NCBI GenBank assembly: GCA_000004695.1
Contig: CM000154.2
Location: forward strand, 928,001-992,000
Source of the DNA: Dictyostelium discoideum
Taxonomy: Eukaryota
Direction of reading: 5' to 3'
Length of the DNA stretch: 64,000 bases
A model generated the notes under the pieces. The model was not told the origin of the DNA and made no database searches. It saw only the letters and a program-made list of their open reading frames with translations. The translations under genes were made by a program, and so were the position numbers. This document shows positions 1 through 64,000 of this stretch, in pieces (positions within the stretch are counted from its first letter, which is position 1; each line of letters begins with the position of its first letter).

Positions 1-200
1 ATCCGTTATCACCAAATTTTAATATTAATAATATTAAAAATCAATTGTAATATATATATTATTAATTTAAATTCTAATTATTTATTTTTAAATTCTAATT
101 ATTTATTTTTTCAAAAAAAAAAAAAAAAAGAAATAAATCAAAATATAATATTAAAATTGATAAAATTAATGAAAATAATAAAGAGATTAAATATGAAATA

Positions 201-1361
201 CCAACACAATTTTATAAGAGTAAATTAAAAGTTAATAAAAGAATAACAGTTGAGGAATGGGAACAGGATGTTAGACATATTGAATTGGATATTAGTGAAT
301 GTAAAGAACTTCAAGTACCAATTAAATATCAAAGTGGTGATGTTGCATATGTTTTACCAAAGAATCCAATAAAGAGAGTGAATGAATTTATAGAGTTATT
401 AGGATTACATTCCAATTGGATCATTGAATCAATTGAACCAATCGATAAAGAAATAACACAATCACCAACATTACTAAAATTACCAATTACAATTTACGAT
501 TTGGTTAGATGCTATTTCGATATTATGGGCTCACCAAGAAGATATTTCTTTGAATTGTTATCACATTTCGTTACGAATCCAATTGAAAAAGAGAGATTAG
601 AATTTTTTTCATCTACAGAGGGTCAAGATGATCTAAGAACCTATAATCAAAAAGAGAAAAGAAATTATATTGATGTTTTAAAGGAATTTCCATCAATTGA
701 AATCCCATTTGAATATTTATTCGATTTAATACCACCAATTAAACCAAGACCATTTTCAATCTCTTCCTCTTCTTTATTAAATCCAAATACTATTCATTTA
801 ACCGTTGGTATTAATACTTATACAACTCCATTTAGAAGATTATTTAGAACTGGTTTATGTTCTCAATATTTTTCTTCTTTTTTAAATGATAATGATAATA
901 ATATTGTACCAATATTTATAAAAGAAAGTGGTGCAAGATTACCAAAATCAAATGAAATACCAATTATAATGGTTGGACCAGGTACAGGTTGTGCAATATT
1001 TAGATCATTCATGCAAGAGAGATTATATTTTAAAAATAATAGTGATAATAATAATAAATTAGGTGATGCATTATTTTATTTTGGTTGTAGATCAGAATCA
1101 AAAGATTATTATTATAGAGATGAATTTGAAAGTAATTTAGAAAAAGGAATTATTAGTAAACTATCAGTTGCATTCTCTCGTGATGGAAAAGATGGTAAAA
1201 AAGTTTATGTTCAACAATATATTGAAAATGATTCAGATTTAATTTGGGATATAATTAATAATAGAAATGGTTACTTTTATATTTCAGGTTCGAGTGGTAG
1301 AATGCCAAAAGATGTTAAACAATCATTATTAACAATAATTAAATCAAATTTATTAAAAAAC

Positions 1362-1435
<74 letters not shown>

Positions 1436-1520
1436 TGATGAAAATAATATTGATGAAATTGTTAATAATTATTTCGAAAAATTAGAAGTTGAAAAAAGGT
1501 TTATTACTGAAACTTGGTAA
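201..1520 (+). CDS. NADPH-dependent diflavin oxidoreductase (NDOR1/Tah18- or MTRR-like), C-terminal FAD/NADPH-binding portion. The 5' part of the gene lies upstream of the window or in an unresolved upstream exon.
   Basis: ORF 285..1520 and its in-frame upstream extension match the connecting and FAD/NADP domains of cytochrome P450 reductase-like proteins: NKRITVEEWEQDVRHIELDIS (cf. NQRVT...QDVRLIEFDI), RPFSISSS (RxYSIxSS FAD motif), MVGPGTGCAIFRSF (GPGTG NADPH motif), FGCRSESKDYYYRDEF, C-terminal Trp before the stop. A poly-Asn insert is encoded by (AAT)n at 1366-1432. The exact 5' exon boundary is not determinable. Confidence 0.7.
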
Positions 1521-1612
1521 AAAAAAAAAACTAAAAATAAAAAACTAAAAAAATATAATTTATTTAATAATTGTTTAATTATATATAATTAGAAATTATT
1601 TTATTTAGATTT

Positions 1613-3763
1613 TTAAATTTGAATTTTACTACCAATTTCCATCATTGAACTATGATGAATACCATAATAATGAGCTTCTGATCTACTGTTTTGAAGAAGA
1701 ATATCATAGATAAAAATCGATAAACGTTTTAAGATGAATTGTTTTTTTGAAGATTTAACACGTAATCTAGATAAGAAATAAGTGATATGTGGAACACCTT
1801 CAACTTCAAGTTCAACATCATTTCCTTCGGTATCATTTTGTTCAGAGTAATGATATCCAACAATTTCTTTTTTAGTTGTTGGAATTACCAATTTTTCTTG
1901 ATCTTGAGTGGTGGTGGCTTTAATTTTATTAATTGATTTTGGATTTAATTGAATGAGTCTTTCAATGAATAATTTTTTAATTACCCAAGGTACATTAATG
2001 ATTTCAGCATAACCATAGTTAATACTAATTTGGAATACACCTCTTTCTGGTATTAATTCTTTGGCAACGACACGATGTTCATCTTTAATGAAAGGTACTG
2101 GTAAATGATAAATGTTTACAAAGAATAATGGATATGGCATATGAGTAAGGAATGGTTGTAATTTAACTAATGACAATGGTGTTTTCTCTTCATAATGTGA
2201 CATGAAAACGGCGGCATCACCTCTGTTTAAAAGATCCACTTGTTGAAGAGTTGTTGAAAGTGGTGGTGAACTATCATGAATTACTTTAATCATTTTACTT
2301 CTACCATATCTCCAAATTAACATTATTGATGACATTACGATACCAATGACTATTGGATACCAACCGCCAGTTGGAATTTTTTCAATACTTGATGTAAAGA
2401 ATAAACCATCCATAATTATAAAACATAAACCCAATGGAACGATTACCCAATAACTATAACGGAAATGTAATCTAAGTACGAAAATATACATTATTGTAGT
2501 TGCAATCATAACCATTGATACACCTAAACCATAAGCACCAATTAGAGATGATGAATGTTTGAATCCAATAACTGTTATCAATGTAAGAAATGCCAATACC
2601 CAATTAACTTGTGCAATATAAATTTGACCAGAGATTTTTTTAGAAGTATGTTTAACATGTAATGGAGGGAAGAATTTCAATGAGATAACTTGATTGATGA
2701 TAGAGAACGAACCAGATATTAAACCTTGAGATGCAATAACACAAGCAACCGTTGCTAAAATGATCATTGGCCAAAAGAATGAAGTTGGTATCATTTCAAA
2801 GAAAGGATTTGAAGTGTTTGGATTTCCAAGGAATTGAGATGCTTGACCCAAATAGTTTAACATTAAACTTGGCATTACGATTAGAACCCATGATAATCTA
2901 ATTGGCATTTTACCAGTGTGTCCTAAATCAGCATATAATGCTTCACAACCAGTTACACAAAGTATTACTGTACCCAATAAAAGAAATCCTCTTGATCCAT
3001 TCAATAGAAAATGTTGAATACCTTCCCATGGATTGAATGCTCTAAAAACTATTGGATGATCAATTACCTTGAGTAAACCGAAAATACCAATTGAAAAGAA
3101 CCAAAGAATCATAATTGGACCACAGACAATACCAATAGCTTCAGTACCAAATGATTGAACTACAAATAGGAAAAATAAAATTACAACTGTAATTGGTACA
3201 ATCCATTTTTTAATTTCACCTCCTGGTACACCAACTTCTAGACCCTCAACGGCACTAAGCAATGATACGGCAGGTGTGATAACGCCATCACCCAAAATGA
3301 AAGAAGAACCACATAGAGCCAATATTGTTAGAGCTGATTTCAATTTTTGATTGGTTTGTTTTGGAATTAATGAAACCAATGCAATGATACCACCCTCGCC
3401 ATTGTTATCAGCATTTAGAATGAAAACAACATATTTCACTGTTACCACCATAATCAATGCCCATAGAATTAATGAAAGACTACCAATCACCTCTTTCTCT
3501 CCTGGTGGTCCTTTAAACATTGATGCATAAACATACAATGGAGATGTACCTATGTCACCAAAAATACAACCAATAGCTGTAATTGATAAATAGAAAGTAT
3601 TCCAAATACCACTACGATTTTTTTCACCCATACTTGGATATAAACTTGTAATTCTTTGAATTGATTGAACCACTTGTTCCTCTCTAATTTCAACAAGATT
3701 TTCGGTACCTTGACTTCTACCACTATCACTTTCACTTTTATTAGAATAATTTTGATTATCCAT
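1613..3763 (-). CDS. KUP/HAK/KT-family potassium transporter (716 aa)
   Basis: Full-length ORF with about 12 hydrophobic segments and the family signature GDIGTSPLYV near the N-terminus. Overall collinearity with bacterial Kup and plant/fungal HAK transporters. Confidence 0.85.
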   Translation of the reverse strand: MDNQNYSNKSESDSGRSQGTENLVEIREEQVVQSIQRITSLYPSMGEKNRSGIWNTFYLSITAIGCIFGDIGTSPLYVYASMFKGPPGEKEVIGSLSLILWALIMVVTVKYVVFILNADNNGEGGIIALVSLIPKQTNQKLKSALTILALCGSSFILGDGVITPAVSLLSAVEGLEVGVPGGEIKKWIVPITVVILFFLFVVQSFGTEAIGIVCGPIMILWFFSIGIFGLLKVIDHPIVFRAFNPWEGIQHFLLNGSRGFLLLGTVILCVTGCEALYADLGHTGKMPIRLSWVLIVMPSLMLNYLGQASQFLGNPNTSNPFFEMIPTSFFWPMIILATVACVIASQGLISGSFSIINQVISLKFFPPLHVKHTSKKISGQIYIAQVNWVLAFLTLITVIGFKHSSSLIGAYGLGVSMVMIATTIMYIFVLRLHFRYSYWVIVPLGLCFIIMDGLFFTSSIEKIPTGGWYPIVIGIVMSSIMLIWRYGRSKMIKVIHDSSPPLSTTLQQVDLLNRGDAAVFMSHYEEKTPLSLVKLQPFLTHMPYPLFFVNIYHLPVPFIKDEHRVVAKELIPERGVFQISINYGYAEIINVPWVIKKLFIERLIQLNPKSINKIKATTTQDQEKLVIPTTKKEIVGYHYSEQNDTEGNDVELEVEGVPHITYFLSRLRVKSSKKQFILKRLSIFIYDILLQNSRSEAHYYGIHHSSMMEIGSKIQI

Positions 3764-4769
3764 TATTATTCTTTCTTTCTTTCTATTTTTTAAAATTAAT
3801 TATTATTAAATTTAAAAATTATCAACGAACCTATTATTTTTAAAAAAAAAAAAAAATAATAATATTAAATAATAATAATAATAATAATAATAAAAAGGGA
3901 TAGGAAAATAAAAAATAAAAAAAATTAAAAAAAAAAAAGAATTAGTATAGTTTTATTATTATTGATATTATATATGTATTTATAATTTAAAAACTTACAT
4001 CACTACCACCTTCTTTTTATTTATGAGGGAGTGAAATAAAATTATTATTTTTTTAAATTAAAAACTTGAAAAGATTTTTTATTTATAAAAAAAAAAAAAA
4101 AAAATAAAATAATTATTTAATATTATTTTATTTTTGTATATATTTTTTTTTTTATAATTTTAAATTTTAATTCAAATAAAAAAAAAAAAAAAAATTTTAT
4201 TTAAGAAGGAAATAAATTAATATGGTATTACTTTTTGTTATGTTAAAAAAAAAAAAAAAAAAAAAAAAAGTAAAAAAAGTAAAAAAAATTTCTCGATTAC
4301 TTTCAAAAACTGTACTACACTTTTAAAAGACAATCAATACACCAAATTGTTAAACCTACCTTTATTATAAAATTTTTTTATAAAAAAAAAAAAAAAATGT
4401 GACCAGTATTATCTGACTATTTATTTTGTGTGGTCTAAAAGAACTAATCCTATTTCACACTTTTTATTGATTTTTTTTCTTTTTTTTTTTGTTTTTGGAA
4501 TTGTTTTTTTGATTTATTTTTTTATTTTATTTATTTTTTTTTCCCATTTTTTCAATATAAAAAAAAAAATCACTTTTTTATTATTATTATTTTCATTTTA
4601 ATTATCATTTTTTCAAAAAAAAAAAAAAAACTAATGCAAACAAACACAGGGTTGTGTAAATGATATTATTTACAAATTTTTATTTTAAAGGCCACCTTAA
4701 CAATCTAAAAATATATCCATATATGAAGTTAAAATAGATGAAAAAAGTGCAAACATGAAAAATCAAAGG

Positions 4770-4800
<31 letters not shown>

Positions 4801-5626
4801 CTGATAACTTTTTTTCTGGTAAAAGCGATTTTTTATTTTTTTATTTTTTTTTTATTTTTTTTTTTTTATTTTTTTTTTATTTCAATTTTAAAATAAAAAA
4901 AAAAATGGCGAGAAAAGAGATATTACAATCTTTCCAAAAAAAAAAAAAATTTAAGATTATATAGGAATACAAATTCTATTAATAATAGAAACAATCTCGG
5001 TTTTTTTTTTTTCTTTTTTATAATGTGAATACATTAACTCGGTGCAAACAAAAAATTATTAAATTTTTCTCACAATTTTTTCTCACCATTATTCATCATA
5101 CAATCAATTTTTGGTGCATGGACCGGAAACCTTCCATTTTTGTAAAAAAAAAAAAAAAAATTAAAAAAAAAAAATTAAAAAAAAAAATAAAAATAGAAAA
5201 AAAATAAAAAAAATAATAAAACTGGGTTAAAAAAAAAGGTTAAAAAAAATAAAAAATAATAAAAAAAAAAAAAACCATTTAATTAATTCGCCAAAAAAAA
5301 AAAAAAAAAAAAAAACACTTCCTAACCACACCACAATTTTTTCATTTCAATAATTTTCATTCAACAGTGTGTTTATTTTTAATATTGTTTTTTTTTTATT
5401 TATATAACTTTTTATATATTTATCAAATCACTTTTAATTTTCTTTAAATTCTCTATTTTTTTTTTTTTCCACTTTTTTTTTTTTTTTTAACTTTAAAAAT
5501 TAATTTTTCCAAATCTTTTTTTATTTCTATATATTTAAATAATATAGAATATAATGATTTGTAAAAAAATATATATAATTTTTTAAAATTAAACTCTCTA
5601 TTATTTATATATTTATATTTTATATT

Positions 5627-6580
5627 TTGTTTACATTTCTTTCTTTATTTTTTAAAATTTTAAAAAAAATGGAAAATAAAATTGTTTGCTCAAACTATCC
5701 AGAATTAAAATGTTTAGCCTTAGAGTCAGTCCAAAAACATTTAGTACACCAAAATTGTAAACAAGCAGCCAATAACTCAATCTCTCACCAGTATCCACAT
5801 AATCATTTAAATTCTCATTCTTTCTCTCATTGTCATACTTATGGAAAAAATGAAAATGATCTCCAATCTGCCAATAATGACTGTTCCTCATCATCATCAT
5901 CATCATCGTCATTATTATCGAGACAATCGGTTATTTCCTCCTCCTCTCAACAACAACAACAACAACAACCACCGCCACCACAATTGGACTATGATATTTC
6001 TAAATTGTTCTTATCATTTGATGACTTTAACTGTGTATTAAACTATTGGCAATATCGTTTCAATCATATTGATTTGGTTGTTGGTATTGAACCAAGTGGG
6101 TTGGTTTTGGGTAGTGTTTTCTCTCAACGTCTTAGATTACCCTTTTTAATGCTTAAGAAAAGGTCATCAACAAATTCATCTCTCTCCTCTTCTGATGGTG
6201 CCACTACAAATACAACTTTATTGAGAGAAGAAATTGGAAGTGATGATGAAGAATTAGAAGTTGAACAAGAAATTCTCTCCACTTTATTCCCATCAATCAA
6301 AGATTCTACCAGTGGTTTTCCATTCAAAAATAATGAACTCTTGGATTCAAATGGTGAGAAAAAGAAATTCCAAATTTTAATTATGGATGATCTCTTGGAA
6401 AATGGTACATGTTTAGCCGCTGCCATTGAGTTATTAAAGAAGCTTTTAAAACAAAGTAAAATTAAAGATTTTAAAATTTCTTCCACTTTCATAAGTAGTA
6501 TTAAATCATTAGGTGGTAAAGAAAAAATTTATGAAATGTATAATGATATCTCTGTTGATGTTATTAATATTATTGAATAA
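5627..6580 (+). CDS. Type I phosphoribosyltransferase (PRTase)-domain protein with a Ser/Gln-rich N-terminal extension. The probable true start is the ATG at 5669 (MENKIVC...).
   Basis: DLVVGIEPSGLVLGSVFSQRLRLPFLMLKKR resembles the APRT-like VxGxExRGF region. ILIMDDLLENGTC matches the PRPP-binding VVDDLLATGGT loop. The low-complexity S/Q tract is typical of Dictyostelium. Confidence 0.55.
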   Translation: MFTFLSLFFKILKKMENKIVCSNYPELKCLALESVQKHLVHQNCKQAANNSISHQYPHNHLNSHSFSHCHTYGKNENDLQSANNDCSSSSSSSSSLLSRQSVISSSSQQQQQQQPPPPQLDYDISKLFLSFDDFNCVLNYWQYRFNHIDLVVGIEPSGLVLGSVFSQRLRLPFLMLKKRSSTNSSLSSSDGATTNTTLLREEIGSDDEELEVEQEILSTLFPSIKDSTSGFPFKNNELLDSNGEKKKFQILIMDDLLENGTCLAAAIELLKKLLKQSKIKDFKISSTFISSIKSLGGKEKIYEMYNDISVDVINIIE

Positions 6581-6591
6581 ATAATTTGGTG

Positions 6592-6626
<35 letters not shown>

Positions 6627-6761
6627 TTCAAATAAATAAAAATAGATAAAGGAGTTCTAGGAACTCATTTTAAATTTTAAACAGGTAACAATAATTAAAA
6701 AAATTTGGAAAAAAAAAAAAAATTCTTGTTTTTTTCTTTTTTTTTTATCACGAACATTTTG

Positions 6762-6792
<31 letters not shown>

Positions 6793-6831
6793 GAGTAATG
6801 TAAATAAATAAATCTATTAATAGTTTTTAAA

Positions 6832-8181
6832 ATGACAATATGGTTAAATAATGATGAAATGAAAAATATGATGAACAATAGACAAAACATCAGAAATATT
6901 GGAATAATTGGACGGTAAATTTCCGTATATCATTCTCAACTCTACTTTAAATATAAAATAATCCTAATAACTAAAATAAAATTTAAAAAAAATAGAGTAG
7001 ATACTGGCATTAGAACACTTATTGATATACTATCAATATCAAATTTTATTAATATTAAAAGAGGTGATGTTGGAGTAGATAAAGATTTTAAAGAAGATCT
7101 TTTCAATAAAACAAATATTCCACTTTTTTTTGAACAAAATAATAATAATAATACTATTAATAATAATAAATTTTTAATTAATGTTATTTTACCAAGAAAT
7201 CAAATTGGAATTCAAAATCAAATTTCAACATTTCATTTAATTGATGGTTTATTAGTTGTAGTTGATTGTATTGAATCAAGTCTTCCACAAGAGAAAACTA
7301 TTTATCAATCAATTGGTGAAAGGGTTAAACCAATTTTATTTTTAAATAAATTTGATCGTTTCATTTTAGAACTTAAATTAGATAGTAGTGGAATTTATAA
7401 TTCATTACAAAGAAGTATTGAAAGATTCAATTCAATTGCAACTTGTCAAAAAGATGATTTATTAGGTGACGTTGAAGTTTCACCTGAAAATGGTACTGTT
7501 GGATTTGGTTCATCATTATATGGTTGGGCATTTAATTTATCAACATTCGCAAGATTATACTCTTTGAAATTTGGTATATCTGAACAATCTTTGGTTAAAA
7601 ATCTATGGGGTGAAAATTACTATGATCTATCATCAAAGAAATTCTCTAAACTTTCAATTAGTTCTGATGGTAAACCATTGAAACATTCTTTCATACAATT
7701 TATTTTAGAACCAATCATTCGATTAACAACAGCCATAATGGATAACAAAAAAGAAGAAATCAATAAAATGTTAACATCATTGGGAATCTCATTAAATAAT
7801 GAAGAGAAAAAATTAAAAAATTTACAACTTTACAAAGTGATGATGGTTAAATTCACCCACCCAATCTCAGAATTCCTACTTTCAAGTGTAGTAAAACTTT
7901 TACCATCACCAGTTGAAGCACAAAGATATAGAGTCGATAATTTATATGATGGTCCGTTGGATGATGAATGTGCAACAGCAATTAGAAATTGTGATCCAAA
8001 TGGACCATTAATGATTTACATTTCATCTATGATTGCAACTAAAAAACCCAACTTACCATATTTAGCATTTGGACGTATATTTTCAGGTTCTATTCAACCT
8101 GGTAAAAAAGTTAGAATTATTTGTAATACAGATTATTGTGGTAAAATTAATTTCAATCAAAATAATAATTATAATGATATA

Positions 8182-8226
<45 letters not shown>

Positions 8227-9482
8227 TCATATAGAGATAAAACTATTAAAGAATTATTTTTATTAGAGGGTGCAATGTTAGGACCAACAATTAATAATTG
8301 TGCATGTGGAAATATTATTAGTATTTTAGGTTTAGAAAAATATATTGTTAAAACTGGAACGATTACAGATTCTGATTTAGCACATAATATTTTTAGTTTT
8401 AAATATTCAAATACATCAGTTGTTAGTGTAGCCATTCAACCTATACAACCTCTCGATCTACCTAAATTAATTGAAGCCTTAAAAAGATTGGTTCAAATTG
8501 ATTCCACTGCATATTTTACTAATGAAGAAACTGGTGAATTGTTACTTTCTGGCTCTGATGAAAATCATTTAGAAAGTTTAGTTGGTGAATTAAGAAATTC
8601 AATTGAAAAAATTAAGGTTTCCCAGCCGATTGTATCTTTCAAAGAAACTGTTACAAATGAATCATCAATTAATGGTTTTCAAAATCATCAAATAAACTCA
8701 CTAGAATGTTTTCAAGTGCAAGACCAATCAGTGAACAACTATTGTATGATATTGAAAATGGTATGATTTCATCAACATGTGACCCATTAGAAAATGAAAA
8801 ACTTTTAAAGAAACATCATGGATGGAATATTTCAGAAGCAAAGAAAATTTGGACATTTGGGTCAACTTCACAATTGGTGGAATCAAATTTATTAGTTGAT
8901 TCCACCAAAGGTGTTCAATATATAAGTGATATTAAAGATCCAGTGGTTTGTGCATTTCTTTGGGCAACTAAACATGGAATACTTTGTGATGAGCCATTGA
9001 GAGGTGTTCGATTCGATATTAACGATGTATTATTATCAGGTGATTCTATTAGAAGAGGTAGTGGTCAAATTATTCCAATGACTCGTCGTTGTTTATATGC
9101 ATCTCAATTAAGTGCATCTCCAACACTTCAAGAACCAATCTTTATGATTGATATTAATGCCTCTGATAAAATGCATGAAAAAGTACTTTCAATTCTAAAT
9201 AAACGTGGTGCAAAACTATGGAGTGAATCAAAATCATTAAATGATACATTCAATATTAAAGCTCACATACCAGTTTTAAAATCATTTGGATTATCTCAAG
9301 AACTTAATTTTAGTACCCTTGGAAATCATCCAATCTCTACTCATTTCGTATTTGACCACTGGAAATCAATGGGTACAGTTTGTGAAGATAAATTTGTAAC
9401 TGAAACAGTTTTAGAAATTAGAAAAAGAAAAGGTTTAAATCCTGAAATTCCATCATTAGAAGATTATATGGATAAACTTTAA
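6832..9482 (+). CDS. Elongation factor 2 (EF2)-like paralog with degenerate GTPase motifs; possible pseudogene. Exon 1 is 6832..6914, the intron is 6915..6995, exon 2 runs 6996 to about 8670 in frame 1, and the reading continues in another frame from about 8673 to the stop at 9480-9482.
   Basis: Collinear with EF2 along its whole length. MTIWLNNDEMKNMMNNRQNIRNIGIIGR|VDTGIRTL aligns with [46 protein letters not shown]...HLIDGLLVVVDC aligns with FLINLIDSPGH...TDGALVVVDC. The protein also has LFLNKFDR (NKxD), YRVDNLYDGPLDDECATAIRNCDPNGPLMIYISSM and a C-terminus ...RGSGQIIPMTRRCLYASQL...VFDHW...IRKRKGLNPEIPSLEDYMDKL. The P-loop GKS is replaced by GIR and the switch-II DSPGH by LPRNQ. Reading changes from frame 1 (TVTNESSIN) to frame 3 (WFSKSSNKLTRMFSSARP, cf. 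EF2 LSKSPNKHNRLYMKARPF) within attaatggtttt at about 8668-8678, consistent with one missing base. Confidence 0.6.
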
Positions 9483-9491
9483 AGTGTAAAA

Positions 9492-9655
<164 letters not shown>

Positions 9656-9711
9656 CAATAAAAAAAAAAAAGATTTATTTATTTATTTTTTTTTTTTTTT
9701 TAAAGAATTAC

Positions 9712-10860
9712 TTATTGTTGTTGTAGTTGTTGTTGTAGTTGTTGTTCTTCTTCATTTTTAGTTCTCTTTTTATAATCATCATATTTACCAAGTAAAGTTA
9801 TGAAAATTTCCATTGCAATTAAAAAAATAATAATTCTTTCTAAACGAATTGAATGATTATGTTTTTGTTCATCATTGATAACTTCATAAATATTTGTAAT
9901 TAAATTAATTTTTTCATTCATTACTCTAATACGTTTATTGATTTCACAATGAGATCTAATTGAATTGTAGATACTTTCACCCTCTGGATTCTCCCAAAAA
10001 TATTCTGGTGTATCATTGATATCAGATAAATTCAATTCAGATTTAAGTCTTAATTGTTCACCTAATTGACGAAGAATTTCAAGTTTTGAAAATTTTGAGA
10101 TTTGACCAGTGATTGAAATATCTTCAGCGGTTTCTGATAAATGTTGAACTCTATCTTCGAATGGGAATAAACTAATCGATTGTGCAAATGCATATGATGA
10201 TGAGAATTTCTCAAGATCTTGATCTCTTTCCGATTTTGAAAGATATATAATCTCCTCTGGTTTTTTATTAATATCAAATGATTGATTGGATGCTGTTGAT
10301 ATTCTAAACTTGTATCTATCTACATGTCTAGTTGGCCATGATTTTAGCTCATATGCTTTTAACCAATCTAAAACTTGATCTAATGATTCCTCACCAACAC
10401 CCCACGATACTATACTGCCAAATGATGGGAATACAAATACTGAATTACCAGTATCTTGTTCAACTAACCATCTTGCATTACCAGTACTTGAATCAAAAAC
10501 TTTTTGAAGTGAAAATCCTTTTGGTAAATTTTCAATTGATTTACTATAACTTCTTGATGTATAAATAACTTTACAAATTTGAATTTCATTATTACCATTA
10601 ACAATACCACCACCACTATTATTATTATTATTATTATTAATCTCTTTTTTTTCTTTAATTTGTTGTTTATTATTATTACCACCATTATTACTTGAAGCAT
10701 AAAATCTATTAATTCTATTAAAATTTTCATTATTACTACCACTATTTAAAAATATTGGTGATATGAAATTATTTGAAAAATTCGGTTTTGATGTTAATAA
10801 TCCACTTTTTAATGTTGGATTATTTATAACATTTTTAAATTTTATTAATCTATTAATCAT
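9712..10860 (-). CDS. RMND1/Rmd1-Sif2 (DUF155)-like protein, probably mitochondrial (382 aa)
   Basis: N-terminus MINRLIKFKNVINNPTLKSG resembles a mitochondrial presequence. The core region NSVFVFPSFGSIVSWGVGEESLDQVLDWLKAYE resembles the DUF155 (V/F)FxYGxxVxWG block. There is a C-terminal hydrophobic helix IIFLIAMEIFITLLG. A poly-Asn insertion is present. Confidence 0.5.
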   Translation of the reverse strand: MINRLIKFKNVINNPTLKSGLLTSKPNFSNNFISPIFLNSGSNNENFNRINRFYASSNNGGNNNKQQIKEKKEINNNNNNNSGGGIVNGNNEIQICKVIYTSRSYSKSIENLPKGFSLQKVFDSSTGNARWLVEQDTGNSVFVFPSFGSIVSWGVGEESLDQVLDWLKAYELKSWPTRHVDRYKFRISTASNQSFDINKKPEEIIYLSKSERDQDLEKFSSSYAFAQSISLFPFEDRVQHLSETAEDISITGQISKFSKLEILRQLGEQLRLKSELNLSDINDTPEYFWENPEGESIYNSIRSHCEINKRIRVMNEKINLITNIYEVINDEQKHNHSIRLERIIIFLIAMEIFITLLGKYDDYKKRTKNEEEQQLQQQLQQQ

Positions 10861-11191
10861 TTTTAAAAAAAAATAAAATATAAATAAATAAATAAAAAAA
10901 AAAAAAGGAAAATATCTGAAGTAAAAAAATTGGAAATATAAATATTGTAAAAAAAAAAAAAAACTAAAAAATTAAAAAATAAAAAAAAAAATAAAAAATA
11001 AAAAAAAAAAATCCACAGTTTCGGGTAATAAACAAAGAATTAAAAAAGGTTTTTTTTTTTTTTTTTTTTTTATTTTTTTTTTTTTTTTTTTTTTTTTTCG
11101 TTTCTCTTTTCCTATTATATACAATTTATTTTTTTATTTTGTGTTTAAGATTTATTGAGATTTTTTTTTTTTTTTTTTATTATTATTATTT

Positions 11192-11800
11192 TTATTGTTG
11201 TTCTTTTATAAACATATAACCACTATCAGTTTGAGTAAGAATTTGTTTTTCTGAAACTAAATATTGTAAATAATCAACCAATTGTTGAGAGGTATTTTGT
11301 TCTTCACTCATGATATCTTTAAGATGAGATTGAATTACATCAAGAGATACAGCAATATCGTTGACACTGTATGCACGAATGACTTTATGAATGAAATATC
11401 TGAAATTGGATTGCATACGATGGTAGGCTTTAACGAAATCGGAAAGATGGGTTGTAATTTCATTATGATTTACGATTTCATGATATGAAACTAAATAACC
11501 TTGAATGGTTGTAAGTTGTTCTTGTTGTTGTGGTGCTTGTCTTTGAAGTGCTGGTTTGAGAACAAAGGAATAATATTGATTCTCTTTGAATGGTGAATTT
11601 CTTTGTAAAACACCACCATTTTCATCATAGTTGGATTGTCTACCATTTGCTCCTAAAGTTGTCTTTAATTGAATAATTTTTAATTGTCCAGTACCATCTC
11701 TAATATCTAAATCTAAACTATATGTTGGTTCATCTGTACTTCCTTCTGGCATTTTCATTGCTCTAATTTTTGATGATTTTACCCATCCAACTACCCATGC
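11192..11800 (-). CDS. Conserved hypothetical protein, exon 2 of 2 (276-aa product; function not recognised)
   Basis: ORF 11192..11758 extends in frame upstream (AWVVGWVKSSKIRAMKMPEG...) to a tttag acceptor at 11801-11806. Non-repetitive protein with balanced composition. Confidence 0.55.
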   Translation of the reverse strand, partial: AWVVGWVKSSKIRAMKMPEGSTDEPTYSLDLDIRDGTGQLKIIQLKTTLGANGRQSNYDENGGVLQRNSPFKENQYYSFVLKPALQRQAPQQQEQLTTIQGYLVSYHEIVNHNEITTHLSDFVKAYHRMQSNFRYFIHKVIRAYSVNDIAVSLDVIQSHLKDIMSEEQNTSQQLVDYLQYLVSEKQILTQTDSGYMFIKEQQ

Positions 11801-11891
11801 CTAAAATTATTATTATTTATTAATTTATTATTATAATTATAAAGTTAGAAATGAACATAAAAAAATAAAAAAAGTAATAATATATACATAC

Positions 11892-12113
11892 AGTTGTAAC
11901 TTGTGTATAATCTGGACAGGTTGTTTCATGGTCTCCCCACCAATAATATAAATTTATTTGTTTAGTTGAGTTTGGTGCATAACCTGGTTGCATACGTAAA
12001 TTTTGAAAAGTAAAAATATCCATTGGTACTACTGGTTGAGCTCTATATGCTACTGTATTTGTGTTTGTGGTTGTTTGTCCATCTCCTCCTTGATGTTGTT
12101 CGTCACTCATCAT
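11892..12113 (-). CDS. Conserved hypothetical protein, exon 1 of 2
   Basis: ORF starting at 12113 (MMSDEQHQGG...YYWWGDHETTCPDYTQVTT) followed by a GTATGT donor at 11891. The 91-nt AT-rich intron 11801..11891 is phase 0 and joins in frame to exon 2. Confidence 0.55.
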
Positions 12114-12436
12114 TATTATTTATATGTATATAATGTATGTTTATTTGTATGAAAATAATTGAAAAATAAAATTAAAAAGTGAAAAAAAAAAAAAAATTAA
12201 AAAATATTGAAAAAATAAAAAAAAATTAAAAAAAGGCGCAATTTTTTTTTTTTCTTTTTTAAAAGAAAAAATTAATTTCCAATAAATTCCATTTTTAGAT
12301 ATAATTAAATTAAAAAAAAAAAAGACTTATCAAAATTATTTTTAAATAAAAAAAAAAAAAAGAATTGTTGTTGAATTTTTTATTAAATAAATTTACAGAA
12401 AAAAAAAAAAAAAAAGATCTTTGGTTGGTATAATAA

Positions 12437-12479
<43 letters not shown>

Positions 12480-12485
<6 letters not shown>

Positions 12486-13061
12486 AACTTGTTGTGATGC
12501 TTCTTGGCCTATAGGTAAACCATATTCATCAACACTTGATTGATGTGGATCAGTAGTTGGAACTGATGGTGTCATTAAATAAGAAGGCATTGAGGCTTCC
12601 AATTCTAATTCTTCACCCATTGACATTAATTCAGCCTCCAACTCTGATTCATCTAAAGTATCTGGAGTTTGATAAGCTCTACCTAATGATTCTTGAATTT
12701 CATTGTTATAATCTAATAAATCTTGCATTTCATCTTGCATATCGTCTACATCTTCAATTTTTATATGTTTTAATTGTGTTTTCATGTCTTTGGCACCCTG
12801 TTTCATTGCTGAAACTGTTGTAATTGTATCTCTCATTGACTCTGTGGCAAACTTGGTTTGCTCCATATTAAATGATGTACTTGCCATTTGGTCTCTTTGT
12901 CTTTCATACATTTTCTTTTGTTGTAATACTCTAATTGCTTTTTGTTTAATTGCATTCTGTGCTGGACCTGGTCTAGTTGCTTTTATTTGTTTATCATATG
13001 CTAATAATTCTTGATTTAATCCATTTATTTTTTCATCCATTTGTCCCATCCTTCCACCAAT
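12480..13061 (-). CDS. Vps60/CHMP5 (Snf7-family ESCRT-III-associated protein), exon 2 of 2
   Basis: QIKATRPGPAQNAIKQKAIRVLQQKKMYERQRDQMASTSFNMEQTKFATESMRDTITTVSAMKQGAKDMK aligns closely with human CHMP5 ([44 protein letters not shown]...). Acceptor ...aaaaag precedes ATTGGTGGAAGGATG. Confidence 0.85.
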
Positions 13062-13149
13062 CTTTTTTATTTTTAAAAAAAAAAAAATTAAAATTAATAA
13101 AAAAAAAAAAAAAATTAATATAAATTATATTTTAAAACTATAAAGTTTA

Positions 13150-13185
<36 letters not shown>

Positions 13186-13199
13186 TTTAATTTACATAC

Positions 13200-13265
13200 T
13201 CTTTTTGTTGCCTCATCTAAAGTTGGGGCTGGTTGGTTGTTTGAAACACCAAAAAATCTTTTCAT
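13200..13265 (-). CDS. Vps60/CHMP5, exon 1 of 2 (MKRFFGVSNNQPAPTLDEATKR)
   Basis: ATG at 13265. The 22 codons match the CHMP5 N-terminus [22 protein letters not shown], followed by a GTATGT donor. Intron 13062..13199 is phase 0. Confidence 0.75.
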
Positions 13266-13613
13266 TTCTTTTTTTTTTTTTTTTTTTCTAATATGAATGT
13301 ATTATTTTTTTTATTTTCATTTTTTTTTTTTTTTAATATTCCTTTTTTTTTTTTTTAAAAAAAAATATCTTTATATGTTTGTTTTAACCTTTATCTCTAT
13401 AAACTCTTTTTAGAAATAAAATAATAATAAAAAAACAAATAATATGAGAATATCTTTTTTGTGTGGCAGTGTAAATTAAAAATTAATAAAATAAAAAAAA
13501 AATAAAAAAAAAAAAAAAAAATTTATAAAAAAAAAAATAAAAAATAAAAAAAAAATAAAAAAAAAAATAATTTTTATTTTTTTAGGCTGTTAATAAAAAT
13601 CTGAAAAATCGAG

Positions 13614-13645
<32 letters not shown>

Positions 13646-14009
13646 AAATTGGGGTTTGCATTGTTTGTAAATTTTAAAAAAGGGAAAAAAGTTTATTTAT
13701 TAATTTTATTTATTTATAAATTAATTTTTTTATTTATAAATTAATTAATTTATTAATTTTTTTATTAATTAATTTATTTATTTATTAATTAATTAATTAA
13801 TTTATTAATTTATTAATAAATTATCTCATTATTTTTTTTTTTAACTGCAAATTTGGGTTGGGCAGTTTTCAAATTTATGAGGTTGGGTAAAAAAAAAAAA
13901 AAAAAAAAAAGGTTTCCGGTATTCCAAAATCCATTTTTTAAAAAAAAACCCCAATAAAAAAATTGGGAAATTAATTTAAAAAAAAAAGGGGTTAGTTTTT
14001 CCCTGGGCC

Positions 14010-14047
<38 letters not shown>

Positions 14048-14144
14048 TTTGAAAATTGTTACTTTACCAAATTGTAAGGCGAAAAAAAAAAAAAAAAAAA
14101 AAAATTGGACTTAATTGACCAATTCAGAAAAAAAATAGAAATAG

Positions 14145-14176
<32 letters not shown>

Positions 14177-14399
14177 TGGAAATATTGGGATCAATTTGGG
14201 AATTGTGAACAAAAATAAAAATAAAAAAGAAAAATAAAAAAAAAAAAAATTAAAATAATCAAACGTGCATGATTGAAAAAAAAAAAAAAAAAAAAAAAAA
14301 TTCGAAAAGTTGGGGGGTAAAAAAAAATTTTCGAAAATTTTTTCAATTTGATTAAATTCTTCTATAATTCAATTTTAGTTGGTTCCACATAACATAAAC

Positions 14400-14444
14400 A
14401 TGTCCGCCTTAGACTACGCCACTTTAATCTTACACGACGCCAAA
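14400..14444 (+). CDS. rplP1: 60S acidic ribosomal protein P1, exon 1 of 3 (MSALDYATLILHDAK)
   Basis: Matches the P1 N-terminus (M..ELACIYSALILHD) and is followed by GTAAGT. Confidence 0.85.
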
Positions 14445-14637
14445 GTAAGTATATACATTTATATATACCGAATCTATGAAGGATTATAGATTGATTGAAT
14501 CATTTATGTATAGATTGATAATGTTGGATTAAAGATTGAATGTTGGATTAAAAGTTAAAAGATTGAGGATGGAGTGTGGATGATAGATAGATAGATATAG
14601 AGTAAATTATTGACATTCCATATAACAAATATAATAG

Positions 14638-14874
14638 TTAGCAATCACTGCTGATAACCTCGTTGCCTTATGCAATGCCGCTGGTGTCAAAGTTGAAAAA
14701 TTCAAAGCTGATTTATATGCTAGCACCTTAGAAAAGAAGAAGGTTGATTCAATCTTATCCGTCAGTGCTGCTGCTGCTGCCCCAGCTGCCGCTGCTGCTC
14801 CAGTTGCTGCCGCCGCCGCCGCTCCAGCCAAGAAAGTCGTCGAAGAAAAGAAAGAAGAATCAGATGACGATATG
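14638..14874 (+). CDS. rplP1: 60S acidic ribosomal protein P1, exon 2 of 3
   Basis: After the acceptor atag at 14634-14637: LAITADNLVALCNAAGVKVEKFKADLYASTLEKKKVDSILSV-(Ala/Pro hinge)-PAKKVVEEKKEESDDDM, then GTAAGT. The antisense track ORF 14607..14897 is the GCN-rich hinge read backwards. Confidence 0.85.
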
Positions 14875-14944
14875 GTAAGTTTTTTTAAAAAAAACAAACA
14901 AAAAAAAAAATCTCATAACTAACTGCTTTTTTTTTTTTCTATAG

Positions 14945-14965
14945 GGTATGGGTCTCTTCGATTAA
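14945..14965 (+). CDS. rplP1: 60S acidic ribosomal protein P1, exon 3 of 3 (GMGLFD-stop)
   Basis: Micro-exon after ctatag. It completes the universal P-protein C-terminus SDDDMGFGLFD. Confidence 0.8.
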   Translation, partial: GMGLFD

Positions 14966-15579
14966 AAGTGCCTTTAATTTAAGCAAACTTTTGATATGTT
15001 TATAAATAAAAAAAATTTTAAAAAAAAACCTATTATTCGTGTAAAACAAGAGAAGATTTTATTTTTTTTTTTCAAAACTTGGTGATTTTATTTCAAATCT
15101 GACAGAAAAGGGAATGTGGATATAAAAGAACAATTTTTAAATATTACAACGAAAAAAAAAAAAATTAAACATTGATTGCTACTAATATTTTTAAATAATT
15201 GGAAAAGATGTTGGTAATTTTTTTATATGGTATCAATAATAAAATATGAATAATTATAACAATAATTTAAGTAGGAATTGGATAAAACACGTTTATAAAT
15301 TTAAAAAAAAAACATGCATAATTTGTGTGTATATTTTTATTTATTTTTTTTTATTTCATTCATTTAATTTATTGTTATAAACCATTTTAAAAACTAGTTA
15401 TTTTAAAATTACCAATACTTGGATTTCTCTCTAAAATTTTCCCTCTAAAATATATTGTGATTTTAATTAAAATTGATTTGTTATAATTGTAAATATAAGA
15501 ATAAAAAGGTTTATTCTTTTTTTTTTTTTTATTTTATTTTTATTTTTTTTCAAAGATTGTTCTTGTAGAGTAAAATTTG

Positions 15580-15589
<10 letters not shown>

Positions 15590-15654
<65 letters not shown>

Positions 15655-15655
15655 T
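15590..15655. repeat. (TTA)n microsatellite, about 22 units
   Basis: Perfect tta repeats in the rplP1 3' flank, directly visible. Confidence 0.95.
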
Positions 15656-16154
15656 TAATTTTTGATTAAATTGAGTTATTAGATATTAAAAATAAATTCT
15701 ATTAAAAAAAAAAAAAAAAAAAAAAACCATTATTTAAAAATCAAAATGATATTTCCCCCAATTATAAAATTAATTTCTGATTTCGTTTTTTACTCCCATA
15801 GTAATTTTTTTTTTTTTTTTCATTCGTTTTTATTTTAATTTTTTTTTTTTTTAATTTTTTTTCATTTTTTTCATATTTTTTTTTTTTTTATTTTATTTTT
15901 TTATTTTTTCATTTTTTGTTTCAAAATCATCTTTGTTTCGTTATAGAACGCTATATTGTTGTTCAATTTTTTTTTTTTTTTCCTTTTTTTTTAGTTTAAA
16001 CAATATTAAAATAAAATCAATAATAAAAGGATAAAAAAAAAAAAAAAAAAAAGTGATAATAATAATAAAGAAAATCACCAAAAACAAGTAATATTAAAAA
16101 ACGAAAAACGACCAAAGAAAATAAAAATATAAAACATACAATAGAAACAACATA

Positions 16155-16531
16155 ATGATAAACCGGTTACTATACGCCAGTAGTAAAATAAATAATAAAT
16201 CACAAATACTTGGTAAAAGTTATATTAAAAATGGAGTTGTGACACCATTATTATCATCAACTCAAATAATAGACTTTATTCAAAAACATAATCAAACAAT
16301 TCAAAATTTTTCAACAACAACAACAACCACAACTACAACAATTATAAATAATGAAATAAATGAAATAGATGAAGATGAAAAATCAAAAACAGGAATAATA
16401 ATTAACTCAAATTCAAATTCAAATTTAGATTCAAATTCAAATTTAAATCCAAATTCAGATTCAAATAAAGAGGATGAAAATATAGTTTTAAATAATGAAA
16501 TTTATAATAAAATAAAATATTTATCTAAAGA
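16155..16531 (+). CDS. Large Asn-rich protein with a mitochondrial-presequence-like N-terminus, exon 1 of 2
   Basis: ATG at 16155 (MINRLLYASSKINNKSQILGKSYIKNG...). The exon ends ...YLSKE with donor GTAAAT at 16532, phase 2. Confidence 0.6.
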
Positions 16532-16634
16532 GTAAATATATATAAATATGTATATTATTAATAATAATAATTAATCATTCATTATATTAATAATAATATT
16601 TTTAAAAATTTTTTTTTTTTTTTTTTTTTTTCAG

Positions 16635-18927
16635 TGTTAAAGAATCATTAAAGAATCCAAATTGGAAATATTATAAAACAATTGAAAAGAAAAGTATGTT
16701 AAATGATTTAGATAGATTTTTAGAGAGTTCAACCAAGATAACAATGATACCAGAAAGATTATACGGATTATTTATTGTACATTGTATTAGTAAGAATAAA
16801 ATTGGTGATGCAAATTATTTATTTCAATATACACCATTAATAAAGGGTGATTATTATTATCCATTCGTTTCAATTTCAAATTATTACCTCAATAATAATG
16901 ATTCAAATGGATTTATAGACTTTTTTCAAAAGAATATTAAAAAATATAAATCATTTTTAGGTACAATTGATTTTTTAATTTTATTAAAAAATTGTTTAAA
17001 TTATAGAGATAAAAAGAAGAAACATGATGGTGAACATAGTAATGCTAATGGTAATGGTAATAGTAAGAATAATCAAATTGAAGAAGAACAAAAACAAGAA
17101 GAAGAAGAAGAAGAAGAAGAAGAAGAAGATTTTAAAATTGGTTTAGAAATTCATGAAAAAGTTTTATCAATAATTAATGGTAAAAATTTAACAACTGGTA
17201 AAACTTATTCAAGTGCAATCACTTCATTAACACATGGTTTAATTTATTCAAAATCTAAATTAAAAACTGAAACTTATGATAATTCATTTCAAAGAATTTA
17301 TCAAGAATATTTAAATTTTATTTCAAATAAAAATCAAATTCGAAATCAAATTAACGATGGTAGTGATAATAATAATAATGATAATAATAGTAATAATATT
17401 ATTAATGGTAAAGAACAAAATCAAAGTAATAATAATAGTAATAATAAAAAGATTAAAATTAGTTCAACAATGTATTCAACATTATTTCAATTATATATAA
17501 AAAGAAAAGATATTGAAAAATGTAAAATAATGTATGAAGAGATGAAAAGTGAAGCTTTAGTGATTGTACCATCGATATTTTATCATTTAATAGTATTAGC
17601 AAAAGAATGTAAAGATATTGAATTTTATAATCAACTTATAAGAGATACACTTTGTTTAGGTAAAGGTTATGTAGCGGCAATGGTTTTATTGTATACGAAA
17701 TACTATGGTCATGGTGGCAGTGAGATTAGGTTTATCTATGAGGATTTGGTTAAATGTATCGATCAAGGTATGATGAATAGTGATAGTAGCAGCAGCAGTG
17801 CGCAAGAAAAAAGAGACCATTTGGTAACCATTGAAAAGTTGATATCATCGTTTCTAAAGATCAATAGATACCATTTGGCATTGGAATGGTATGCAAAACG
17901 TATCGTTGACTACAGGTTGGCACCAAATCATAGGAATATAGTCTCATTCATAGTTCATCATATAGAGAGATACGAGAATAATCTACGTGATTATTGGGTG
18001 AATGTCATGTTTAGATTTGGTATAAACATTAAAGCACCCGCATTAGAGTCATTGTTGAACGAGTTCCATCATATGGACCCTTTGAATAATATACGTATAA
18101 TCCATAATTTCTTAGACCCAGAGGCACCATTCAAAGCGTTGGAGGAGGATCCTGAAGGGATTAAAATCGAAGCGAGTCATATCATTCATAAGAGACCTTC
18201 GAATTTAGTGATTCCAAAATTAATTTTTAAAAATCATTTCACAAAAAAAAGAGGTGAGCAATTGGTTCAATACATTAATGACACCTATCATTCTAAAGAT
18301 AAAATACCATTCAATGATCTATTGATTCAATCGATTCTTGCCATTAAATCAGTTGATGATGCAAAACTTTATTTATACAATTTCTATTTACCCTCGAATC
18401 AATACATTAGAAGCATCATATTCGATCCTTTTGTATACCAATTATTACTTAAACCATCGAATCCTAGGGCTGTACTTAACTTTGGTTTAAATTTAATCTA
18501 CAGTGAACCAGATGCAATCAAAGATCTTCCAACAACTTTAAATTCGATTTTCAATGTTTTCCTCAACGAGCGTATGTATGATGTGTCTAATAAAATTTTG
18601 AATAAAATCATCTTAACCAATAGTCATCCTTACCTCGACGATTTACCATCAACTCTTGGTAAATATATAAAATCAACACTCACTCAAGATTCAATCAATA
18701 AAATCAAATCTCTTATTGATTCTGAAAAACAAGTTCATGTTTGCTTTTCAAATTTATTTCTTAAACATTTACTTTCAAATTATTTACAATCAAAATCTAG
18801 TAATGATTCAATTCAATTCATTGAATATTTTAAAAAAATTAAAGATATTGATACACAATCAATTAAAATTTTAATTAGTTTTTTAATTGAAAAAGAAATT
18901 AAATTAATTGGTTATAATAAAATGAAA

Positions 18928-19015
<88 letters not shown>

Positions 19016-19984
19016 TAGATGATATTGATGATGATGATGATAATAATAATAATAATTTTAATAATAATCCAAATAATAATAATAATAATAATAATTTTAA
19101 AGAAGATCGAAGGATTAAAAGAAAAAATATAAAAGTTGTAAAGAAATTAATTATAGATTTTAAAAATATAGTTGAAGATTTATTATTATTAAAAATTAAA
19201 GGTTTAGAATCAAGACAAAAAACAATTGATAGAAATAAACATGAAGAAAGAATAAAATATATTGAAAGATTAAATCAACATCATAATGCGAATTTAACAC
19301 ATCCACAAATTGAAAGACTTGATATATTGGAGGGTACTTCTAAATATAGTTATAATAAAAAAGAGAGAAATCAAAGACGTCTAAAAGAACAATTTAAAAT
19401 ATTACAAAGCCAAGAGAAATTGAAAAAATTAAAAATTAAAGGTTCAGAACGTACTATTAAAATACAACAAATACAATTTGAACCACAAGAAACACAAAAA
19501 CTAAAAAGATTAATGGGAGAACGTATAACTATTTTCCTTGGTGATCATTTGGAACCTGTCGAATTCGATTTACCTTCAAAAGATATAATTCAACCACATT
19601 CAACACTTTTAGTTGATGGTTTACAAAATGTTCAAATTTTAGATTTAATAATTCAATCTTTATTAAAGAAACCTCAATTTGTTGAAAGTATCTTTGATTT
19701 CCTCTATAATTTTTCAAATGATTTTAAATTTAATTATTTTCTTGAAAAATCAAAATTAAAAAAAGTTCAAAAAAAGAATAAAAATAAAAATAAAAATAAT
19801 AATAATAATAATACAGATGATAATAATACAGATAATAATAACAATACAGATAATAATAACAATACAGATAATAATAACAATACAGATAATATAAATAATA
19901 ATACAGATAATAATATAAATAGTAATAATAATAATATAGATAATAATAATAATAATAACCCTAATAATATAGATAATACAATAG

Positions 19985-20050
<66 letters not shown>

Positions 20051-20082
20051 TTGATAATAATATAAATAATATAAATAATATA

Positions 20083-20134
<52 letters not shown>

Positions 20135-20475
20135 TAAATAGTAATGATAATAATAATATAAATAATAGTAAAAGAAAAAAAGTAGGTCCACTCCTTTGTA
20201 AAATTTCACAAAATACTCTTGAATTGGTTTTAAAGAAGGCTTCAAATATTGAACATTTGAAACCACATATTTATCCTTTATTCTTGAAATATCATAAAGC
20301 AAGCCCAAGACCAATAGTTTATAATCCTCAAATCATTGAAATAGTTATGGATTGTCCAAATTTAGATAAAGATCTTGTTAATTCACTCAAACAAAAAGTT
20401 GAAGAAAACAAAGATCAAGAAAAATTAGAAAATTTACCATTATCATTACCACCAGATAATATTTTAAATTATTAA
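16635..20475 (+). CDS. Large Asn-rich protein (about 1385 aa in total), exon 2 of 2. Helical-repeat (TPR/PPR-like?) regions are interrupted by long poly-Asn and NNNTD-repeat tracts.
   Basis: Acceptor ttttttcag at 16632-16634, then t+GTTAAAGAATCA... continuing in frame into ORF 16696..20475. Contains (AAT)n runs at about 18940-19010 and 19975-20130 and an (AATAACAATACAGAT)n-like NNNTD repeat at 19810-19890. Homology to known domains is weak. Confidence 0.6.
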
Positions 20476-20582
20476 AAATTTTTAAAAAAATAATATTAAT
20501 AATAATTTAATTTATATAAAAAAAAATAAAAAAAAATAAAAAAAAATAAATAAAATAAAATGAATATCAAAAAAAAAAAAAA

Positions 20583-20644
20583 AATTTTAATTTTAATTTT
20601 AATTAAAATTAAAATTAAAATTAAAATTAAAATTAAAATTAAAA
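20583..20644. repeat. Palindromic (TTTTAA)n/(TTAAAA)n array
   Basis: ttttaattttaattttaattaaaattaaaattaaaatt... is a perfect inverted repeat centred on aatt, directly visible. Confidence 0.9.
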
Positions 20645-20754
20645 ATGATTAATCAACAATTTTTTATAGGAAATAAAAAAAAAAAAAAAACAAGTAATTA
20701 TTTCAAAAAAAAACAAAAAAACAAAAAATTAAAATTAATGCGACCAGTGACACA

Positions 20755-20796
<42 letters not shown>

Positions 20797-20928
20797 CTTA
20801 ATCACTTTTTCGCTTTTTCATTTTTCATTTTTCATTTTTTTATTTTTTTTTTATTTTTTTTTTATTATTTTTTTTTTTTTTTTCAGATTTTTTTATAGCA
20901 CATTTGTTATCGAATTAAAAAAAAAAAA

Positions 20929-21500
20929 ATGATAACACTTAGAAAATCATTATCTAAAAGTTGCAAAGATTTGAGGATATTGAATGGGACAACATATGTT
21001 AAAGGGTTTTGTTCTACTACAACTACAGATACTACTACAACTACAAGTACAAGTACAACTACAGATACAGATACAAATTCTGAAAAATCCAATAAAGAAA
21101 AACTATTTCATCAAATAAATGAACTAACTAAACAGTCATCTTTTAATAAAGTTTTATTTTATAAAAAATCAGCACATGAAACCGAGGGTTATAGTTATAA
21201 AGAACGGCAACAATTTAAACAAAAACAACAGAAAATTAAACAAATTAAACACAATCAACAACTTAAACAAAAACAACAAATAGAGCAACAGAAACAAAAA
21301 AAACTTGAACAACAACAACAACAACAACAACTTGAACTTGAAAAAAAACAAAAATTTGAACAACAACTTGAACAACAACAAAGAGAGCAAAATCAAATAT
21401 CATTACTTGAAAAATCAAAAGATCTAGAAAGTATTAACGATTTTGGTGATTTTGATTTCCGTGAACTCGAAACAAAACCATTATTTTCTGTTCCAAATGT
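20929..21500 (+). CDS. Second large Asn/Gln-rich protein with a mitochondrial-presequence-like N-terminus, exon 1 of 2
   Basis: ATG at 20929 (MITLRKSLSKSCKDLRILNG...), a Thr-rich tract and a QK-rich coiled region. It ends ...FSVPN with donor GTAAAT at 21501, phase 2. Confidence 0.6.
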
Positions 21501-21601
21501 GTAAATATTACTTTTTTTTTAAATATTATTAAAGTTTAATGTAATATTAATTTTTTTTTTTTTTTGTTACATATTTTTTTATTTTATATATATATATACA
21601 G

Positions 21602-22931
21602 ATTAATTAATTATTTAGAAAATGAAAAAACATTATCAGATCATCAAAAAAGTGATGTAGTTGGATCATTTTATTCAGATGGAGAGATACCATCTGTACC
21701 ACATATCAATTTGGAAGAGTACACAAGATCCGTATTAATTGAAGCATATTTAGAAGTTTGTAAACCGGAATATGCATTTTACTATTTCAAACAGAGTGAA
21801 AATAATAAAACCAATTCAAAAGGTTTATTATTAATGATTGAATTTTATATTAAAATTGGTGATATTGATTCAGCTTTTAAATTTTTTGAGGTCAATTTCA
21901 AGGATTATAAAGATTTAATTAGTACAAATGATTATTATAAATTATTCAATGGATTAATCACCTATTCTATCGATAATCAAGAAAATATATTTGATATTAA
22001 AAATAAATTTTTTAATGTAATTATAAATGATAATATTAATAATGATATTGAAAAATTTAATGTTGGTTCATTAGCTTCAATGATTGAAAGTATAACACCA
22101 AAATATCAACCACCACCACAAGAACAACAATTAATGGATGATGATAGTAATAGTAATAGTAATAATGATAGTAATAATATTATTAAAAACAGTAGTAGTA
22201 AATTAGAATTTAATGATGATTGTGTTAGTAATTATAAAAAGTTGGTGAATTTTGATCAACTTTATTCAATTTATAAAAATAATTATAAAAAATATACAAG
22301 TGATCAAAGATTAATTATTTTAAGTTGTATACTTAAATATTCAATTATTACAGCCGATATAGAATTATTTTTGAATACTGTAAATAGAGTTTTGGTGAAA
22401 GATGGTATTGAAAAGGTTGAAATTCCAATTCTTCAAATACTTTTTGAAGCTTACACACACACAATACCATCGGATAAACCAGAGTTGGTGGGTCAATTAA
22501 AATATTTGTTAACAAATTACATCAAAGATATGGATTCATCTGATAATGGTTATAAAAGTATATCAAAGTTAATCGCATATAATTTCTCATTCAAAGGTGA
22601 TATAAAAAATTCAATTTATGATCAACTATGTGGTATTGGTATAAAATCAATTGAAATCGATATTGAAAATAATATTGAAAATAGTGTATTAATAAATAAA
22701 CTTAAACAAGAACAAAGAGAAAAAGAACGTAATCAGTTTATTATATTTATACAATCAATATTTCCTGAAGATAGAATTCAACATTTTGTAGAAACAGCTT
22801 TAATATATTTAATAAATGATAATAGTTATCAAGAAGCAGTTAAACTTTATATATATTTTTTAAAAGAAGGTTCAGTTACTGGTATTGATATATTTTTAAA
22901 ATATCATGAATTATCTTATAAAAATATAGTT

Positions 22932-23010
<79 letters not shown>

Positions 23011-23310
23011 TTAAAAATTTTACAACTTTTAGTGAAAATGATCATAAAACTTTAAAAACTTTTTGGGAAAGAATAAAAAATAATTATGTCAATAATAATA
23101 ATAAACAACAACAACAAGAAGAAAGAGATATTGAAAATGAATTTATATTTATTGGAAAAGGTGAAATTAATAATGATCAGCTTTTAGAAAAATTTCAATA
23201 TATTAAAGAATTTAGAAATATTAAATCATTTTTCAATTCATATGAAGAAAATTTAAATCCAAATGATTTTATTAATTATATTAAAAACATTATTAATAAA
23301 GTAAATGATG

Positions 23311-23368
<58 letters not shown>

Positions 23369-24644
23369 TGATGATGATGGTGGTGGTCATGGTGGTGGTG
23401 ATGTTTTTAAAACTACAACACCAAAAAAGGTAAAACCTTTAATTTCAACTATTCAAAAATCACAAAATGAATTACCAACAACAACAACATATAAAGAGAT
23501 AATAGAAAATACAAGTTTTTTTAGAAATCAACAATATAATTTTAATCGAGAATTATCATCAACTCTTAATAGTCCAAAATCTAGATTAGATTTGGAAAGA
23601 TTACAAAGCTTTTTAAATTGTAAAAGTCATACAGAAAGTATGAGTTTTCAACAACTTTGTATATGTTTAGAGTTAGTTGGTGATACTGGTTTTAAATATG
23701 ATTTTTATAAAAATTTAAATCATATTCAAAAAACCTTGATTATAACTCCTCAACTTTGTAAAAATCTCTTCTCAACGGTTACCATGGATGAGTCAATTGA
23801 TATTTTGAGAAGAGGTTTGTCAAGAATTTCACCAGAAAATTTGAAGAGTCTTGGTATTTGGGATGGCGTATTCCAAGGCTTGCTAAAAGATCCTCTCAAG
23901 ACTCCATTGGCCAATTTCCTCATGTATAATGGATTTATATCAAAATCATCATTTGATAGGTATTCCTATTGTCAACAAATCATAAACACCGATATCGATG
24001 CATATTATTTCTTTTTAGATCCATCGATTAGTTATTATGATACCTTTGGTGGTGATATAGAAGATGCATCAAATTACAACCTTAAAAAGGATAGCTCAAA
24101 AACCTTTTTTAAACCAATGGAAGATTTCTTTATAACTTATCTTGACACTTTCTTTAAAGCATCCTCTCCCCATGAAATAAGCCAAAGACCTGATTATCAA
24201 ACTCAATTTTCAAATTATACTATATTAAGTTTAATCCGTCTAGGTAAACTAAATGAAGCATTTAAAGAAATTGAATCTTTATCACCCGCTAAATATAATG
24301 CCACAACAATAGGATTGGTAGTTTTTATTTATAGTAAAAGGTATAAACAGGATAAATCGAAATTCCTTGTAGAAATTCAATCATTAATTCAAAGAATAAT
24401 TTTTGATCTAGAAAATAAAATGGGTAGTGAAGATGCCAGATCTTACTTTCATAAATACATTCTCAAATCGTTAATTATTAATTATGGTAACATTGAAATG
24501 GATAATCTTATTGCAAACGTTGATGTTCCAAAAGTTTTAAAAGATATTGATAACTCTTTAGCTCCAAATTTCGATCGTCGATTAATTAGAAAATTATTCA
24601 AAGTTCGTGGTTATATTAAATATAGATTTTACCGTTTAAATTAA
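21602..24644 (+). CDS. Second large Asn-rich protein (about 1204 aa in total), exon 2 of 2. Helical-repeat regions (TPR/PPR-like?) carry poly-Asn and poly-Asp/Gly inserts.
   Basis: Acceptor ...atatatacag at 21599-21601. gt+A gives Val, then LINYLENEKTLSDHQKSDVVG... continuous with ORF 21564..24644. Repeats such as LIEAYLEVCKPEYAFYYF, MIEFYIKIGDIDSAFKFF and LIRLGKLNEAFKEI are suggestive of TPR/PPR-type helical hairpins. Confidence 0.6.
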
Positions 24645-24716
24645 TTTTATCATTATTATTATTCATTGGAAAATAAATATAATAAAATAAAATAAAATAA
24701 AATAAAAAAAATAAAA

Positions 24717-24765
<49 letters not shown>

Positions 24766-24932
24766 ATTTTAAAAACTCTTTTACCTTTTATAAATTCATT
24801 CCCTTAATTTTGTTTAAAATTTTTTTTTTTTTTCAATCATTTTTATTAATTTTTCATATTTAATATAAACAATTAATTATAATTTTAATTTAAAAAATTA
24901 ATGAAAAATTCATTTATTATTATTATAAGGAT

Positions 24933-24970
<38 letters not shown>

Positions 24971-25190
24971 AATTTCTTTGATTTGTTTTGTTTGAAAAAA
25001 AAAAAAAAAATGATCATGGTTTTTTTGAAACGTTTTTTTTTTTCTGAAAAAATTTCAAAAAATAAAAAAAATAAAAATAAAATAAAATAAAAAAAAAAAA
25101 CAAAAGAAAAAAAAAAAAAAAATAAAAAATCTATTTAAATAATATTAAAATTTTAATTTTTAATTTTTTTTTTTTTTAAAATGTTTGGAA

Positions 25191-28100
25191 ATGTTAAAAC
25201 ATATTAAAAATTTTTTAACTAGAAAAGAAGAAAGAAAAGAAAAAGAAGTAGAGAAATTAAAAGATGGAGTATCAATAACTGAGGTTAAACAATCGAACCT
25301 AGTAGTTTATTCATGCAATGGTTGTGGATCAGAGATATGGCCACCAAAACAAGAGAGATATGCATGTAATGAATGCTCAAATTTCGATTTATGTAGTGAG
25401 TGTTATAGAAAAGAAATGATATTAATAAATGGTACACAAGAAGAGAAAGATAAATTAGTTAGTGGGGAGAGTAATAATGGAATAAAGTACGAGCCAGTGA
25501 GACATTATGATCCATCACCATTACCTCATCAATTAACATTAGAGAATGAGACTCAATTTCAATTAGTTTATAGTTTACGTGGTAATTCAACATTTGAAAC
25601 AATGGAGAAATCATTTAAATACTTTAAAAACAGACCATGTCTTGGTATTAGAGAGAGATTAGGAGAGGATAATGTTTTATCAGAAAGATATAAATGGTTA
25701 ACATATGGTGAAGTGTATGAGAAATCTTTAACCTTGGCAAAGGCATTAACTAATTTCATCGAAAGAAGAGATTTCATTTCAATCTATATGGATAATTGCT
25801 TAGAATGGTATTTCACAGATTTTGCATCATTATGGGCCGGATTAATAGTGGTACCATTACATCATGCTTCAAATAGTTTTAATCTTTTAGAGATTCTTTG
25901 GAATTCCGAATCAAAATGTATAGTTTGTTCTGGTGAATCATTTAAAAATTTAATAGAACTTTATGATCAATTGACTGAGCAAGATAAATTAGAGAAACCA
26001 ATAGTGTTGAAATTGATAGTTCATAAGGAGGATCTATTCGATCAGTCATTAGTCGATAGATTGCCAAGTGGCGTAGAATTTAAAACTTTCAATGAGATGA
26101 TTAAAATTGGGGAATCATTAAGTCAGGCTAAATATGAATTTGTCCCAGTTGGTCCAAATGATCTTTCCTCGGTGACTTATACAAGTGGTAGTACTGGTGT
26201 ACCAAAAGGTGTAATGAAGTTAGATTCAATTTTCAATTTACTAATTGTCAATTCCTATGTTCAATTCCCAAATGCAGTTTATAGTTATAATACCCTATCA
26301 CATAGTCAACGTTTAAGTGATTGGAGATATATTTATATGGGTGGTAGAGTAGCTATCTATTCAGGTGATATGAATCTATTATTTGAAGATTTAGCCTTGG
26401 TTAGACCTCATTCATTTTGGGCTGTACCAAGATTTTGGAATTTATTATTCACCCAGTTCAAGAGTGATCTAAAGCAATACATGTTTGAAAATCCACAATT
26501 GGATGAAAGAACTGCCACACTCTATTGCTATAAAGGTATTAGAAAGTTATTAGGTGATAGAATTAATAATCTAGTGACTGGTGGTGCTCCGACTGCAAAT
26601 GAAGTACTCAAATTTATGAGTGATTGTTGGAAAGATATAAACATTTCAAATTCTTATGGTTTAACTGAAGTATCAGGTGTTTGTATAGATGGTTATATCT
26701 CTGACGAAGTAGAATTCAAAATTGAACCAGTACCTTCTTTTGGATATTACCCAACTGATTTACCACATCCTCGTGGTGAATTGGTTGTAAAATCATCAAC
26801 AATGTCTGCAGGTTATTATAAAAATACTCAATTAACTTCAGAATCATTTGAAGGTGGTTGGTTTAAAACTGGTGATGTCGTAGAATTAATTGGAGTTAGA
26901 AAAGTTAAAATCATTGATAGAATTAAACATGCCTTCAAATTGGCAAATGGAGAATTCGTTACACCAGAACCATTGGAAAATAATTTCGTTTCACTTTGTA
27001 TTAATCAAATTTTTATTTATGGTAATTCACTTAAAACATTTTTAGTTGCAATTGTTAAACCATCACAAGATTGTTTAAAACAATTAGGACTTCAAGATAT
27101 ACCAATCGATCAATTAATTGAAAATCCAACTTTAAAATCAAAACTTTTATCAGAGATTAATAAAATTTCAAAAGAAAAAAAACTAGCAAATTATGAAATT
27201 CCAAAAATTATTACAATAGATTTCACTGAATGGACAATTGATAATAAATTAATCACTGGTTCTGGTAAATTTAATAGAGGTGAATTATATAAATTTTATA
27301 AAATTAAAATTAATAATATGTTTGATATAATTGATAAAATTCAACAAGGTTTAAGAAATAATAATAATAATAATAATAATGATAATATTAATAATAATGA
27401 TAATAATAATAATAATGAATCAAATAAAGATAATTTTGAAAATTATATAAAATCAATTTTAAATTTAGACGGTAGAATTGAAGATAATAATTTTAATTTA
27501 GAGAATTTATCATTTATTCAAATTGGTGGTGATTCGTTAGGTGCTGTTAAATTATCATCACTTTTAAAAGAAAAAGAAAATATTGATATTTCACCTTCAA
27601 CAATTTTAAATCAAAATTTTAATTTATCTTCATTATCGAAATTAATAAATGAAAAAGAATCAAATCAATCAATTGTTGAAGATTTTAAAGAAAATTTTAA
27701 AATCAATTGGAATGAAGAGATGATTTTAGATGAAGATATTAAAAAATCAATTGACCAAATTAAAAATGCACAACCATCATCAACTCCCTCTTCATCAAAA
27801 TCAACACCATCACAATCATCATCATCACCACCACCATCATTAAATTCAAATAATATTGGTCAAAATGCTTTTCATATGAAATCAATATTTATTACAGGTG
27901 TTACAGGTTATTTAGGTACATTTTTATTATTTAATTTATTAGAGGATAAATCAATTGGTATTGAGAGAATTTATTGTTTAGTTAGAAATGTAAAGAATGA
28001 AGAAGAAGGTTTTAAATTAATTGAAAGAATATTTGAAAAATCTTGTATCAATGGTATGAATGAAAAGATTAGAGAAAAGGTAATTCCAGTTTGTGGTGAC

Positions 28101-29006
28101 TTATCAAAACCATTTTTCGGTGTTTCTACTGAAACCTTCAAAATGTTATCTTTAGCGGTCGATATGGTAATTCACAATGGTGCCATTGTTAATATGGCCT
28201 ATCCATATGCGAATATGAAATCAACAAATGTTACATCAACTCGTGATATCCTAAGATTATGCACTACCGGAAGAGCCTCTTTTAAAAAGTTGGTCTACGT
28301 TTCAACAGTTGGTGTATTCTTTGGAAATGGTGATGAAAAGATAGATGAATCAACAGCACCATCAACTTTCTTTTTAGATCATGGTAATGGTTATAACCAA
28401 ACAAAACTAATATCAGATATACTTGTTAGAGAAGCGGCTTCATATGGTTTACCAACAATGATTTTCAGACCAGGTACAATCTTTAGTCATACCCAATCTG
28501 GTTTCAACAATCAAAATGATTCAATCGGTTTAATAATTAAAGGTATCCTAGGTTCGAGTTCCTATCCAACTAAAAAAGATTACTCTAGTGGCGATTTAAA
28601 TCTTTCACCAGTTGATTGGGTATCATCTTCAATGGTTTCTTTAATTAAGCATCTTCCATTTTGGTGTAATAATACAAAAATTTATCATATGGTAAATGAT
28701 AATCGTTTATCTTTAGATTTGCTATGTCAATATATAAATAAAGAAAAACAATTAGAAGAAATTAATTATTTCGATTGGATCGATGCTCAACTTAATTCTT
28801 CAAATAATCCATTGTATTCTATTAAACATTTATTTAAAAAGAATGATCGTTTCCCAATTGGTTCTCAGTCAATTAAAAATCCAAAAACTATTAAAGATTT
28901 AGAATCAATTGGTGAACTTCAATGTCAACCAATATCTGATTCCACAGTAATCAATTATGTAAAATATTTAATCTCAAATAATTTAATTCAAACAATTAAT
29001 AAATAA
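25191..29006 (+). CDS. ZZ-type zinc finger + adenylation (AMP-binding) + phosphopantetheine-binding (thiolation) + thioester-reductase (NAD-binding) enzyme, i.e. a carboxylic-acid-reductase / single-module NRPS-like A-T-R protein (about 1271 aa)
   Basis: ZZ finger: YSCNGCGSEIWPPKQERYACNECSNFDLCSECY. A-domain motifs: TYTSGSTGVPKGVM, GGWFKTGDVVEL, IDRIKHAFKLANGEFVTPEPLE. Carrier domain: IQIGGDSLGAVKLSS. R domain: FITGVTGYLGTFLLFNLL (GxTGxLG), YNQTK (YxxxK). The track ORF starts at an alternative TTG at 25185; the first ATG is 25191. Confidence 0.8.
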   Translation: MLKHIKNFLTRKEERKEKEVEKLKDGVSITEVKQSNLVVYSCNGCGSEIWPPKQERYACNECSNFDLCSECYRKEMILINGTQEEKDKLVSGESNNGIKYEPVRHYDPSPLPHQLTLENETQFQLVYSLRGNSTFETMEKSFKYFKNRPCLGIRERLGEDNVLSERYKWLTYGEVYEKSLTLAKALTNFIERRDFISIYMDNCLEWYFTDFASLWAGLIVVPLHHASNSFNLLEILWNSESKCIVCSGESFKNLIELYDQLTEQDKLEKPIVLKLIVHKEDLFDQSLVDRLPSGVEFKTFNEMIKIGESLSQAKYEFVPVGPNDLSSVTYTSGSTGVPKGVMKLDSIFNLLIVNSYVQFPNAVYSYNTLSHSQRLSDWRYIYMGGRVAIYSGDMNLLFEDLALVRPHSFWAVPRFWNLLFTQFKSDLKQYMFENPQLDERTATLYCYKGIRKLLGDRINNLVTGGAPTANEVLKFMSDCWKDINISNSYGLTEVSGVCIDGYISDEVEFKIEPVPSFGYYPTDLPHPRGELVVKSSTMSAGYYKNTQLTSESFEGGWFKTGDVVELIGVRKVKIIDRIKHAFKLANGEFVTPEPLENNFVSLCINQIFIYGNSLKTFLVAIVKPSQDCLKQLGLQDIPIDQLIENPTLKSKLLSEINKISKEKKLANYEIPKIITIDFTEWTIDNKLITGSGKFNRGELYKFYKIKINNMFDIIDKIQQGLRNNNNNNNNDNINNNDNNNNNESNKDNFENYIKSILNLDGRIEDNNFNLENLSFIQIGGDSLGAVKLSSLLKEKENIDISPSTILNQNFNLSSLSKLINEKESNQSIVEDFKENFKINWNEEMILDEDIKKSIDQIKNAQPSSTPSSSKSTPSQSSSSPPPSLNSNNIGQNAFHMKSIFITGVTGYLGTFLLFNLLEDKSIGIERIYCLVRNVKNEEEGFKLIERIFEKSCINGMNEKIREKVIPVCGDLSKPFFGVSTETFKMLSLAVDMVIHNGAIVNMAYPYANMKSTNVTSTRDILRLCTTGRASFKKLVYVSTVGVFFGNGDEKIDESTAPSTFFLDHGNGYNQTKLISDILVREAASYGLPTMIFRPGTIFSHTQSGFNNQNDSIGLIIKGILGSSSYPTKKDYSSGDLNLSPVDWVSSSMVSLIKHLPFWCNNTKIYHMVNDNRLSLDLLCQYINKEKQLEEINYFDWIDAQLNSSNNPLYSIKHLFKKNDRFPIGSQSIKNPKTIKDLESIGELQCQPISDSTVINYVKYLISNNLIQTINK

Positions 29007-29062
29007 AAATAATAATAAATAAAAAAAAAAAAGTTTAAAAAATATTTATTTATTTTCTTTAT

Positions 29063-31227
29063 TTATTTGTTTTCTGCCAATTTTTTTAATTTTTTATCGA
29101 ATGATTTAGTAAATCTAGATTCACGATGTTTTTTAATAATGAAATAGGTTATTGAAAAAATAATAACAGCAGCAAATCCTACTGATCCAATAATGATACC
29201 AATTAGTTGTGTTGTGGTTAACTTTGATTTACTTTTACAAATTGAATATTCTTCATCATTTGAAACTGATTTTGAATCAATTAAAACTGAAAAATCAGGA
29301 TCTACAATTATAGATTGTTTATAATTTGGAATGGTAATACCTATGAATGATTGTGATGTTGATGGTGTTTTTATTGTTTCCATTGAAGAATCTAATAAGA
29401 CATTATCAATGGATCTAACATAATTATCAATAATAGCACGTTTAATAAATCTTCCATAAAGTGAATGATCATCAATTTGAATTTTGAAATAGTTTGAATT
29501 GTCATCCTTTGAACTATCACCAAATTTTGTTAATGAGCAAATATCATTATTATTATCAGTTTCGAATGATGCAGACATAACTAATTGTAGTTGATTTAAA
29601 CTATTTGAAAATTTATATTCCGAAATTTCAATTGTATATTTCACACTAGATGCATCAATAGTCATTTGAGAATTTGCAAAGGAAATGTTTGTTGAATCTT
29701 TAAACCATTCAATATTTACTGTTATTGTTGTTGTAATATTTTCATTTAAAATCATTGCTTCATATTTACTTTTAGAATTTGTTATTGTGGTAAAAATCCA
29801 TTTTTCAAATGTGAATGATTTGATTGGTTTTGATTGAAAATCTAATTCTCTTAAAGATACAATTGATATTAATGATTTAAAAATGTAATAATTTGTTGTT
29901 TGGTTATTGTTGTTTGTATTGTTATTGTTTCCAGGTATAATTGGAATTTCAACAGTTGGTGTTGATGTATTTGTTGATGGTTGTGGAATGATAATAACTT
30001 GAGAACCACAATCAATACCAACCCATGGTTGATAACAAATACAGCCTGATTGTGAACAATAACCTTGATTCTTACCACCACATTCAGGTTCACCTATACA
30101 TTTTTGTGGCTTATTTGTTGGGATTGGAGATAAAGTTGGAAAAATTGTTGGTGGTGGATATTTAAAAACTTTTGGAGTTACCACAAAATGATTTGATTCC
30201 TTATTATTAATAACTATCGGACTGCTATCGACAATTTTAATTATAAATGGTTTATCTGTTGGTTTTATATCTTCAATTAACATGGTAACTCCATATACTT
30301 TAGTTGGTTGAGAAATTTGTGAAAAATCTGTATCTGAATAGTATTTAATATGAACAAGTTGATTTGGACCAAATTTTGTACCCATTATCCATAGCTTATT
30401 TCCAGTCGAGGTAATTTTAGTAGTACCCTCAATAAATAATCTTTCTACTATCGGTAAATCGGGTATTGAATAAATGAAAGAACTATTCTTTAAACATTCA
30501 GTTGAATAACCACTAAAATAACCACCGTTATTAATAAAACCATAAACACTAAAAATTATATCTTGTTTATATCCAAAAGCATATGGAATGTCAATATCAC
30601 AAGTAAAAGTTGCAGTTGAATTGTTTTTGTATAATAATTTTGATTTCCCTTCAATCACTCTTAAATAACCAGTTGAAATATAAACAGTTGGAAATTGTTC
30701 ATCTTTTAAACCAGTATCTTCATCGAAAACTTGAAAATTAAAAGAAATAATTTGGGAACCATCACTATTAACAGTTCTATTGGCTTCAAATGATAAAAGA
30801 ACTGGAGGTGATTCATCTATTCCATCATTAACACCAATACATTGTTTATATATTCTATTGATTTCAGAGTCATTCAAATAATTGATGAATGGATTTGTTA
30901 ATAAATTGACTGCTTTCCAAGTTGAAAATTGATTTAAATTCAAAGATCTATCCCATAATTCAACATCTGTAATTAAATAGTATTGTGATGCACATACACT
31001 TGATAATGTAATATTAATTTCGTATTCACCCAAATAAATATCACCTTTAATTATATGGTTTTCATTTAAATTAAAAGTATAAATTGAACCATCCATTTCA
31101 CCTCTTACAACAATTTTTCCTTTTAAAAATCCATTAATAGGGTCACTAATTACAAACCTAAAACCAATATAATTACCATTATTAATTTTAATAACATTTT
31201 CAAATATTGGACCATATGCATCAAAAT
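29063..31227 (-). CDS. Type I transmembrane glycoprotein with IPT/TIG-like and EGF-like modules (Tgr-family-like?), exon 6 of 6. This exon holds the EGF-like Cys cluster, the TM helix and a short basic cytoplasmic tail.
   Basis: EGF-like cluster: KCIGEPECGGKNQGYCSQSGCICYQPWVGIDCGS. IPT-like segment: PIVERLFIEGTTKITSTGNKLWIMGTKFG. TM helix: LIGIIIGSVGFAAVIIFSITYFII. Tail: KKHRESRF. Acceptor aaaag at 31228-31229; phase-1 entry. Confidence 0.6.
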
Positions 31228-31318
31228 CTTTTGAAAATTATTTTTTAAAATAGATATATATTGATGGGTTAGAAAAAAAATATTAATATTAATATAATTA
31301 TTAATTAATTATACATAC

Positions 31319-31978
31319 AAGTTGATTTTATTCTTAATTGATAAGAATCAGGTAATACTTCACTAATTAATGGTACACCATTGCCAATCATTAAAATCCA
31401 TGGAAAGTTACCTAATTGAGTGTTTGCCGGTACTGTAAATTGAATTTGAAACTTTGAAATGGTTGAATTCCAAGTACCAAAAGTAATGTTGTTAATTTGA
31501 TATAATATTGATACATAATCACTTAAAATGAATATAATTGGAGTATTTGTATCGATTCCATCATAATTAAAAAATAAAATATTATCTACTGATTTATTTG
31601 TGACATCAATATCATTCAGTAAAAAGGAAACATTATGTATAAAGTAAGAATTTAATTTTTGATGGGATGGATTAATTGTAGTTATTGGGTTTAATGAAAT
31701 AAAATCTCCAACGTTATATTTTCTAGACCTTCCTAATGTATCATAAACATCTAAACCAACAAATTCATTGGTTATATAGTCAAATACAAATTCATATAGT
31801 CCAACATCATTTTCCATTCTAACCAATGATTCAAATCCAATTACTTTGTAACCTAAATCATTGTGTACATATAAATAAAAAAAATCTTTCATTTTAATTC
31901 TTATTAAAAAGTTACAATCTAACAAATGAACCATTTCAAAAAATAAAATTTCTGGTTTCTCTCCTGTTGAGTTTATAT
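31319..31978 (-). CDS. Same gene, exon 5 of 6
   Basis: Acceptor (T)16cttttaaacctag, then AT+ATAAACTCA... in frame with ORF 31305..31934. Donor GTATGT at 31318. Both ends are phase 1. Confidence 0.55.
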
Positions 31979-32061
31979 CTAGGTTTAAAAGAAAAAAAAA
32001 AAAAAAACTAATTAGTTTTAACTTAATTTTTTAAAAAATATTTAAAAAAACAAACACTTAC

Positions 32062-32361
32062 ATTGATTTGGTAGAATATTAAAATTATCATTTTGAAAAC
32101 TATAATTATTACCTGTAGTTGAAGATTTGAGTTGTTGCAAAAATGAAACTTTGGTTTGGAAATTAAAGTTTGTTCCATGTTTAAAACCAAATGGAAAATA
32201 AAATATTTTTTGTATTTGTTCTGTGATGCATCTAATCATTGTATAATCATATTTACGTGTTGAATTTCCAAACAATGTGAAAATGAAAGTATTTACTAAA
32301 TTTGTTTCATTCGGTGGTGTATATATAATATTAAATTTCCCACTAATATACAATGGTAACT
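32062..32361 (-). CDS. Same gene, exon 4 of 6
   Basis: Acceptor tatatag, then AG+TTACCATTG... (ORF 32042..32371). Donor GTAAGT at 32061. Both ends are phase 1. Confidence 0.55.
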
Positions 32362-32480
32362 CTATATACAAACAAAAAATATAATAGAAAAAATATAATA
32401 ATCGGGTATCATTTAAGAACTATTAATAAATTGGAAAAAATAAATAATGATTTGTTATTTTTTAAAAAAAAAAATCCTAC

Positions 32481-32783
32481 CTGTCATATTATAAGTTATA
32501 TTAAAAATTGGTAAAAATTTATCATCATATTGACAAAAAACTGTAACATGTGAAGGATAAAATTCTGAAAGCTTTCCTAAATAAGTTAAATCTCCATTTT
32601 TACTTTGGTATATTGGAACTGGACGATCCACTGAACTCGATTGGCCAATACTATATATAAATGGATTTTTATTGGTTGCATTTGATGTAAACTTATAAAG
32701 AGGAAAAGTGTTTACTCCATACTGAATAAAATTGTCAATTTTCGAAGGATACGTTATAATTTGGGTATTTTTATTATTGGAAT
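32481..32783 (-). CDS. Same gene, exon 3 of 6. It is not in the ORF track because it lacks any start codon.
   Basis: Manual translation of the minus strand gives DSNNKNTQIITYPSKIDNFIQYGVNTFPLYKFTSNATNKNPFIYSIGQSSSVDRPVPIYQSKNGDLTYLGKLSEFYPSHVTVFCQYDDKFLPIFNITYNMT. Acceptor aaaaaaag at 32784-32785, donor GTAGGA at 32480. Both ends are phase 1. Confidence 0.5.
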
Positions 32784-32903
32784 CTTTTTTTAAAAAATAA
32801 AAAATAAATTAATTATTGTGCTAATTTTTAAAAACAAAAATAAAAATGAAAATAAAAAATAAAAAAAATTAAAATTAAAATAAAATTAGCTGGTAATACT
32901 CAC

Positions 32904-33188
32904 TTTTATAATCAACCTGAGGAAAAGTGATATTTATATAATTTTCATCCCAAAACAAAATATTTAAAGAATTATACTCATTAAAATTTATTGTTGAATA
33001 AATTGCAAAGAAACTCATTCCTTCTCCAAATGTACTAGTGTATGAATTATTATTAGATGGTGTATATATACTTTGAATTGGAGATTTTACATTAAAAAAA
33101 AATACTGCTCCCATATTAAAAATTGAATTTGAAGTTGAGTTATTATTATAAGTAAACACGGTATAATTTAATGTTTTGGGATCAATCA
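32904..33188 (-). CDS. Same gene, exon 2 of 6
   Basis: ORF 32875..33189 (N-glycosylation-sequon-rich: NYT, NNST, NIT). Acceptor ataaag then TG+ATTGAT; donor GTGAGT at 32903. Both ends are phase 1. Confidence 0.55.
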
Positions 33189-33286
33189 CTTTATATTTTT
33201 TAATTTTGATTAAAAATAGTAAAATATTAATATATTTATATTAGTTTTTTAATTTTATTTTATTTATTTATTAATTTTTTACAAAC

Positions 33287-33683
33287 ATTGACAAGAATAA
33301 TTTATAGTTATACTATTATTTATTGAAGAATCATTTGAAAAACTTGTAAAAATGGTTGGTGAATAATTTCCAGCAAAAACATGGTAAACTTTTACTCCAA
33401 TTACTTGTGCTGTTGAATTAGAAAATAGTGGTGTAAAATTTATACTTGGTTCAAAATCAATTGTATAAACATTGAAATCTTGTCCACTATTTGAATTATC
33501 TACCAATAATAAAAAAAATACAAAATCACATTGTGTTTCATATGTGTCTGAGGGATATCTTGTATATGTGTCAACTTTTTTTTTTGAAATATCATATATA
33601 TCAATTATTGAATTTTCTGATTTTATTTTACAAAAACAAAAAACAAATAAAATTAATAGAAAAATAATAATATTTTGTTTCAT
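33287..33683 (-). CDS. Same gene, exon 1 of 6, with the signal peptide (MKQNIIIFLLILFVFCFCKIKSENS...)
   Basis: ATG at 33683 followed by a hydrophobic signal peptide. Donor GTTTGT at 33286 after ...NYSCQ(C); phase 1. Confidence 0.6.
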
Positions 33684-34124
33684 TGTGAAATATAATTTTT
33701 TATTATTCTTTGAAATAAAATGAATAAAATTTTAAATAATTTACTAAATCAAAAAAAAAAAATCAAAAAAAAAATTAGTCATTTTAACATTTTTTTTTAA
33801 AAAAAAGTATTCTGAAGATATTTTTTTTAATAGAATATTCCCAAGGTGGCATGTAAATTAAAAAAAAAAAAAATGGGCCATATTATCATAAAAAATATCA
33901 CAAATCAACAAAAAGAATCAAAGATTGATATTTTTTTTTGATTTTTTGAGCAATAAAAAAAATTAAAAAAAAAAATATAGTATAAAAAAAAATAAAAATC
34001 TTTTAAAAATAGATATTTGTGATCAAGCAAAAAAATAAAAAATATCTGGAAAATAATTCTAAAAAAAAAAAAAATAAATAAAATAAAAATAAAATTTATT
34101 AAAGAATAAATAATTTAATTAATT

Positions 34125-34966
34125 TTATTGTTGTTGTTGTTGTTTTTTTTTTATATTTTGATTAATATTTTGAGTTTCACCATCCTTTAAACCAATTTTA
34201 ATCATTTCTGCAGAATATTGGAAACCTAAAATATAACCAGGAAGTTTTTGACCGGGAGTATAGATGTTTAAAGTTGCATTTGGAAAAGCCATATAAACAT
34301 TTTCAATATCCTTTAAATGAAAGTTTTTTGTGATTATTGAACTTTCACGCATTAAAACTTCAATGGTATGCATTGAAGAAACATTTTCCATTGGTTCTAG
34401 TGGACCCATTAAAATTACATCGACTATAACATCGGTTGCACCAGTGTCATAACATAAACGAACGGTATCTGTAATTGGTGTCATATAACTAACACCACCA
34501 TCACAATAGTTATAACCATTCTTTGTAATCATTGGAAAAACCGCTGGTACAGAAGAGGAAGCTACAACACCTAAACATATATCTGGGTCTGTTTTGTTGA
34601 ATCGATTGAAATCACCTGTATCAATATTTGTTGCACCAATGAGAAATCCTCTGTCTGATTGTAATAGACTTGTAACATTTACTAATGTTGTCATTAAATT
34701 TAATAATGGTGTTGTATCGAATAATCCGGATTTAAATAATAATCCTTCGATTGGACCATCTTTCCAATTAACATAAACATCATCTCTTGTAATACTTAAC
34801 CATTGTTTCTCTAAAAAATCACGTCCACTTGTTTCGTCACCTACTGAAAACATTGACATACCAATTGCATTAATACTACCAGCTGATATACCTGTTGCGA
34901 ATTGCCATTTATAATCTTCAGGTTCTCTTACATTTAATATACCCATAACAACACCTGCTTCCCATG
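34125..34966 (-). CDS. Patatin-like phospholipase (about 319 aa in total), exon 2 of 2
   Basis: GISAGSINA (GxSxG nucleophile elbow) and CDGGVSYMTPI (catalytic DGG Asp) are present. Acceptor tatatag at 34967-34969; phase 1. Confidence 0.8.
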
Positions 34967-35184
34967 CTATATATAAAATTTTTTTTTTTTTTTTTTGTTT
35001 GTCAATTTTATTTTATACTATTTTATTTTTATTTTAATTTGAATTTAATTTAATTTAATTTTATTTTATTTTGTTTATCTGATTTTATTTTATTTATCTT
35101 ATTTTATTTTATTTTATTTTATTTTATTTTTATTTCATTTTATTTTTATTTTATTTTATATTTTTTTTAATTTAAAAAAATTAC

Positions 35185-35302
35185 CTCCTCTATCTCCTGC
35201 TCCTGAAAAAGTAATTGCTCTGCATGTTGTTGATTGGGAAAGAACATTATCAATAAATAATAAAAAACATGAAAGTAATATTATTTGTGCATTTTTTATC
35301 AT
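35185..35302 (-). CDS. Patatin-like phospholipase, exon 1 of 2: signal peptide plus the oxyanion-hole Gly-rich motif
   Basis: MIKNAQIILLSCFLLFIDNVLSQSTTCRAITFSGAGDRG, then donor GTAATT. Spliced, this gives FSGAGDRGAWEAGVVMGIL (patatin GGGxRG...G motif). Confidence 0.7.
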
Positions 35303-35823
35303 TTTTATTTTTACCACTGTGGTTTAAAATTATAATAATAAAAAAAAAAAAAAAAAAAAAAATTAAAGTACAATTGCAATTAAGACGTTCCAAAAAATGA
35401 AAAAAAAATGATTTTTTTTTTTTTTTTTTGATCCCAAAGATATTTATTTGAATGTTAACAAAAAAAAAAAAATAACTGATCATGAAACGAATTAATATTA
35501 TTTGAAAAACTTTTTTTACCATTTAAAAAAAAAAAATAAAATAAAAAAAAGATAAGCAAAATAAAATCAGATAAATTAAAAAAAAAAAAAAAGGTGAATT
35601 AAGTGTATCTTAAAATTCTATTACTCTATTACAATCTTTATTTGTTTACTTTGAAATAAAAATTTGAATTTTTTTTTTTTTTTTTTTTTTCCAAATTTGA
35701 AATTTAATAATTAATTTATTTAAAAACTTTATTTACATTCTTTATTTTTAAAAAGTAATTATTTTTATTATTTTATTATTATTTAAAATTTTAGATAATA
35801 ATCTTTTCTTTTTTTTTTTTTTA

Positions 35824-36551
35824 TTAATTTAATAATTTTAATAATTTATCAACTTGTACACCAATTGAGTTATCTTTTTTTGAAGCTTCAGTAATTAAAA
35901 ATTTAATTTTATCAAAATTTGAATTAATAATTTTAAATTTACCACCTGTGACTACAATATCTTCTAAAAGATCTAAACAAGATTTTTTTACAGCTTGATA
36001 TTTTGTATAATTTAAAGTTTCAGCAATTGTTGAGAATAATTTGATAATATTAGTTTCATCAAGGTAAAAGTTAGAACTTTCAGAGCAATCATCTAATGAC
36101 CAAATTGATTTAACGAAACAAGATAAAGCATAAAGTATTGATTGTTGTTCACTCCATAAACTTGAAACTAAATTATTTAATAACGAATCAGCAATTGATA
36201 GATTCTTTAATTTTGTTTCTTTAGTTGATGCTTTGAAAGAGTCGCCAATTACATTATAGATTTGAGTTCTAATTAAAGCTTTCATTGGTCTTAATTTTAA
36301 TTCATCTTTGTCAATCTCTTCTTTAGGGTCAACATTCATTGACTCTTCAGTTGATTGATTAAAAACAAATGGATAAAACTCTTCAATAACTTTATCATAA
36401 ATATCAATAGTATTAAATGATTTTAATATTATTGATAAATTTGTAATTGCTTTTCTTTTATATTCTAAATCATTCTTTTTACATTCATTAAACATAATAT
36501 TTACAATTTCTGATGGTGTTGGAATATTATTACCATTATTACTACTACTAC

Positions 36552-36584
<33 letters not shown>

Positions 36585-39500
36585 TTGAATCAATAATAGT
36601 TTTTGAACAAATTGTTGATAAAGTTGATAATGAACCTAATAAAGAATCTTTACCAGGATAAGTTCTACCTTTAAGACCTTGAACAATTAAATTTAAAATC
36701 ATTGGTAAATGAGTATCAATCATATTTCTAATATCATCGGTTAAACTTGATAAACATAAAGCAGCTTGTTCCTTTGTTGACCAAGTACCACTATTCATAT
36801 TGGTAGTGATTAATTTTATAATTTCATCAGAATATAATTTAATTGAACCAATTGAATTATCATCCCAAATTGATTTATATAGTTCAGAGATTTCTTTCTT
36901 TGGATGTGATTTATAGAAATAAAGGAATGGTATAACATCAACATTGAAATTTGAAATCTTTGAAGGACAATTCTTGAATAACTCTTTATAGATCGTACCA
37001 ACTATTATTAAATTATCTTCCAATTGTAATGGATCAGAATCTGCTGATACTAAACTTGAAATTCTATCTAAAAGTTGACCCATTAGCTTGGTTGGTGATT
37101 TCGAAAGAATATGTGAGAGAGCAACAATGAAATGTTTTCTAATGGTTGGTGATTTATCAATGACAGAAGGGAACATTGTGTTAATCAACTTTGTTAGGGA
37201 TTGTTCTGGTAAATCATTGATTGGTGCAGTTTTCGATTGGAATAAAGCCCCAATGAATTTAGCAACACCAACTCTGGTGATAATACCAACACTAAATTGT
37301 ACCAATTGATTGAGATTTGCCAATACTTGAGTAATATTTGAATCGTCGATATAACGTTGACAAACTTCTAAAATATCATTTAATGGTGAAGTTTTTGAGA
37401 TTTCAACTCTCATAGATTCCAATTGTTCTTGTGAAACGTTCATTGATTCAGCATGAAAACTTGCATAATTGAAACTTGCAGGCTCTAAACTACTCAACGA
37501 TTCCAATAGCACAGTGATCATATCGGGTATGTATGGAGTTAGCAATTGTTTTGAACTCTTTGAAATTCTAACCAATTGTTTAATTGAGAATTGTTTGACC
37601 TCGTTGGAATCATTTGAAATACCTTTGTTAAGTATGAATGGTAAGATCAACTTCAATACCTCTTTGGCTTTACTTGGTGAAGTATAGGCAGGATCACATA
37701 AACGAGCTGAAACATTACCAATTGATTTCATTGAAACTTCTGCTGCCTTTCTAACAGATTCTTTTATATCATCCAATGTTCTGAAACTCATAAAGAATAT
37801 CTCCTCCAAATAGGGTAAAATCTGTTCTGGTGTTGCATTTTGAATTGTATCAGGAATGGCGGAACAACTTGCCTCTCTAACTCTCCAAGCAGTTGTACCC
37901 ATACCTTGTAAGACCTCTTTTAATATCGGTTGGAAATATTGTGGGAATAAATCTTTTTGATCGATTAATGCATTAAGAATACTCTTCATTGAAGCGGCCA
38001 TCTTTGGATTTGGATCATAAACGAATCTATAGATCTTTGGAATTAATGATGGTAGCAATGGAGCCAACTCATCCTTTGCTTTGGATGCCAATGATACGAT
38101 TGCAAATGATGCACCTTTCTTTGAATTCCAAATTTGGTGATGAGTTGATAAATTCATCAACTTATAGACCATATCAGGTTTACCAAGATCATTGGCAACG
38201 GATGTTAACTCCTTATAGGTCAACGCTGACCCAGTTTTATTACCACCATTAATTGTACCCTCTGGTAAGAGTTCAGTTGAACCAGGTGCTTTTTGAGTTG
38301 GTTTACCACTTAATGTTTTACCAAGATTTGATACTAAAAATTCTTTAAACTTTGGATCAATTGATGAATCATAAACCAATGTTATACCTTTGGATGCAAC
38401 ATCTTGAGTTAATTCATTATTATCAGATAACAATGAAATGAAACCATTTTGAATCAAAGGTAATTGTGGTTGTACAAATGGTAATTTACCAAAATTCTTT
38501 AATAAACATACCATCCAAATACCAGCTGAACATCTTGTAATTGGTGATTGTCTATCTGAAAAATAATTTGTTAAAATTCTATCAAATGTTTTAATAATAT
38601 TTTTACTTTCATCATCACCACCATCATCATCATTTCCTGAATTATTATTATTATCATCATCAATTAACATATTTGATTGACTACCTAAAAATTCAATTTC
38701 TTTTCTTTTTTCAGATAAAATTTCTTCAGTTGAAAATGGTGAAAAAGGGAAAATTGATTGTTTCATTTTATGACCACCAATAATTAATGATAAAGTTTCG
38801 CCAATTGTAAATTGCATCTCTTCATTTTTATTATTTACCAATTCAAAGAGAGAATCTACAACTTTTTCTTTAAATTCTTTTGAATCATTATCACTATCAC
38901 CAAAACAAATCCAACCCAATGCTTGAATTGAACCCTCTGCTAAATTTCTTTCACTTGATGCAGTTGATTTAACCAATTGAATTAGCTTTGAAATGATTTT
39001 TAATTTCTCATCCAATGTTGAAAATGGCAATGATTTATAAACACCAACTAAACCAATCGATTGAACTGTACATAATTTAATTGCTTGATTATTATGATCA
39101 ATGAATCTTTCAAATATTAAATTTATAAATTTCTTTACCACACTTTCTTGATTGATTTTTTCAGATTGTTGTTTTCTATTGAAATTTGAAATCATTGATG
39201 CCAATGATAACATTGAACCATAAACTTCGATTACATCATTATCAAACTCAACCTTTTTCATGAACTGATTAATTAATTCATCCAATTTCTCTTTATTAAA
39301 ATAAAAACTAATTAAACCAATCATTTTAGAATAAAGATCTTTAAATAGTGGTTTTGAAGATTGAATTAACTTTTCAATTAAACCTAATTTCGCTGGTGAT
39401 TGAGCAAATTGTTCAATGACTTGTTCATCTAAATTCATAAGATCCAATAATGAAGTTGAACTAACCAAAGCAACTTCATCACCAATTTTACTTTGTAAAC

Positions 39501-41034
39501 CAATTTCAATGAATGATAAATACTTTTCAATGCTATCTTTATCTAAGCTATCCATTACGTATTGTGATGTAGTTTGGCCATTTAATAATGCTGATTTTCT
39601 TAAACACTTTCTTAACAACTCCAACATATTCTCATAAGACATTGCAGAGAATCCAATTTGTAATCCACCTTGAAAGTATTTTGATTTACCACCACCACCA
39701 GAACCTGTATTTGATTTTATCAACTCTTCACGACGGTCAATTATATAATTTAATAATGATTTAAAATCTGGATAAATTTGTTTTGATTCTTCAATCGTTG
39801 GTGGAATCATCATATTACCTTGATGTTGGTATGGTTCTAAGCCTCTCTTTGCTTCCTCTCTAATGTCAGGTCTTGAATCACCACTGAAAATCAAACTGAT
39901 ATAACGTGATCTAATATCTTGAAATGGGAAACAATGTTGTGCCCATTGAAGACATATCGTACGGATTTGATATTCACTATTTTCATAACCATGTACAAAT
40001 GAATTTAAAATACTAATTAACTGATCACCAATCTCTTTAGATGGCTCGATGAACGCTTCTCTCATCATAACTAGTGAATCTTGAATTGATATTGCCACCA
40101 TTGACTCTTCGGTGGTGACTTTTCTCATTAGCTTACCAATCAATTGAATATCGTTCTTGAATAGATCCTTATTACGTTTACATAATAAACCCAAAGACAT
40201 ATAGGTAAATGATTTCAATTCATTAACCTCTTTACTTGTACTACCGGAATTCTCCAACTCATCGATTAACTTTAACAAACCAGAGAAAATCACAGGACCC
40301 ATAGTTGATAACTGTTGATCTGATGAATGTCTAAATACCCATTGAACAAATATCATTGCCGATTGCTTCAATTTCATTGTTGTTGATGAGCCATAAATAC
40401 TATCAAATATAACATGTAATGTCAACGAGAATTGGTTTGCTGCTACAATCGATTTACAAAAGTATTGTAAAATTCTTTCTTTAAGAATTGGTGATGCTTC
40501 TTGTCTTCTTTGATCTAATGGTATTTCAGGTTGAGTCTGTTGTTGTTGTTGTTGTTGTTGTGATTGTTTTTTTGAAGCAATAGCTTGTGAACCTAAAAAT
40601 ATTGAATACATTTGTTCAATCAATTCACTATTCTCAAATTTAACTTTTGATAATCTTTTTATGAAATCTTCAGCTTTCTTTTGAACCTCTTGAAAATTTG
40701 AATCAACCGATGCAACCAAGAAATGTAAGAATATATCATTCTCTTGTTGAATCACTCCACTTGATAATACATTCAATATTGCTAATTTCCTTTCATTCAA
40801 TTGATTGAAATCATACTTATTCAATTGTTTACCCATTATTCTTTGTAATGATACAGAACTATGACATGGTGGTATACCACCAACGATTGCCTTACTTTGT
40901 GCTTCTGGTGGTGGTGTTATTAAAAAATCAAAAAAGAATGATAATATAATTTTACTCTCTTTTTCATTTCTTAAAAATTCAAATAATTCATTCTTTTCTT
41001 TTTCATTCTTTGGAATTTGAACTGAAATTAATAT
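35824..41034 (-). CDS. Proteasome adaptor ECM29 homolog (HEAT/ARM-repeat; about 1878 aa in total), exon 2 of 2
   Basis: Long HEAT-repeat ORF, 1670 aa from its internal Met, that extends in frame upstream to the acceptor aaaaaaag at 41035-41036. The region following the exon-1 homology (...GGIPPCHSSVSLQRMGKQLNKYDFNQLNERKLAILNVL) is collinear with human ECM29 (GIPQPPPGMS...EQCKLGIVKF). Confidence 0.8.
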
Positions 41035-41107
41035 CTTTTTTTAAAAAATAAAAAATAAAAAATAAAAAAATAAAATTAATAATAAAGAAATGATAATAAA
41101 GAAATGA

Positions 41108-41138
<31 letters not shown>

Positions 41139-41147
41139 AATACATAC

Positions 41148-41573
41148 AGATAAAATTATATGACAAAATATATCTTGATGTAATGATTGTAATTTATTAA
41201 TATCCTTTGTAATTTGAGAAAGAAATGGAACTTTTGAAGTTGGTGATAAAGTTTTAAAACCTTTTTCAATATAAATGATTGCAAAGTTCTTAACCATCAT
41301 TGATTTCTCTTCATTATGATAAAGTGATAAAAGTTTGTCAATTGGAAATTGAATATTTGAAGTTACCATGGATCTCTTGTTTATATTGCTTAATACTTCC
41401 ATAACTTTCTTTTTAACTAATTCATCATTATAATTTAATTTCTCTATAATTACATCTAAATATGATTCCAAAAATTTTTCAAATGATGTTTCTGTATCAA
41501 TTAATGCGAATCTAAATAAAATATTATTTAATTCTTTTATAATTTCATTTGGTTGAAATGTTGTTGTTGTCAT
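41148..41573 (-). CDS. ECM29 homolog, exon 1 of 2
   Basis: The run from MTTTTFQPNEIIKELNNILFRFALIDTETSFEKFLESYLDVIIEKLNYNDELVKKKVMEVLSNINKR to FAIIYIEKGF matches the ECM29 N-terminus (RVFLRLALADSDEKLQ...GVRKKVMELLVHLNKRIK...FTIIYVKMGY). Donor GTATGT at 41147. Confidence 0.8.
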
Positions 41574-41695
41574 TATTATATAAAAATAATAATATAAATA
41601 TAAATATATATATATAAAAAGTAATAAAAATAAAAAAAAAAAAATATAAAAAAAAAAAAAAAACAAATTTATGTATATAAACTGCCAATATTAAG

Positions 41696-41732
<37 letters not shown>

Positions 41733-42395
41733 AAAAAAAAGAAAAAAAAATTTTAATTTAAGTTGAACATCACAAAAAATTAAAAAATAAAATAAAAATT
41801 AAATTAAATTAAATTAAAATTTTTTAAAAAATATAAAAAATAAAAAAAAATTAAAAAAAAAATTCAATTATAACACAACTAATTATGATCACTTAAAATT
41901 TTTTTTATTTTTAATCTTAATTAACTAAAAAATATATGTAAAAAGATTTCCATATAAAATACAAAAATTTATTTTAAAAAAATTTTCATTTAATTTGGTT
42001 TCCGATTCATCAATTCCCAAAAAAAAACAAAAAAATTAAAAAAAAAAAATTAAAAAAAAAACAAAATAAAAAATAAAATAAAAAATAAAAAAAAATAAAA
42101 AAAAAAAATAATAAATAAATTAAAAACAATGAATAGTTTAAAAAAAAATTTTTTTTTCACTTATTTGTAAAGACCCCTTTTTCAAACACACAATTTTAAA
42201 CAAATAATAAAAAAAATACAAAAAAAAAAAAAAAAAAAACAAAAAAACAGAAAAAAAAAAAAAAAAAAAGTTCATATAAATTATTTGTATATAATCAAAC
42301 TATAGAGATCAATAGTAATTTAACATAAAAAAAATAAAAAAATAAAAAAATAAAAATAAAAAAGAAAAAATAAAAAAGAAAAAAGAAAAAAAAAA

Positions 42396-42587
42396 ATGGG
42401 AACAGGTTCATCAAGAGAACAACATTTAAATAGTTTTAATACATTACAAAAAGAAACTGTACCATTTTCATCAGATTTGTGGAAAACAATTCTTTCACAA
42501 AATCTTGAAGATGATTCTTTGTATCTTGAAAATTTAAAAAAATTAAAAAATGAAAGACCTGAGAATCTAGCAACTTTTATAAAAAAA
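42396..42587 (+). CDS. HID1 (Dymeclin-related, HID-1 family) homolog, exon 1 of 4. N-terminal MGTGSS suggests N-myristoylation.
   Basis: MGTGSSREQ...ENLATFIKK aligns with human HID1 MGSTDSK...SNLATLCYKAVEKL. Donor GTAAGA at 42588. Confidence 0.75.
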
Positions 42588-42694
42588 GTAAGAGATTTAA
42601 AAAAAAAAAAAATAAAAAAATAAACAAATAAATAAAATAAAAAAAAAAAAAAATATCTTCTAATTTTTTTTTTTTTTTTCTATTAAAATTTTAG

Positions 42695-43921
42695 TTAGTA
42701 AATCAATTAGTATTAGTAAAAGGTTTACAAAGAGAAACTAATACACCTGGTGATTTTCAATTAACTTCTATATCATTATCTTACTTATCAAGAATTTTAC
42801 CAATTGTATTCGAAAGTGGAGATGATTTCGCTGATAAAGTCTTTTGGTTAAATGAAGGTATTGAACCATTATCACATCCATCTGCAAAAATCTCAACCCC
42901 TCCTTCAATAACAACAACAAAAACCACTGAAATAATAGAAGAACAAGAAAAAAAAGATCAAGAAAATAAACAAGTTGAAGAGAACAAAGAAAATGAAGAA
43001 AAAAAAGATGAAGAAAAAAAAGATGAAGAAAAAAAAGATGAAGAAAAAAAAGATGAAGATAAAAAAGAAAATAAAACAACAACTACCACAACCACAACCA
43101 ATACTACTAATAATACAAATAATAATAATAATTCTGATGAATCATCATTTGATACAACACCGTTGGCAGTTAAATTAATGGATAGTTTATTAGATTTATT
43201 ATTTTTCCCAGGATTTACAGTTACTGAATCATTAGGTTTAAAGTCTCCAAAGGAAGCATCACCAGATGCAATACCAGTATTATTTAGTTGGGCCGGTGGA
43301 TTTGGTGTTGATAGTGTCCCAACCGTTCATAATAAACAATTTTGGATAAATCGTTTATCAGTATTACAATGTTTAATCACTTGTTTATCTGAACAATTGT
43401 ACGTACCACAAGATTCTGTTTCAACATTCAAAAGTAAATGGTTAGATTGGATAACTCATACTCAAGAATATTATACTGAAGCATTGTTATTCTCTTTAAT
43501 CAATACATTTGCAACATTTGATCCAATAGGTTGGGGTATTCCATACAATCACTTAATGTATTCAGATGATCATGAAATTTGTTCAAAATTATCAATTCAA
43601 ATTTTAAATGTACTTTTAACATATGATCCAATTGAAAATAATGATCAACAACCACAACAACAGCATCATCATCATCAACAACAACATCATCAACAACAAC
43701 AACAACAACAACAATCAACAATTGAATGTAGAAATAAATTTATTCAATATATAAAAACATTGAAAAGAGTTAGAGATTTTAAATTCTTTTTTAATGCATT
43801 TGAAAGAATTATGAATGTTCCATTAATTGCAAGTCATACAAAATTACCAAATTCAACTAAAAAAATAGAACTTCATCAAGATTTAACCTATACAATGTGG
43901 TTATTCCTTTCATATAATCAT
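42695..43921 (+). CDS. HID1 homolog, exon 2 of 4
   Basis: LVNQLVLVKGLQ...YLSRILPIVFESGDDFADKVFWLNEG aligns with HID1 LLTRVLPYIFEDPDWRGFFWST. Contains a 15-bp (gaagaaaaaaaagat)x4 repeat giving (EEKKD)n and a poly-T/N tract. It is an open frame with no ATG and ends at the GTATGT donor at 43922. Confidence 0.7.
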
Positions 43922-43989
43922 GTATGTTTTATTATTTAATTATATAATTTGAACTATTATTTGTATTATTTAATTTATATTAATATTAT

Positions 43990-44029
<40 letters not shown>

Positions 44030-44046
44030 TTAATAATTTCTAAAAG

Positions 44047-45128
44047 GATTTTTTAAGATCAATTGTTAATTATGAAAATTCACCAGAATTTTTAATACCA
44101 TTATTACAATATATGGATGAAGGTAGAAAAAGTCAAACAACACATGGTATAGTTCAAATTGGTACATTTATTTTATTACTTTTAAGTGGTGAAAGAGATT
44201 TCTCAATATCATTGAATAAGCCATTCGTTGGTCGTATTCATATTGATATTCAACAACCTCAAGTTTATTCAGATTTTGTTATCACTGTTATGTATAGATT
44301 ATTGGTCGATACACCAGATCGTTTAGAGAGTATATATGAATGTGTTTTAACGATCCTTTCAAATCTATCACCCTACATGAAGAATCTTTCAATGGTAACT
44401 TGTGTCAAATTGATGAAACTCTTTGAATATCTATCAACTCCAAGATTCTTATTCGCAACAAATCATAACTATCGTTATGTTGGCTTCTTATTGGAATCAT
44501 TGAATAATCTATTACAACATCAATATGAAAGTAACACTCGTTTAATCTATGCAATTCTTAGATGCCAAAATCAATTCTCAAAATTGGCTTACCTTAAAAT
44601 TAGTCCTGTAACCCCTTCAAAACCAATGGAGCAAATCACTCAACCATCACCAATTTCAACCAGTGAAGAAGCATTTGGTAAATTAAATAAACTTTCAATT
44701 TCTGAAGAACCATCAACATTATCAAATGAAAAATCTGATAAAACTACTGATGGTGGTGATCATCAAGATGAATCAATTTCAAAGTCAAAGGTTCAAAGTA
44801 AACCAACTACTGAACATCCAAATAGTACTGGTGCAACACCATCCTCAACAAATTCAGGAACACCAACTATCAAAGCTTTTTCAAGTACAACACCAAATCA
44901 AGAATCACCAAAATTGGGTGGTGATGGTATAGACTCTCAATCATCCACTCCAAATAAACAACAACTACCTCCACCACCACCACAACAAACAAAGAAAACC
45001 CAAATGGTATCTCATTTCATGCCAACTGATGAATGGTTACAAGATATTAAAAAACAATTACCATTAGATAATATCTTAAAAGTTATAACTCATTTATCAC
45101 CACAAATTCAAGGTTTATGCACTGGTTC
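44047..45128 (+). CDS. HID1 homolog, exon 3 of 4
   Basis: Acceptor ctaaaag at 44045-44046, then DFLRSIVNYENSPEFLIPLLQYMDEG... in frame with ORF 44113..45132. Donor GTAAGT at 45129; phase 2. Confidence 0.7.
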
Positions 45129-45228
45129 GTAAGTTAAAATTAAAATTTTTTTTTTTTTTTAGATTTTTTTATTATTACCCTTCTAACATTTTTTCATTTT
45201 TATACAAAAAAAAAAAAAATATTAAAAG

Positions 45229-45445
45229 GGGATCTGACGAACAAAAAATCATGGACTACTTGAAAATGTCAACAATTGTTGGCATTTTCCATAACCCAGG
45301 TCCAATAATGACTCGTCGTTATCATTCAAATGCTATTACAAAATCTTGGTTCATTGCATACATGTGGTGTATCATTTATTTAGAAAATCATTCACCTCCA
45401 TTATTCCTTCACACAAATATTAAATTATTCCAAGTTAAACAATAA
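45229..45445 (+). CDS. HID1 homolog, exon 4 of 4 (C-terminus)
   Basis: PGPIMTRRYHSNAITKSWFIAYMWCIIYLENHSPPLFLHTNIKLFQV matches the conserved HID1 C-terminus (...WFRTYMWGVIYLRN..PP....DT.VKLFEIQ). Acceptor ttaaaag; tc+g gives Ser. Confidence 0.7.
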
Positions 45446-45741
45446 AAATAAAAAAGAAAAAAAAGAAATAAAGAAAAAAAAAATTTTAAATAAAAGTAAA
45501 TAAAATTCAATTAATTGGTACAAACTTGCTCCTTTTATTTTCTATTATTTTTTTTTTTAGTTAAAGTCATCGTTATAACAAGTAAATGCTTATTTTACCT
45601 TTATTTTTATTCTTTTTTTTATTTTTTTATTTTCATTATTTCAAAAGATTTTTGGTTTATAAAATATTGTTTTGTTTTTTTTAAAATGTAAAAATATTAA
45701 AAATTAATCTATTATAATAATAAATAAATAATGATAATTTA

Positions 45742-45850
<109 letters not shown>

Positions 45851-45986
45851 TTTGTTTAAAAATTAATTTTATACCAAAATATAATTTTCAAAGAAACTAA
45901 TTAATAAATAGAGAAAAAAGTAATAAAAATCCGAAGTGACATGTAATTTTTGCTTAAACATAAAATTTAATTTAATTTTAAAATTT

Positions 45987-46021
<35 letters not shown>

Positions 46022-46124
46022 AATTTTTATTTTTTTTTTTTTGTATAAATATAGATTTTTTTTTTTTTTTTTTAAAAAAAAAACATTATTTTTATTAATA
46101 AAAATAGTAGAGTAAAAGAATAAA

Positions 46125-46329
46125 ATGACATCTGAAAAGCCAAAAGAATTCCAAGATAAATTTGGAACTGTAGGAAAATCTTATAAAACCTTTAGACCAA
46201 CTTACACTGAAGAACTTTATTCAATTATTGATTCTTATTGTGACTCAAAAAGAGATCTTGCAATTGATTGTGGATGTGGATCAGGCCAAGCAACTGTCAA
46301 ATTAGCCAAATACTTTAAAAAAGTCATTG
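46125..46329 (+). CDS. SAM-dependent methyltransferase (Methyltransf_11-like; 259 aa in total), exon 1 of 3
   Basis: LAIDCGCGSGQATVKLAKYFKKVIG is SAM-binding motif I (xDxGCGxG). Donor GTAAGT at 46330; phase 1. Confidence 0.8.
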
Positions 46330-46355
46330 GTAAGTTTTTTTTTTAAAAAAAAAAA

Positions 46356-46452
46356 AATAAAATAAAATAAAATAAAATAAAATAAAATAAAATAAAATAA
46401 AATAAAATAAAATAAAATAAAATAAAATAAAATAAAATAAAATAAAATAAAA
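46356..46452. repeat. (ATAAA)n pentanucleotide repeat, about 19 units, within methyltransferase intron 1
   Basis: Directly visible. Its antisense yields the phantom ORF 46302..46496 ((ILFYF)n). Confidence 0.95.
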
Positions 46453-46481
46453 TTCTTCCAAATATTCATAAATTCTTTTAG

Positions 46482-46744
46482 GATTTGAACCATCACAAGG
46501 TCAAATTGAAAATGCAGTAAAAACAGAAAATGTAGATTTTAGATTATCTCCAGCTGAAAAAATTGATTTACCAAGTGGTTCAGTTGATTTAATTACTGTA
46601 GCAACTGCAGTTCATTGGTTTGATTTACCAGTATTTTATCAAGAAGCAAAAAGATTGCTTAGAGATAATGGATCTTTGATCCTCTTTACAACTGGTTTCA
46701 TCCAAATTCTTAACAATGATGAAGCTCAAAAAATTAATGATAAC
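46482..46744 (+). CDS. SAM-dependent methyltransferase, exon 2 of 3
   Basis: Acceptor tttag at 46479-46481, then (G)FEPSQGQIENA...VDLITVATAVHWFDLPVFYQEAKRLLRDNGSLIL (post-I and motif II/III-like). Donor GTAATT at 46745. Confidence 0.75.
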
Positions 46745-46881
46745 GTAATTTATTATTTACTTTTACTACTATTTTTTTTTTTTTAACTTTTATTCCTTTT
46801 TTTATTTCTTTTTATTTTATTTCTTTTTTAAATTTTATAGATTTAATTTTTTTAAAATTTTTATAAACTAAATTAAACTAA

Positions 46882-46919
<38 letters not shown>

Positions 46920-46923
<4 letters not shown>

Positions 46924-47231
46924 GTTCTGGAACTCTTGGAGATTATTGGGCACCAATAGTAAAGTATGTTATTGATGGTTATGTTGATATTAAACCACCA
47001 TTTGAAAATGTTGAAAGAAAAACAATTTCATTACCAAAATTAATGTCAGTAAATGATGTGATTGGTATTTATTCATCATGGTCAGGTTATGCATCATTCA
47101 TTAAAGCTGGAAACAATGATGTTTTACCAGGAGTAAAAGAAAACTTAATGAGTGCTTTCAAAACAACTGATCCTAATGCAGAAATTGTTGAAACTAATTT
47201 CCCAGTTTACATGGTTTTATCTAAAAAATAA
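46920..47231 (+). CDS. SAM-dependent methyltransferase, exon 3 of 3
   Basis: Acceptor a(n)ag at 46918-46919, then FRSGTLGDYWAPIVKYVIDG... continuous with ORF 47043..47231. Confidence 0.75.
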
Positions 47232-47337
47232 AAACAATAATAATAATAATAATAAATAAAAATTATTAAACACAATCATTATACAATAATATTTTTAATT
47301 TTATTTCAATATTTCCTTTTATTATTATAATTATACG

Positions 47338-47376
<39 letters not shown>

Positions 47377-47394
47377 TTTTAAAAAAAAAATACC

Positions 47395-48150
47395 CTATAA
47401 AGTTTTTAAGAAATTTTGGAAATCATTATTAAATTCATCAATTTCTTTTTTTAAAAAAACACCTTCATCAATTAAATCCTTTTCATCTTTACATCTATCT
47501 ATCAAAAGCATACATTTAGTTTTCATTTGTTCAATAGATAATTTATCATTTTCAATTCTTGTTTTTTCTATACCACATTTTTTAATGCTTTCATCCAATA
47601 ATTGTTCTTGAGCTTTTAATAAACTAATTTTACTTGTTAATTGACTTTCTTGACTTCTAAAACTATCCAATTGTGGTTGTAAATCATCAACTTCTGTTTG
47701 TTTTTGAGTGATTTGTTGATTATTATAATCAATTTTTGAGGATAACTCTTTAATGTTATTGGTGAAAAATCTTATTGAATCATTGATTGCTGATCCAATT
47801 GGATTGAAAATATGTGATAAGATAGTTTGAACATCTAATTTTGGCATTTGTTCTTGGATTTTTCTTTTATCATCTTCAATTTCCTGGTTCATTGAATTGA
47901 TATCATTTCTTAAATCATTAAGTTCACTTTGTAAACCAGATTCTTTTTTTTCAACATCTCCCAATCGATTTCTTGTTTCTTGGAGTCTTTCTTCAGTTTC
48001 ATAATTATCTTGGGTTAATCTTTTTAATTGATCAATGAGATTTTGAATTGTAATATCATCATCTTTAATTAAATTACTATAATTATCTGATAGTGAAACT
48101 AGGACATCATAATTACAATTTAATTGTTGAATTGATTGTGCAATATCCAT
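47395..48150 (-). CDS. Coiled-coil protein of unknown function (251 aa)
   Basis: Clean ORF with heptad-rich, Q/E/K/L-rich sequence and no low-complexity runs. Convergent with the methyltransferase gene. Confidence 0.6.
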   Translation of the reverse strand: MDIAQSIQQLNCNYDVLVSLSDNYSNLIKDDDITIQNLIDQLKRLTQDNYETEERLQETRNRLGDVEKKESGLQSELNDLRNDINSMNQEIEDDKRKIQEQMPKLDVQTILSHIFNPIGSAINDSIRFFTNNIKELSSKIDYNNQQITQKQTEVDDLQPQLDSFRSQESQLTSKISLLKAQEQLLDESIKKCGIEKTRIENDKLSIEQMKTKCMLLIDRCKDEKDLIDEGVFLKKEIDEFNNDFQNFLKTL

Positions 48151-49381
48151 TTTTTATTTTTATTTTATTTTTTTAATTATTGTTTTTTTTTAATTATTAA
48201 AAAAATACAAAAAATATTTATTCTTTAAATAGAATTTTTTGTCACAGTAAAAAAAAAAAAAAATAAAAAAGAAATAATTATTAATTAAAAATTTAAAAAA
48301 AAATTTACCACTATCAGTTATTTTTAAACTGATTGTGGGGTAATGTTCAGTTATTTTTGTAAAGTGGTGTTTTTATATTTTTTAATTTATTGCATTGGAA
48401 GAAAGGTTTTAATATTTGCTTTATTTTTTTTTTTTTAATTTTAATACCATTTTTTTATTTTTTTATTTTTTTTAATCAATTTTGAAAATTATTGAAAAAC
48501 TATAATTATCATTTGATTACTTTGAAAAAATTTCTTTTTGGTTTGATTTTCCTATAAATAGAATTTTATCGATATCTGAAAAAAAAAAAAAAAACCACCT
48601 TCATTTGAAAAACTGATTGGTGCATTGGTTATTTTTGTAAATAAAAAAAAAAAAAAAAAAAATTAAATTTTGCATTTATTTTGAATTTTATTTTATTTTA
48701 TTTTTTATTTTTATTTATTAATTTCTAAAATAGTTAAAAATCAGATTGGCAAGATATAATATATTAATAATATAATCATCAATAAAGAATATCAAAAAAT
48801 GAAATTAAAATTTTTTTTTTTCTTTTTAACATTGATTTTATTTTTTTTTTTTTTTTTGTGGATTTAGCATTGATAAATAAAGCAATCAAAAATACACAAT
48901 GATATTTTCAATATATAAAACATAAAAAATGAATGCAATCATTCTGTTTATTTATTTTTTTTTTTTTGTCAAAATTTTATTTAGAATTTATTTAATATTA
49001 ATATTCATTTTTATTATATAAAAATTGATTAAATTTGAAGCTTATTTAATTAAATTGTTTTATTTTTTATTTTTCTTTTATTTTTTTAAATTTCATTTTT
49101 TCAAACATTCAAATTTGACATTAAATAAATAAAAAATTAGAATTTTATCAAACCAATTTTTTTTTTTTTTTTTTTTTTTATCCATTTTTTTATTACTCTC
49201 TTTGTTGCCCAAAATGAAAAAACATTCACAAAAACAACAAAAAATTAATGACTAATAATTAACTTCAAAAAATAAAATTTTGATTAGGAAAAAAATAAAA
49301 TAAAAACAATTTATTTTATTTTCTCTTTTGGTTCTATTTTTTTATTTTTTATTCTCAGATTTTTATAAAATCTATAATTAA

Positions 49382-49414
<33 letters not shown>

Positions 49415-49718
49415 GACGTGGTTTCAAATTATAATTTTCATGTTTTTATTTTTTGATTAAATATTTTGCGTGGCTTTTTTATTTTTTTTTATTCGTTCAC
49501 CACATGCACAGCTAACATAGCTAAACAGTCAACACTTTCATTTTATTTCCCCATTTTCTCACCAACAACAAAATACTATAAAATGAAAAAAATAAATAAA
49601 AAAAATATTAATTCATTTGAAAATAAAACAAATAAAAAAAACAAATAAAAAACAAATAAAACACAAATTTATAAATAAATTCATTATATATAATATAATT
49701 AAAATAAAATAAAATAAA

Positions 49719-50288
49719 ATGTTATCAGATTTTTTCAACAATTTAGCATCATTTTTTAGTAACATATTCTCATTATTTGAAGGTAAAAAACAAACAAGAA
49801 TATTAATGATTGGACTTGATGGTGCAGGTAAATCAACACTTTTATATAAATTAAAATTGGGTGATATTGTTTCAACCGTTCCAACGATTGGATTCAATGT
49901 TGAAACCATTGAATATAAAAATTTATCAATGACAGTTTGGGATGTAGGTGGTCAATATAAAATCCGTGCCTTATGGAAACACTATTACCATGGTACAAAC
50001 GCAATCATCTTTGTAGTAGATAGTACAGATCGTGAAAGAATGGATGAAGTTAAAGAAGAAATTGACACTCTTTTAATTCAAGAAGAATTAAAAGGTATAC
50101 AAATATTAATATTTGCAAATAAACAAGATATGAATAATGCAATGAATACATCAGAAATTGTAGACTCTTTAAATTTAAATTCAATTAAAGATAGAAAATG
50201 GTATGTTCAACCATGCAGTGCTATTAAATCACCACATGGCATCTATGAAGGATTTGATTGGGTTGCAAATTCACTCAATAATAAATAA
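49719..50288 (+). CDS. ADP-ribosylation factor (Arf)-like small GTPase lacking the N-myristoylation glycine (189 aa)
   Basis: [63 protein letters not shown]...IFANKQD...CSA is collinear with Arf1 (P-loop GLDxAGKT, DVGGQ, NKQD, SA). The N-terminus [13 protein letters not shown] has no Gly2. Confidence 0.85.
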
Positions 50289-50355
50289 ATAAAAAAAATA
50301 AATAAAAACCTTTGTAAATATATATAAATAGTAAAAATAATATTTATTTATTTAT

Positions 50356-51731
50356 TTATTTATTAATTTGTAAAATAGTTGATACACCATAATGATCACT
50401 TAATTGTGTGAATGGGAAACCTTGAATAAAGAATGGATCAACTTTTGTTGAACCTTTTAATGGAGATATGGAATTATGTTGTTGAGAGTGTTTTGAAGGT
50501 TGAGTAGGAGAAGGTACTTTAAAATTAAGTTCAACACCATCTATTGAAGTTTCGAATTCTCTATTGAATAATAAAATATAATCTAAACGTTTCATACAAC
50601 CGAAATCATTTGGATTTGTTAAAACCGTTTCTAATGGTATCTCTTGTTTTTTATCTTTTAAAAATTTGATATCACCAACTGTTGGAGGATGTTCACCATT
50701 GAAATCGTCTCTTAATAAATCTTGAATTGTGAAAATCTTTTTACCAGTTGGTAAATCTCTTTGATCGCTATTTGAGAGTAACTCCAACATTTGTAAATAG
50801 GAATCACCATCTTTTGGATCATCCTTTGAGACTCTACCATTTACATTTAAATCACCGGCTAAAATGATGATTGATTTATCTTTAAAAGTTTTTTCAAAGA
50901 TAAATTCACGTAATTGATTTAATTGAATTAATCTAATATTATCATTTTTATAATTGGATGCTTGGTCTTGAGTGGCGGAAGCTTTAACAGTTTTTGATCC
51001 ATCTGATTTTGGTGCGTAGGAAGCTTGCATATGGGTGGTAAAAAGGTGAATGAAATTCTCATCATCATTGGATGAACCAGTTGGAACTACCTTAATCTTT
51101 GTGTATAGCACACCCTTTGAGGAAAGCATATCGCTATCGACACCTTGTTCGTATAGGAAGAAATCAGAGGCCACAATTGGGTACTTTGAAATCACGGTTA
51201 AACCGCCATCAACCAAAAATGTTGAACGGAGATAAGGTGGTGATGGTGAGGTAGCGTAATATTGAAAACCCTGTTGCTCTGCTTTCTCTATGAATCTACG
51301 TTGACGATAACTAAATGCTGAAAATAACTCTTGTAAACAAATGATATCATATTGTGCTAAAATGGATTTCGATGGTGCTATACTTTGATAATCACTAGAG
51401 TTATTATGAAGATTTTGTTGTTTCAATGATGATGGTGGTGGTGGTGATTTGGCTTTCTTATTCATTCCAGTAACTTCCATTAATTTCCCATAGACTGGAT
51501 ATTTCCATGGTGAAAAGTATGGAATATATGGAAAACTGGTTTTATCTACACTATAAACTGCATTTGGAATACCTTGTGCACTCTTTGACCCTTTATTATA
51601 ATTTATATGTGGTGATAAACTATCTGATATTAAACATTCAATTCTTTCATCTTTCCAATCATTTTCATTATTTTTAATACCTGGTGGTCTAATAAATACA
51701 TTATATGTAAGTAATTTAATTGTTTTTGTCA

Positions 51732-51780
<49 letters not shown>

Positions 51781-52080
51781 TTGATGTTCTTGTTGTTTGA
51801 TTAGATTTGATGAATTTCCTTTAATACCTGTTACAGAGTTACTATCTATTTTATTATTATTATTATTATTATTATCACCACCTTTAACCCTATAAAATAA
51901 ATAATCAATGATAAATGTAAATGAATAATAATAAGAAGAATATGATGAAATATTTGAAGATGAGGTTTTATGTTGATCACTTATGTTAGTATTTAAATGA
52001 TTTAAAGTAATGGTTAAATATAAAACTAATGAAAAAATAGCAATGAAACAATAAATTAATTTATATGATATTAATTTCAT
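50356..52080 (-). CDS. Endonuclease/exonuclease/phosphatase (EEP)-family phosphodiesterase, neutral-sphingomyelinase-like, with N-terminal signal anchor (574 aa)
   Basis: EEP catalytic landmarks in order: LLTYNVF (N), YDIICLQELF (E), FTTHMQA (H), IILAGDLNVNG (D, N), QLSDHYGVS (D, H). N-terminus MKLISYKLIYCFIAIFSLVLYLTITL is hydrophobic. Contains poly-Asn from (AAT)n. Confidence 0.6.
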
Positions 52081-53450
52081 AATAATAATAATAATAATAA
52101 TAACAATAATTCAAATAAATAAAAATAAAAATAATAATAAATATTAAAAAATTAAATAATAATTATCTAATTTATTTTTTCTCTTTAATTTTGATAATTT
52201 AAAAAATGGATAAATAAATATATTAAAAGTATCACAAAAAACATTATATATGGAAATAAATATGATTAAAAATAATATTAAAATCTCCAATTGTTTTTAA
52301 AAAAATAACATTATTGTTAATTTATTTATTTAAGGGTTTTTTTTTTTTTTTTTTTTTTTTTTGTTTCTTCTTTTTTCGTATATTTTTTTTTTTTTTTTTT
52401 TTTGTGTGTTTCTTTAAGTAATAAAAAAAAAATAAAAAAAAAGAAAATGCAATGTTGTGTTTATATGTTTAAATTTTATTTTTACCTTTGGTATATGAAT
52501 TTTTAATAGGTTTATATGTATTATTAATAATTAGGTGTTACATTTTAAAAAAAAAAAAAAAAAGTGAAAACTAACGTTTGAGAAAAAAAAAAAATAAAAA
52601 AAAAAAAATAAAAAATAAAAAATAAATAAAAAAAAAAAAATAAATAAAAAAAATCTTCAAACGTCATCAATGTTTACATATTCGCATCCATGTTTATTTT
52701 TGGTAAAGAGTAATGTTACTAAAAATTATTATATTTAATAATTTTGCATCTTTTTTATTTTTTTTTTTTTTTTTTAATTATAAAAAATAAAAAAATAAAA
52801 AAAAAAGATATAAGATAAAAAAAAAAAATTTAAATTGTGTGGTTTTTAATTTTTAAAATTATTTCTTTTTATTATTTTACTTATTTTCTTCATTGCAATT
52901 GAATGTTTTATTAAATTTATTAATGATTAATAACCTTGATTTCAAAAAAAATAAAAAAATAAAAAAATATAAAAAAAAAAATAAAAAAAATTATTATTAC
53001 CGGTCCAAAGAATTTTTTTTTTTTTCTAATTTCTACTTTTTTTTTTTTTTTTTTGTAAATAGATTTATTAATATTTTTCCCTGTGTTTCCACATAATTTT
53101 AATTTATAAATATGAAAAGGATAATTTTTTTATTTTTTTTTTATTATTTTTATTATTTAATATTTAAAAGAGACCACCTTTTATGGTGAAGTTTTTTATT
53201 TTTTAATTTTTTATTATTTTTATTTTTTTTTCCAATTATTCATTAAATTAATAAATTAGTAAAACACCAAAAGTTAAAAATATAAAAAAATATAAAATAA
53301 AAAAAAATGGAAATAAAAATGAAAATGAAAATGAAAATAAATAAAAATAATATTTATAAAGTTCTTTTTATTTTTTTAAAGTAGAATTACAATTTATTTA
53401 TTTATTTTTTTTTTTATTTTTTTTTTTTTCCAAAAAATACAATTATTCAT

Positions 53451-54062
53451 TTAAATGAATAAATAAGTGATTAAAATTAATAAAGTTAAAAAACTAAAAG
53501 TTAAAGATGAAGAAGAATTATTTGGATCAACACAAAGTGGATGAACTTTAAAGATTGAAGTTGTCATATTACAATAGTTTTTGAAAACTTGATTATCGGT
53601 AATGTTGCTTAATACTCCACCAATGATAGTTGGTCTATTCCAACCATCACCTAAACCATAACCATAGGCAGTGAGGAAAGTTGAATCGATTGGAACTTGA
53701 CTCATGCATTTATCACAATAGAGTGTTTTAATTGATGTACCATAAACAACCTTTGAAAATCCTGAATAAAGAATTGCACCTTGACACATTAAACATGATT
53801 CACCAGTTGTGTAAAGTGTATAATCTGAGAAATTGCTAATACCATATAATGCATTTGCCTTTTGAATTACAACAATCTCTGCATGTTGTGTTAAATCTTT
53901 CATTTGTCTTCCTAAATTCATATCGATAACAATTTGTGTACCATTCTTATGAACGATTGATGCTACAAATAATGCTCCCTTTTCTTTTGCAAAATCAATA
54001 ACTTGTTGCATATAACCTTGGTGATATGATAATTCATCTCCTGTAACAGCTGTTAGTGGTAC
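53451..54062 (-). CDS. CMP/dCMP-type zinc deaminase (TadA / guanine-deaminase-like), exon 2 of 2
   Basis: HAEIVVIQKA (HAE zinc ligand) and GESCLMCQGAILYSGFSKVVYG (CxxC zinc ligands) are present. Acceptor atatttag at 54063-54064, then VPLTAVTGDELSYHQGYMQQVIDFAKEKG. Confidence 0.75.
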   Translation of the reverse strand, partial: VPLTAVTGDELSYHQGYMQQVIDFAKEKGALFVASIVHKNGTQIVIDMNLGRQMKDLTQHAEIVVIQKANALYGISNFSDYTLYTTGESCLMCQGAILYSGFSKVVYGTSIKTLYCDKCMSQVPIDSTFLTAYGYGLGDGWNRPTIIGGVLSNITDNQVFKNYCNMTTSIFKVHPLCVDPNNSSSSLTFSFLTLLILITYLFI

Positions 54063-54194
54063 CTAAATATTAAAAATAAAAAAAAAATTTTAAAAAAATT
54101 AAAAAAAATAAAAAAAAAATTAGAAGTTAGAATTAAATAAAAAATTTAAATAAAAATAAAGTAAAATAAAATAAATTAAATTAAGGTTACTTAC

Positions 54195-54302
54195 TGGTAC
54201 TTGTTCTGGTGTTGAGTAATATGGGTTCATTCCATTTTCGCATGATAAAACTTTACCAACCAAGCATAAGGTTGCAAAGAATAAAACTAAATATTTGTTC
54301 AT
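54195..54302 (-). CDS. Deaminase, exon 1 of 2: signal peptide MNKYLVLFFATLCLVGKVLSCENGMNPYYSTPEQVP
   Basis: ATG at 54302 (the track ORF starts at an upstream in-frame ATG within A/T-rich low-complexity sequence). Classic h-region plus cleavage-site-like VLS|CE. Donor GTAAGT at 54194; phase 0. Confidence 0.65.
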
Positions 54303-55014
54303 TTTTTTATTTTTTTTTTTTTTTAAATGAATAATTATAAATTTGAAAAATATAATGAAAAAAAATAAAAATAAAAAAAAAAAAAAATTTATTAGATTCA
54401 AAAAAAAAAAAAAAAGTAATATTTTAAAATAAAAAAAAAATAAAAAAAATAAAAAAAAAATAAAATATCTTTTAAATTTTGAAAAAGAAGGAATGAATTG
54501 TTTCGTTTGTCTTAATAAATTTAATTTAATAAAGCAATGGTTTTTTTATGGCGGGTTTATTAGAAAAAATCCTTTTTTTTTTTTTTTTTATTTTTTTGTG
54601 TCAGTTATTAAAATATATTTTTTTGAAAAAAAGATATTTTAATTTTTTGTTTTTTTTTTCCCCTAAACAATTTCAAATAAAAAATTCCAAAAAAATTCGC
54701 TTTTTCAAACCTTAACAGTGAAATTTATTCGTAATTTAACAAAATTGTGTAAGGAAAATTGAAAAAAAAACTGAAAAAACCATATATATTAAATTGAAAT
54801 TTTTCACACACACACTGGGGTGGGTTATCATAAAATTTAAAATATTTGATTATTGGTGCGATTAATTAAATAACCTAAAAATAACAACACCTTACACCTC
54901 CACATCCGCATAATTTTTTAAAACATCTGTTTTATGGTTTTTTATATGAAAATGTATATTTTTTTTTTTTTTAATTTTATTTATAATAATTGGTGAAACT
55001 TTATTGTTTTTAAA

Positions 55015-55181
55015 TTAAATTCTGGAATCACTTTGTAAAAATTTATAAACTGAAAGTATTGATTTATCTATTTGTTCACCAACATTTTCACTCCTATTAT
55101 TAGAATTTATAGTAGTTATAGCATTTATAAATTTATTATTTTCTTTCTCAATTGCTTGAAATATATTTGAAATTTCTTTAT
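55015..55181 (-). CDS. Asn-rich hypothetical protein, exon 2 of 2
   Basis: Acceptor ttttttttttatag then AT+AAAGAAATT...; protein DKEISNIFQAIEKENNKFINAITTINSNNRSENVGEQIDKSILSVYKFLQSDSRI. Confidence 0.5.
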
Positions 55182-55269
55182 CTATAAAAAAAAAAAAATG
55201 ATTTGTTAATTTGTTTAAAAATAAAAAATAAAAAAATAAATAAAATAAAAACAAAAATTTTAATAATAC

Positions 55270-55954
55270 CACCAGTTAATAAGAATTGACAATCAGATAT
55301 TTTTAAATTATCAATTGAATTAAGTAATTTAATTTTTTCATTTTTTAAAAATAGTGAATCGATTATTGATTTTGGAGATTTTGATATTGATGGTTGATTG
55401 GATTCTTCTAAACATTTTATCATTATTTCAAAGGTTTCAGTTTGGCTAGAAGAGAATAAAAATTTAAAATTATAAAATAAATAATTCAATTGAAATTTAT
55501 TAAATTCTTTAATCTTTGAATTTCCATAAAGACTATTGTTATTATTAATGGTATCATTGTTATTAATTTTATTAGTACCAAAGGTTAATGTGTTACCAAT
55601 TAATGATTCTATAATAATAAAACCTTCATTTTTATTTAATTGATTATATTGATTAAATTGTTTAAGTTTTTTATCTAATTCAATTATTGAATTATTAATA
55701 TTATTATTATTATTATTATTGTTGTTGTTGTTATTGTTGCCGTAGTTGTTTATCTCTTGTATATCATTTGGTGATAAAATTATAAATGATAATTTATTTT
55801 GTTTAAATTCAAAATGAAAAGGTAAATTGCTAGTTTTCTTATTTGAATCATTATTTGAAACTTCGAAAAAACTATTTAATATTTGTTGATTGGATACACT
55901 TAAATTGGGTTTATTTAAAGTGATTTTATATCTAATTAATTTATTGTTTATCAT
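55270..55954 (-). CDS. Asn-rich hypothetical protein, exon 1 of 2 (about 283 aa in total)
   Basis: ATG at 55954. Donor GTATTA at 55269, phase 1 (an alternative GTGGTA donor 3 nt upstream is also possible). Confidence 0.5.
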
Positions 55955-56078
55955 TATTTATTTTTTATTTTGTTTTATATATTTATTTAATTTATTTATA
56001 TTTATTATTTTTTTTTTTTTTTTGAAAAGAAAAATAAAATATTTTATTATACATTTTTTTTTTTTTTTTTTGAAATAG

Positions 56079-56109
<31 letters not shown>

Positions 56110-56310
56110 ATGATAATAATAATAAAATAAATAATAAAAATCAAATAGGATAAATCATGTTTTCAATTAAAAAAAAAAAATAAAAATAAAACTTAAAAAG
56201 GTTGGTGTGTTTGGGCAATGAAAATAAATATTTTTGGAAAAAAAAAAAAAAAATTAAAAAAAAAAATTGAAAACCGAAAAACAAAATGAAAAGAAAAAAA
56301 AAAGAAAAAT

Positions 56311-56319
56311 ATCCCAAAA
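56311..56319 (+). promoter_or_regulatory. DUSE-like element ATCCCAAAA (Dictyostelium upstream sequence element of ncRNA genes), about 60 bp upstream of ncRNA candidate copy 1
   Basis: Matches [AT]CCCA[CT]AA at 8 of 9 positions. Spacing to the conserved element start is about 60 nt, as for known DUSE-driven genes. Confidence 0.5.
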
Positions 56320-56369
56320 CAAATAAAATTGAAAACTAAGGTATTTAAAAAAAATAAATATGGTTGTTT

Positions 56370-56528
56370 AAATTTGTCGATTGCATTTATGCATGAGGCC
56401 AATAACATCATTTAGTATATGTTACTCCAGCATTGATGCATATATAGAGACCCTTTGCGGGGTATCAGATGGATTGGTCTTCGGGTTAGTCCTTATATCT
56501 GATTGCTAGAGAAAGCTGAGCTGGCCTT
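56370..56528 (+). ncRNA. Candidate small ncRNA gene, copy 1 (about 158 nt; class not determined)
   Basis: GC-richer island in AT-rich DNA. 98% identical to copy 2 (3 mismatches). Termini can pair (GAGGCCA near the 5' end with UGGCCUU at the 3' end). Internal hairpins include a cUUCGg tetraloop (GGUCUUCGGGUU) and a perfect AUCAGAU/AUCUGAU stem. Contains UGAUGC and CUGA box-like motifs. DUSE-like element upstream. Confidence 0.5.
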
Positions 56529-56683
56529 CCAAAAATAAATTTAAAGAAAAAAAAATTAATAATAAAATAACATATTAGTAAATAATTTAATTTTATTTAT
56601 TTCAATACTAAATTTTATTTTATTTATTTCAAAAATTTTTTTTTTATTTTTATTTTTATTTTTATTTTTTTTTAAAAAATAAA

Positions 56684-56692
56684 ATCCCACAA
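56684..56692 (+). promoter_or_regulatory. DUSE element ATCCCACAA (perfect match to the consensus) about 60 bp upstream of ncRNA candidate copy 2
   Basis: Perfect [AT]CCCA[CT]AA at the canonical distance from the conserved element. Confidence 0.6.
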
Positions 56693-56741
56693 ATTTACAA
56701 AAAAACAAGAGAGTATTTCAAAAACCACCATATTATTTTTA

Positions 56742-56899
56742 AAATTTGTCAATTGCATTTATGCATGAGGCCAATAACATCATTTAGTATATGTTACTCC
56801 AGCATTGATGCATATATAGAGACCCTTTGCGGGGAATCAGATGGATTGGTCTTCGGGTTAGTCCTTATATTTGATTGCTAGAGAAAGCTGAGCTGGCCT
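56742..56899 (+). ncRNA. Candidate small ncRNA gene, copy 2 (about 158 nt; class not determined)
   Basis: Near-identical to copy 1 and followed by a TTTT run. Same structural features. Confidence 0.55.
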
Positions 56900-57634
56900 T
56901 TTTAAAATCTAAAAAAAAAAATTAATTATAAATATTGATAAAAATAAAAAATAATAAAAAAATTGTTCTATTTAATAAAAACCTTAAATAAATAAATAAA
57001 TAAAAACCACTAATTATTGCCTTTGACGACTAAACTCAAATTAATTAATTTTGAAAAAAAAAAAAAAAAAAATAATAAAAAAAAATAATTTAAACATTGT
57101 TTTTTTATTTTTTTTTTCAAATCTGATTCTTTTATTTATTTTTTATTTATTTATTTGTTTTTAATTGAAAAAAAAAAAAAAAAACTGGAAATAATTTGGT
57201 CAAATTAAAAAAAAATAACAATTATCAAAAATGGAAAATAAAAAAATAAAAAAATAAAAAATAAAAAATAAATAAAATTAAAAAATTTGATGAGGTGAAA
57301 AAAATTATTTAAAAAAAAAAAAAAAAAAAGTGAAATTTTTATAAAAAAAAAAAAATCTAAAAAAGAGGCAGTGGAAAAAAAGAGAATATTTTATTATTTT
57401 TTCAAGTTTTTGTAATTTTATTTTTAAAAAAAGAAAGAGGAATAAAAAAAAAAAAAAATAAATAAATAAAAAAAAATAAAAAAAAAAAAAAATATAAAAA
57501 ACAGTTCAATGACTTTATAAAACTCATTTTGTTAATAATCTTTTTTTTTTTTTTCTTTAAAATAAATACCTATTTTTTTTATAAATAAAATATAAATAAA
57601 ATATAAATATAAAGAAAAAAAAAAAAAAAAAAAA

Positions 57635-57722
57635 ATGGATTTATATTGTCAAAAATGTTACAAACAATTAGAATTGGATGATAGTTTACTTGATATTGAT
57701 CAAAGTTTATTCTTAAAAACGA
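57635..57722 (+). CDS. atg6: Beclin-1/Atg6 homolog, exon 1 of 2 (MDLYCQKCYKQLELDDSLLDIDQSLFLKT)
   Basis: Matches the Beclin N-terminus ([20 protein letters not shown]). Donor GTAATG at 57723; phase 1. Which Dictyostelium atg6 paralog this is cannot be decided from sequence alone. Confidence 0.65.
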
Positions 57723-57787
57723 GTAATGTATAAAATATTATTATTATAAATATATATATATATTTAAGTATGTAAAGTATTAGTTAC

Positions 57788-57904
<117 letters not shown>

Positions 57905-57919
57905 CATAAAAATTGACAG

Positions 57920-58786
57920 ATATACACGAGATAATAGAAGAATTAGAGGAATTATCATTGAAACCAGTTCCAAAAGAGAGAGAAACATTAATATTAAAAC
58001 AACAGCAACAACAATTGTTACAACAACAAGAACAAGCAGCAGCAGCAGCAGCGATACAATCACCACAAACAGTCTCAAAAATGAGTAAACTTAAATCTGG
58101 TTTATTTGGAAAGAGAAAAGAACTTACACAAAGTAACTCAACAACTCCAACAACACCCGCCACACCAACAGCAACACCAACATCATCTTCATTATCATTA
58201 CCAACACCTCCTCCACTACCACAACAACAACAACAGCAACAACAACAACAACAGCAAACTTTTAATGACCAAAGTAAATTAACAGCAACCACACCAACAC
58301 AACCAACACCAATTGAAGAAAAGAAACAACAATCATTTAAAACATTTTATCCAGCAGCACATAGCAATAATAGTAGTAATGGTAGCGATCATGGTGGAAA
58401 TGTTAATACAACAGGTGTATCACCATCATCACCAGGTGGTGGGGCTCATTCATTTGGTTCTTTATCTCAACATCGTTTGTCTTCTTCACTATCACTAAAA
58501 TCAATAAGTAGTGGTGGTGGTAATAGTAGTAGTAATCTAGTTGCTGATATAAATAATAATAATAATAGTGTAAATAAAGATAATAATACAACAATTAGTA
58601 GTAGCACAGTTACTACAAGTAATAGTATATCAGAATCAAATAATCAAGATAGTAAATTATTAGTTGCAACTACTACAACAACTACAACAACTACTACAAC
58701 AACTATTTTAGCAACAATACCAACTACCACAACAACCTCTACACCAACAACACCATCAACTGTTGGAGGAACCACACCATCACCAC

Positions 58787-58820
<34 letters not shown>

Positions 58821-60399
58821 TGTAATAACATCACCAATCAGTAGAATATCACCATCCAATATAACCTCACCATCGAAATTATCACAACAATCAACGCCAA
58901 GACAAAGACCTCTAACAATTGCACCAACAAAATTAAATATATCACAAGTTAGTAGTCCACAAAAGCCAAGATTAAAATATTTAAGAACAAGTTCAAAATC
59001 ATTAAGTATGGCATCATTACCAGCGGTTGGTCCAGATGGTACAATAATAGTTGATGGTGGTGCTAGTAGTGGAACGGAATCAACATCAATGACAAATCAT
59101 CATAGTTCATTTTTAAATCAATCAACTTTACCACTTGGTAGTTCACCAGTCCAAACTACACCACCATTATTATCAAATAGTATGAATAATAGTACAAATA
59201 ATTTACAATCATTACAACAACAGCAACAGCAACAACAACAACAACAACAACAACCAATAAGTGAAAATAATTATTATAAATATATGAAAGGATTATCATT
59301 ATTTAAAATAGCGACAGATTTAATAAATTATGATTTACCATTATGTTTAGAATGTACAAAATTAACAATTGGAGAATTAGAGGATGAAGGATCAATTTTG
59401 GACGGTGAAGTATCAATTTATAGTGCATATTTAAAACAATTAGAAAAAGGTAAAACTGAAGAAGATTTGGAGGAATTGGGTAAAGAGATGACATTACTAT
59501 GTGAAGAGGAGGAACAATTACGTTTAATGATTGAAAATACACATCAAGAGAGAAAAGAAGTTGAACAATTAACATTACAACTTCAAGATAGAATTGCAAC
59601 GTTGAAATCATTGGAAGATAGTTATTGGAGTTGTTTTAGTGAATTTCATTATGAAACTTTTAGAAATAAAGACGAGAGAGATCAAACCACCGTTCAAATT
59701 CAATGGGTTAATGACCATTTAGAAAGTTTAAAACAAACCAATATTCTCAATGATGCTTTCCATCTATGGCATGATGGTCATTTTGGTACTATAAATTCAT
59801 TACGTCTTGGAAAGTTACCAAGTCAACCAGTGGAATGGAACGAGATCAATGCAGCATGGGGTTTAGCAGTATCACTTTTGGATGCAATGGCAAAGAAGTT
59901 GAAATTTAAATTCCAACAATTCACATTGGTACCAAATGGTAGTTGTTCAAGAGTTGATAAAAGAGATGTTGATCCACCATTGGCCTATGAACTTTATGGT
60001 ACCAATGATATTAGTTTAGGTCGTTTATTTTGGTATAGACGTTTCGATAATGGTATGATTGCTTTCCTTCAATGCATTAAAGAACTATGTGAACATATCA
60101 CTGAAAAAGATCCAGAATTCTCTGTTCCCTACAAAATCGATAAAGAATATATAGGTGGAATGTGTATTAAATTACAATTCACAAATGATGATACTTGGAC
60201 AAAATCTTTGAAATTTATGTTAACAAACTTAAAATGGATCTTAATTTGGATTGTTAAAAATGAAACTTTAACTTTATTTAATAATCAACAATTTCAACAA
60301 TCAAAATTAAATAATAATCAAAATAATAATAATATTAATAATAATAATAATAATAATATTAATAATAATAATAATAATAATGTAAATAAAAGGAATTAA
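57920..60399 (+). CDS. atg6: Beclin-1/Atg6 homolog, exon 2 of 2 (about 855 aa in total). A long Q/S/T/N-rich low-complexity region is followed by the coiled-coil and BARA domains.
   Basis: The C-terminal 350 aa are collinear with human Beclin-1: [41 protein letters not shown] aligns with [41 protein letters not shown], and TWTKSLKFMLTNLKWIL with QWTKALKFMLTNLKWGL. Acceptor ttgacag at 57918-57919. Confidence 0.85.
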
Positions 60400-60437
60400 T
60401 CTATTAAATTTTATTTTATTATTTTATTTTTATTTTT

Positions 60438-61793
60438 TTAAGATTTTTCAATTGTAAATAATTTTGAATCATTACTAAAATTATTAATTTGATTAAAAGA
60501 ATTTGATGGTATATAGATTGTAGTTCTAAAGAATTTTTTATCATTTTTAAAATCATAATCAAAACAAATTATATTAACATTATAAGATGCAATACAAGGT
60601 GCTTTAATTGTAAAAGGTTTAATACCATCGAATGAGATTTTATTATAATCAAAACTTGTCCAATTTGAAATGTTTGTAATTGTTGGTACTTGTTTACCTA
60701 AATAATTTAATGGCAATTCTTTAAGAGTTTGCATTTTATTATGCCATGTTATTGTTTTAAAAAAATTATCATTTGTAAATTCTGAAACATCTTTACGATT
60801 GATTTTAGCCAATTCTAAAATTGATTTATTTTTAATATCTGATACTTTAAATAAAAGATTTTGTTGGAATCCAAAATTACCAATATGCTCTTCACTTAAA
60901 TTACAACGTTTTCTCATATTACATGTATATCTTAATCTAAACTCTTCGTCATCTGAAATCGATTCATTCATTGATAATATTTTAATAATAATTGAATGAA
61001 TTATATCATTTGTTGATAAATAGCAATCAGTTATTATTGATTTAATTAAATTTTCAATTTCAATTAAATTAAAATTAACTTTAATTGTAATATTTTCAAT
61101 TTTTGGTTTTTCGCTACTTGTATCATCACCACTACTACTTCCAAATGGGGTATAGGTATATCCTAAAAATTGTTTACCGTAATCACGAAAATTTTGTAAA
61201 TCTGTTAATGATGGTTGATCCCTATCATAAAAATCTTGACCATTAATTATTATTGGTTTCTTTAATGTTACTTTTTCATTTTCACCATTGTTTGAATAAA
61301 TCATTGAAAGATATTTAAAGAAATAGTACATACTACTTTGATCAAATAATGAATGATTAATACTATATCCAATTACAAAACCATCTTTTAATATGGTTAA
61401 TTTAAATGAACCCATTGGTAATCCTTCTAAATCAAAAGAGAATCCATTTTTCATTCTTTCATCAAGTAATTTCATTGGTATAATTGATTCTAATGTTGTT
61501 GTTTCAATTAATTCATTTTCTCTATTTTCAATTTCCAATTGATCATTAACTTTGTGATGTGATTTTGGTGGGTAACTAATGCACCAAATTCCATTTTCAG
61601 AGTGAAATGTTGATAGTAAAACTGGGAACTCATCGAATACTTGCTCCATTGATTTTAAGAATTTCTCTAAATCAATCTCTCCTTTAAAGAAATAACCACC
61701 TCTTGAGAAAACTGTATGTGCTGCATAATCTAACCCATCAAATTTCTTATAAAAAATATTATTTGATTTAAATAATTTTGAAGTATCTGTCAT
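60438..61793 (-). CDS. HxxxD-motif acyltransferase (chloramphenicol-acetyltransferase-like / BAHD-condensation superfamily), 451 aa from the first ATG at 61793
   Basis: GFVIGYSINHSLFDQSSMYYF contains the catalytic HxxxD. The protein is about 450 aa with no low-complexity tracts. The track ORF starts at an upstream alternative TTG at 61865. Confidence 0.5.
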   Translation of the reverse strand: MTDTSKLFKSNNIFYKKFDGLDYAAHTVFSRGGYFFKGEIDLEKFLKSMEQVFDEFPVLLSTFHSENGIWCISYPPKSHHKVNDQLEIENRENELIETTTLESIIPMKLLDERMKNGFSFDLEGLPMGSFKLTILKDGFVIGYSINHSLFDQSSMYYFFKYLSMIYSNNGENEKVTLKKPIIINGQDFYDRDQPSLTDLQNFRDYGKQFLGYTYTPFGSSSGDDTSSEKPKIENITIKVNFNLIEIENLIKSIITDCYLSTNDIIHSIIIKILSMNESISDDEEFRLRYTCNMRKRCNLSEEHIGNFGFQQNLLFKVSDIKNKSILELAKINRKDVSEFTNDNFFKTITWHNKMQTLKELPLNYLGKQVPTITNISNWTSFDYNKISFDGIKPFTIKAPCIASYNVNIICFDYDFKNDKKFFRTTIYIPSNSFNQINNFSNDSKLFTIEKS

Positions 61794-61847
61794 TTTTAAA
61801 GTTTTTATAATGAAATCTGATTTTTGAAAAAAATATTTTTTTTTTTG

Positions 61848-61866
61848 AAATAAGCAACAAAACAAA

Positions 61867-61901
<35 letters not shown>

Positions 61902-62006
61902 CAGGAAAACGTTAGGAATCTTGAAATAAGCAACCAGCCAAAGTTTTTTTTTTTTTTTTTAATGGGAAAACGTTAAGAATTTAAAAATAAGCAAAAAGCC
62001 AAAGTT
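61848..62006. repeat. Three tandem imperfect copies (about 60-bp period) of GGAAAACGTTARGAAT-YTRAAATAAGCAAMMAGCCAAAG followed by T(10-20), in the 5' flank of the acyltransferase gene
   Basis: 61903-61946 and 61964-62006 are full copies, about 80% identical. 61848-61872 is a partial copy containing GAAATAAGCAAC..AAAAGG plus a T-run. Confidence 0.7.
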
Positions 62007-62247
62007 TTTTTTATTTTTTTGGAAAAAATGGGTTTGCAATTGGAAATGATAGAAATTAATTATCCAAATTTTATTAAAAATTTTAATTGACTAAACAAAA
62101 TATTTATTAAAGCCATGGCATGTTAACATGGTCAAATAAATATTGTTTTAAAAATAAATAATTCTTTTTTTATTTTTTTTTTTTTTATTTTTTTTTTTTT
62201 TTTATTAAATAATTTATAAATTATTTAATTAAAATTTTTTTTATTTT

Positions 62248-63631
62248 TTATTTTTTATTTAAAATAGAGTTTACTACATTTAAAACTTGACCAGATCTAA
62301 TTAATTTATAAACTTCTTCTATATCTGGTTGTATGAATCTATCTTTATCCATAAAAGTAACTTTTGAACGTACTAATTGATAGACTGCTTCTAATGGTTC
62401 AGTGGTTTTTAAAGGTCTTCTAAAATCCAAACCTTGACAAGCTGCTAATAATTCGATTGCTAAAACATTTTCAACATTTTCAACAACATTTAAACATTTA
62501 CGAGCAGACCAACCACCCATTGAAACGTGATCTTCTTTTGCACTACTTGTGCTAATGGTATCTGCAGAAGAAGGATGAACCAAAACTTTATTTTCACTTA
62601 CCAAAGCAGCACTTGTACAATGAGCAATCATGAAACCTGAATTTAAACCACCACCATTTACCAAAAATGATGGAAGACCATCACTCAATTGTGAATTTAC
62701 CAAACGTTCTAAACGACGTTCACTAATATTTGAAAGTTCATGAATACCAATTGTAAGGTAATCCAATGCCTTTGCAGGATACTCACCATGGAAGTTACCA
62801 CCACTAATTGTGCCACATAATTCATCAGTGTCGAAAACCATTGGATTATCAGTTGCAGAGTTCATCTCGGTGTTTATAATTCCCTGAACGAAATCAATGG
62901 TATCGAAAACGATACCATGAACTTGTGGTACACAACGTAATGTATAACTATCTTGAACTTTCTTTGTATCTTTATTTGCCAATGTAATCTCTGATGGATA
63001 TTGGTCACTATGAAGTACTGATCTTAAGAATGCTGCAACCCTACCTTGACCTGAATGTGGTCTGGCGGCATGGATCAATGGATGGTAGGCGGCAGTCAAA
63101 CCTTTTAAAGCTTCAAATGTCATTGCTGTTATAATATTGGCAGTCTCTGCCAATACCTTACAACGATAAACTGCCTCTGCACCCAATGAAGTAATCAATT
63201 GTGTACCATTAATCAATGCAAGACCTTCCTTTGCGTTCAATTCAATTGGTGTTAAATTTTGTCTCTTTAAAATTTCATTGGCTGGTGAGAATTTAAAGTT
63301 TCTATACTCTAAAACATCGACATCCAAGTTACTGGTGAATGTATTTCCACTGTCGCCAAAATCATACATCTTACCCTCACCCATCATACCCAATGCTAAA
63401 TGTGATAATGGTGCTAAATCTCCAGATGCTCCAACTGTTCCTTTCTCTGGAACCAATGGTAAACAATTACCATTCAATATTTTAATTGCTCTCTTTACTG
63501 TCTCTAATGTAATACCACTGTATCCTTTTGTTAATACATTAATTCTTAATGCTAATAACATTCTAGTTCTTTCTGGTGTTAATGGTGTACCAACACCTGA
63601 TGAATGTGATCTAATTAAATTAACTTGTAAC
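62248..63631 (-). CDS. Histidine ammonia-lyase (HAL/PAL aromatic amino acid lyase family), exon 2 of 2
   Basis: [25 protein letters not shown] contains the Ala-Ser-Gly MIO-forming triad. The protein is collinear with human HAL ([90 protein letters not shown]). Acceptor ttaatag at 63632-63634. Confidence 0.85.
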
Positions 63632-63724
63632 CTATTAAATAATTTAATAAATTAAAAAAATATATTAGTCGTAATTAAAAAATAAATGTTTTTTTTTTTT
63701 TTTGATCTTTATCTATTTGTATGT

Positions 63725-63763
<39 letters not shown>

Positions 63764-63764
<1 letters not shown>

Positions 63765-63999
63765 TTTTAACTTGATCAGGTGGGATGATAACATCAGAGA
63801 ATAAACCGAAACCAGTATTAATACCATACACGGTTTTTTCAGACTTTAAAATATCATCAATTACATTTCTACCTTTTTGAATTAATTCTTCAACTTCTTG
63901 TGTAATTGAAACATTATATCCTCTATAACCAATGTTTATAAGATCTTCAATCTTTAATGTATTTCCATTTAAATAAACGATTTTATCAGTAGTTGACAT
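63764..63999 (-). CDS. Histidine ammonia-lyase, exon 1 of 2 ([28 protein letters not shown]...[23 protein letters not shown])
   Basis: ATG at 63999, 2 nt from the window edge. It matches the HAL N-terminal domain (LDGDRLTTEDLVNLGKGRYKIKLT...VVYGITTGFGKFARTVIP). Donor GTAAAA at 63763, phase 2; at+G gives Met, producing ...[16 protein letters not shown]. Confidence 0.8.
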
Positions 64000-64000
64000 A

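Follow-up and report, generated by a model that had tools for sequence, protein, structure and literature searches.

EF2L of Dictyostelium discoideum, a probable EF2-derived pseudo-GTPase with a frameshift in strain AX4

EF2L, as the EF2-like gene at positions 6832 to 9482 (+ strand) is named here, appears to encode a selected, non-catalytic paralog of elongation factor 2; in the AX4 lineage of Dictyostelium discoideum, a very recent event appears to have knocked it out or truncated it. It is located on chromosome 5 of strain AX4, in a 64-kb stretch of DNA that was analysed as a whole and is referred to as the window. The account that we consider likely is that EF2L is a pseudo-GTPase derived from EF2 by an old duplication of efbA and kept by selection, that the AX4 copy has recently been frameshifted, and that the intact protein is a low-abundance, nucleotide-independent mimic of EF2.

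The gene has two exons and is collinear with eEF2:

6832 to 6914, + strand: exon 1, with the ATG at 6832; it holds codons 1-27 and 2 nt of codon 28 and borders on GTAAAT at 6915
6915 to 6995, + strand: intron of 81 nt, GTAAAT...ATAG, phase 2; splicing restores the EF2 alignment
6996 to 9482, + strand: exon 2, broken by a 1-nt deletion, with the stop codon TAA at 9480-9482
8149 to 8229, + strand: Asn-rich insertion in domain II, differing in length among strains (54-nt indel)

The intron, the sole genuine one, sits at the 5' end of the gene in the codon before VD(T/H)G. With canonical eEF2, EF2L shares 41-44% identity across 99% of the length (alignment A1), and the G domain is followed by domains II, III, IV and V in the order typical of the eEF2/EF-G family. 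Pfam matches were obtained for GTP_EFTU, EFG_III, EFG_IV and EFG_C, together with a weak match for domain 2. The original prediction had described the gene as collinear with EF2 from start to stop, and both the end-to-end alignment and the Pfam domains bear this out. The top Foldseek matches of the AF2 model of EF2L are eEF2 structures, with TM values of up to 0.76. No further EF2 copy was found within the 64-kb window.

When compared with PDB sequences by phmmer, EF2L scores about 630 bits against eEF2 (E = 1e-190), 380 against Snu114 and 253 against EFL1; judged from its sequence, it belongs to the eEF2 clade. The parallel to Ria1/EFL1 and Snu114 that had been drawn at the outset therefore holds as an analogy but not as kinship. 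This analogy and a weak Pfam EFL1 match on record for the Tieghemostelium lacteum relative are what might suggest that EF2L is the Dictyostelium ortholog of Snu114/EFTUD2 or EFL1/Ria1. Given the bit scores, the missing N-terminal acidic extension, the missing large EFL1-type insertion and an intron in common with efbA, such an orthology is practically negligible as an explanation. Membership in either family was rejected: EF2L starts level with eEF2, without the acidic extension of about 100 aa seen in Snu114, and the EFL1 match covers part of the protein, which has 848-875 aa as against about 1100 aa.

The sites on which nucleotide handling and translocation depend in EF2 are largely altered in EF2L:

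6910 to 7017, + strand: G1/P-loop GRVDTGIRT, spanning the intron (alignment A1); the same in all four haplotypes
7093 to 7113, + strand: switch-I remnant EDLFNKT replacing RGITIKS (alignment A1); AF2 pLDDT below 50
7189 to 7203, + strand: G3/switch II, LPRNQ replacing DSPGH (alignment A1)
7345 to 7356, + strand: G4 motif NKFD, retained in the alignment
9033 to 9077, + strand: domain IV tip LSGDSIRRGSGQIIP, with Arg in place of the diphthamide His and Ser in place of the preceding His

In G1, AHVDHGK(S/T)T has become GRVDTGIRT, with Lys changed to Ile and Ser/Thr to Arg, and the P-loop pattern GxxxxGK[ST] is thereby lost. Asp and Gly are missing from switch II, as is the His with which canonical EF2 carries out catalysis, so that neither DxxG nor the following His is left. 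The guanine-specificity motif NKxD is present. All three statements of the original prediction on these motifs, namely the change of GKS/T to GIR, that of DSPGH to LPRNQ and the retention of NKxD, proved correct in alignment A1. Further changes, beyond those listed there, are a 7-aa deletion in the switch-I region upstream of EDLFNKT, the exchange of RGITIKS for EDLFNKT and the replacement of the diphthamide His by Arg. At the tip of domain IV, LHTDAIHRGGGQ of eEF2 corresponds to LSGDSIRRGSGQ of EF2L. The AIHRGGGQ motif with the diphthamide-acceptor His is represented by SIRRGSGQ in AX4 and in the assemblies L001 and L002, and by YFRRGGQ in L004.

The pLDDT of the AF2 model falls below 50 exactly at the P-loop and at switch I/II. 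Of the columns with a conservation of 95% or more among 36 canonical eEF2s, 40% are changed in EF2L overall; the share reaches 53% in the G domain and is 21% in domain IV, the second-best-conserved domain relative to canonical eEF2. The pattern of lost G1 and/or G3 residues in a retained fold is the one by which a pseudoGTPase is recognised in sequences. An intact EF2L would accordingly be expected neither to bind nor to hydrolyse GTP and not to act as a translocase. Since the dead G1 and G3 motifs are common to all haplotypes, the pseudo-GTPase state would long predate the frameshift of AX4.

The frameshift and the features that go with it are the following:

8674 to 8681, + strand: frameshift site GGTTTTCA, with one T lost from GGTTTTTCA of the outgroup haplotype (DNA alignment A2)
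8764 to 8766, + strand: premature stop TGA of the upstream frame, with a predicted AX4 product of 617 aa that is without domains IV and V
8731 to 8810, + strand: putative artificial 80-nt GT..AG 'intron' starting with GTGAAC, which bridges the frameshift in the 829-aa model on assembly L003

Compared with three other haplotypes, AX4 misses one base of GG(T/C)TTTTCA at 8674-8681, so that a run of five T is reduced to four and the frame shifts at codon 589. The predicted product ends in a 29-aa out-of-frame tail. A 1-nt slip near 8668-8678 had been claimed in the original prediction; the slip is real, but it is located in the T-run after GG, at ING|FSK. The ancestral reading at this place is ...SSING FSKS(P/S)NK... 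and not IN|WF, and the base that restores the frame is a fifth T (or C) after GG, which replaces the AATTGG suggested earlier.

The choice that had been left between a recent inactivating frameshift and an assembly error can be made in favour of the former, because the independent assembly L003 (GCA_054883475.1) is identical to the window across all 2651 nt of the gene, including the run of four T, and three haplotypes are intact. Many homopolymer lengths in the vicinity differ between L003 and the AX4 reference, the closest such difference being 238 nt before the ATG; L003 is thus an independent assembly rather than a copy of the reference. If a truly intact AX4 gene had been misread in sequencing or assembly, the error would be of a typical class, a short T-run off by one nucleotide, and would agree with the finding that one added base yields a single 857-codon ORF with no further lesion anywhere in the gene. 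However, the same four T recur in L003, and a run of four or five T is short for errors of Sanger or long-read sequencing, which makes this explanation highly improbable. The frameshift is a genuine disabling lesion of the AX4 gene and its only one. L003 represents the same lab lineage as AX4, so that the two assemblies speak for this lineage and not for wild D. discoideum sensu stricto.

A related question is whether ribosomes of AX4 still produce full-length EF2L by slipping back one nucleotide (-1) on the U-run. A -1 slip of tRNA-Phe in the P site on GGU_UUU_C would re-pair perfectly and regenerate exactly the ancestral ...INGFSKS.... The sequence reads U_GGU_UUU, though, and provides no X_XXY_YYZ heptamer, and the fold of the 100 nt that follow is less stable than those of shuffled sequences (z = +1.24). 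In addition, the site is young, having been made by a deletion, and the sister haplotypes are in frame without slippage. With no more than four U's, slippage should seldom occur, and we regard such a rescue of the AX4 gene as very remote. Programmed -1 frameshifting was rejected as well, with heptamer and downstream structure absent and the gene of the relatives in frame. As for the 829-aa model on L003, 8731-8810 is the only GT-AG solution that yields 829 aa, it would remove conserved EF2 sequence, and it is coding in the intact haplotypes; the model probably rests on an artificial intron.

The intact ORFs encode 848 aa (P0001), 849 aa (P0124) and 875 aa (the L004 gene), all with the same dead motifs. 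Their genes are syntenic with the AX4 locus, with a PRTase gene upstream and a DUF155 gene downstream. Their source is a set of divergent assemblies whose records give D. discoideum or D. cf. discoideum as the species, and "divergent haplotypes" is our wording for these three, whose accessions carry no link to the bioRxiv study 10.1101/2025.10.22.684067. That study describes nanopore assemblies of nine strains, two of them suspected cryptic species (bioRxiv 10.1101/2025.10.22.684067).

A dN/dS comparison had been proposed in the original prediction, and across the haplotypes the ratio (omega) is about 0.42, below neutrality. Over the whole tree of haplotypes, synonymous changes number 59 and nonsynonymous changes 95, which corresponds to an omega of 0.42 (p = 6e-7 versus neutrality). 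EF2L as a whole gene is under purifying selection. The constraint expressed by this value is weak; pairwise omega amounts to 0.37-0.47 for EF2L, against values of 0.08-0.14 in three genes of the neighbourhood that have the same dS. By domain, omega is 0.26-0.34 in G, G'' and III, with 0.26 (p = 1e-4) in the G domain, and 0.65 and 0.67 in domains IV and V, not significantly below neutrality. The AX4 branch, with 9 synonymous and 15 nonsynonymous changes (omega 0.44), does not differ from its sister branch and reveals no excess relaxation. Because it is still at about 0.44, the frameshift appears to be very recent.

Destroyed catalytic motifs throughout, an omega 3-5 times that of the neighbouring genes, a very low codon bias and the frameshift in AX4 could all be taken as signs of a pseudogene that decays neutrally in every strain, with the dead motifs as mere products of decay. 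Yet 848-875-codon ORFs remain unbroken in three haplotypes despite about 43% identity to eEF2, omega is 0.42 (p = 6e-7) with the dead G domain the most constrained part, and an intact relative exists in D. purpureum. Omega is not near 1, and the single lesion is confined to AX4. Neutral decay in all strains is thus very unlikely. The intact ORFs and the omega of 0.42 instead lend support to the view, already voiced in the original prediction, of an otherwise evolving, non-catalytic EF2-like protein.

The domain values bear on the AX4 allele as well. The 617-aa product, which comprises G, G'', II and III, might retain a function residing in the N-terminal two thirds of the protein, so that the allele would not be null. 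Omega is lowest in G, G'' and III and highest in the lost domains IV and V, and no intron follows the premature stop, so that exon-junction-dependent mRNA decay would not apply. On the other hand, the apparent contrast of G with IV and V comes from small per-domain counts; moreover, domain IV is second best in conservation relative to canonical eEF2, and the product would bear the out-of-frame tail. A functional truncated product is unlikely.

The intron of EF2L agrees in position and phase with that of D. purpureum efbA and that of the D. purpureum paralog DICPUDRAFT_89525 (XP_003291740, UniProt F0ZWF0), an uncharacterised 'Tr-type G domain-containing protein' and the closest EF2L relative outside the D. 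discoideum complex. In neighbour-joining trees with Kimura correction, which contain long branches, EF2L and DICPUDRAFT_89525 are joined with bootstrap values of 93% (33 sequences) and 90% (65 sequences). DICPUDRAFT_89525 is the probable ortholog of EF2L; D. purpureum also has a second paralog, P0176. It resembles EF2L in its degenerate switch-I region and G3 (DTPSH) and in the intron, but it keeps the P-loop GKST and the diphthamide His, is about 43% identical and lacks synteny. In these NJ trees the deep placement of the paralog clade is tentative and shows long-branch effects.

T. lacteum KYR02430 (A0A152A865), automatically named 'elongation factor 2', is another divergent dictyostelid EF2 paralog. 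Like EF2L, it has PRN in switch II (DIPRN) and Arg in place of the diphthamide His (AIRRGGGQ); unlike EF2L, it has an intact P-loop (AHVDHGKST) and an intronless gene. It joins the EF2L clade with 96% bootstrap in the small tree and 49% with broader sampling. At columns in which the canonical EF2 of D. purpureum carries a derived residue, the paralogs still have the ancestral one. Of the derived residues at eEF2-invariant columns, EF2L shares 20-29% with the dictyostelid paralogs and 14-34% with unrelated long-branch paralogs. The paralogs of D. purpureum (L006) and T. lacteum (L007) have other neighbours, and in tblastx comparisons with the window only the gene itself is shared. EF2L is not unique to D. 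discoideum, given its probable ortholog in D. purpureum and further relatives among the Dictyostelia.

GC3 and the TTC fraction are 0.12 and 0.3 in EF2L, below the 0.28 and 0.85 of efbA, and for this reason EF2L would be lowly expressed. The gene may correspond to DDB_G0287987, the identifier between those of its neighbours DDB_G0287985 and DDB_G0287989. In the literature searched, no mention of DDB_G0287987 or of the new assembly accessions was found, and nothing specific on Dictyostelium EF2 pseudogenes or paralogs or on EF2-type pseudoGTPases. Exact look-up of the 258-aa C-terminal ORF, the 400-aa ORF, the 617-aa product and the 829-aa model in a protein collection gave no match.

These elements can be arranged into a sequence of events. 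EF2L would have arisen when efbA, the eEF2 gene of dictyostelids, was duplicated long ago at the DNA level. It has kept the five-domain architecture but lost Lys and Ser/Thr of the P-loop, the effector segment of switch I, the DxxGH of switch II and the diphthamide His. The ORF has stayed intact under purifying selection in the three divergent haplotypes, and a probable ortholog exists in D. purpureum; in the AX4 lineage, one T was lost from the T5 run. The intact, probably scarce protein may dock, without need of a nucleotide, where EF2 is normally recognised, either at the ribosomal factor-binding site or on an EF2-binding protein. The AX4 allele would then be null or supply a truncated fragment from G to domain III. 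AX4 is viable though the gene is lost, and EF2L is thus dispensable under laboratory conditions. The family is not uniformly nucleotide-independent, because GKST and the diphthamide His are present in the relative from D. purpureum and the P-loop in that from T. lacteum. Against a mimic of EF2 speak the omega values of 0.65 and 0.67 in the domains that would touch the decoding centre, IV and V, and a codon usage that is not that of a stoichiometric ribosome partner.

A more specific and rather improbable idea is that EF2L and its dictyostelid relatives are decoys or plugs, dead look-alikes that bind EF2-targeting agents or occupy the ribosomal site of EF2. These amoebae eat toxin-producing bacteria, and candidate targets would be bacterial ADP-ribosylating toxins, which recognise domain IV and diphthamide. 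Idle ribosomes in dormancy would be a second candidate; according to PDB titles, eEF2 itself is bound to hibernating 80S particles. Fast evolution, raised omega in domain IV and the loss of the ADP-ribose acceptor His would fit a gene of conflict or defence, as would the repeated, independent rise of such copies in other amoebae and their presence in some strains but not in others.

EF2L would represent a third, lineage-restricted kind of EF2-derived paralog beside Snu114 and EFL1, an eEF2 copy that lacks the whole nucleotide-handling apparatus and the diphthamide site and is nevertheless kept by selection. The natural knockout or truncation in AX4 and the intact alleles of related isolates form a ready genetic contrast for finding the function of EF2L.

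With canonical eEF2 (Dictyostelium efbA; yeast EFT1/2, PDB 1N0U/1N0V), EF2L has in common the five-domain architecture from end to end, NKxD and much of G'' and domain IV. It differs by the replacement of the G1 Lys and Ser/Thr, switch I, the switch-II DxxGH and the diphthamide His, by far faster evolution and by codons typical of weakly expressed genes. Snu114/EFTUD2 and EFL1/Ria1 are EF2 duplicates like EF2L and have been recruited to non-translocase roles; they are ancient and pan-eukaryotic and have retained their GTPase motifs. Yeast Ski7 (Hbs1/eRF3 family) and Tsr1 use the translational-GTPase fold as a scaffold for binding ribosomes or complexes without catalysis, but unlike EF2L they stem from EF1A-like or other parent families and not from EF2. 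For the eukaryotic cytoplasm or nucleus, Snu114 and EFL1 are the only EF2-derived paralogs listed (Atkinson 2015, PMC4342817). Archaeal aEF-2p are second EF-2 copies without the conserved residues of the domain IV loop, the diphthamide site included; they have been judged unlikely translocases and are placed in the translational GTPase superfamily (Narrowe et al. 2018, PMC6143161). Unlike EF2L, they are archaeal and result from independent duplications, and P-loop loss is not reported for them in PMC6143161. Both P-loop and switch II are also destroyed in the EF2 paralog KAL7712479 of Entamoeba marina and in many unnamed EF2-like proteins of environmental assemblies; one dead-motif paralog (P0131) has SLSNDVNNS and NLTNIF at these sites. 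The Entamoeba dead-motif paralog groups with Entamoeba eEF2 (95% bootstrap) and so appears independent in origin from EF2L. Such independent dead-motif copies in Entamoeba and environmental eukaryotes suggest a recurrent, undescribed use of an inert EF2 scaffold.

The EF2-like gene EF2L lies between DDB_G0287985 and DDB_G0287989 of D. discoideum AX4, and no further EF2-like sequence was found in the window.

Features of the EF2L locus (window coordinates)
5669-6580 (+), ORF, exact match of DDB_G0287985
6832, ATG, EF2L start
6915-6995, EF2L intron, 81 nt (GTAAAT...ATAG), interrupting the codon that precedes VDTG
8764-8766, TGA, stop of the upstream frame
9480-9482, TAA, end of exon 2
9712-10860 (-), ORF, exact match of DDB_G0287989

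The reading frame is broken only once; the downstream frame carries the remaining EF2 homology, and inserting one base yields a continuous 857-codon ORF. The EF2L and DDB_G0287989 stops (9482 and 9712) converge on a short spacer that consists mostly of a perfect (AAT)n microsatellite (9492-9611, about 120 nt); the alignment with other haplotypes is interrupted there.

EF2L matches the Pfam families GTP_EFTU (E = 4.6e-10), EFG_III, EFG_IV (1.7e-18) and EFG_C, and its top non-self database matches are canonical eEF2s, with 41-44% identity over 99% of the length. Against the PDB, it scores about 630 bits with eEF2, about 380 with Snu114 and 253 with EFL1. It therefore belongs to the eEF2 clade, and an identity as Snu114 or EFL1 is rejected. 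Alignment with the eEF2 of D. purpureum, Acanthamoeba, Entamoeba and fungi bore out the original prediction of an EF2 paralog with a dead P-loop, no switch-II DSPGH and a retained NKxD (here NKFD). G1 reads GRVDTGIRT instead of AHVDHGK(S/T)T, the switch-I region lacks seven residues and has EDLFNKT for RGITIKS, switch II is LPRNQ instead of DSPGH, and GSSLYGW replaces GSGLHGW. At the tip of domain IV, LSGDSIRRGSGQ replaces the LHTDAIHRGGGQ of eEF2, which puts Arg at the diphthamide His position. EF2L is altered at 124 of the 312 columns with at least 95% conservation among 36 canonical eEF2s. By region, the changes affect 53% of such columns in the G domain, 21% in domain IV and 16% in the G'' subdomain. 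An AlphaFold2 model (mean pLDDT 69.4; below 50 in the P-loop, switch I and switch II) predicts the eEF2 fold, with TM up to 0.76 against yeast eEF2.

The repaired AX4 product is about 96% identical to P0001 (848 aa) and P0124 (849 aa), both deposited as D. discoideum proteins and both continuous across the frameshift site (...SSINGFSKSPNKLTRMF...). Their loci, L001 and L002, have the same neighbour genes as the window. The version at L004, deposited as D. cf. discoideum, is also intact, with 875 codons. The site reads GGTTTTTCA in L004, GGCTTTTCA in L001 and L002, and GGTTTTCA in AX4, so that the AX4 gene is one base short; the loss of a single T from a T5 run is the most parsimonious account. 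A further assembly, L003 (GCA_054883475.1), matches the window at every one of the gene's 2651 nt. Apart from homopolymer lengths and one messy intergenic patch, there is hardly any difference between the two over 20.9 kb, so L003 comes from the same laboratory lineage, sequenced again independently. The deletion is real, and the alternative of an assembly error is rejected. The predicted frame slip near 8668-8678 stands as such, and its position was corrected by the comparison of haplotypes. With this correction, the interpretation originally favoured for EF2L is supported.

The intergenic patch (13639-14017) contains dozens of clustered mismatches between AX4 and L003, mostly G/A in the window and T in L003; they reflect either poor sequence quality in one of the assemblies or a hypervariable AT-rich repeat. 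An 829-aa product is annotated on L003, but the sole GT-AG solution of that length needs an 80-nt "intron" (8731-8810) that would remove conserved coding sequence, and this model is taken to be a gene-model artefact. The predicted AX4 product is cut off behind domain III: its 588 native residues are followed by an out-of-frame tail of 29. A -1 slippage on the U-run would restore the ancestral sequence exactly; no signs of programmed -1 slippage were found at this site.

Divergence from AX4 is high: dS is about 0.05 for L001 and L002 across all genes of the locus and about 0.08-0.10 for L004, compared with a mean within-species diversity of 0.003 (bioRxiv 10.1101/2025.10.22.684067). All three loci probably come from cryptic sister lineages and not from ordinary strains of the same species. 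Two Asn-codon tracts (window 7157 and 8148-8201), one adjoining the switch-I remnant and the other in domain II, differ in length among these loci and the window by 27-30 nt and 54 nt, always in frame; about 40 consecutive Asn occur in L004.

Selection was estimated as omega (dN/dS) from Nei-Gojobori counts on codon alignments.

Omega for EF2L and its neighbours (p against neutrality)
AX4 vs L001: 0.43, dS about 0.05
AX4 vs L002: 0.37, dS about 0.05
Any haplotype vs L004: 0.38-0.47, dS 0.08-0.10
Three single-exon neighbour genes: 0.08-0.14, dS equal to AX4 vs L001/L002
Four-haplotype tree, whole gene: 0.42, 59 synonymous and 95 nonsynonymous changes, binomial p = 6e-7
Domain G: 0.26, p = 1e-4
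Domain G'': 0.33, p = 0.02
Domain II: 0.47, p = 0.046
Domain III: 0.34, p = 0.035
Domain IV: 0.65, not significant
Domain V: 0.67, not significant

EF2L is therefore constrained, though weakly, and its best-constrained part is, if anything, the catalytically dead G domain. When L004 serves as outgroup, the AX4 branch (9 synonymous, 15 nonsynonymous; omega 0.44) does not differ from the L001/L002 branch (15 and 17; 0.30; Fisher p = 0.59). The AX4 lesion is recent and has not yet left a relaxation signature. The DUF155 neighbour gene at L002 (12738-13830, GCA_054859385.1) was left out of these controls. Its span of 1093 nt is no multiple of 3, and it is annotated with 355 aa versus 379-382 aa in other strains; either an indel from assembly or a true lesion could account for this.

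The canonical eEF2 gene of D. purpureum, efbA, has one intron, which splits the His codon of AH|VDHGK in phase 2; the EF2L intron, also phase 2, splits the aligned Arg codon. This match indicates a DNA-level duplicate of efbA and not a retrocopy. When 1.84 billion cluster representatives were searched exhaustively with HMMER and names were looked up, three named relatives emerged, DICPUDRAFT_89525 (P0129, D. purpureum), KYR02430 (P0134, Tieghemostelium lacteum) and P0131 (Entamoeba marina), along with many unnamed EF2-like proteins whose G1 and G3 motifs are degenerate. P0129 shares the intron position and phase of EF2L but retains GKST and the diphthamide His, with DTPSH at G3, whereas P0134 has an intact P-loop together with DIPRN and AIRRGGGQ. 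Neighbour-joining trees group EF2L with P0129 (bootstrap 93% with 33 sequences, 90% with 65); P0134 joins them at 96% in the small tree and only 49% in the large one, long branches blurring deep placement. The Entamoeba paralog groups with Entamoeba eEF2 (95%), which makes it an independent origin. At 24 columns uniquely derived in canonical D. purpureum eEF2, the paralogs are ancestral 5-11 times and derived 0-2 times, which makes the duplication old rather than specific to one species. Synteny between the window locus and the dictyostelid paralog loci is absent, and shared derived residues do not separate homology from convergence.

A second divergent D. purpureum paralog, P0176 (821 aa; L008 2001-4538, GL871211.1), has near-canonical G1 (GQINNGKTS) and G3 (DTPGH) and a scrambled domain IV tip (YKNQVPIVRGGYSF). 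The second annotated intron of DICPUDRAFT_89525 (L006 10190-10273, GL871234.1) is 84 nt long, in frame and stop-free; its translation would be ...SINTPESEETKKPIEIKKSKLLPLLYNI..., which aligns with the switch-I/beta-strand region of eEF2. This intron is probably coding sequence, so 28 residues may be missing from the 832-aa protein as deposited. The P-loop and/or switch II is destroyed in many EF2-like proteins from genomes and environmental assemblies, for example P0131 (KAL7712479), P0133, P0135, P0136, P0138, P0144, P0145, P0147, P0148 and P0153. Dead-GTPase EF2 copies may thus be a recurrent, undescribed feature of microbial eukaryotes.

EF2L combines an EF2 fold and purifying selection with the loss of the P-loop Lys/Ser, DxxGH and the diphthamide His. 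From established GTPase biochemistry, the intact protein is predicted to be unable to bind Mg-GTP productively, not to be activated by the sarcin-ricin loop and to be unable to catalyse translocation, which would leave an inert EF2-shaped scaffold. C-ending codons, dominant in efbA, are rare in EF2L (TTC 0.3 in EF2L and 0.85 in efbA; AAC 0.06 and 0.53), and its GC3 is 0.12; this codon usage suggests weak expression. Most economically, EF2L is read as a putative EF2 mimic of low abundance whose binding partner would normally recognise EF2, candidates being the ribosomal factor site or an EF2-binding protein. The broken copy in the reference strain AX4 is a limitation and also a convenient natural knockout.

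According to Atkinson's survey, the cytoplasmic/nuclear eukaryotic EF2 family comprises only eEF2, Ria1/EFL1 and Snu114 (PMC4342817). The archaeal aEF-2p paralogs described by Narrowe et al. (PMC6143161) are missing the domain IV residues, and no translocation is expected of them. No literature description was found of an eEF2-derived protein without a P-loop, or of the dictyostelid EF2L group. By this comparison, EF2L is a translational-GTPase paralog turned pseudo-GTPase and represents an undescribed family of which similar copies appear to recur elsewhere in eukaryotes.

Follow-up and report, generated by a model that had tools for sequence, protein, structure and literature searches.

This locus raises the question of which function is performed by a long hypothetical protein of Dictyostelium discoideum in which a ZZ zinc finger precedes the domains of a carboxylic acid reductase (CAR). 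The window analyzed is a stretch of 64,000 nucleotides (contig CM000154.2, positions 928,001 to 992,000, forward strand), and the gene is a complete single-exon coding sequence on its + strand (25191..29006), as annotated, which runs from an ATG at 25191 to the stop codon at 29004-29006 and encodes 1271 amino acids; the ORF listing places the start at an in-frame TTG (25185) upstream of this ATG. The single ORF of 1271 residues described in the original prediction was confirmed by an exact full-length match of the product to XP_636931.1/Q54JK0, corresponding to DDB_G0288001 of D. discoideum AX4, which is annotated as 'hypothetical protein'. A chance ORF is far out of question, considering its 3.8 kb length in a genome with about 22% GC and the AT-rich composition of stop codons, and the protein is maintained with 41-98% identity across Dictyostelia. 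The fusion of two gene models is argued against by the same one-polypeptide layout, which is found again in independent genomes and also in sequences derived from transcriptomes.

The neighbouring genes code for a ComC-like protein, ECM29 and a protein of unknown function, and neither biosynthetic partner genes nor an adjoining PKS were found in the gene neighbourhood. An aromatic amino-acid lyase located 33 kb downstream was considered as a cinnamate supplier and discarded, as it is an ordinary histidine ammonia-lyase (hutH, 540 bits versus a cut-off of 539). A literature search has retrieved no published work on DDB_G0288001/Q54JK0, or on a CAR or NRPS-like reductase in Dictyostelium, and neither this gene nor any family member was found to have biochemical, genetic or expression data; concerning expression timing, the gene was absent from the supplementary files of Dictyostelium papers that were searched.

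With moderate confidence, DDB_G0288001 is proposed to be a functional, self-contained NRPS-like carboxylic acid reductase (EC 1.2.1.30-type) whose substrate is probably a fatty or other hydrophobic acid, our best guess being a cytosolic enzyme. The predicted ZZ plus A-T-R layout, of carboxylic acid reductase type, was supported by HMM searches, structure prediction and conservation. The ZZ, AMP-binding, PP-binding and NAD_binding_4 domains all passed their Pfam cut-offs, and the ZZ cysteines, GGDSL, GxTGxLG and YxxxK were all located at the expected residues. The CAR signature residues compiled by Stolterfoht 2018 (PMC5826065) are all present (His371, Glu588, Ser782, TGxxGxxG, Arg932, Tyr1068/Lys1072 and GxxNxxD), and they are conserved across the representatives of 82 protist A-T-R clusters. 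Judging by homology, the A domain would convert ATP and a free carboxylic acid into an acyl-adenylate, and the acyl group would be transferred to the phosphopantetheine thiol on carrier Ser782, with the arm being installed by the Sfp-type 4'-phosphopantetheinyl transferase (PPTase) DiSfp. The loaded arm would then reach the SDR-type reductase at the C-terminus, and reductive cleavage of the thioester by NADPH and the Thr1039/Tyr1068/Lys1072 triad would yield the aldehyde. As its R domain belongs to the NRPS/PKS type (MxaA-like, Gly1095), the enzyme could also reduce this aldehyde a second time, to the primary alcohol. As judged from its sequence, the enzyme is CAR-like in mechanism, yet neither a bacterial CAR equivalog nor Lys2.

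The adenylation (ANL) domain, of CAR/ACSL type, was delimited by Pfam, NCBIfam and structure search at aa 126-715 (25566..27335, + strand). It reached 155.1 bits with Pfam AMP-binding (PF00501, cut-off 29.9) and contains the A3 motif YTSGSTGVPKG (330-340), His371, the A5 motif GLTE (490-493), D576-R577, E588 and the A10 lysine K693; it is followed by a poly-Asn low-complexity A-T linker (aa 716-750, 27336..27440, + strand) with pLDDT below 50 at aa 725-738. The best matches, by sequence as by structure, were solved A domains of bacterial CARs (phmmer E 1e-87), and the Foldseek comparison with 5mss gave E 3e-48, TM 0.69 and rmsd 3.7 Å, other ANL enzymes being found at about 1e-29. The NCBIfam matches after CAR were long-chain fatty-acid CoA ligases, with all FadD/ACSL models far under their cut-offs (e.g., NF004837, 107 versus 476). 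With an HMM of the family A domain, the scores were 294-366 bits for bacterial CARs, 294-343 for animal/plant ACSLs, 405-440 for ACSL-sized A-only proteins and 17-112 for NRPS A domains. By these scores the A domain is of the CAR/long-chain acyl-CoA-synthetase type and not of the Lys2 amino-acid type, so that the substrate is most likely a medium-/long-chain fatty acid or another hydrophobic acid, an assignment that is a class-level guess only, since CAR/ACSL-type A domains take widely different acids, both aromatic and aliphatic. Considering that the ether-lipid fatty alcohol of Dictyostelium is already made by the peroxisomal FARAT (PMC7375469), there is no obvious metabolic gap for DDB_G0288001.

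An unlikely alternative that deserves consideration is a CAR of broad spectrum whose main substrates would be aromatic or short-chain acids (benzoate, cinnamate or polyketide-derived), its aldehydes being destined to secondary metabolism or detoxification rather than to lipid metabolism. The closest solved relatives are the Nocardia and Segniliparus CARs, with aromatic model substrates (5msd is a benzoate complex); bacterial CARs and FadD9 reduce fatty acids as well, and therefore similarity to CARs does not discriminate between fatty and aromatic substrates. The A domain was placed with bacterial CARs rather than with ACSLs in the NJ tree (46/100 bootstraps, against 0/100 for CAR+ACSL), and Dictyostelium is rich in polyketide chemistry (PMC12625978). 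However, the identity to CARs is only 25-30%, ACSL-sized A-only proteins score equal or higher on the family A-domain HMM, and biosynthetic partners are missing from the neighbourhood.

The carrier (T/PCP) domain (aa 751-825, 27441..27665, + strand) exceeded the Pfam PP-binding cut-off by a narrow margin (PF00550, 23.6 bits versus 20.8). Its predicted phosphopantetheine Ser782 (nt 27534-27536) belongs to the GGDSL motif at 779-783, and this Ser was found in 82/82 family representatives and 64/64 CARs. D. discoideum does have the PPTases DiSfp and DiAcpS, and the Sfp-type enzyme is expressed throughout the life cycle (PMC3171403). After a Ser/Pro-rich T-R linker, recognized by its sequence (aa 826-895, 27666..27875, + strand), the NADPH-dependent thioester reductase (R) domain extends over aa 896-1265 (27876..28985, + strand). 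This domain was identified with NAD_binding_4 (PF07993, 187.9 bits versus a cut-off of 20.1) and the thioester reductase model TIGR01746 (216.5 versus 213.35), and it contains TGVTGYLG (902-909, with G-V-T-G-Y-L-G at 903-909), R932, T1039, Y1068xxxK1072 and GFNNQND (1104-1110). When its relatives were compared by local BLAST and HMM, the best solved match was MxaA (164 bits, E 3e-47), versus 66-79 bits for CAR R domains, a pattern suggesting that it is closer to the terminal reductases of NRPS/PKS systems, MxaA among them, than to those of bacterial CARs. Gly1095 aligns with the linker-loop Asp of SrCAR (D998), a position occupied by Gly in 58/82 protist representatives and by Asp in 59/64 CARs. 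This Asp has been proposed to enforce a strict two-electron reduction, stopping at the aldehyde, and MxaA-type R domains release alcohols, but Gly is also carried at this position by aldehyde-releasing NRPS R domains (PMC8024701), and consequently the residue is not predictive of aldehyde versus alcohol.

It is also conceivable, but improbable, that DDB_G0288001 is a loading or activation module, its A-T portion passing the activated acid to another enzyme (e.g., a Dictyostelium PKS) and its R domain playing a minor or non-canonical role. The precedent comes from mycobacteria, in which FAAL/FadD-type A domains with carrier proteins load PKSs, and the Balamuthia protein P0013 is recorded as ZZ-A-T only, with several family representatives being ZZ-A only. 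Nevertheless, the P0013 record carries the flag 'partial', truncated models may account for the short forms, DDB_G0288001 is not adjacent to a PKS, and the R-domain triad and NADPH motifs are kept in 74-81 of the 82 representatives, which argues that reductase activity is under selection.

The ZZ zinc finger core (aa 38-75, 25302..25415, + strand) was also detected with a narrow margin (Pfam PF00569, 29.4 bits versus a cut-off of 21.4), and the same Pfam model matched 8/11 relatives. It has the motif C42xxC45, R56-Y-x-C59xxC62-x-N-F-D-L-C68xxC71, in which the CxxC pairs C42/C45, C59/C62 and C68/C71 are family-invariant. The canonical His pair located 5-10 residues past the third CxxC is absent, because C71 is followed by YRKEMILING... 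and the next His or Cys is H105. In the family alignment, a lineage-specific insert with two predicted helices (aa 76-104, 25416..25502, + strand) lies between the third CxxC and a displaced ligand motif, H105-Y-D107-P-S-P-L-P-H113 (25503..25529, + strand), which would provide the 7th and 8th zinc ligands of a split ZZ. Conservation is complete for H113 and at least 90% for H105, and the two residues line up with the canonical H-x-P-H pair. The length of the insert ranges from ~30 to ~100 aa among Dictyostelia, and it is missing in Heterostelium-type and non-dictyostelid members; the His motif is found ~10 aa past the last Cys in Heterostelium and four other relatives, and canonical His pairs are present in non-dictyostelid members. 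An AF2 model of the ZZ only (pLDDT 84.8) retrieved from the PDB with Foldseek top matches that were almost all ZZ domains (probability 0.9-0.99; E 0.07-1, the domain being small), with rmsd 1.0-1.6 Å over 35-41 residues. The Dictyostelium finger appears to be split by the ~30-aa insert, and it probably binds two zinc ions, the second site being completed by H105 together with D107 or H113.

Within this enzyme family the ZZ is both ancient and conserved, and it is probably a protein-/ligand-binding or regulatory module beside the A domain. Solved ZZ domains occur in ubiquitin ligases, in autophagy receptors and in chromatin enzymes, and many recognise the N-termini of proteins. A highly speculative proposal, to which we give little credence, is that this ZZ, like those of p62, p300, BIG or PRT1, reads the free N-terminal alpha-amino group of a protein, a peptide or a small amine, and would keep this amine close to the newly formed fatty aldehyde, which is highly reactive. 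Acid reduction could then be coupled to a covalent modification of the bound N-terminus, with a Schiff base forming and the same NADPH-dependent R domain completing a reductive N-alkylation; in the control version of this proposal, N-degron-type ligands could switch the enzyme on or off, or target it. If true, this would represent a new wiring of a zinc-finger 'reader' to a metabolic enzyme, conserved across protist supergroups.

The original prediction had likened the A-T-R layout to both Lys2 and CARs, and only the second comparison stood. The A-T-R order would also suit an amino-acid reductase, whether an alpha-aminoadipate reductase of Lys2 type or another one, and the T-R region gave 184 bits with TIGR03443, but this model needs 1030 bits and covers aa 740-1199 only, not the A domain. 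In addition, the amino-acid adenylation model TIGR01733 failed (75 versus 317), NRPS A domains are at 17-112 on the family A HMM versus ~300-440 for CAR/ACSL, and a fungal Lys2 scored 361 bits on the family profile versus 650-744 for bacterial CARs, so that this very improbable function is effectively refuted. Equally hard to credit is a scaffold or regulatory protein that has lost catalysis but keeps its domains, in spite of the atypical ZZ and the long low-complexity linkers, as all tested catalytic residues are present and conserved over a very deep protist phylogeny.

By their predicted architecture, ZZ-A-T-R proteins constitute a new, uncharacterised protist family, and the ZZ fusion is no peculiarity of Dictyostelium. 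About 36 clusters at 50% identity were found across Amoebozoa, Anaeramoeba and Ancoracysta, one Balamuthia member being annotated as 'long chain acyl-CoA synthetase 7', and a profile search over much the same candidate pool added no further named taxa. In both A and R trees, bacterial CARs were monophyletic (100/100) with the protists outside; these are distance-based NJ trees that do not settle the deep order, and hence no claim is made on whether a transfer went from bacteria to protists or the reverse.

CARs are sought-after biocatalysts that, to our knowledge, come so far from actinobacteria and fungi. The ZZ-A-T-R proteins would add a third lineage, eukaryotic and deeply conserved (Amoebozoa, Anaeramoeba, Ancoracysta), with a distinct mosaic in which the A domain is of ACSL/CAR type, the R domain is of NRPS type and has Gly in place of the 'aldehyde-stop' Asp, and a ZZ stands at the N-terminus. 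They would provide a FAR-independent protist route to fatty or other aldehydes/alcohols, and a natural test of the Asp/Gly hypothesis on two- versus four-electron reduction. The knockout of the Sfp-type PPTase of D. discoideum has been used as a 'global PKS null' (PMC12625978). This knockout should leave the DDB_G0288001 carrier in its apo form, and part of the phenotype could therefore stem from the loss of DDB_G0288001.

Among known systems, FARAT (fatty acyl-CoA reductase plus DHAP acyltransferase) has a FAR domain from the 'male sterility' NAD_binding_4 superfamily, to which the R domain of DDB_G0288001 also belongs, and produces fatty alcohol (PMC7375469), but it uses acyl-CoA, is peroxisomal through a C-terminal SKL and has neither A nor T domains, whereas DDB_G0288001 ends in -INK and lacks a PTS1. 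The A domain is as similar to eukaryotic ACSL/LACS as to bacterial CARs; ACSLs use free CoA as acyl acceptor, without carrier, reductase or ZZ, whereas DDB_G0288001 carries its own T and R domains. The ZZ domains of p62/SQSTM1, p300/CBP, HERC2, BIG, PRT1 and KCMF1 share the three CxxC pairs and the R-Y-x-C...D-L-C core, but the terminal His pair of Dictyostelium is off the canonical spacing, seemingly displaced by the ~30-aa insert, and none of the solved ZZ domains retrieved is joined to a metabolic enzyme, unlike that of DDB_G0288001. The NRPS/PKS terminal reductases (TIGR01746; MxaA 4u7w, PKS R 8v1x) have Gly at the linker-loop position, as DDB_G0288001 does, but they end multimodular lines and act on peptidyl or polyketidyl chains, whereas the R domain of DDB_G0288001 follows a single fatty-acid-type A-T pair.

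The fungal CARs (types II-IV, e.g., Neurospora NcCAR) and Lys2 are also eukaryotic, PPTase-dependent A-T-R enzymes with the same SDR-type R residues, but their A domains are NRPS-type and they have no ZZ, in contrast to the ACSL/CAR-type A domain of DDB_G0288001. Fungal CAR R domains likewise lack residues thought to be important in bacterial CARs, and over-reduction of the aldehyde is possible (PMC10168641); they have Ser in the triad, whereas Thr1039 is as in bacterial CARs (PMC5826065). With respect to the bacterial type I CARs/FadD9 (Nocardia iowensis, Segniliparus rugosus, Mycobacterium marinum; NF041592; PDB 5msc-5msw), the identity is low (25-30%), NF041592 gave 439.9 bits versus a cut-off of 1300, the R domains are more distant than those of NRPS/PKS, the linker-loop Asp is Gly in DDB_G0288001 and the ZZ is absent. 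Nevertheless, the A-T-R order is the same, the PxxH His, the GE(K/F) Glu, the phosphopantetheine Ser, TGxxGxxG, YxxxK and GxxNxxD are held in common, and the same chemistry would be expected, that is, an ATP- and NADPH-dependent conversion of acid to aldehyde through a phosphopantetheine thioester.

The reductase gene DDB_G0288001 consists of an uninterrupted forward-strand ORF with its ATG at 25191 and its stop codon at 29004-29006, and both the ORF and all the motifs quoted in the original prediction were found where expected. The 1271-aa product is identical over its full length to XP_636931.1 / UniProt Q54JK0 ('hypothetical protein DDB_G0288001', D. discoideum AX4), so the gene is annotated as a single exon with these same boundaries. 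GC content per kb in the window is about 14-35%, AT-rich and Dictyostelium-like, and the 540 bp upstream of the gene are A/T-rich intergenic DNA of the typical kind. An upstream ORF of 9 codons (25181-25207, forward strand; ATG TTT GGA AAT GTT AAA ACA TAT TAA, MFGNVKTY*) begins 10 nt 5' of the main ATG in another frame, overlaps the main ORF and could reduce or regulate reductase translation. The N-terminus of the D. purpureum orthologue reads MFGEF, which may be compared with the MFGNVKTY of this upstream ORF.

The Pfam analysis revealed an N-terminal ZZ zinc finger (aa 39-73, 29.4 bits, cut-off 21.4), an adenylation (A) domain (AMP-binding, aa 161-543, 155 bits), a carrier (T) domain (PP-binding, aa 771-818, 23.6 bits, cut-off 20.8) and a thioester reductase (R) domain (NAD_binding_4, aa 901-1147, 188 bits). 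All four domains score above the Pfam cut-offs, and the thioester reductase model TIGR01746 exceeds its own (216.5 versus 213.35, aa 899-1265); the motifs, whose possible degeneration under HMM scoring had been a caveat, hold up. The A-T-R layout had been likened to both Lys2 and the carboxylic acid reductases (CARs), and the second likeness was upheld: the top NCBIfam model was NF041592 (bacterial carboxylic acid reductase equivalog; 440 bits, aa 138-828), far under its cut-off of 1300, and the other NCBIfam matches of the A domain were fatty-acid CoA ligases. A Lys2 identity was rejected, since the Lys2 model TIGR03443 gave 184 versus 1030 bits, in the T-R part only, and the amino-acid adenylation model TIGR01733 gave 75 versus 317. 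In a PDB sequence search the top entries were CARs from Nocardia and Segniliparus (E 1e-87 to 1e-75), followed for the R domain by MxaA (E 3e-47, 164 bits) and then by a PKS terminal reductase. An AlphaFold2 model of aa 1-760 (mean pLDDT 83, pTM 0.76) compared by Foldseek with the PDB retrieved CAR A domains at E 3e-48 to 1e-45 and all other ANL enzymes at about 1e-29, the best superposition being the SrCAR A-PCP didomain 5mss (TM 0.69, rmsd 3.7 Å, 640 columns).

The histories of the A and R domains were compared separately. Outside Amoebozoa, local comparison matched the A domain best to CAR/FadD9 proteins (250-268 bits) and the R domain best to NRPS-type terminal reductases (156-167 bits), with CAR R domains at about 100-120. 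The A-domain HMM of the protist family scored 294-366 bits with bacterial CARs, 294-343 with animal and plant ACSLs, 405-440 with ACSL-sized A-only proteins and 17-112 with NRPS A domains. Neighbor-joining trees (100 bootstraps) recovered the bacterial CARs as monophyletic for both domains (100/100). A grouping of protist A-T-R proteins with CARs against ACSLs was found in 46/100 A-domain replicates and a CAR plus ACSL grouping in 0/100, whereas the R-domain tree was a star in which protist sequences were intermixed with NRPS/PKS reductases (mean distance 1.44 to these versus 1.73 to CAR R domains). The full-length family profile gave 650-744 bits with bacterial CARs, about 370-417 with ACSLs and 361 with one fungal Lys2. 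Together, these sequence comparisons lead to the conclusion that DDB_G0288001 would be CAR-like in working but is part of a separate family, being neither a bacterial CAR equivalog nor Lys2.

The residues were checked against the signatures that Stolterfoht et al. 2018 (PMC5826065) give for CARs and against HMMER alignments to solved CARs. The A domain contains the A3 motif YTSGSTGVPKG (aa 330-340), the essential His371 (equivalent to NiCAR H300 and NcCAR H237), the A5 motif GLTE, Asp576-Arg577, the essential hinge Glu588 in KLANGEF and the A10 residue Lys693. The phosphopantetheine serine is Ser782 in GGDSL, and the R domain carries the NADPH motif TGVTGYLG (aa 902-909), NADPH Arg932, the triad Thr1039/Tyr1068/Lys1072 and GFNNQND (aa 1104-1110). 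Catalytic residues are kept across 82 protist-type A-T-R representatives, with His at the His371 position in 61 of them. Trp or Tyr occupies this position in some of the 82, and Asn is found there in a metagenomic ZZ-A-T-R protein (P0010) and in an Arcella protein (P0012) (ANSDR/SNSDR, alignment columns ~480); from these sequences, part of the family may have an alternative active-site arrangement.

In the linker loop, SrCAR Asp998 (FRSDMI) aligns with Gly1095 (FRPGTI) of DDB_G0288001. Of 64 bacterial CARs, 59 have Asp here; Gly is present in 58/82 protist-type representatives, where Asp is outside the four commonest residues. The Asp of bacterial CARs has been proposed to enforce strict two-electron reduction, and Gly occurs in all known NRPS R-domain structures, aldehyde- and alcohol-releasing alike (PMC8024701). 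With a MxaA-like R domain carrying Gly1095, a position that is not predictive of aldehyde versus alcohol, the enzyme may release either product.

Orthologues with 41-98% identity are present in Dictyostelia (D. citrinum, D. dimigraforme, D. firmibasis, D. purpureum, Tieghemostelium, Polysphondylium and Cavenderia), followed by remoter relatives in Arcella and Balamuthia and then by actinobacterial CAR/FadD9 (25-30% identity). A profile search run exhaustively with the ZZ+A part as query yielded 6898 cluster representatives at E<1e-30, the best 150 of which were classified with our own domain HMMs. Among these 150, about 44 have a ZZ finger (about 36 being full ZZ-A-T-R), about 45 are A-T-R proteins in which ZZ is not detectable, some being N-terminally truncated models, and about 60 are A-only, many of them ACSL-sized. 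By source name, ZZ-A-T-R proteins occur in Acytostelium, Heterostelium, Cavostelium, Stenamoeba, Protostelium, Clastostelium and Pelomyxa, with second paralogues in Tieghemostelium and Polysphondylium, and outside Amoebozoa in Anaeramoeba ignava and Ancoracysta twista. Several of these sequences come from transcriptome assemblies, which shows transcription of the fusion as a single unit and indirectly answers the caveat that the 1271-aa ORF could be two genes. Two orthologue models look mis-built or equipped with extra parts: P0009 (eukprot gene8528, 1305 aa) lacks the N-terminal ZZ and is extended at its C-terminus by a GNAT (PF13302) domain, and P0133 (Heterostelium album, 1321 aa) has the ZZ-A-T-R layout under the annotation 'Putative transposase', followed by about 300 additional C-terminal residues.

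Conservation covers all three CxxC pairs of the finger and its R-Y-x-C...F-D-L-C core, and the Pfam ZZ model recognises 8 of 11 close relatives. A canonical ZZ has its terminal His pair soon after the last Cys, and non-dictyostelid members show it 5-8 residues beyond (GHPH, GHNH, KHPH, NHEH). In contrast, sequence inspection found neither His nor Cys 5-8 residues past the last Cys in D. discoideum, where an insert of about 30 aa (about 100 aa in P. violaceum) precedes a conserved H105-Y-D107-P-S-P-L-P-H113. Heterostelium and four further relatives have H-T-D-x-x-P-L-P-H only about 10 residues past the last Cys. An alignment of 14 family members shows no variation at H113 and at least 90% conservation at H105, each lining up with the canonical H-x-P-H. 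A ZZ-only AlphaFold2 model (pLDDT 84.8) retrieved almost exclusively ZZ domains (BIG, CBP/p300, p62, HERC2, PRT1, MIB1 and KCMF1) with probability 0.9-0.99 and core rmsd 1.0-1.6 Å, the E-values being weak (0.07-1) with so small a query, and several alignments run across the insert. We infer a split ZZ finger in D. discoideum, whose second zinc site would be completed by H105 plus D107 or H113. Among the solved ZZ domains that the model retrieved, many have entry descriptions that name them as readers of protein N-termini. A distant A-...-R relative, P0117 (eukprot transcript, 1467 aa), carries a Cys-rich zinc-finger-like stretch (CTFCKN...CMDC...CINCNVACCESCFH, ~aa 560-610) inserted directly ahead of the A3 motif and not at the N-terminus, which suggests that zinc modules may have been acquired more than once by this enzyme type.

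The genome provides the 4'-phosphopantetheinyl transferase that the proposal called for, since D. discoideum has two PPTases, and the Sfp-type DiSfp, expressed throughout the life cycle, modifies carrier domains within multidomain proteins (PMC3171403); the DDB_G0288001 carrier can therefore plausibly be activated. The 'global PKS null' strain is a DiSfp inactivation (PMC12625978), and the text of that paper on the knockout makes no mention of non-PKS carrier, NRPS or adenylation proteins. The knockout should also leave the DDB_G0288001 carrier domain (27441-27665) unmodified and would thereby inactivate the enzyme.

The gene stands alone, with unrelated neighbours. Upstream is a 1026-aa protein of unknown function with long poly-Asn and poly-Asp tracts (21564-24644, forward strand), for which Pfam gave nothing at E≤0.001; downstream, a convergent gene (29063-31096, reverse strand) encodes a ComC-like surface protein (DUF7035, DUF7034, DUF7949, ComC supersandwich, C-terminal TM), the two stop codons being 57 bp apart. 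The third neighbour is the proteasome adaptor ECM29 (35824-40836, reverse). Like it, the genes for a KUP/HAK potassium transporter (1613-3763, reverse) and for a Beclin/Atg6 homologue extended at length on its N-terminal side (57913-60399, forward) are not functionally linked to the reductase. A BAHD-like 'Transferase family' ORF (60438-61865, reverse; PF02458, E 5e-10) adjoins a histidine ammonia-lyase (62248-63561, reverse; N-terminal exon outside the ORF), which was discarded as a cinnamate source for the reductase, being an ordinary HAL (hutH TIGR01225, 540 bits versus cut-off 539).

The general chemistry is, with good confidence, that of a reductive-release enzyme: the A domain would adenylate a free acid with ATP, an acyl thioester would be formed on holo-Ser782 and the R domain would release it by NADPH-dependent reduction. 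Because the A domain is of the ACSL/CAR/FadD type, a fatty acid of medium or long chain length, or some other hydrophobic acid, is tentatively proposed as substrate class, at slightly less than even chances. None of the domains is unusual by itself, and Q54JK0 already bears the automatic database label 'Carrier domain-containing protein'; a search of the available literature library found no mention of DDB_G0288001 or of any ZZ-fused CAR-like enzyme. What is new is the recognition of a protist ZZ-A-T-R family that is conserved and stands apart from the CARs of bacteria and fungi, with a Gly-type reductase domain and, in Dictyostelium, a predicted split finger. The peroxisomal fatty-acyl-CoA reductase fusion FARAT supplies the alcohol for ether lipids (PMC7375469), whereas DDB_G0288001 ends in -INK, without PTS1. 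Compared with bacterial CARs, its A domain finds there its closest match, but the protein reaches 440 of the 1300 bits set for that equivalog and Gly1095 replaces the CAR Asp.

Follow-up and report, generated by a model that had tools for sequence, protein, structure and literature searches.

Uniform phase-1 introns and predicted Ig-like modules in a ComC-like gene of Dictyostelium discoideum

Introduction

ComC, which occurs only in group 4, carries EGF domains, a signal peptide and a transmembrane (TM) segment (PMC4931340), and the comC mutant shows aberrant aggregation (PMC2873529). Among extracellular proteins, a described case of nearly uniform intron phase is that of the sponge aggregation factors of Amphimedon (AqAFs), in which 154 of 155 introns are phase 1, compared with a genome-wide ratio of 44:36:20, and in which domains keep to exon limits although the repeats resemble each other little (PMC5400394). 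Here, we describe a gene from a 64,000-nucleotide stretch of D. discoideum DNA (the window; GCA_000004695.1, contig CM000154.2, positions 928,001 to 992,000). An annotation of this gene already exists, and Pfam lists its family under domains of unknown function; how genes of the ComC-like subfamily are organised, with introns all in phase 1 and exons that correspond to Ig-like modules, has apparently no prior description in the searchable literature.

Results

Gene model and locus identity

Six minus-strand segments join into a single open reading frame (ORF) of 1369 aa (4110 nt, or 1369 codons plus a stop) with no internal stops (Table 1), and the protein agrees at every residue with an annotated product of D. 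discoideum AX4, XP_636932.1 / EAL63427.1 / UniRef100_Q54JJ9. The locus is the annotated AX4 gene for Q54JJ9 (XP_636932.1); the gene model is correct and not new, and its database name is only 'EGF-like domain-containing protein'. The preliminary description of this DNA had arrived at the same six-fragment join, coordinates and phases from the letters alone. It had also noted that exon 3 is missing from the ORF track, and the ORF list does hold only a 58-aa partial ORF there. All five introns split a codon after the first base (phase 1) and have AG acceptors, and the five donor sequences listed previously are all present; of the length range given for them, 83–121 nt, the minimum stands and the maximum is 120 nt. 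Introns are 85–94% A+T versus 73–78% for exons. Read-through of any of them meets a stop in 2–9 codons, with a retained intron 2 giving a stop after 9 codons.

Further support for the predicted junctions is comparative only. Seven gene models from five Dictyostelium taxa align without gaps over all five junctions, and each relative's gene model was verified to thread exactly via GT..AG introns; these models were annotated automatically, perhaps with the AX4 model as a guide, and so are not fully independent. Synteny at the locus extends to D. firmibasis and to a second D. discoideum isolate, and the flanking genes are patatin-like and AMP-binding/NAD_binding_4 (AMP-binding/reductase). Five introns had been called unusual for this genome, and the gene indeed lies in the upper tail of the ~33 neighbouring genes with solvable structure, nearly all of which have 0–3.

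Table 1 Features of the Q54JJ9 gene and protein, with positions in the window
Feature	Position	Strand	Description
Exon 1	33287..33683	-	397 nt; aa 1-132 plus first base of codon 133; start codon, signal-peptide-like hydrophobic segment (aa 5-18), first predicted beta-sandwich module (model strands)
Intron 1	33189..33286	-	98 nt, phase 1, GTTTGT..AG, 94% A+T
Exon 2	32904..33188	-	285 nt, 95 codons, symmetric 1-1; second predicted module
Intron 2	32784..32903	-	120 nt, phase 1, GTGAGT..AG
Exon 3	32481..32783	-	303 nt, 101 codons, symmetric 1-1; third predicted module
Intron 3	32362..32480	-	119 nt, phase 1, GTAGGA..AG
Exon 4	32062..32361	-	300 nt, 100 codons, symmetric 1-1; fourth predicted module
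Intron 4	31979..32061	-	83 nt, phase 1, GTAAGT..AG
Exon 5	31319..31978	-	660 nt, 220 codons, symmetric 1-1; two predicted modules
Intron 5	31228..31318	-	91 nt, phase 1, GTATGT..AG; one residue ahead of DUF7035 start
Exon 6	29063..31227	-	2165 nt including stop; aa 649-1369; entire conserved ComC-type stalk, TM segment and tail
DUF7035	30839..31225	-	aa 650-778; Pfam 121 bits vs cut-off 27
DUF7034	30464..30805	-	aa 790-903; Pfam 97.8 bits vs cut-off 27
Segment first described as IPT/TIG-like	30137..30463	-	aa 904-1012; no Pfam assignment
DUF7949, six-Cys EGF-like cluster	29996..30100	-	aa 1025-1059; 54.7 bits vs cut-off 27
ComC_SSD (ComC supersandwich domain, PF22933)	29282..29938	-	aa 1079-1297; 67.2 bits vs cut-off 24
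TM helix and cytoplasmic tail	29066..29206	-	TM helix aa 1323-1346 and 23-aa basic tail; hydropathy, sequence read directly

Protein features and domain content

Q54JJ9 is predicted to be a cell-surface protein of type-I topology with heavy N-glycosylation. The hydropathy profile has peaks at residues 1–23 and 1320–1346 only (2.64 at residue 1323), and there are 33 N-X-S/T sequons. The signal peptide, numerous sequons, single TM helix and short basic tail proposed at first all hold. Judged by its Pfam domains (Table 1), the protein is assigned to the ComC-like family: the order DUF7035, DUF7034, DUF7949, ComC_SSD is kept in all paralogues scanned, and the ComC_SSD match spans positions 6–222 of the 222-position profile. 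Traceable relatives are from Dictyostelium species, and the family so far appears confined to dictyostelids. On the N-terminal side, DUF8390 (PF28405) has a precomputed match for the exact window gene and for its cluster; this region has no Pfam match to any widespread module.

Of the two domain types first proposed, the Pfam scan gave a match for the EGF-like cluster and none for IPT/TIG. The EGF-like cysteine cluster corresponds to DUF7949, with six Cys at residues 1025–1055; classical EGF models fall below threshold on this protein (EGF_TEN, 14.6 bits vs a cut-off of 65), and a distant member, P0008, has sub-threshold matches to EGF_2 and EGF_Teneurin. For the supposed IPT/TIG-like segment, TIG (PF01833) gave no match, either with the full protein (E up to 1) or with the candidate segment by itself (E up to 10), and a search of aa 904–1012 against PDB sequences returned no significant match (a single one at E 0.15). 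PF01833 matched this region in 3/21 family members, weakly (best E 0.0024) and with the window sequence not among them, which leaves the IPT/TIG assignment weakly supported.

Phase-1 introns across the ComC-like subfamily

Intron phase was compared in 10 orthologous or paralogous genes, namely the window gene, its D. firmibasis orthologue, the gene of the second D. discoideum isolate, and P0006, P0016, P0022, P0036, P0025, P0019 and P0035. All 51 introns are phase 1, and 50 of them map to seven common alignment columns (residues 133, 228, 329, 429–433, 536, 649 and 1293). The uniform phase and symmetric exons, put forward as a non-random feature of this one gene, are thus conserved in every gene of the set. 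The window gene has five of the seven positions; the one at residue 536, inside its exon 5, carries an extra phase-1 intron in paralogues P0022, P0036, P0025 and P0035, and the one at residue 1293 carries a phase-1 intron in P0022 and P0019. Intron 1 occupies the same column in 9/10 genes; it is 98 nt long in the window gene, 222 nt in the D. firmibasis orthologue and 277 nt in the other D. discoideum isolate. The subfamily ancestor had at least seven introns, all of them phase 1, which lie between successive predicted modules of the N-terminal part, where DUF7035 starts and where ComC_SSD ends.

Correspondence between exons and domains

The predicted structure, a confident model (pLDDT 84), is a chain of Ig-like beta-sandwiches, in which the N-terminal exons each hold about one sandwich's worth of strands (6–9 per exon); its pTM of 0.80 suggests that the modules pack against each other and do not behave as independent beads. 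Internal exon sizes cluster near domain size, at 95–113 codons. Three intron positions coincide with Pfam domain limits to within 1–4 residues. DUF7035 begins, at profile position 1–2, 1–2 residues past the intron-649 column in 4/4 intron-bearing genes checked, and ComC_SSD ends ~4 residues past the intron-1293 column. DUF7743, to which the first half of window exon 5 corresponds in P0022, P0036, P0025 and P0035, fills the exon between positions 433 and 536 (for P0025, the exon spans 460–567 and the match extrapolates to ~460–572). For the introns at 133, 228, 329 and 429, strand counts and loop positions in the model, as opposed to a formal domain parse, lend indirect support to a placement at three-dimensional domain boundaries.

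Agreement between exon and domain boundaries, which the preliminary description had left to be checked, extends to positions 429–433 and 536 (DUF7743), 649 (DUF7035) and 1293 (ComC_SSD), and does not extend to the stalk, whose five domains (DUF7035, DUF7034, the TIG-like segment, DUF7949 and ComC_SSD) share an exon. As no introns separate these five domains, the one-exon-one-domain rule is only partial. At the sequence level, the module in the first half of exon 5 resembles DUF7035 (hhalign probability 70%, E 4e-5; common motif G-YE...Y-I-V-L-D-GN), and no similarity was detectable for the other exon pairs (probability 8% or less), so common descent of the N-terminal modules is argued from fold, size and phase.

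Origin of the exon array

We consider it probable that Q54JJ9 is a ComC-like type-I receptor whose phase-1 array arose by exon duplication within the gene, together with patchy intron loss. Its ectodomain would consist of Ig-like beta-sandwiches in a chain. Six variable modules would make up the N-terminal part (the DUF8390 region, aa ~20–648), and the membrane-proximal part would be a conserved stalk made of DUF7035, DUF7034, a sandwich with weak TIG likeness, an EGF-like knot and the ComC supersandwich, ahead of the TM helix and the tail. In the N-terminal array, a symmetric 1-1 exon carrying one sandwich domain may have been duplicated in tandem, an intragenic form of exon shuffling; the copies would then have diverged until their sequence similarity was nearly erased, and separate paralogues would have lost separate introns.

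Classical shuffling between genes, with the exons as mobile 1-1 modules imported from or exported to unrelated genes via intron recombination, is unlikely in comparison, even though it would share much of the same evidence, including the uniform phase and symmetric exons of the window gene and its paralogues and the introns at the limits of DUF7743, DUF7035 and ComC_SSD. The architecture also varies within the family, as a neighbouring gene in D. purpureum is reduced to DUF7035, DUF7949 and ComC_SSD and distant members have DUF7743 but no DUF8390 call. The mobile extracellular domains of animals favour phase-1 introns (PMC3488318), and the introns of the sponge aggregation-factor genes have been read in this way (PMC5400394). 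However, an exhaustive phmmer search with aa 1–648 against 1.84 billion representatives gave only 22 matches (each representative stands for a cluster of public proteins at 50% identity, with all public proteins covered), and all belong to the family with this same architecture. Nearly all are co-linear over ~5–647 in proteins of ~1350–1420 aa, with a few short ones that look like fragments, and no exon-sized piece was found in an unrelated protein in this search. The movement of modules between genes that had been proposed for this locus was not borne out, as the block occurs only as one co-linear unit. The lack of a widespread Pfam module in the N-terminal region and the single exon shared by the five stalk domains also count against it, and ancient duplication of symmetric exons within the gene, with patchy intron loss, fits better.

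Less likely still is that the phase is shared by coincidence or through a neutral bias, with insertion sites that favour phase 1 and have nothing to do with modules. Locally, phase 1 is not a rarity: the 29 control introns taken from neighbouring genes divide 13:10:6 over phases 0, 1 and 2 (phase 1 ~0.34), and the pooled eukaryotic ratio is 5:3:2 (PMC2834692). For the window gene by itself, five of five introns in phase 1 corresponds to p ~0.002–0.009, or ~0.03 for any single uniform phase, and a genome of ~12,000 genes could produce a few such cases by chance. For the seven ancestral positions, however, p falls to ~0.0002–0.002, and coincidence would not account for the three positions within 1–4 residues of independently defined Pfam limits or for the domain-sized clustering of internal exons. 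In addition, the exonic bases preceding the donors differ (CAAT, AAAA, ACAG, CAAT and ACTT), so no common proto-splice motif explains the shared phase.

Divergence between isolates

Between AX4 and the other D. discoideum isolate, the N-terminal array is 91.0% identical in protein sequence and the exon 6 part 96.5%, compared with 97.5–98.3% for three flanking genes, a divergence of the array that is 4–5 times theirs; one unrelated flanking gene diverges more (86% identity). In the same comparison, dN/dS is 0.35–0.38 for the N-terminal part, 0.18–0.20 for the C-terminal part and 0.07–0.14 for a neighbour, with 0.31 for the gene overall (gene-wide range 0.2–0.4) alongside 0.375 for the N-terminal array. 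Exon 2 reaches ~0.95, from only 12 non-synonymous and 3 synonymous changes, and outside this tiny sample all regions are at or below 0.52, so the two isolates give no sign of gene-wide diversifying selection.

The least probable of the alternatives, a Tgr/Lag receptor or functional analogue, that is, a polymorphic adhesion protein that tells strains apart by its variable N-terminal array, could draw on the gross topology of TgrC1 (a glycoprotein with one TM pass, a large ectodomain and a short tail; PMC4404348), Ig-like folds, the fast array with its high exon 2 ratio and the weak TIG signal in a few paralogues, but it is disfavoured by the ComC-family domain set and the missing PF01833 match, by low dN/dS elsewhere and the even more divergent flanking gene, and by neighbours among which there is no adjacent partner receptor of the tgrB1–tgrC1 kind. 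Tgr/Lag family membership itself, to which the architecture had first been likened, was not supported, given the ComC-family domains and the lack of PF01833 at Pfam thresholds.

Discussion

Judged from its family membership, Q54JJ9 may act in developmental cell–cell adhesion or communication, as for ComC, with the faster N-terminal array as the candidate ligand-binding part and the conserved stalk as its scaffold; the variable array might then serve as a recognition surface. A broader possibility, which we offer tentatively, is that dictyostelids built surface receptors in the animal style, with one Ig-like domain per symmetric phase-1 exon and an array grown by exon duplication through intron recombination. 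If this is true, ComC-like genes would show, outside the metazoans, the 1-1 modular exon architecture, which, following Patthy's work, is reportedly taken as typical of animal extracellular proteins. Exon duplication, if real, would also represent convergence with animal adhesion-receptor genes in an independently multicellular lineage. The family is small and tractable (22 representatives with patchy intron loss), which suits it to the study of how such an architecture originates and decays in an intron-poor genome. The analysis also corrects an attractive wrong lead, as the locus is not a Tgr kin-recognition paralogue.

Compared with known systems, Q54JJ9 resembles TgrB1/TgrC1 (Lag) in being a membrane glycoprotein of type I whose beta-sandwich ectodomain is large and whose cytoplasmic tail is short (PMC4404348), and its membrane-distal part evolves faster than the rest. 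Unlike the Tgr proteins, which bind through IPT/TIG domains, it has no TIG match and no adjacent partner gene, and the two isolates show no sign of gene-wide diversifying selection. With animal Ig-superfamily, FnIII and cadherin receptors, it shares a tandem beta-sandwich ectodomain and domain-sized internal exons between phase-1 introns (PMC3488318). The AqAFs differ in belonging to an animal lineage, in their unrelated domains (Calx-beta, Wreath, VWA/VWD) and in having many more exons, with domains that often span three of them, but they too are large extracellular proteins of adhesion or recognition, form a lineage-restricted family and have nearly all their introns in phase 1. The closest likeness in domain content is to ComC and the ComC-like proteins, with which Q54JJ9 shares a signal peptide, a single TM segment, a short tail and, judged by Pfam, four C-terminal domains in the same order and far above their cut-offs.

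Gene model and family assignment

Joining the six minus-strand segments gives 4110 nt (1369 codons and a stop) with no internal stops. The window is A+T-rich, as usual in Dictyostelium; within the gene, A+T content is 85–94% in introns against 73–78% in exons, and reading through any of the introns reaches a stop in 2–9 codons. It follows from the exon lengths that all five introns split a codon between its first and second bases. From end to end, the product has the same sequence as XP_636932.1 (EAL63427.1, UniRef100_Q54JJ9; ‘EGF-like domain-containing protein [Dictyostelium discoideum AX4]’), so the manual reconstruction in the preliminary description was exactly right and the gene is already known and annotated. 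Comparison of gene models across relatives argues for all five splice junctions, which align without gaps in another D. discoideum isolate, D. cf. discoideum, D. citrinum, D. firmibasis and two relatives of 52% identity. Four fragments from Logan assemblies (P0012–P0015, same 90% cluster) were called as ORFs from genomic contigs that are unspliced and are therefore uninformative on splicing. Synteny with the window extends to the D. firmibasis locus and to that of the second D. discoideum isolate: the gene is flanked by a patatin-like gene and, on its other side, by a ZZ/AMP-binding/NAD_binding_4 gene. There are no paralogues of the gene within the 64-kb window.

The latter neighbour encodes 1271 aa with a weak ZZ zinc-finger match, AMP-binding and NAD_binding_4/epimerase domains, an architecture resembling carboxylate reductase. 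It converges on the window gene with only 56 nt between stop codons, a distance at which the termination signals of the two 3' ends must be shared or overlapping.

The joined protein has the cell-surface features attributed to it: a hydrophobic N-terminal signal-like segment, 33 N-X-S/T sequons, a six-Cys cluster, a single TM helix and a basic tail of 23 residues. Four Pfam domains scored far over cut-off (Table), and the EGF-like cluster proposed earlier corresponds to one of them, DUF7949. The IPT/TIG-like segment was not confirmed: there was no Pfam IPT/TIG match on the window protein, searching the segment against PDB sequences gave nothing significant (one match, E 0.15), and PF01833 matched it weakly in only 3/21 family members, the window protein not among them. 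Because of its ComC-type Pfam domains and the lack of an IPT/TIG match, we reassigned the protein from Tgr/Lag, to which its architecture had been likened; by domain content, it is a ComC-like family member. ComC has a signal peptide, TM and EGF domains and occurs in group-4 dictyostelids only (PMC4931340), and the comC mutant aggregates aberrantly (PMC2873529).

Table. Location of the window gene, its protein features, its neighbours and related loci
Feature	Window position or residues	Strand	Other locus	Details
Exons 1–6	29063–33683	−		397, 285, 303, 300, 660, 2165 nt
Introns 1–5		−		98, 120, 119, 83, 91 nt; all GT..AG
Intron 1, AX4	33189–33286	−		98 nt
Intron 1, other D. discoideum isolate			L011 10398–10674	277 nt
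Intron 1, D. firmibasis			L001 6398–6619	222 nt
DUF8390	N-terminal part			precomputed annotation
DUF7035	aa 650–778			121 bits
DUF7034	aa 790–903			97.8 bits
TIG-like segment	aa ~904–1012			
Six-Cys cluster	aa 1025–1055			
DUF7949 (EGF-like cluster)	aa 1025–1059			54.7 bits
ComC supersandwich domain (ComC_SSD)	aa 1079–1297			67.2 bits
TM helix	aa 1323–1346			
1204-aa gene	~20955–24670	+	L008 19014–22729	
1271-aa gene	25191–29006	+		
Patatin-like gene	34125–35302	−	L008 8382–9559	
P0035 extra intron	reference residue 408		L012 3288–3350	63 nt, phase 1
Side-by-side paralogues			L003 3001–7545 and 8761–10545+	
Adjacent family members, D. purpureum			L005 1–692 and 2001–6545	

Phase-1 introns across the family

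Annotated proteins of 10 family genes were threaded exactly through their own genomic loci, and 51/51 introns were in phase 1, so that the uniform phase reported for the window gene holds in every family gene threaded. There are five introns each in the window gene (AX4), its D. firmibasis orthologue, the second D. discoideum isolate and the relatives P0006 (a paralogue) and P0019, four in P0016, two in P0025, seven in P0022 and, in D. purpureum, six in P0036 and seven in P0035. Seven common alignment columns (window residues 133, 228, 329, 429–433, 536, 649 and 1293) hold 50 of the 51. The window gene is missing those at 536 and 1293, and the subset missing differs from paralogue to paralogue. 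Most simply, the ancestral gene would have had at least seven phase-1 introns, different ones of which were later lost in different lineages. Among close relatives the length of intron 1 differs nearly three-fold, and introns 3–5 are far steadier; free length change between orthologues is as expected for non-coding sequence. The remaining intron, beside an 84-nt exon of P0035, occurs in no other family member and may reflect an error of the gene model and not a genuine eighth position, since its length is divisible by three. The annotated N-terminus of P0035 also looks truncated, with an exon 1 of only 78 codons.

Some exon boundaries lie at or near Pfam domain limits. DUF7035 profile position 1–2 falls 1–2 residues past the intron-649 column (window gene, P0036, P0022, P0019), DUF7743 (recognised in P0036, P0025 and the distant P0007 and P0008) occupies the exon bounded by positions 433 and 536, and ComC_SSD ends ~4 residues past the intron-1293 column. 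An AlphaFold model of residues 20–790 built with 29 diverse sequences is all-beta (pLDDT 84, pTM 0.80; a 7-sequence version reached only pLDDT 31 and was unusable); each segment delimited by exons has 6–10 strands, and the intron positions all fall in inter-strand loops. Each symmetric 1-1 exon seems to encode one Ig-like module, a pattern that goes back to the ancestor of the subfamily. In contrast, the stalk packs five domains into one 2.1-kb exon.

Origin of the exon pattern

The phase-1 pattern is best read as within-gene exon duplication and intron loss. For the N-terminal exons, we favour an ancient event in which a symmetric 1-1 exon would have been duplicated in tandem inside the ancestral gene, the copies then diverging strongly and introns being lost afterwards. 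Two observations favour this reading. First, exhaustive phmmer of residues 1–648 against 1.84 billion cluster representatives (also the source of the distant paralogues) returned only 22 proteins, nearly all co-linear over ~5–647 and ~1350–1420 aa long. Second, hhalign related the module of exon 5a (5a and 5b being the halves of exon 5 divided at the residue-536 intron position of paralogues) to DUF7035 with a probability of 70% (E 4e-5, 21-sequence profiles), and both start directly after a phase-1 intron. This was the only suggestive pair, and a sequence-level signal of tandem exon duplication is otherwise absent: other exon pairs showed no similarity with 7- or 21-sequence profiles (the former gave none at all), and a relation between two-domain units (5a+5b with DUF7035+DUF7034) reached only 29% probability.

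The symmetric 1-1 pattern, taken earlier as an exon-shuffling signature, is real, but movement of modules between genes is less likely, as the same phmmer search found no exon-sized module in another protein context and recovered the N-terminal block only as one co-linear unit within the family. Coincidence of intron phase is also less likely. Finding no Dictyostelium-specific phase distribution in the literature searched, we used the spans and product lengths of annotated neighbouring genes to rebuild their exon structures (a few genes with no or ambiguous solution were omitted or settled by donor consensus), which gave 29 control introns: 13 phase 0, 10 phase 1 and 6 phase 2. The patatin-like neighbour has one phase-1 intron, whose position is shared by D. 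discoideum (218 nt) and D. firmibasis (88 nt), and was entered once. At a phase-1 rate of ~0.30–0.36, p is ~0.002–0.006 for 5/5 and ~0.0002–0.0008 for 7/7, or 0.009 and 0.002 under a beta-binomial that takes the small size of the control sample into account. The bases preceding the donors are unlike (CAAT, AAAA, ACAG, CAAT, ACTT), so the shared phase is not due to a common insertion motif. Five introns are indeed unusual, lying in the upper tail of ~33 neighbouring genes with solved structure, nearly all with 0–3.

Family members lie next to one another in other genomes. P0023 (2686 aa, about double the usual length) aligns with the N-terminal block over two separate stretches; it is a genuine fusion or else a pair of tandem paralogues that gene prediction has joined. 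Two full DUF8390-type paralogues lie side by side in L003, and family members are adjacent in D. purpureum (L005). The D. purpureum neighbour, of 1208 aa, carries DUF7035, DUF7949 and ComC_SSD only, without DUF8390 and DUF7034.

Divergence and comparison with known systems

Between AX4 and the other D. discoideum isolate, protein identity is 97.5–98.3% for three flanking genes and 93.9% for the window gene (91.0% over residues 1–648, 96.5% in exon 6). Nei–Gojobori dN/dS (other isolate, then D. firmibasis, each against AX4) is 0.375 and 0.353 for the N-terminal array, 0.196 and 0.181 for the exon-6 ectodomain (649–1320), and 0.069 and 0.143 for the flanking AMP-binding gene. Evolution is fastest in the N-terminal array, which plausibly faces the ligand. 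Only exon 2 has a dN/dS near 1 (12 non-synonymous, 3 synonymous changes). A 1204-aa gene without a Pfam domain diverges faster than the window gene (86% protein identity between the same isolates).

According to PMC4404348 (citing Chen et al, 2013), Tgr proteins interact via IPT/TIG domains; with no TIG match in the window protein, the likeness is one of general type-I glycoprotein topology alone. There was no sign of gene-wide diversifying selection by dN/dS in the two pairwise comparisons and no partner receptor gene adjoins the window gene. At the gene and region level covered by these comparisons, Tgr-like allorecognition is not supported.

In the literature searched, there seems to be no earlier description from Dictyostelium of a gene organisation with all introns in phase 1 and exons that appear to match single modules. 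It is a parallel to animal receptor genes, modest in interest; among described systems, the sponge aggregation-factor family comes closest, with 154/155 introns in phase 1 (PMC5400394).

Follow-up and report, generated by a model that had tools for sequence, protein, structure and literature searches.

The CDA-fold systems closest to the product of the Dictyostelium discoideum gene DDB_G0288019 are B. subtilis GuaD (1WKQ/1TIY; the guanine deaminase referred to below as bGD), Arabidopsis GSDA (7DBF) and Nitrosomonas NE0047 (2G84). These enzymes are cytosolic, and they lack a signal peptide, extra cysteines and a lipid-anchor signal, all of which are seen or predicted in DDB_G0288019. A second point of comparison is TadA/ADAT2, which resembles the DDB_G0288019 protein in domain size and in its zinc site.

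Dictyostelids also possess deaminase activities directed at folate and pterin. Folate deaminase has been identified biochemically as both a secreted and a cell-surface activity with a molecular weight of about 40,000, and as of 2021 it was described as "yet to be cloned"; a literature search aimed at folate and pterin returned no later paper reporting the cloning of a folate or pterin deaminase. Methotrexate is reported to escape attack by folate deaminase. Pterin deaminase activity has been reported in P. violaceum, D. discoideum and D. lacteum (T. lacteum), and the acrasin of T. lacteum is a pterin. In one review, the pterin deaminases with an assigned family belong to the amidohydrolase superfamily and not to the CDA fold.

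DDB_G0288019, which is already annotated but uncharacterised, lies within a window of 64,000 nucleotides, the whole stretch of DNA that was analysed. The reading preferred here is that it encodes an exported, surface-anchored zinc aminohydrolase acting on a small extracellular heterocycle, to which we assign a probability of roughly 0.6. Which heterocycle this might be is a separate question, for which folate and pterin are considered below as the leading, though tentative, candidates.

Gene structure and catalytic core

DDB_G0288019 is a minus-strand gene of two exons (54302..54195 and 54062..53451), and its joined 239-aa product is letter-for-letter identical to XP_636940.1 / EAL63435.1 / UniProt Q54JJ1 of D. 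discoideum AX4. Exon 1 (54195..54302, minus strand; 108 nt, codons 1-36, phase 0) contains the start codon ATG at 54302..54300 (minus strand), the signal peptide and the first mature residues, all identical to XP_636940.1. The intron (54063..54194, minus strand) spans 132 nt, runs from GTAAGT to TAG in phase 0 and has a GC content of 6.8%, compared with 30-32% in the exons; read-through leads to a stop within it. Exon 2 (53451..54062, minus strand), as read in the sequence, comprises codons 37-239 and the TAA stop. An earlier sequence-only reading had proposed an in-phase splice joining a signal peptide to a zinc deaminase encoded in two exons, and this core observation, including the phase of the splice, is confirmed by the identity with XP_636940.1.

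Exon 1 is needed for the product, because the first in-frame ATG of exon 2 is that of Met54, and the conserved residues E46 and H50 and helix 1 (residues 44-64) all precede this methionine. Translation from Met54 instead would yield a cytosolic product of 186 aa; this possibility was rejected, since conserved helix-1 residues lie upstream of it and the N-termini are collinear across the family. The flanking genes are an EEP-family gene, an ORF without a Pfam match and atg6B, and a tblastn search of the 64-kb window found no tandem paralogues.

The deaminase domain extends over approximately aa 44-196 (53583..54041, minus strand) and has the three-layer alpha/beta/alpha fold of the deaminases. 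Its catalytic elements can be read directly. H96-A97-E98 (53877..53885, minus strand) provides a zinc ligand and the catalytic glutamate and aligns with H53 and E55 of bGD, while C126-L-M-C129 (53784..53795, minus strand) provides the two cysteine zinc ligands and aligns with C83 and C86 of guanine deaminase. The sequence around C126 is E-S-C-L-M-C, in which Ser takes the place of the usual Pro, likewise in 14 of 27 family members. Among dictyostelid members, the glutamate of HAE is invariant (27/27) and the histidine nearly so (26/27). PF00383, the model of the cytidine/deoxycytidylate deaminase zinc-binding superfamily, matches aa 50-145 with 57.5 bits against a Pfam cut-off of 25. The intact HAE...CxxC deaminase of the CDA fold that had been proposed from the sequence is thus borne out by both the motifs and the domain match. 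In the AF2 model, the deaminase core has pLDDT values above 90, and confidence is low (52-67) at residues 150-180 and 200-239.

A family profile searched against PDB sequences has its best match in B. subtilis guanine deaminase (2.7e-19), whereas a single-sequence search of the PDB places TadA at the top (2e-9), as does Foldseek. Sequence and fold matches therefore agree with the previously noted resemblance to TadA and to guanine and guanosine deaminases. These observations are best explained if the DDB_G0288019 protein is a catalytically competent, zinc-dependent aminohydrolase of the CDA fold, placed in one subgroup with TadA and with the deaminases of guanine, guanosine and cytosine.

The predicted pocket combines features that are shared with guanine deaminase and features that differ from it. 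Liaw and colleagues are said to have described, in 2004, the roles of the base-stacking and recognition residues of bGD. In an alignment with a bGD sequence whose first 110 residues agree with the 1WKQ alignment, bGD F26, N42 and W92 correspond to F68, N85 and Y135 of DDB_G0288019, with Trp at the last of these positions in 25 of 27 family members. This correspondence suggests a pocket of the free-base type. TadA, in contrast, carries Val and His where the family carries F68 and W/Y135. Further along, in a region aligned by MAFFT only and not by HMMER, and therefore less certain, D114 of bGD (in its GFDD motif) aligns with Gln158, a residue that is Gln in 20 of 27 family members, and Y156 of bGD, a C-terminal residue that closes the pocket, has no aligned counterpart. 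The replacement of D114 by Gln158 suggests that substrate recognition differs from that of guanine deaminase. The stretch from strand 4 to strand 5 contains a family-specific C-x-x-C...Q-[IV]-P-I-D-S motif, which is absent in GuaD-type enzymes.

Export signals and a predicted extracytoplasmic family

The first 20 residues (MNKYLVLFFATLCLVGKVLS; 54243..54302, minus strand) form a predicted signal peptide with cleavage before Cys21. Lys occupies position 3, the h-region (residues 5-15) has a mean Kyte-Doolittle hydropathy of 2.98, and the residues before Cys21, Val at -3 and Ser at -1, fit the -3/-1 rule. A 2026 paper lists DDB_G0288019 among 21 transcripts with a Sec/SPI signal-peptide probability above 95%, so the exon-1 signal peptide of the sequence-only reading is upheld by published prediction as well as by hydropathy. 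The same paper reports that the DDB_G0288019 mRNA falls under ER stress in an IreA-dependent manner, which is the behaviour expected of an ER-targeted message. Among the dictyostelid homologues read, all that are complete begin with a hydrophobic, signal-like region.

An extracellular role, also suggested previously, is likely in view of the signal peptide, the intact zinc core and the in-phase splice. The scavenging or defence functions that had been attached to it are possible, but they are not the best-motivated hypothesis. An exported protein would have no access to tRNA, and the "tRNA inosine editing" label of DDB_G0288019 is consequently implausible.

Signals for glycosylphosphatidylinositol (GPI) attachment consist of small residues at the omega site, a short spacer and a hydrophobic stretch of approximately 12-20 residues that reaches the last residue of the protein. 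By sequence heuristics, aa 217-239 (53454..53522, minus strand) form such a predicted signal: N-N-S-S-S-S provides the small residues of the omega region and is followed by LTFSFLTLLILITYLFI and the stop. The tail after NNSSSS comprises 17 mostly hydrophobic residues, of which the last 13 have a mean hydropathy of 2.72, and it ends at the stop. Tails that are equally hydrophobic but divergent in sequence follow Ser/Asn/Ala/Gly-rich stretches in half (11/22) of the dictyostelid homologues with a complete C-terminus. DDB_G0288019 thus carries predicted versions of both signals of a GPI protein, one for entry into the ER and one at the C-terminus, and its product is probably GPI-anchored on the cell exterior. 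The C-terminal signal makes it probable that the protein is surface-anchored rather than simply secreted. A C-terminal transmembrane anchor is the less likely alternative, given a hydrophobic stretch of no more than about 13-17 residues that terminates the protein, with no cytoplasmic residue after it. The GPI-like C-terminus had not been remarked on in the sequence-only reading.

The family of DDB_G0288019 occurs in multiple copies throughout the dictyostelids and includes GPI-type members, soluble members, members fused to CBM49 and a pseudoenzyme subtype without CxxC. In Group-4 species, a single GPI-type member is accompanied by several soluble ones. T. lacteum has four near-identical copies and one further paralogue, and three of the copies have consecutive accessions on one contig. 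Conserved cysteines are a further hallmark of the dictyostelid members: C152 and C155 are present in 27/27, C200 and C213 in 26/26 and C21 in 25/27, and bacterial relatives largely lack each of the five. C81 and C105 co-vary, both being present in 31 sequences and neither in 15, with no sequence having C81 alone. From this conservation and co-variation we infer disulfide bonds in the DDB_G0288019 protein. Its mature chain of 21.7 kDa contains 4-6 sequons, and N-glycans would be expected on it.

Export is not confined to the dictyostelid members. Among the top 100 relatives in which an HxE motif can be recognised, 55 look exported, 11 of them with a Tat-like RR, and the closest relatives outside dictyostelids are mostly exported, among them bacterial proteins that carry a Tat or Sec signal. 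These bacterial homologues, annotated as "nucleoside deaminase" (e.g., P0008, P0054 and P0063), are the nearest non-eukaryotic relatives, and they too are extracytoplasmic. They have in common with DDB_G0288019 the motifs LYTTGE[SP]CPMC and VVYGTSI...G..Q[IL]..., and with them the Gln that stands in place of D114 of bGD. They differ in that they lack the eukaryote-type cysteines and the GPI tail, and they are uncharacterised. In the neighbourhoods of P0008, P0019 and P0188, no purine, pterin or folate pathway genes were found, which makes these neighbourhoods uninformative on substrate; they contain DUF2165, acyl-CoA dehydrogenases, LRR proteins and giant ORFs. The multigene family, the conserved disulfide-type cysteines and the exported bacterial relatives, like the orphan folate/pterin deaminase activity, had gone unmentioned in the sequence-only reading.

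Proposed substrate and biological role

Under the preferred reading, the signal peptide would bring the DDB_G0288019 protein into the ER, where disulfide bonds and N-glycans would be acquired and a GPI anchor would take the place of the C-terminal hydrophobic peptide. This would turn the active site towards the medium on the outer plasma membrane or, after uptake, towards the lumen of endocytic and phagocytic compartments. There, a zinc-bound water activated by Glu98 would replace the exocyclic amino group of a small extracellular heterocycle with a carbonyl, and ammonia would be released. In a more specific and tentative form of this proposal, the likeliest individual substrates would be 2-amino-4-oxo-pteridines (folate and pterin). 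DDB_G0288019 would be the membrane-bound folate/pterin deaminase that inactivates the vegetative chemoattractant, and soluble paralogues would supply the extracellular activity. As a hypothesis for DDB_G0288019 itself, this assignment is possible, with the odds against it; that some member of the family is a folate/pterin deaminase has a better chance, somewhat short of even.

Several features of the family are consistent with the folate/pterin proposal. The predicted cell-surface location of DDB_G0288019 and its predicted soluble, secreted paralogues would match the known distribution of the activity, and the reaction is of the same class. The single GPI-type member and several soluble members of Group-4 species mirror the biochemical division of the activity into a membrane-bound and an extracellular form. 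The species with reported pterin deaminase activity, P. violaceum, D. discoideum and D. lacteum, all have family members. On the same tentative footing, the tandemly amplified copies of T. lacteum could be its "acrasinase". The mature chain would fit the activity of approximately 40 kDa only as a dimer or if heavily glycosylated. Homodimers are usual in this deaminase clade, and a dimer of about 43 kDa would fit; the DDB_G0288019 protein may well form one. Papers of 1981 by Wurster and by Bernstein imply, by their titles, that deaminases are regulated by folate. In one RNA-seq data set (1 mM folate, 4 h), DDB_G0288019 is absent from the 27 genes that changed at least 4-fold in either direction. 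This result counts against the proposal, as does the amidohydrolase membership of the pterin deaminases with an assigned family.

Expression data bear on this proposal, largely as evidence against it, and on its rivals. The transcript is only moderately expressed in axenic cells (~3.7 log2 CPM), is 4- to 7-fold lower in cells kept for 4 h with K. pneumoniae or B. subtilis, and is listed as up at 24 h. MS has found the protein both in fruiting bodies and in vegetative cells, with enrichment in each (log2 stage-vs-rest of +3.7 and +3.5). The paralogue DDB_G0282255, whose deaminase is fused to the cellulose-binding module CBM49, is very abundant in fruiting bodies, with an intensity of ~9e7. Together, the presence of DDB_G0288019 transcript and protein in fruiting bodies and the abundance of DDB_G0282255 point to a further or different function in the sorus.

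Among the alternatives, an extracellular or endo-lysosomal nucleobase or nucleoside deaminase (e.g., for guanine, guanosine or cytosine) that would serve salvage or nitrogen recovery by converting bases from digested bacteria, with no chemoattractant role, is rather doubtful but the most probable. Among solved relatives, the nearest have guanine, guanosine, cytosine or ammeline as substrates, the pocket residues F26, N42 and W92 of bGD are conserved, a GPI-anchored surface protein would enter phagosomes, and the transcript responds to bacteria and not, at the 4-fold level, to folate. However, the guanine-binding aspartate of bGD at position 114 is replaced by Gln in most family members, a guanine deaminase (guaD) is already annotated in D. 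discoideum, and the literature search aimed at folate and pterin turned up no extracellular Dictyostelium activity that deaminates guanine or cytosine. A fall of the transcript on bacterial contact would also be odd for a digestive enzyme. The main role might instead lie in the fruiting body or spore mass, where the enzyme, with DDB_G0282255, would destroy or generate a small signal, or release ammonia, for spore dormancy or germination. The rise of the transcript at 24 h, the enrichment of the protein in fruiting bodies and the abundance of the paralogue there agree with this idea, but the protein is equally enriched in vegetative cells, which speaks against a role confined to development. 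Many genes of the growth phase come on again in spores before germination, and this pattern also counts against a fruiting-body role, which we regard as improbable.

The two remaining explanations involve nucleic acids and are far less probable. A secreted, toxin-type nucleic-acid deaminase, derived from bacterial polymorphic toxins and used for defence, would account for the export of the protein and for its match to PF14437 ("MafB19-deam"; 54.7 bits against a cut-off of 27). This match does not discriminate, because ordinary deaminases score above DDB_G0288019, namely yeast cytosine deaminase (69 bits), B. subtilis guanine deaminase (88 bits) and a TadA-like protein (134 bits). The architecture of a toxin, in which an N-terminal delivery or pretoxin region accompanies an adjacent immunity gene, is absent from the locus, where only a signal peptide, a deaminase and a GPI-like tail are found. 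In addition, the protein is not structurally close to solved toxin deaminases, and Dictyostelium is not mentioned in Iyer et al. (2011). The kinship with polymorphic-toxin deaminases put forward from the sequence is therefore not upheld, since the domain match is non-specific and no delivery domain is present, and this origin is very improbable. Scarcely more credible, and indeed less so, is a cytosolic tRNA adenosine-34 deaminase whose apparent signal peptide stems from a faulty gene model. TadA does top the single-sequence PDB search, and a recent paper repeats the association with tRNA editing. Against this, the score for the NCBIfam TadA equivalog NF008113 is 46.1 bits, below the cut-off of 150, and exon 1 supplies the start codon and is kept in orthologues. 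Signal peptides, extra cysteines and GPI-like tails occur family-wide, and the mRNA behaves as ER-targeted. In place of the cytosolic or organellar location of TadA, DDB_G0288019 has a signal peptide, disulfide-type cysteines and a GPI-like tail.

Significance and comparison with a known attractant-degrading enzyme

Whatever the substrate, the reading of DDB_G0288019 as an exported, surface-anchored aminohydrolase corrects a misleading, homology-derived annotation as a tRNA inosine editing protein. It also defines an uncharacterised clade of predicted extracytoplasmic CDA-fold deaminases, with members in dictyostelids, in other eukaryotes and in bacteria, where export is by Tat or Sec. The fold behind base editors (TadA) would thereby come to include an extracellular scaffold stabilised by disulfides.

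Dictyostelium is in wide use as a model of folate chemotaxis and of self-generated gradients. Biochemical knowledge of the enzyme that degrades the attractant in folate gradients dates from 1978-81, but no gene is assigned to the enzyme, and it consequently cannot be knocked out, tagged or tuned. DDB_G0288019 and its paralogues provide a short, concrete list of candidates; the active paralogues include DDB_G0282255, DDB_G0286161 and the D. discoideum orthologues of P0204, P0205 and P0207. If the folate/pterin assignment were true, a GPI-anchored pteridine deaminase of the CDA fold would represent a new enzyme class, because the pterin deaminases described in the literature consulted are amidohydrolases, and it would let amoebae create their own folate gradients.

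Under the folate/pterin proposal, the functional analogue of DDB_G0288019 would be PdsA, the cAMP phosphodiesterase of Dictyostelium, which is both secreted and membrane-bound and which destroys a chemoattractant, sharpening gradients or allowing cells to generate them. The two proteins are unrelated in fold and chemistry, and the role of PdsA is experimentally established, whereas that of DDB_G0288019 is a proposal.

The gene and its surroundings

The window comes from Dictyostelium discoideum AX4. DDB_G0288019 lies on the minus strand and consists of two exons joined in phase 0. Exon 1 (54302..54195, 108 nt) opens with the ATG at 54302 and is followed directly by GTAAGT; the 132-nt intron, with 6.8% GC and a terminal TAG, has its 3' end at 54063, and exon 2 (612 nt) extends to 53451 with a TAA stop. 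The spliced product of 239 residues matches XP_636940.1 / EAL63435.1 / UniProt Q54JJ1 (gene DDB_G0288019) at every residue, and because of this identity the coordinates, junction and motifs proposed in the sequence-only reading are all right. A start inside exon 2 is ruled out: its first in-frame methionine is Met54, and the family-conserved E46 and H50 lie upstream. Helix 1 of the domain (residues 44-64) also starts before Met54.

Directly downstream is a 574-aa ORF with an EEP domain (50356-52080, minus strand; PF03372, 4.7e-8), an N-terminal hydrophobic segment and poly-Asn tracts, which may encode a neutral-sphingomyelinase-like enzyme or a phosphatase. An intronless 189-aa ORF of the Arf small GTPase family (49719-50288, plus strand; PF00025, 4.8e-70) overlaps at its 5' end a short, probably spurious antisense ORF. 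Two genes from DDB_G0288019 sits an Apg6/Beclin gene, presumably atg6B (57913-60399, plus strand), whose long N-terminal extension is rich in poly-Q, poly-T and poly-S; its simple repeats produce spurious long poly-Leu, poly-Ile and poly-Cys antisense ORFs (57764-58292, minus strand). The 258-aa ORF between the two genes (55178-55954, minus strand) has poly-Asn and a hydrophobic C-terminal stretch, and a Pfam search gave no match for it. Further minus-strand ORFs encode a BAHD-type acyltransferase-family protein (60438-61865; PF02458, 4.6e-10) and an aromatic amino acid (histidine/phenylalanine) ammonia-lyase (62248-63561; PF00221, 5e-147). The latter aligns with the PF00221 model only from position 90 onward and therefore probably has an upstream exon. 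These two adjoining genes may be part of the same secondary-metabolite pathway.

Deaminase core, export and surface anchoring

The product matches PF00383 at 57.5 bits (Pfam cut-off, 25), and its AlphaFold2 model has pLDDT >90 over residues 40-150. Both H96-A-E98 and C126-x-x-C129 are intact; all 27 dictyostelid members have E98, and 26 have H96. By the predicted chemistry, a zinc-bound water activated by Glu would replace an exocyclic amino group with oxygen. Among solved structures, the single sequence finds TadA first (2e-9), ahead of the guanine, cytosine and guanosine deaminases, and the 27-member profile finds Bacillus subtilis guanine deaminase first (2.7e-19), with TadA close behind; the description as TadA/guanine-deaminase-like is therefore apt. 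The score on the NCBIfam TadA equivalog falls far short of its cut-off (46 vs 150 bits). Residues F26, N42 and W92, which we take to line the base pocket of the B. subtilis enzyme, align with F68, N85 and Y135, and position 135 is Trp in 25/27 family members. At the sites aligned with F26 and W92, the residues of TadA are Val and His, respectively. Where guanine deaminase has Asp114, DDB_G0288019 has Gln158, and Gln occupies this site in most of the clade, bacterial members included. Judged by these alignments, the pocket looks like a free-base type with one recognition residue unlike that of guanine deaminase.

The proposed signal peptide is borne out by Lys3, an 11-residue stretch of mean hydropathy 2.98 and V-x-S preceding Cys21, and DDB_G0288019 is among 21 transcripts listed with a Sec/SPI signal-peptide probability >95% (MicroPublication, 2026). 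The 'tRNA inosine editing' label that this article carries over from databases cannot be right for a protein that leaves the cytosol. Past Cys213, the chain ends V-D-P-N-N-S-S-S-S-LTFSFLTLLILITYLFI and then stop, that is, in a run of small residues and 17 mostly hydrophobic residues with nothing beyond; the final 13 have a mean hydropathy of 2.72. Small residues followed by a terminal hydrophobic stretch are the standard layout of a GPI-attachment signal, and the stretch would be too short and too terminal for a typical transmembrane anchor. Equally hydrophobic tails of divergent sequence occur in 11 of the 22 dictyostelid homologues with a complete C-terminus, the remaining 11 having polar residues at the end or other C-terminal modules. 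From the GPI-like tail here and in those 11 homologues, the outer face of the plasma membrane is the likely site of the product. The enzyme had been described as secreted: export stands, but free secretion overlooks this tail and gives way to probable surface anchoring.

Five non-zinc cysteines are near-invariant in dictyostelids (C21 in 25/27, C152 and C155 in 27/27, C200 and C213 in 26/26) and mostly missing from bacterial relatives. The C81/C105 pair co-varies, with both present in 31 sequences, neither in 15, C105 alone in 6 and C81 alone in 0; both are lost in the GPI-type protein of D. discoideum and D. firmibasis. N-glycosylation sequons are kept at position 76 (19/27) and position 104 (25/27), and 'N-C-S/T' at 104-106 doubles as sequon and C105 site. 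The cysteine pattern carries apparent signs of an oxidising compartment.

A dictyostelid family and its exported relatives

Searched with a profile, 1.84 billion representative proteins gave 17 matches at <=1e-30, and the top matches with an organism name in the source are dictyostelid without exception. Members occur in Cavenderia fasciculata, Acytostelium subglobosum (two copies), Synstelium polycarpum (three), Polysphondylium violaceum, D. purpureum, D. firmibasis, D. citrinum and D. dimigraforme. Tieghemostelium lacteum has another paralogue besides four copies >90% identical (KYQ90026, KYQ90027, KYQ90028 and KYQ89053), three of which have consecutive accession numbers on a single 2.03-Mb contig, a putative tandem array. 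These copies could be an amplified attractant-degrading enzyme.

Four architectures are found. DDB_G0288019 belongs to the predicted GPI type, and a predicted soluble secreted type of about 225-242 aa has three paralogues in D. firmibasis. An extra C-terminal module marks a third, represented by P0045 in Cavenderia and, by annotation, DDB_G0282255 / Q54SS3 in D. discoideum, which is annotated with a cellulose-binding CBM49 and a CMP/dCMP deaminase domain; its placement rests on that annotation and its architectural resemblance to P0045. The fourth, of about 420 aa, appears to be a secreted pseudo-deaminase that may act as a binding protein. This branch (P0184, P0048, P0049 and P0050, from the D. 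discoideum group and D. purpureum) has lost both Cys zinc ligands (CxxC to D-S-L-S; E-P-D-S-L-S-S in place of E-S-C-x-x-C) and retains the signal peptide, H-S-E and the family cysteines. Its low-complexity tail is Ser/Lys/His-rich and about 200 residues long.

In a rough neighbour-joining tree without bootstrap, all dictyostelid proteins form one clade, sister first to eukaryote-like metagenomic proteins with signal peptides and next to bacterial proteins; B. subtilis guanine deaminase and TadA fall outside. The expectation that such deaminases are normally cytosolic fails for this clade: of the best 100 relatives in which an HxE motif can be recognised, 55 are extended at the N-terminus by a segment with a hydrophobic core, and 11 of these 55 also carry a Tat-like RR motif (e.g. 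'MKSTRRQFVF...'). The whole sequence neighbourhood is predicted to be extracytoplasmic. The bacterial relative P0008 has a Tat-like signal, and its deaminase gene begins 3 nt past a DUF2165 gene (L001:7459-8558, L002:2-1107). DUF2165 is, we presume, a small membrane protein family, and we know of no function for it. The two genes are possibly co-transcribed, since the arrangement recurs on two independent contigs.

A literature search found no published characterisation of DDB_G0288019 or its family. The gene is annotated by domain only, and its homology-derived function is misleading. On sequence grounds, its product is a CDA-fold free-base deaminase that would have become a disulfide-bonded and probably GPI-anchored ecto-enzyme, within a clade of exported deaminases not described before.

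Expression and candidate substrates

The protein is detected in vegetative cells and fruiting bodies, with log2 stage-versus-rest values of +3.5 and +3.7, respectively, and negative values at the stages between (life-cycle proteome, 2026). Its transcript is moderate in axenic cells (about 3.7 log2 CPM), drops at 4 h with Klebsiella pneumoniae (log2 fold change -1.94) and B. subtilis (-2.89), and is listed among genes with a gradual rise at 24 h (developmental RNA-seq, 2015). The mRNA of DDB_G0282255 is very abundant during growth (about 10 log2 CPM), and its protein ranks with those most enriched in fruiting bodies (about 9e7 intensity), which suggests a deaminase anchored in the cellulose matrix of the sorus or stalk.

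In favour of pteridine substrates, their 2-amino-4-oxo ring is the one that guanine deaminases and RibD attack. Folate and pterin deaminase activities of Dictyostelium, extracellular and at the cell surface, have long been known without genes; folate deaminase was 'yet to be cloned' as of 2021, and a literature search found no later cloning report for either. Weighing the evidence for and against, we tentatively give folate or pterin as the substrate of DDB_G0288019 a probability of about 0.3. Nucleobase or nucleoside salvage is only slightly less probable, and the remainder is spread over further small amino-heterocycles or a role specific to the sorus. Against folate or pterin, one review describes pterin deaminases as amidohydrolases, expression of DDB_G0288019 is modest, and the gene lacks a four-fold folate response, being absent from the 27 genes changed at least four-fold by 1 mM folate in RNA-seq, a list that contains pdsA and several grl receptors. 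The fruiting-body signal, common to the cellulose-binding paralogue, suggests another or an additional role.

The main value of DDB_G0288019, as a candidate, is that a single knockout would make addressable a forty-year-old orphan activity central to a current model of self-generated chemotactic gradients. Also in favour of folate or pterin, the family is present in all three species with reported pterin deaminase and is amplified, putatively in tandem, in T. lacteum, where a pterin is the aggregation attractant. Folate deaminase activity, both secreted and surface-bound, has a molecular weight of about 40,000; the mature chain is 21.7 kDa, and a dimer would be about 43 kDa. One member predicted to be lipid-anchored and several soluble ones mirror the membrane-bound/extracellular split of the biochemical activity.

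Follow-up and report, generated by a model that had tools for sequence, protein, structure and literature searches.

Twin units at the locus

The window analysed here, a 64-kb stretch of Dictyostelium discoideum DNA, carries two closely similar units of about 160 nt that follow one another on the forward strand. The preliminary description had reported two segments of about 98% identity that stand out as GC-richer islands, and both observations were borne out: alignment of 56370-56528 with 56742-56900 gave 156 identical bases of 159 (98.1%) at a spacing of 372 nt, and the GC content of the units is 0.39-0.45, compared with 0.04-0.16 in the flanks. The three differences revealed by the alignment are G/A at 56379/56751, T/A at 56463/56835 and C/T at 56499/56871. 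In the proposed structure, the first and second lie at unpaired positions, and the third converts a G-C pair to G-U. Both ends of copy A are putative, having been placed where conservation starts and stops. The features, all on the + strand, are as follows.

56311-56319, +: ATCCCAAAA, the copy A DUSE, 60 nt before AATTTGTC
56341-56350, +: GTATTTAAAA, a TATA-like element near -30 in copy A, with a putative promoter role
56370-56530, +: ncRNA gene copy A, ~160 nt, from alignment; 204.6 bits with covariance model R1
56370-56378, +: putative start-site block AAATTTGTC, ~60 nt downstream of the DUSE
56382-56393, +: hairpin 1, UGCA-UUUA-UGCA (CACA-GCAA-UGUG in D. purpureum, two of four pairs changed on both sides)
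56403-56424, +: hairpin 2 (tentative), whose loop and 3' strand make up the invariant block AUUUAGUAUAUGUU (56410-56423)
56427-56439, +: kink-turn 5' strand (stem CCAGC, bulge AUU, GAUGC), with the box C-like UGAUGC at 56434-56439
56440-56452, +: invariant block AUAUAUAGAGACC, mostly single-stranded, a candidate antisense element
56451-56462, +: hairpin 3, CCCU-UUGC-GGGG (CCUA-UUGC-UAGG in D. purpureum, two of four pairs compensatory)
56464-56503, +: hairpin 4, with an AUCAGAU/AUCUGAU lower stem, a UUAU bulge, a 9-bp upper stem and a UUCG tetraloop (56480-56483)
56504-56515, +: single-stranded candidate guide or antisense block UGCUAGAGAAAG, directly 5' of box D
56516-56519, +: box D, CUGA
56520-56524, +: kink-turn stem 3' strand, GCUGG
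56537-56555, +: possible, weak snRNA-type 3' box AAATTTAAAGAAAAAAAAA, downstream of copy A
56684-56692, +: ATCCCACAA, the copy B DUSE, 59 nt before AATTTGTC
56713-56722, +: TATA-like -30 box of copy B, GTATTTCAAA, with a putative promoter role
56742-56902, +: ncRNA gene copy B, internal features as in copy A at +372 nt; 205 bits
56806-56811 and 56888-56891, +: box C-like motif and box D of copy B, which has the 3' end GGCCTTTTT

A 22-mer of the unit was found in the window only at the two unit sites, with none expected by chance, and neither BLAST nor the covariance model detected a further copy there. The element was likewise not found in contigs L002-L006. Many genomic copies flanked by target-site duplications had been named beforehand as the mark of a repeat or transposon fragment; no extra copy and no other sign of a dispersed repeat was detected across the 143 kb searched, which included the window and 22 kb of the D. 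purpureum contig, and neither target-site duplications nor terminal repeats were seen flanking the units.

The Dictyostelium purpureum ortholog and the promoter elements

An ortholog of the units, in single copy and in inverted orientation, lies in the syntenic intergenic region of D. purpureum that adjoins the Atg6/Beclin gene. It is 80-83% identical to the D. discoideum copies and is preceded by a perfect DUSE, ATCCCATAA, 58 nt upstream. The upstream flanks of the two species are at background (identity of 0.41-0.53 versus 0.36-0.39 in shuffles), and the neighbouring proteins are 33% and 61-70% identical. Changes between the species were seen in 13 of 81 unpaired columns and 18 of 74 paired columns, such that the unpaired positions are the more conserved. 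Scans of metagenome, bacterial and archaeal, and viral sequences with the invariant blocks returned no more orthologs (the viral matches were 22-nt chance matches only), and protein searches with the neighbouring Atg6 led to D. purpureum as the sole genomic locus, the rest being short transcript-like contigs or sequences from non-dictyostelids.

The DUSE has been published for D. discoideum and D. purpureum in the form [AT]CCCA[AT]AA (PMC3188802), and it is placed about 60-63 nt ahead of where the ncRNA begins (PMC3188802; PMC7919456). The preliminary description had placed a box of the form [AT]CCCA[CT]AA at about -60 of each unit. The position held for both boxes; ATCCCAAAA has one mismatch to that form, yet it is perfect when compared with the published one. 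Using [AT]CCCA[ACT]AA and measuring to AATTTGTC, which is invariant across copies A and B and the D. purpureum sequence, we found the box at -60 (A), -59 (B) and -58 (D. purpureum). The 8-mer alone is not enriched in the window (4 sites found versus 9.5 expected), and the two unit DUSE sites are the only ones in the window that combine an AT-rich upstream region with a GC-rich downstream block.

A TATTT box is located near -30 in both D. discoideum copies, and the D. purpureum equivalent, ATACTTTTCT, occupies the same position in flanks that are otherwise unalignable. The start block AAATTTGTC resembles, in its AAAT..GT pattern, the TGTG box (AAATGTG) of Class I RNA genes (PMC7919456). This likeness, together with a DUSE about 60 nt upstream that is kept between D. 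discoideum and D. purpureum and the occurrence in close pairs (PMC7919456), is shared with the DUSE-dependent ncRNA genes of Dictyostelia, namely those for snRNAs and Class I/II RNAs. Downstream of copy A, AAATTTAAAGAAAAAAAAA has a D. purpureum counterpart, AAATTAAAGAAAAAA, at a similar offset; this 3' box candidate is weak because of its AT-rich context. A run of five T residues follows copy B only, copy A being followed by TTCC and the D. purpureum gene by CTTTC, so that the at least four T residues directly after the RNA that mark a Pol III type 3 (U6-like) gene are not found across the three genes. Because the T run stands behind just one of the three, we favour Pol II over Pol III and regard transcription by RNA polymerase II, in the manner of snRNA genes, as the most likely.

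Secondary structure and the kink-turn

Comparison of the two species uncovered six compensatory pair changes distributed over hairpins 1, 3 and 4, a count that comes from two independent lineages only. Hairpins 1, 3 and 4 are thus backed by covariation, and hairpin 2 is tentative. The cUUCGg hairpin and the AUCAGAU/AUCUGAU helix were found as previously described, and together they form hairpin 4, in which two compensatory and two one-sided changes separate D. discoideum from D. purpureum and in which the C-to-U change of copy B leaves a G-U pair. Hairpin 2 has four invariant core pairs and two outer pairs that do not form in D. purpureum; in the MFE fold, 56415-56422 pairs instead with 56438-56445 in an 8-bp helix. 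The last two bases of AUAUAUAGAGACC (CC, 56451-56452) open hairpin 3, and UGCUAGAGAAAG lies at the end of a 21-nt invariant run (56492-56512). With the 37 pairs as proposed, pairing holds in 96.4% of cells, compared with 27-41% when the partners are slid; the folding energy of the whole molecule is ordinary (z = -0.23).

The UGAUGC and CUGA motifs, previously called box-like, proved to be more than that: with the CCAGC/GCUGG stem they make up a complete box C/D-type kink-turn. The register is CCAGC-AUU-GAUGC ... CUGA-GCUGG in both D. discoideum copies and CCAGC-GCU-GAUGU ... CUGA-GCUGG in D. purpureum. This exact arrangement (a 5-bp stem, a 3-nt bulge ending in U, GAUG ... CUGA, and the stem) is shared by the three sequences and arose in 0.1% of 20000 dinucleotide shuffles, in a test that was defined after the motif had been seen. 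The only variable positions are L1, L2 and the last base, which is C or U and in either case pairs with G. Every position of the kink-turn stem is invariant, so that the stem shows no covariation. It has two rivals, the GGCCA/UGGCC pairing and the 8-bp MFE helix. The complementarity of the GAGGCCA and UGGCCUU termini, noted in the preliminary description, is present, but the CCAGC/GCUGG stem competes with the stem that they would form, and UGGCC (56522-56526) may pair alternatively with GGCCA (56397-56401).

In box C/D snoRNAs, a flanking stem joins boxes C and D into a kink-turn with tandem sheared G.A pairs, a U.U pair and a 3-nt bulge. The two boxes are joined in this way here, with a box C-like heptamer, UUGAUGC in D. 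discoideum and CUGAUGU in D. purpureum, that deviates from RUGAUGA at positions 1 and 7 in each species. Box C lies about 65 nt past the putative start rather than a few nucleotides from the 5' end, a placement that is found in U3/U8/U13-type RNAs and is unlike that of guide snoRNAs. No C'/D' pair was found: nothing resembling UGAUGA stands between the internal CUGA and box D, and that CUGA sits in a helix and is missing from copy B.

Identity and proposed role of the RNA

An Rfam search, suggested at the outset, gave no family match for either species: with Rfam 15, nothing was returned for the whole window at gathering scores or for the elements of both species at E<=10 beyond unrelated noise hits that differed by species (RT-14, Lnt, Teg49, mir-2985 and snoTBR6). 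The earlier statement that the units match neither spliceosomal snRNAs nor U3 nor Class I RNAs therefore held, there being no Rfam 15 family and no Class I motif, CCUUACAGCAA. Searches for tRNA and tmRNA found none. The ncRNA is not among the 47 box C/D snoRNAs catalogued for D. discoideum in 2022 (PMC8817022), and its sequence was not found in the supplements of PMC8817022 and PMC7919456 or in the published paper texts that were searched. It may have been described before under a different name, either in the Larsson 2008 screen or as D1/Dd8.

Several individual candidates were set aside. There is no U3-clan Rfam hit at E<=10 and GGAUCAUUUCUAUAG is absent; alignment to a human U3 sequence gave z = 0.6 for copy A and z = 2.2 for D. 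purpureum, a score equalled in 22 of 500 shuffles and not taken as a match, and the by-eye likeness to the U3 hinge, CUAGAGAAG, was rejected, since alignment to the human sequence was not above shuffles. U8 (SNORD118) likewise gave no Rfam hit, and its by-eye likeness, AAUCAG...CUGAUUGCU with an AUCAG stem, was not above shuffles (z = -0.17; human sequence) and is not evidence of homology. For the Sm-class snRNAs U1, U2, U4 and U5 there is no Rfam hit, and the sole RAUUUGU-like string (AAUUUGU) is at the extreme 5' end and not between 3' hairpins, where an Sm site would lie; the string AAUUUGUCUAG, which by eye resembles the U7 Sm site, similarly falls at the putative transcription start. The by-eye likeness to U2 (GUAGUAUCUGUU and a UAUCAG/CUGAUA stem) did not exceed dinucleotide shuffles upon alignment to the human sequence, and AUGAGG, reminiscent of the U4 kink-turn, is not conserved in D. 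purpureum. Class I/II RNA, which is 42-65 nt long and has a terminal 5-bp stem, was rejected on the missing motif CCUUACAGCAA and on length (~160 nt here). Telomerase RNA was rejected because a C-rich template is not conserved: the ACCCU of D. discoideum reads ACCUA in D. purpureum. A by-eye comparison with yeast rRNA yielded nothing past 6-7 nt and was not counted.

The closest likeness is to the independently transcribed, non-methylating RNAs U3, U8/SNORD118, U13/snR4/snR45 and U14, with which the ncRNA shares an snRNA-type promoter of its own, a 5' extension ahead of box C, a 3' domain shut by a C/D kink-turn with hairpins inside, conserved single-stranded blocks able to pair with a target, and no obvious methylation target. 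It differs in that the Rfam models of this class give no match even at E<=10, local alignments to human U3, U8 and U13 sequences were not above shuffles, and the heptamer is UUGAUGC or CUGAUGU rather than RUGAUGA; upon direct reading of the sequence, U3 boxes A/A' and B/C, U14 domain A and the U13 complement of the 18S 3' end are all absent. With the CD and OR box C/D snoRNAs of D. discoideum, reportedly described by Aspegren in 2004, it has in common the organism group, an intergenic site, a CUGA box D and the frequent occurrence in close pairs (e.g. CD11a/b). None of those, however, has a twin at 372 nt or the C box UUGAUGC; they are 66-113 nt long with box C, mostly AUGAUGA, a few nucleotides from the 5' end (Diesend et al. 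2022, PMC8817022), whereas here the RNA is ~160 nt long with box C at about position 65. The ncRNA resembles the 5' stem-loop kink-turn of U4 snRNA in having a kink-turn of the Snu13 type and, next to it, a segment complementary to U6 (12 nt against human U6 nt 18-29), but it lacks complementarity of the U4/U6 stem I or II kind as well as an Sm site, and the Rfam U4 model gave no hit. A genuine U4 is already on record for Dictyostelium (PMC3188802). Another orphan, Dictyostelium-only small nuclear RNA without a family is D1/Dd8, which is listed for D. discoideum alone (Sucgang 2011 Table S3a).

The genes had been proposed to be DUSE-driven, unclassified small ncRNA genes, and the ortholog with its DUSE, the covariation, the loss of the ORF, the lack of an Rfam match and the absence of repeat signs support that proposal. 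As the best explanation, to which we give about an even chance, the locus would hold two tandem, separately promoted genes, probably transcribed by Pol II, for one structured ~160-nt RNA of a non-canonical box C/D type that has a processing or chaperone role like that of U3, U8 and U13 and is kept by selection in the group 4 dictyostelids. Transcription would begin about 60 nt downstream of the DUSE, aided by the TATTT box near -30, and the RNA would consist of a ~60-nt 5' extension with hairpins 1 and 2 and a ~100-nt 3' domain. In the latter, the CCAGC/GCUGG stem would join the box C-like UGAUG[C/U] to box D CUGA in a kink-turn, enclosing two covarying hairpins between two invariant single-stranded AU-rich blocks. 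The kink-turn may recruit Snu13 and the Nop56/Nop58/fibrillarin core into a stable nucleolar or Cajal-body RNP, which would most likely base-pair with a partner RNA through AUUUAGUAUAUGUU, AUAUAUAGAGACC and UGCUAGAGAAAG and act in the manner of the U3/U8/U13/U14 snoRNAs rather than as a standard methylation guide.

A different reading, possible though doubtful, is a conserved small nuclear RNA of another and perhaps lineage-specific kind (such as D1/Dd8 or an ncRNA of Larsson 2008) that is closed by GGCCA/UGGCC, carries UGAUG and CUGA fortuitously and binds proteins other than those of box C/D RNAs. All three sequences retain GGCCA/UGGCC, which both MFE and RNAalifold pick, the heptamer is non-canonical, the ncRNA is missing from the snoScan and RNA-seq catalogue of 47 box C/D snoRNAs, and a family-less RNA is on record for D. 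discoideum; set against this are the rarity of the full kink-turn register by chance (0.1%), variable positions that are exactly those tolerated by a kink-turn, and the lack of an Sm site in the usual place, AAUUUGU being at the extreme 5' end. D1/Dd8 itself was reportedly described by Wise and Weiner in 1981 and by Kaneda et al. in 1983. Going by its name, D1 should presumably exceed D2 (U3, ~210 nt) in size, and D1/Dd8 is therefore probably not this ~160-nt RNA. It seems rather unlikely that the RNA belongs to an undescribed dictyostelid or amoebozoan kink-turn RNP, in which a Snu13-bound RNA would pair through UUUAGUAUAUGU with the 5' region of U6 and act on U6 biogenesis or recycling, or else would be the amoebozoan counterpart, in function, of the U8-type pre-rRNA chaperone of vertebrates, in either case as a new family absent from Rfam. 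The lead here, to be read as a lead only, is that UUUAGUAUAUGU, in the hairpin-2 block, is a perfect 12-nt complement of ACAUAUACUAAA, nt 18-29 of a human/metazoan-type U6, which none of 1000 shuffles reached.

We also consider a canonical 2'-O-methylation guide unlikely. Such an RNA would use the 12-14 nt ahead of box D (UUGCUAGAGAAAG) to pair with rRNA or snRNA and methylate the C opposite the fifth nucleotide, its 5' extension serving as a precursor leader or accessory pairing region. Box D is indeed preceded by a near-invariant single-stranded stretch, and the terminal stem and the C and D motifs are present, but a C'/D' pair is lacking, copy B has lost the internal CUGA, and the compensatory changes in the 5' extension argue for structural selection and not for a disposable leader. 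Furthermore, among 49 RiboMeth-seq rRNA sites of D. discoideum every Cm has its guide and the unassigned sites are Am1469, Am2547 and Gm3255 (PMC8817022); because the D-box guide here would select a C and these three are A, A and G, a standard guide is not favoured. Two near-identical copies close together could be taken for a repeat or mobile-element fragment, or for a decaying pseudogene pair; this is very improbable, given a single copy at the D. purpureum syntenic site with its promoter box and compensatory stem changes, no other copy in the window or in 22 kb of the D. purpureum contig, no target-site duplications or terminal repeats, and three A/B differences of three that are structurally neutral. 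The absence of an ORF, as first described, is not literally correct: each copy has an intact 42-codon ORF (56381-56509 in A, 56753-56881 in B), and the element lies ~1 kb upstream of Atg6. A small protein-coding gene or a cis-regulatory element of Atg6 is nevertheless the least credible reading, as TTG is the initiation codon of the ORF, indels and stops disrupt the frame in D. purpureum, and the D. purpureum element is inverted relative to Atg6 while retaining its own DUSE.

The ncRNA repertoire of Dictyostelium is compact and well studied, and in the literature examined we found no report from Dictyostelium of essential pre-rRNA-processing snoRNAs besides U3. The 2022 snoRNA catalogue (PMC8817022) was filtered for C-D distance, canonical boxes and a distinct 5' end close to box C, and because of these filters an RNA such as this one would be missed. 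A DUSE-driven RNA of ~160 nt that is kept across the split between D. discoideum and D. purpureum, with a kink-turn and three invariant single-stranded blocks, is a candidate processing or chaperone snoRNA, and could alternatively be a lineage-specific nuclear RNP. At the least, an annotation is missing at this locus and the ncRNA is a candidate for a new family in Rfam; covariance model R1 can be used to trace it across the Dictyostelia.

Twin units and their neighbourhood

Direct reading of the plus strand agreed with the preliminary description of the region, in that two near-identical units, 56370-56528 (copy A) and 56742-56900 (copy B), recur at a spacing of 372 nt and match at 156 of 159 aligned positions. 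They are, as had also been described, GC-richer islands (0.39-0.45, compared with 0.04-0.16 in the flanking poly-A/T DNA). A 22-mer derived from the unit occurs in the window only in these two places (0 expected), and neither short-word BLAST nor a covariance model detected a third copy in the window. The features of the locus, including its counterpart on the D. purpureum contig GL871064.1 (L001), are as follows.

Features of the ncRNA locus
53451-54011, minus strand: ORF with a dCMP/cytidine deaminase domain, upstream of the locus
55178-55954, minus strand: upstream ORF without Pfam domain, unannotatable
56311-56319, plus strand: copy A DUSE (Dictyostelium upstream sequence element, a promoter box of ncRNA genes), ATCCCAAAA, 60 nt upstream of the shared AATTTGTC
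56382-56393: hairpin 1, two compensatory pairs
56403-56424: hairpin 2, tentative
56410-56423 and 56782-56795: invariant block AUUUAGUAUAUGUU, holding a 12-nt U6 complement
56451-56462: hairpin 3, two compensatory pairs
56464-56503: hairpin 4, long, UUCG loop, two compensatory pairs
56537-56555: possible 3' box of copy A, AAATTTAAAGAAAAAA, 8-13 nt beyond the conserved RNA end
56684-56692, plus strand: copy B DUSE, ATCCCACAA, 59 nt upstream of AATTTGTC
57913-60399, plus strand: Atg6/Beclin homolog, the downstream gene, with APG6_N and BARA domains
60438-61865, minus strand: 'Transferase family' protein (PF02458)
L001, about 9116-9280 (listed also as 9116-9336), minus strand: D. purpureum element, one copy, opposite orientation
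L001, same strand as the element: perfect DUSE, ATCCCATAA, 58 nt upstream of AATTTGTC
L001, about 9090-9106, minus strand: possible 3' box, AAATTAAAGAAAAAA, 8-13 nt beyond the conserved RNA end

The window is dictyostelid, and the database protein closest to its Atg6 is that of D. purpureum, with an overall identity of 61% that rises to 70% in the conserved C-terminal region. The ncRNA locus is bordered by long poly-A/poly-T tracts (56010-56110); an isolated small G-rich patch, GGTTGGTGTGTTTGGGCAATG, occupies 56200-56220, some 100 nt before the copy A DUSE, and nothing comparable precedes copy B. A perfect (AAT)n microsatellite of ~40 units (57785-57905) directly precedes the Atg6 ORF start.

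Conservation of the gene bodies and their DUSE boxes

Gene order at the D. purpureum locus is that of the window, and the element was found in the ~1 kb between two neighbour genes, with 82-83% identity to the D. discoideum units over 131-135 nt in BLAST and ~80% over the whole RNA. No other intergenic alignment was detected between the two loci, the upstream flanks apart from the promoter boxes were at background (identity 0.41-0.53 vs 0.36-0.39 for shuffles), and the neighbouring unannotatable protein is 33% identical to its counterpart; thus, conservation of the RNA body and promoter box far exceeds that of their surroundings, which is the strongest argument for a functional gene rather than a repeat or an island arisen by chance. 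The elements had been said to contain no ORF; this is literally incorrect, as both D. discoideum copies carry a 42-codon TTG ORF, but the ORF is interrupted in D. purpureum.

The single D. purpureum copy is inverted relative to Atg6, whereas D. discoideum has two direct copies, indicating duplication or loss, plus inversion, after the species split. In D. discoideum the two bodies share 98% identity although their flanks cannot be aligned, suggestive of gene conversion or strong purifying selection. The comparative evidence comes from one other species, as the dictyostelid homologs retrieved from protein and contig databases were those of D. purpureum and two EukProt entries that lack contigs.

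Published work places DUSE, defined as [AT]CCCA[AT]AA, some 60-63 nt ahead of many Dictyostelium ncRNA genes (PMC3188802; PMC7919456). The predicted boxes were present at −60 (copy A) and −59 (copy B); one had been thought to bear a mismatch, but both match the published consensus in full. The 8-mer by itself shows no enrichment in the window (4 found vs 9.5 expected); even so, only these two among its twelve [AT]CCCA[ACT]AA sites combine an AT-rich upstream region with a GC-rich block downstream. A TA[CT]TTT box near −30 is present in both copies and in D. purpureum. Transcription would be of the snRNA type, probably by Pol II because a T run ends only copy B among the three genes. The vertebrate snRNA 3' box is GTTTN0-3AAARNNAGA, which AAATTTAAAGAAAAAA and AAATTAAAGAAAAAA resemble; AAAT(T)TAAAGAAAAAA, which follows both copy A and the D. 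purpureum gene, may represent a 3'-box-like element, a likeness that is weak because the context is AT-rich.

A structured RNA with a kink-turn-compatible motif

RNAalifold predicted 42 pairs from the three sequences, six of them changed on both sides. A curated structure of 37 pairs, comprising hairpins 1-4 and the kink-turn stems, had 96.4% of cells paired, compared with 27-41% when the 3' partners were slid by 1-3 columns, and showed six compensatory pairs, drawn from two independent lineages only, with hairpins 1, 3 and 4 contributing two apiece. The RNA is structured, with three covarying hairpins. Paired columns are more diverged (18/74) than unpaired ones (13/81), the pattern expected if stems compensate and single-stranded segments are constrained in sequence; three invariant AU-rich blocks are mostly single-stranded, and every one of the three A/B differences falls at an unpaired position or changes G-C to G-U. 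Whole-RNA folding energy is unremarkable (z = −0.23), and an alternative 8-bp helix (56415-56422 with 56438-56445) competes with hairpin 2.

The UGAUGC and CUGA sequences, noted earlier as box-like, proved to be flanked by CCAGC (56427-56431) and GCUGG (56520-56524) in exactly the register that defines a box C/D kink-turn, with a stem of 5 bp, a bulge of 3 nt whose last base is U, and a core of tandem G.A/A.G, U.U, G-C and a final C-G (replaced by U.G in D. purpureum). Each of the three sequences has the complete arrangement, which 0.1% of 20000 dinucleotide shuffles also produced in a test defined after the motif was noticed. Variation is confined to bulge positions L1 and L2 (AU vs GC) and a C/U change that keeps pairing. 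The motif is compatible with a kink-turn; its stem, being invariant, provides no covariation and overlaps a GGCCA/UGGCC pairing favoured by energy models, and the box C-like heptamer is non-canonical at its first and last positions in both species.

Relation to known RNAs

The description of the RNA as unclassified held, since no Rfam 15 family matched at gathering thresholds and E<=10 gave inconsistent noise only. Alignments with human U2, U3, U4, U6, U8 and U13 were not above shuffles and serve as leads only. Over 12 nt, invariant UUUAGUAUAUGU is perfectly complementary to nt 18-29 of metazoan U6 (ACAUAUACUAAA in the human snRNA), from which Dictyostelium U6 may differ; against this U6, 0/1000 shuffles reached such a run in either species. 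Runs complementary to U1, U2, U4 and U5 did not exceed chance, save for a borderline one of 9 nt between copy A and U4 that D. purpureum lacks. The U6 complementarity stands out, though only as a lead. An exact 17-mer of invariant block TATCTGATTGCTAGAGA, extending to at most 22-23 nt, recurs in four IMG/VR viral contigs (L007, L008, L009 and L010); nothing beyond the block aligns, and we regard these search-selected matches as chance.

The main reservation on novelty is that the locus may already have been seen, as Larsson et al. 2008 reportedly screened for exactly such GC-rich, DUSE-associated, clustered candidates, and there is a fair chance that specialists know it under a different name. 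An orphan snRNA, 'D1/Dd8', is listed by Sucgang 2011. Diesend et al. 2022 (PMC8817022) catalogued 47 box C/D snoRNAs, none of which shares the spacing, length or C box of this RNA; it is missing from their set, and its sequence is absent from the supplement. Their pipeline demanded 50-100 nt between C and D and a distinct 5' end close to box C, so that an RNA with a 60-nt 5' extension would be penalised. All rRNA Cm sites already have guides (same study), which speaks against the block preceding box D serving as a standard methylation guide.

We conclude that the locus holds a real ncRNA gene that is conserved, duplicated in tandem, driven from a dictyostelid small-RNA promoter and unclassified in Rfam. 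The best reading of its product is a non-canonical box C/D-type RNA; the chance of something more unusual is modest. Such an RNA would presumably assemble with Snu13, Nop56, Nop58 and fibrillarin and may act through base-pairing, as a processing or chaperone snoRNA of U3/U8/U13-like architecture. As an annotation the locus is solid, and it is a candidate for a new RNA family.
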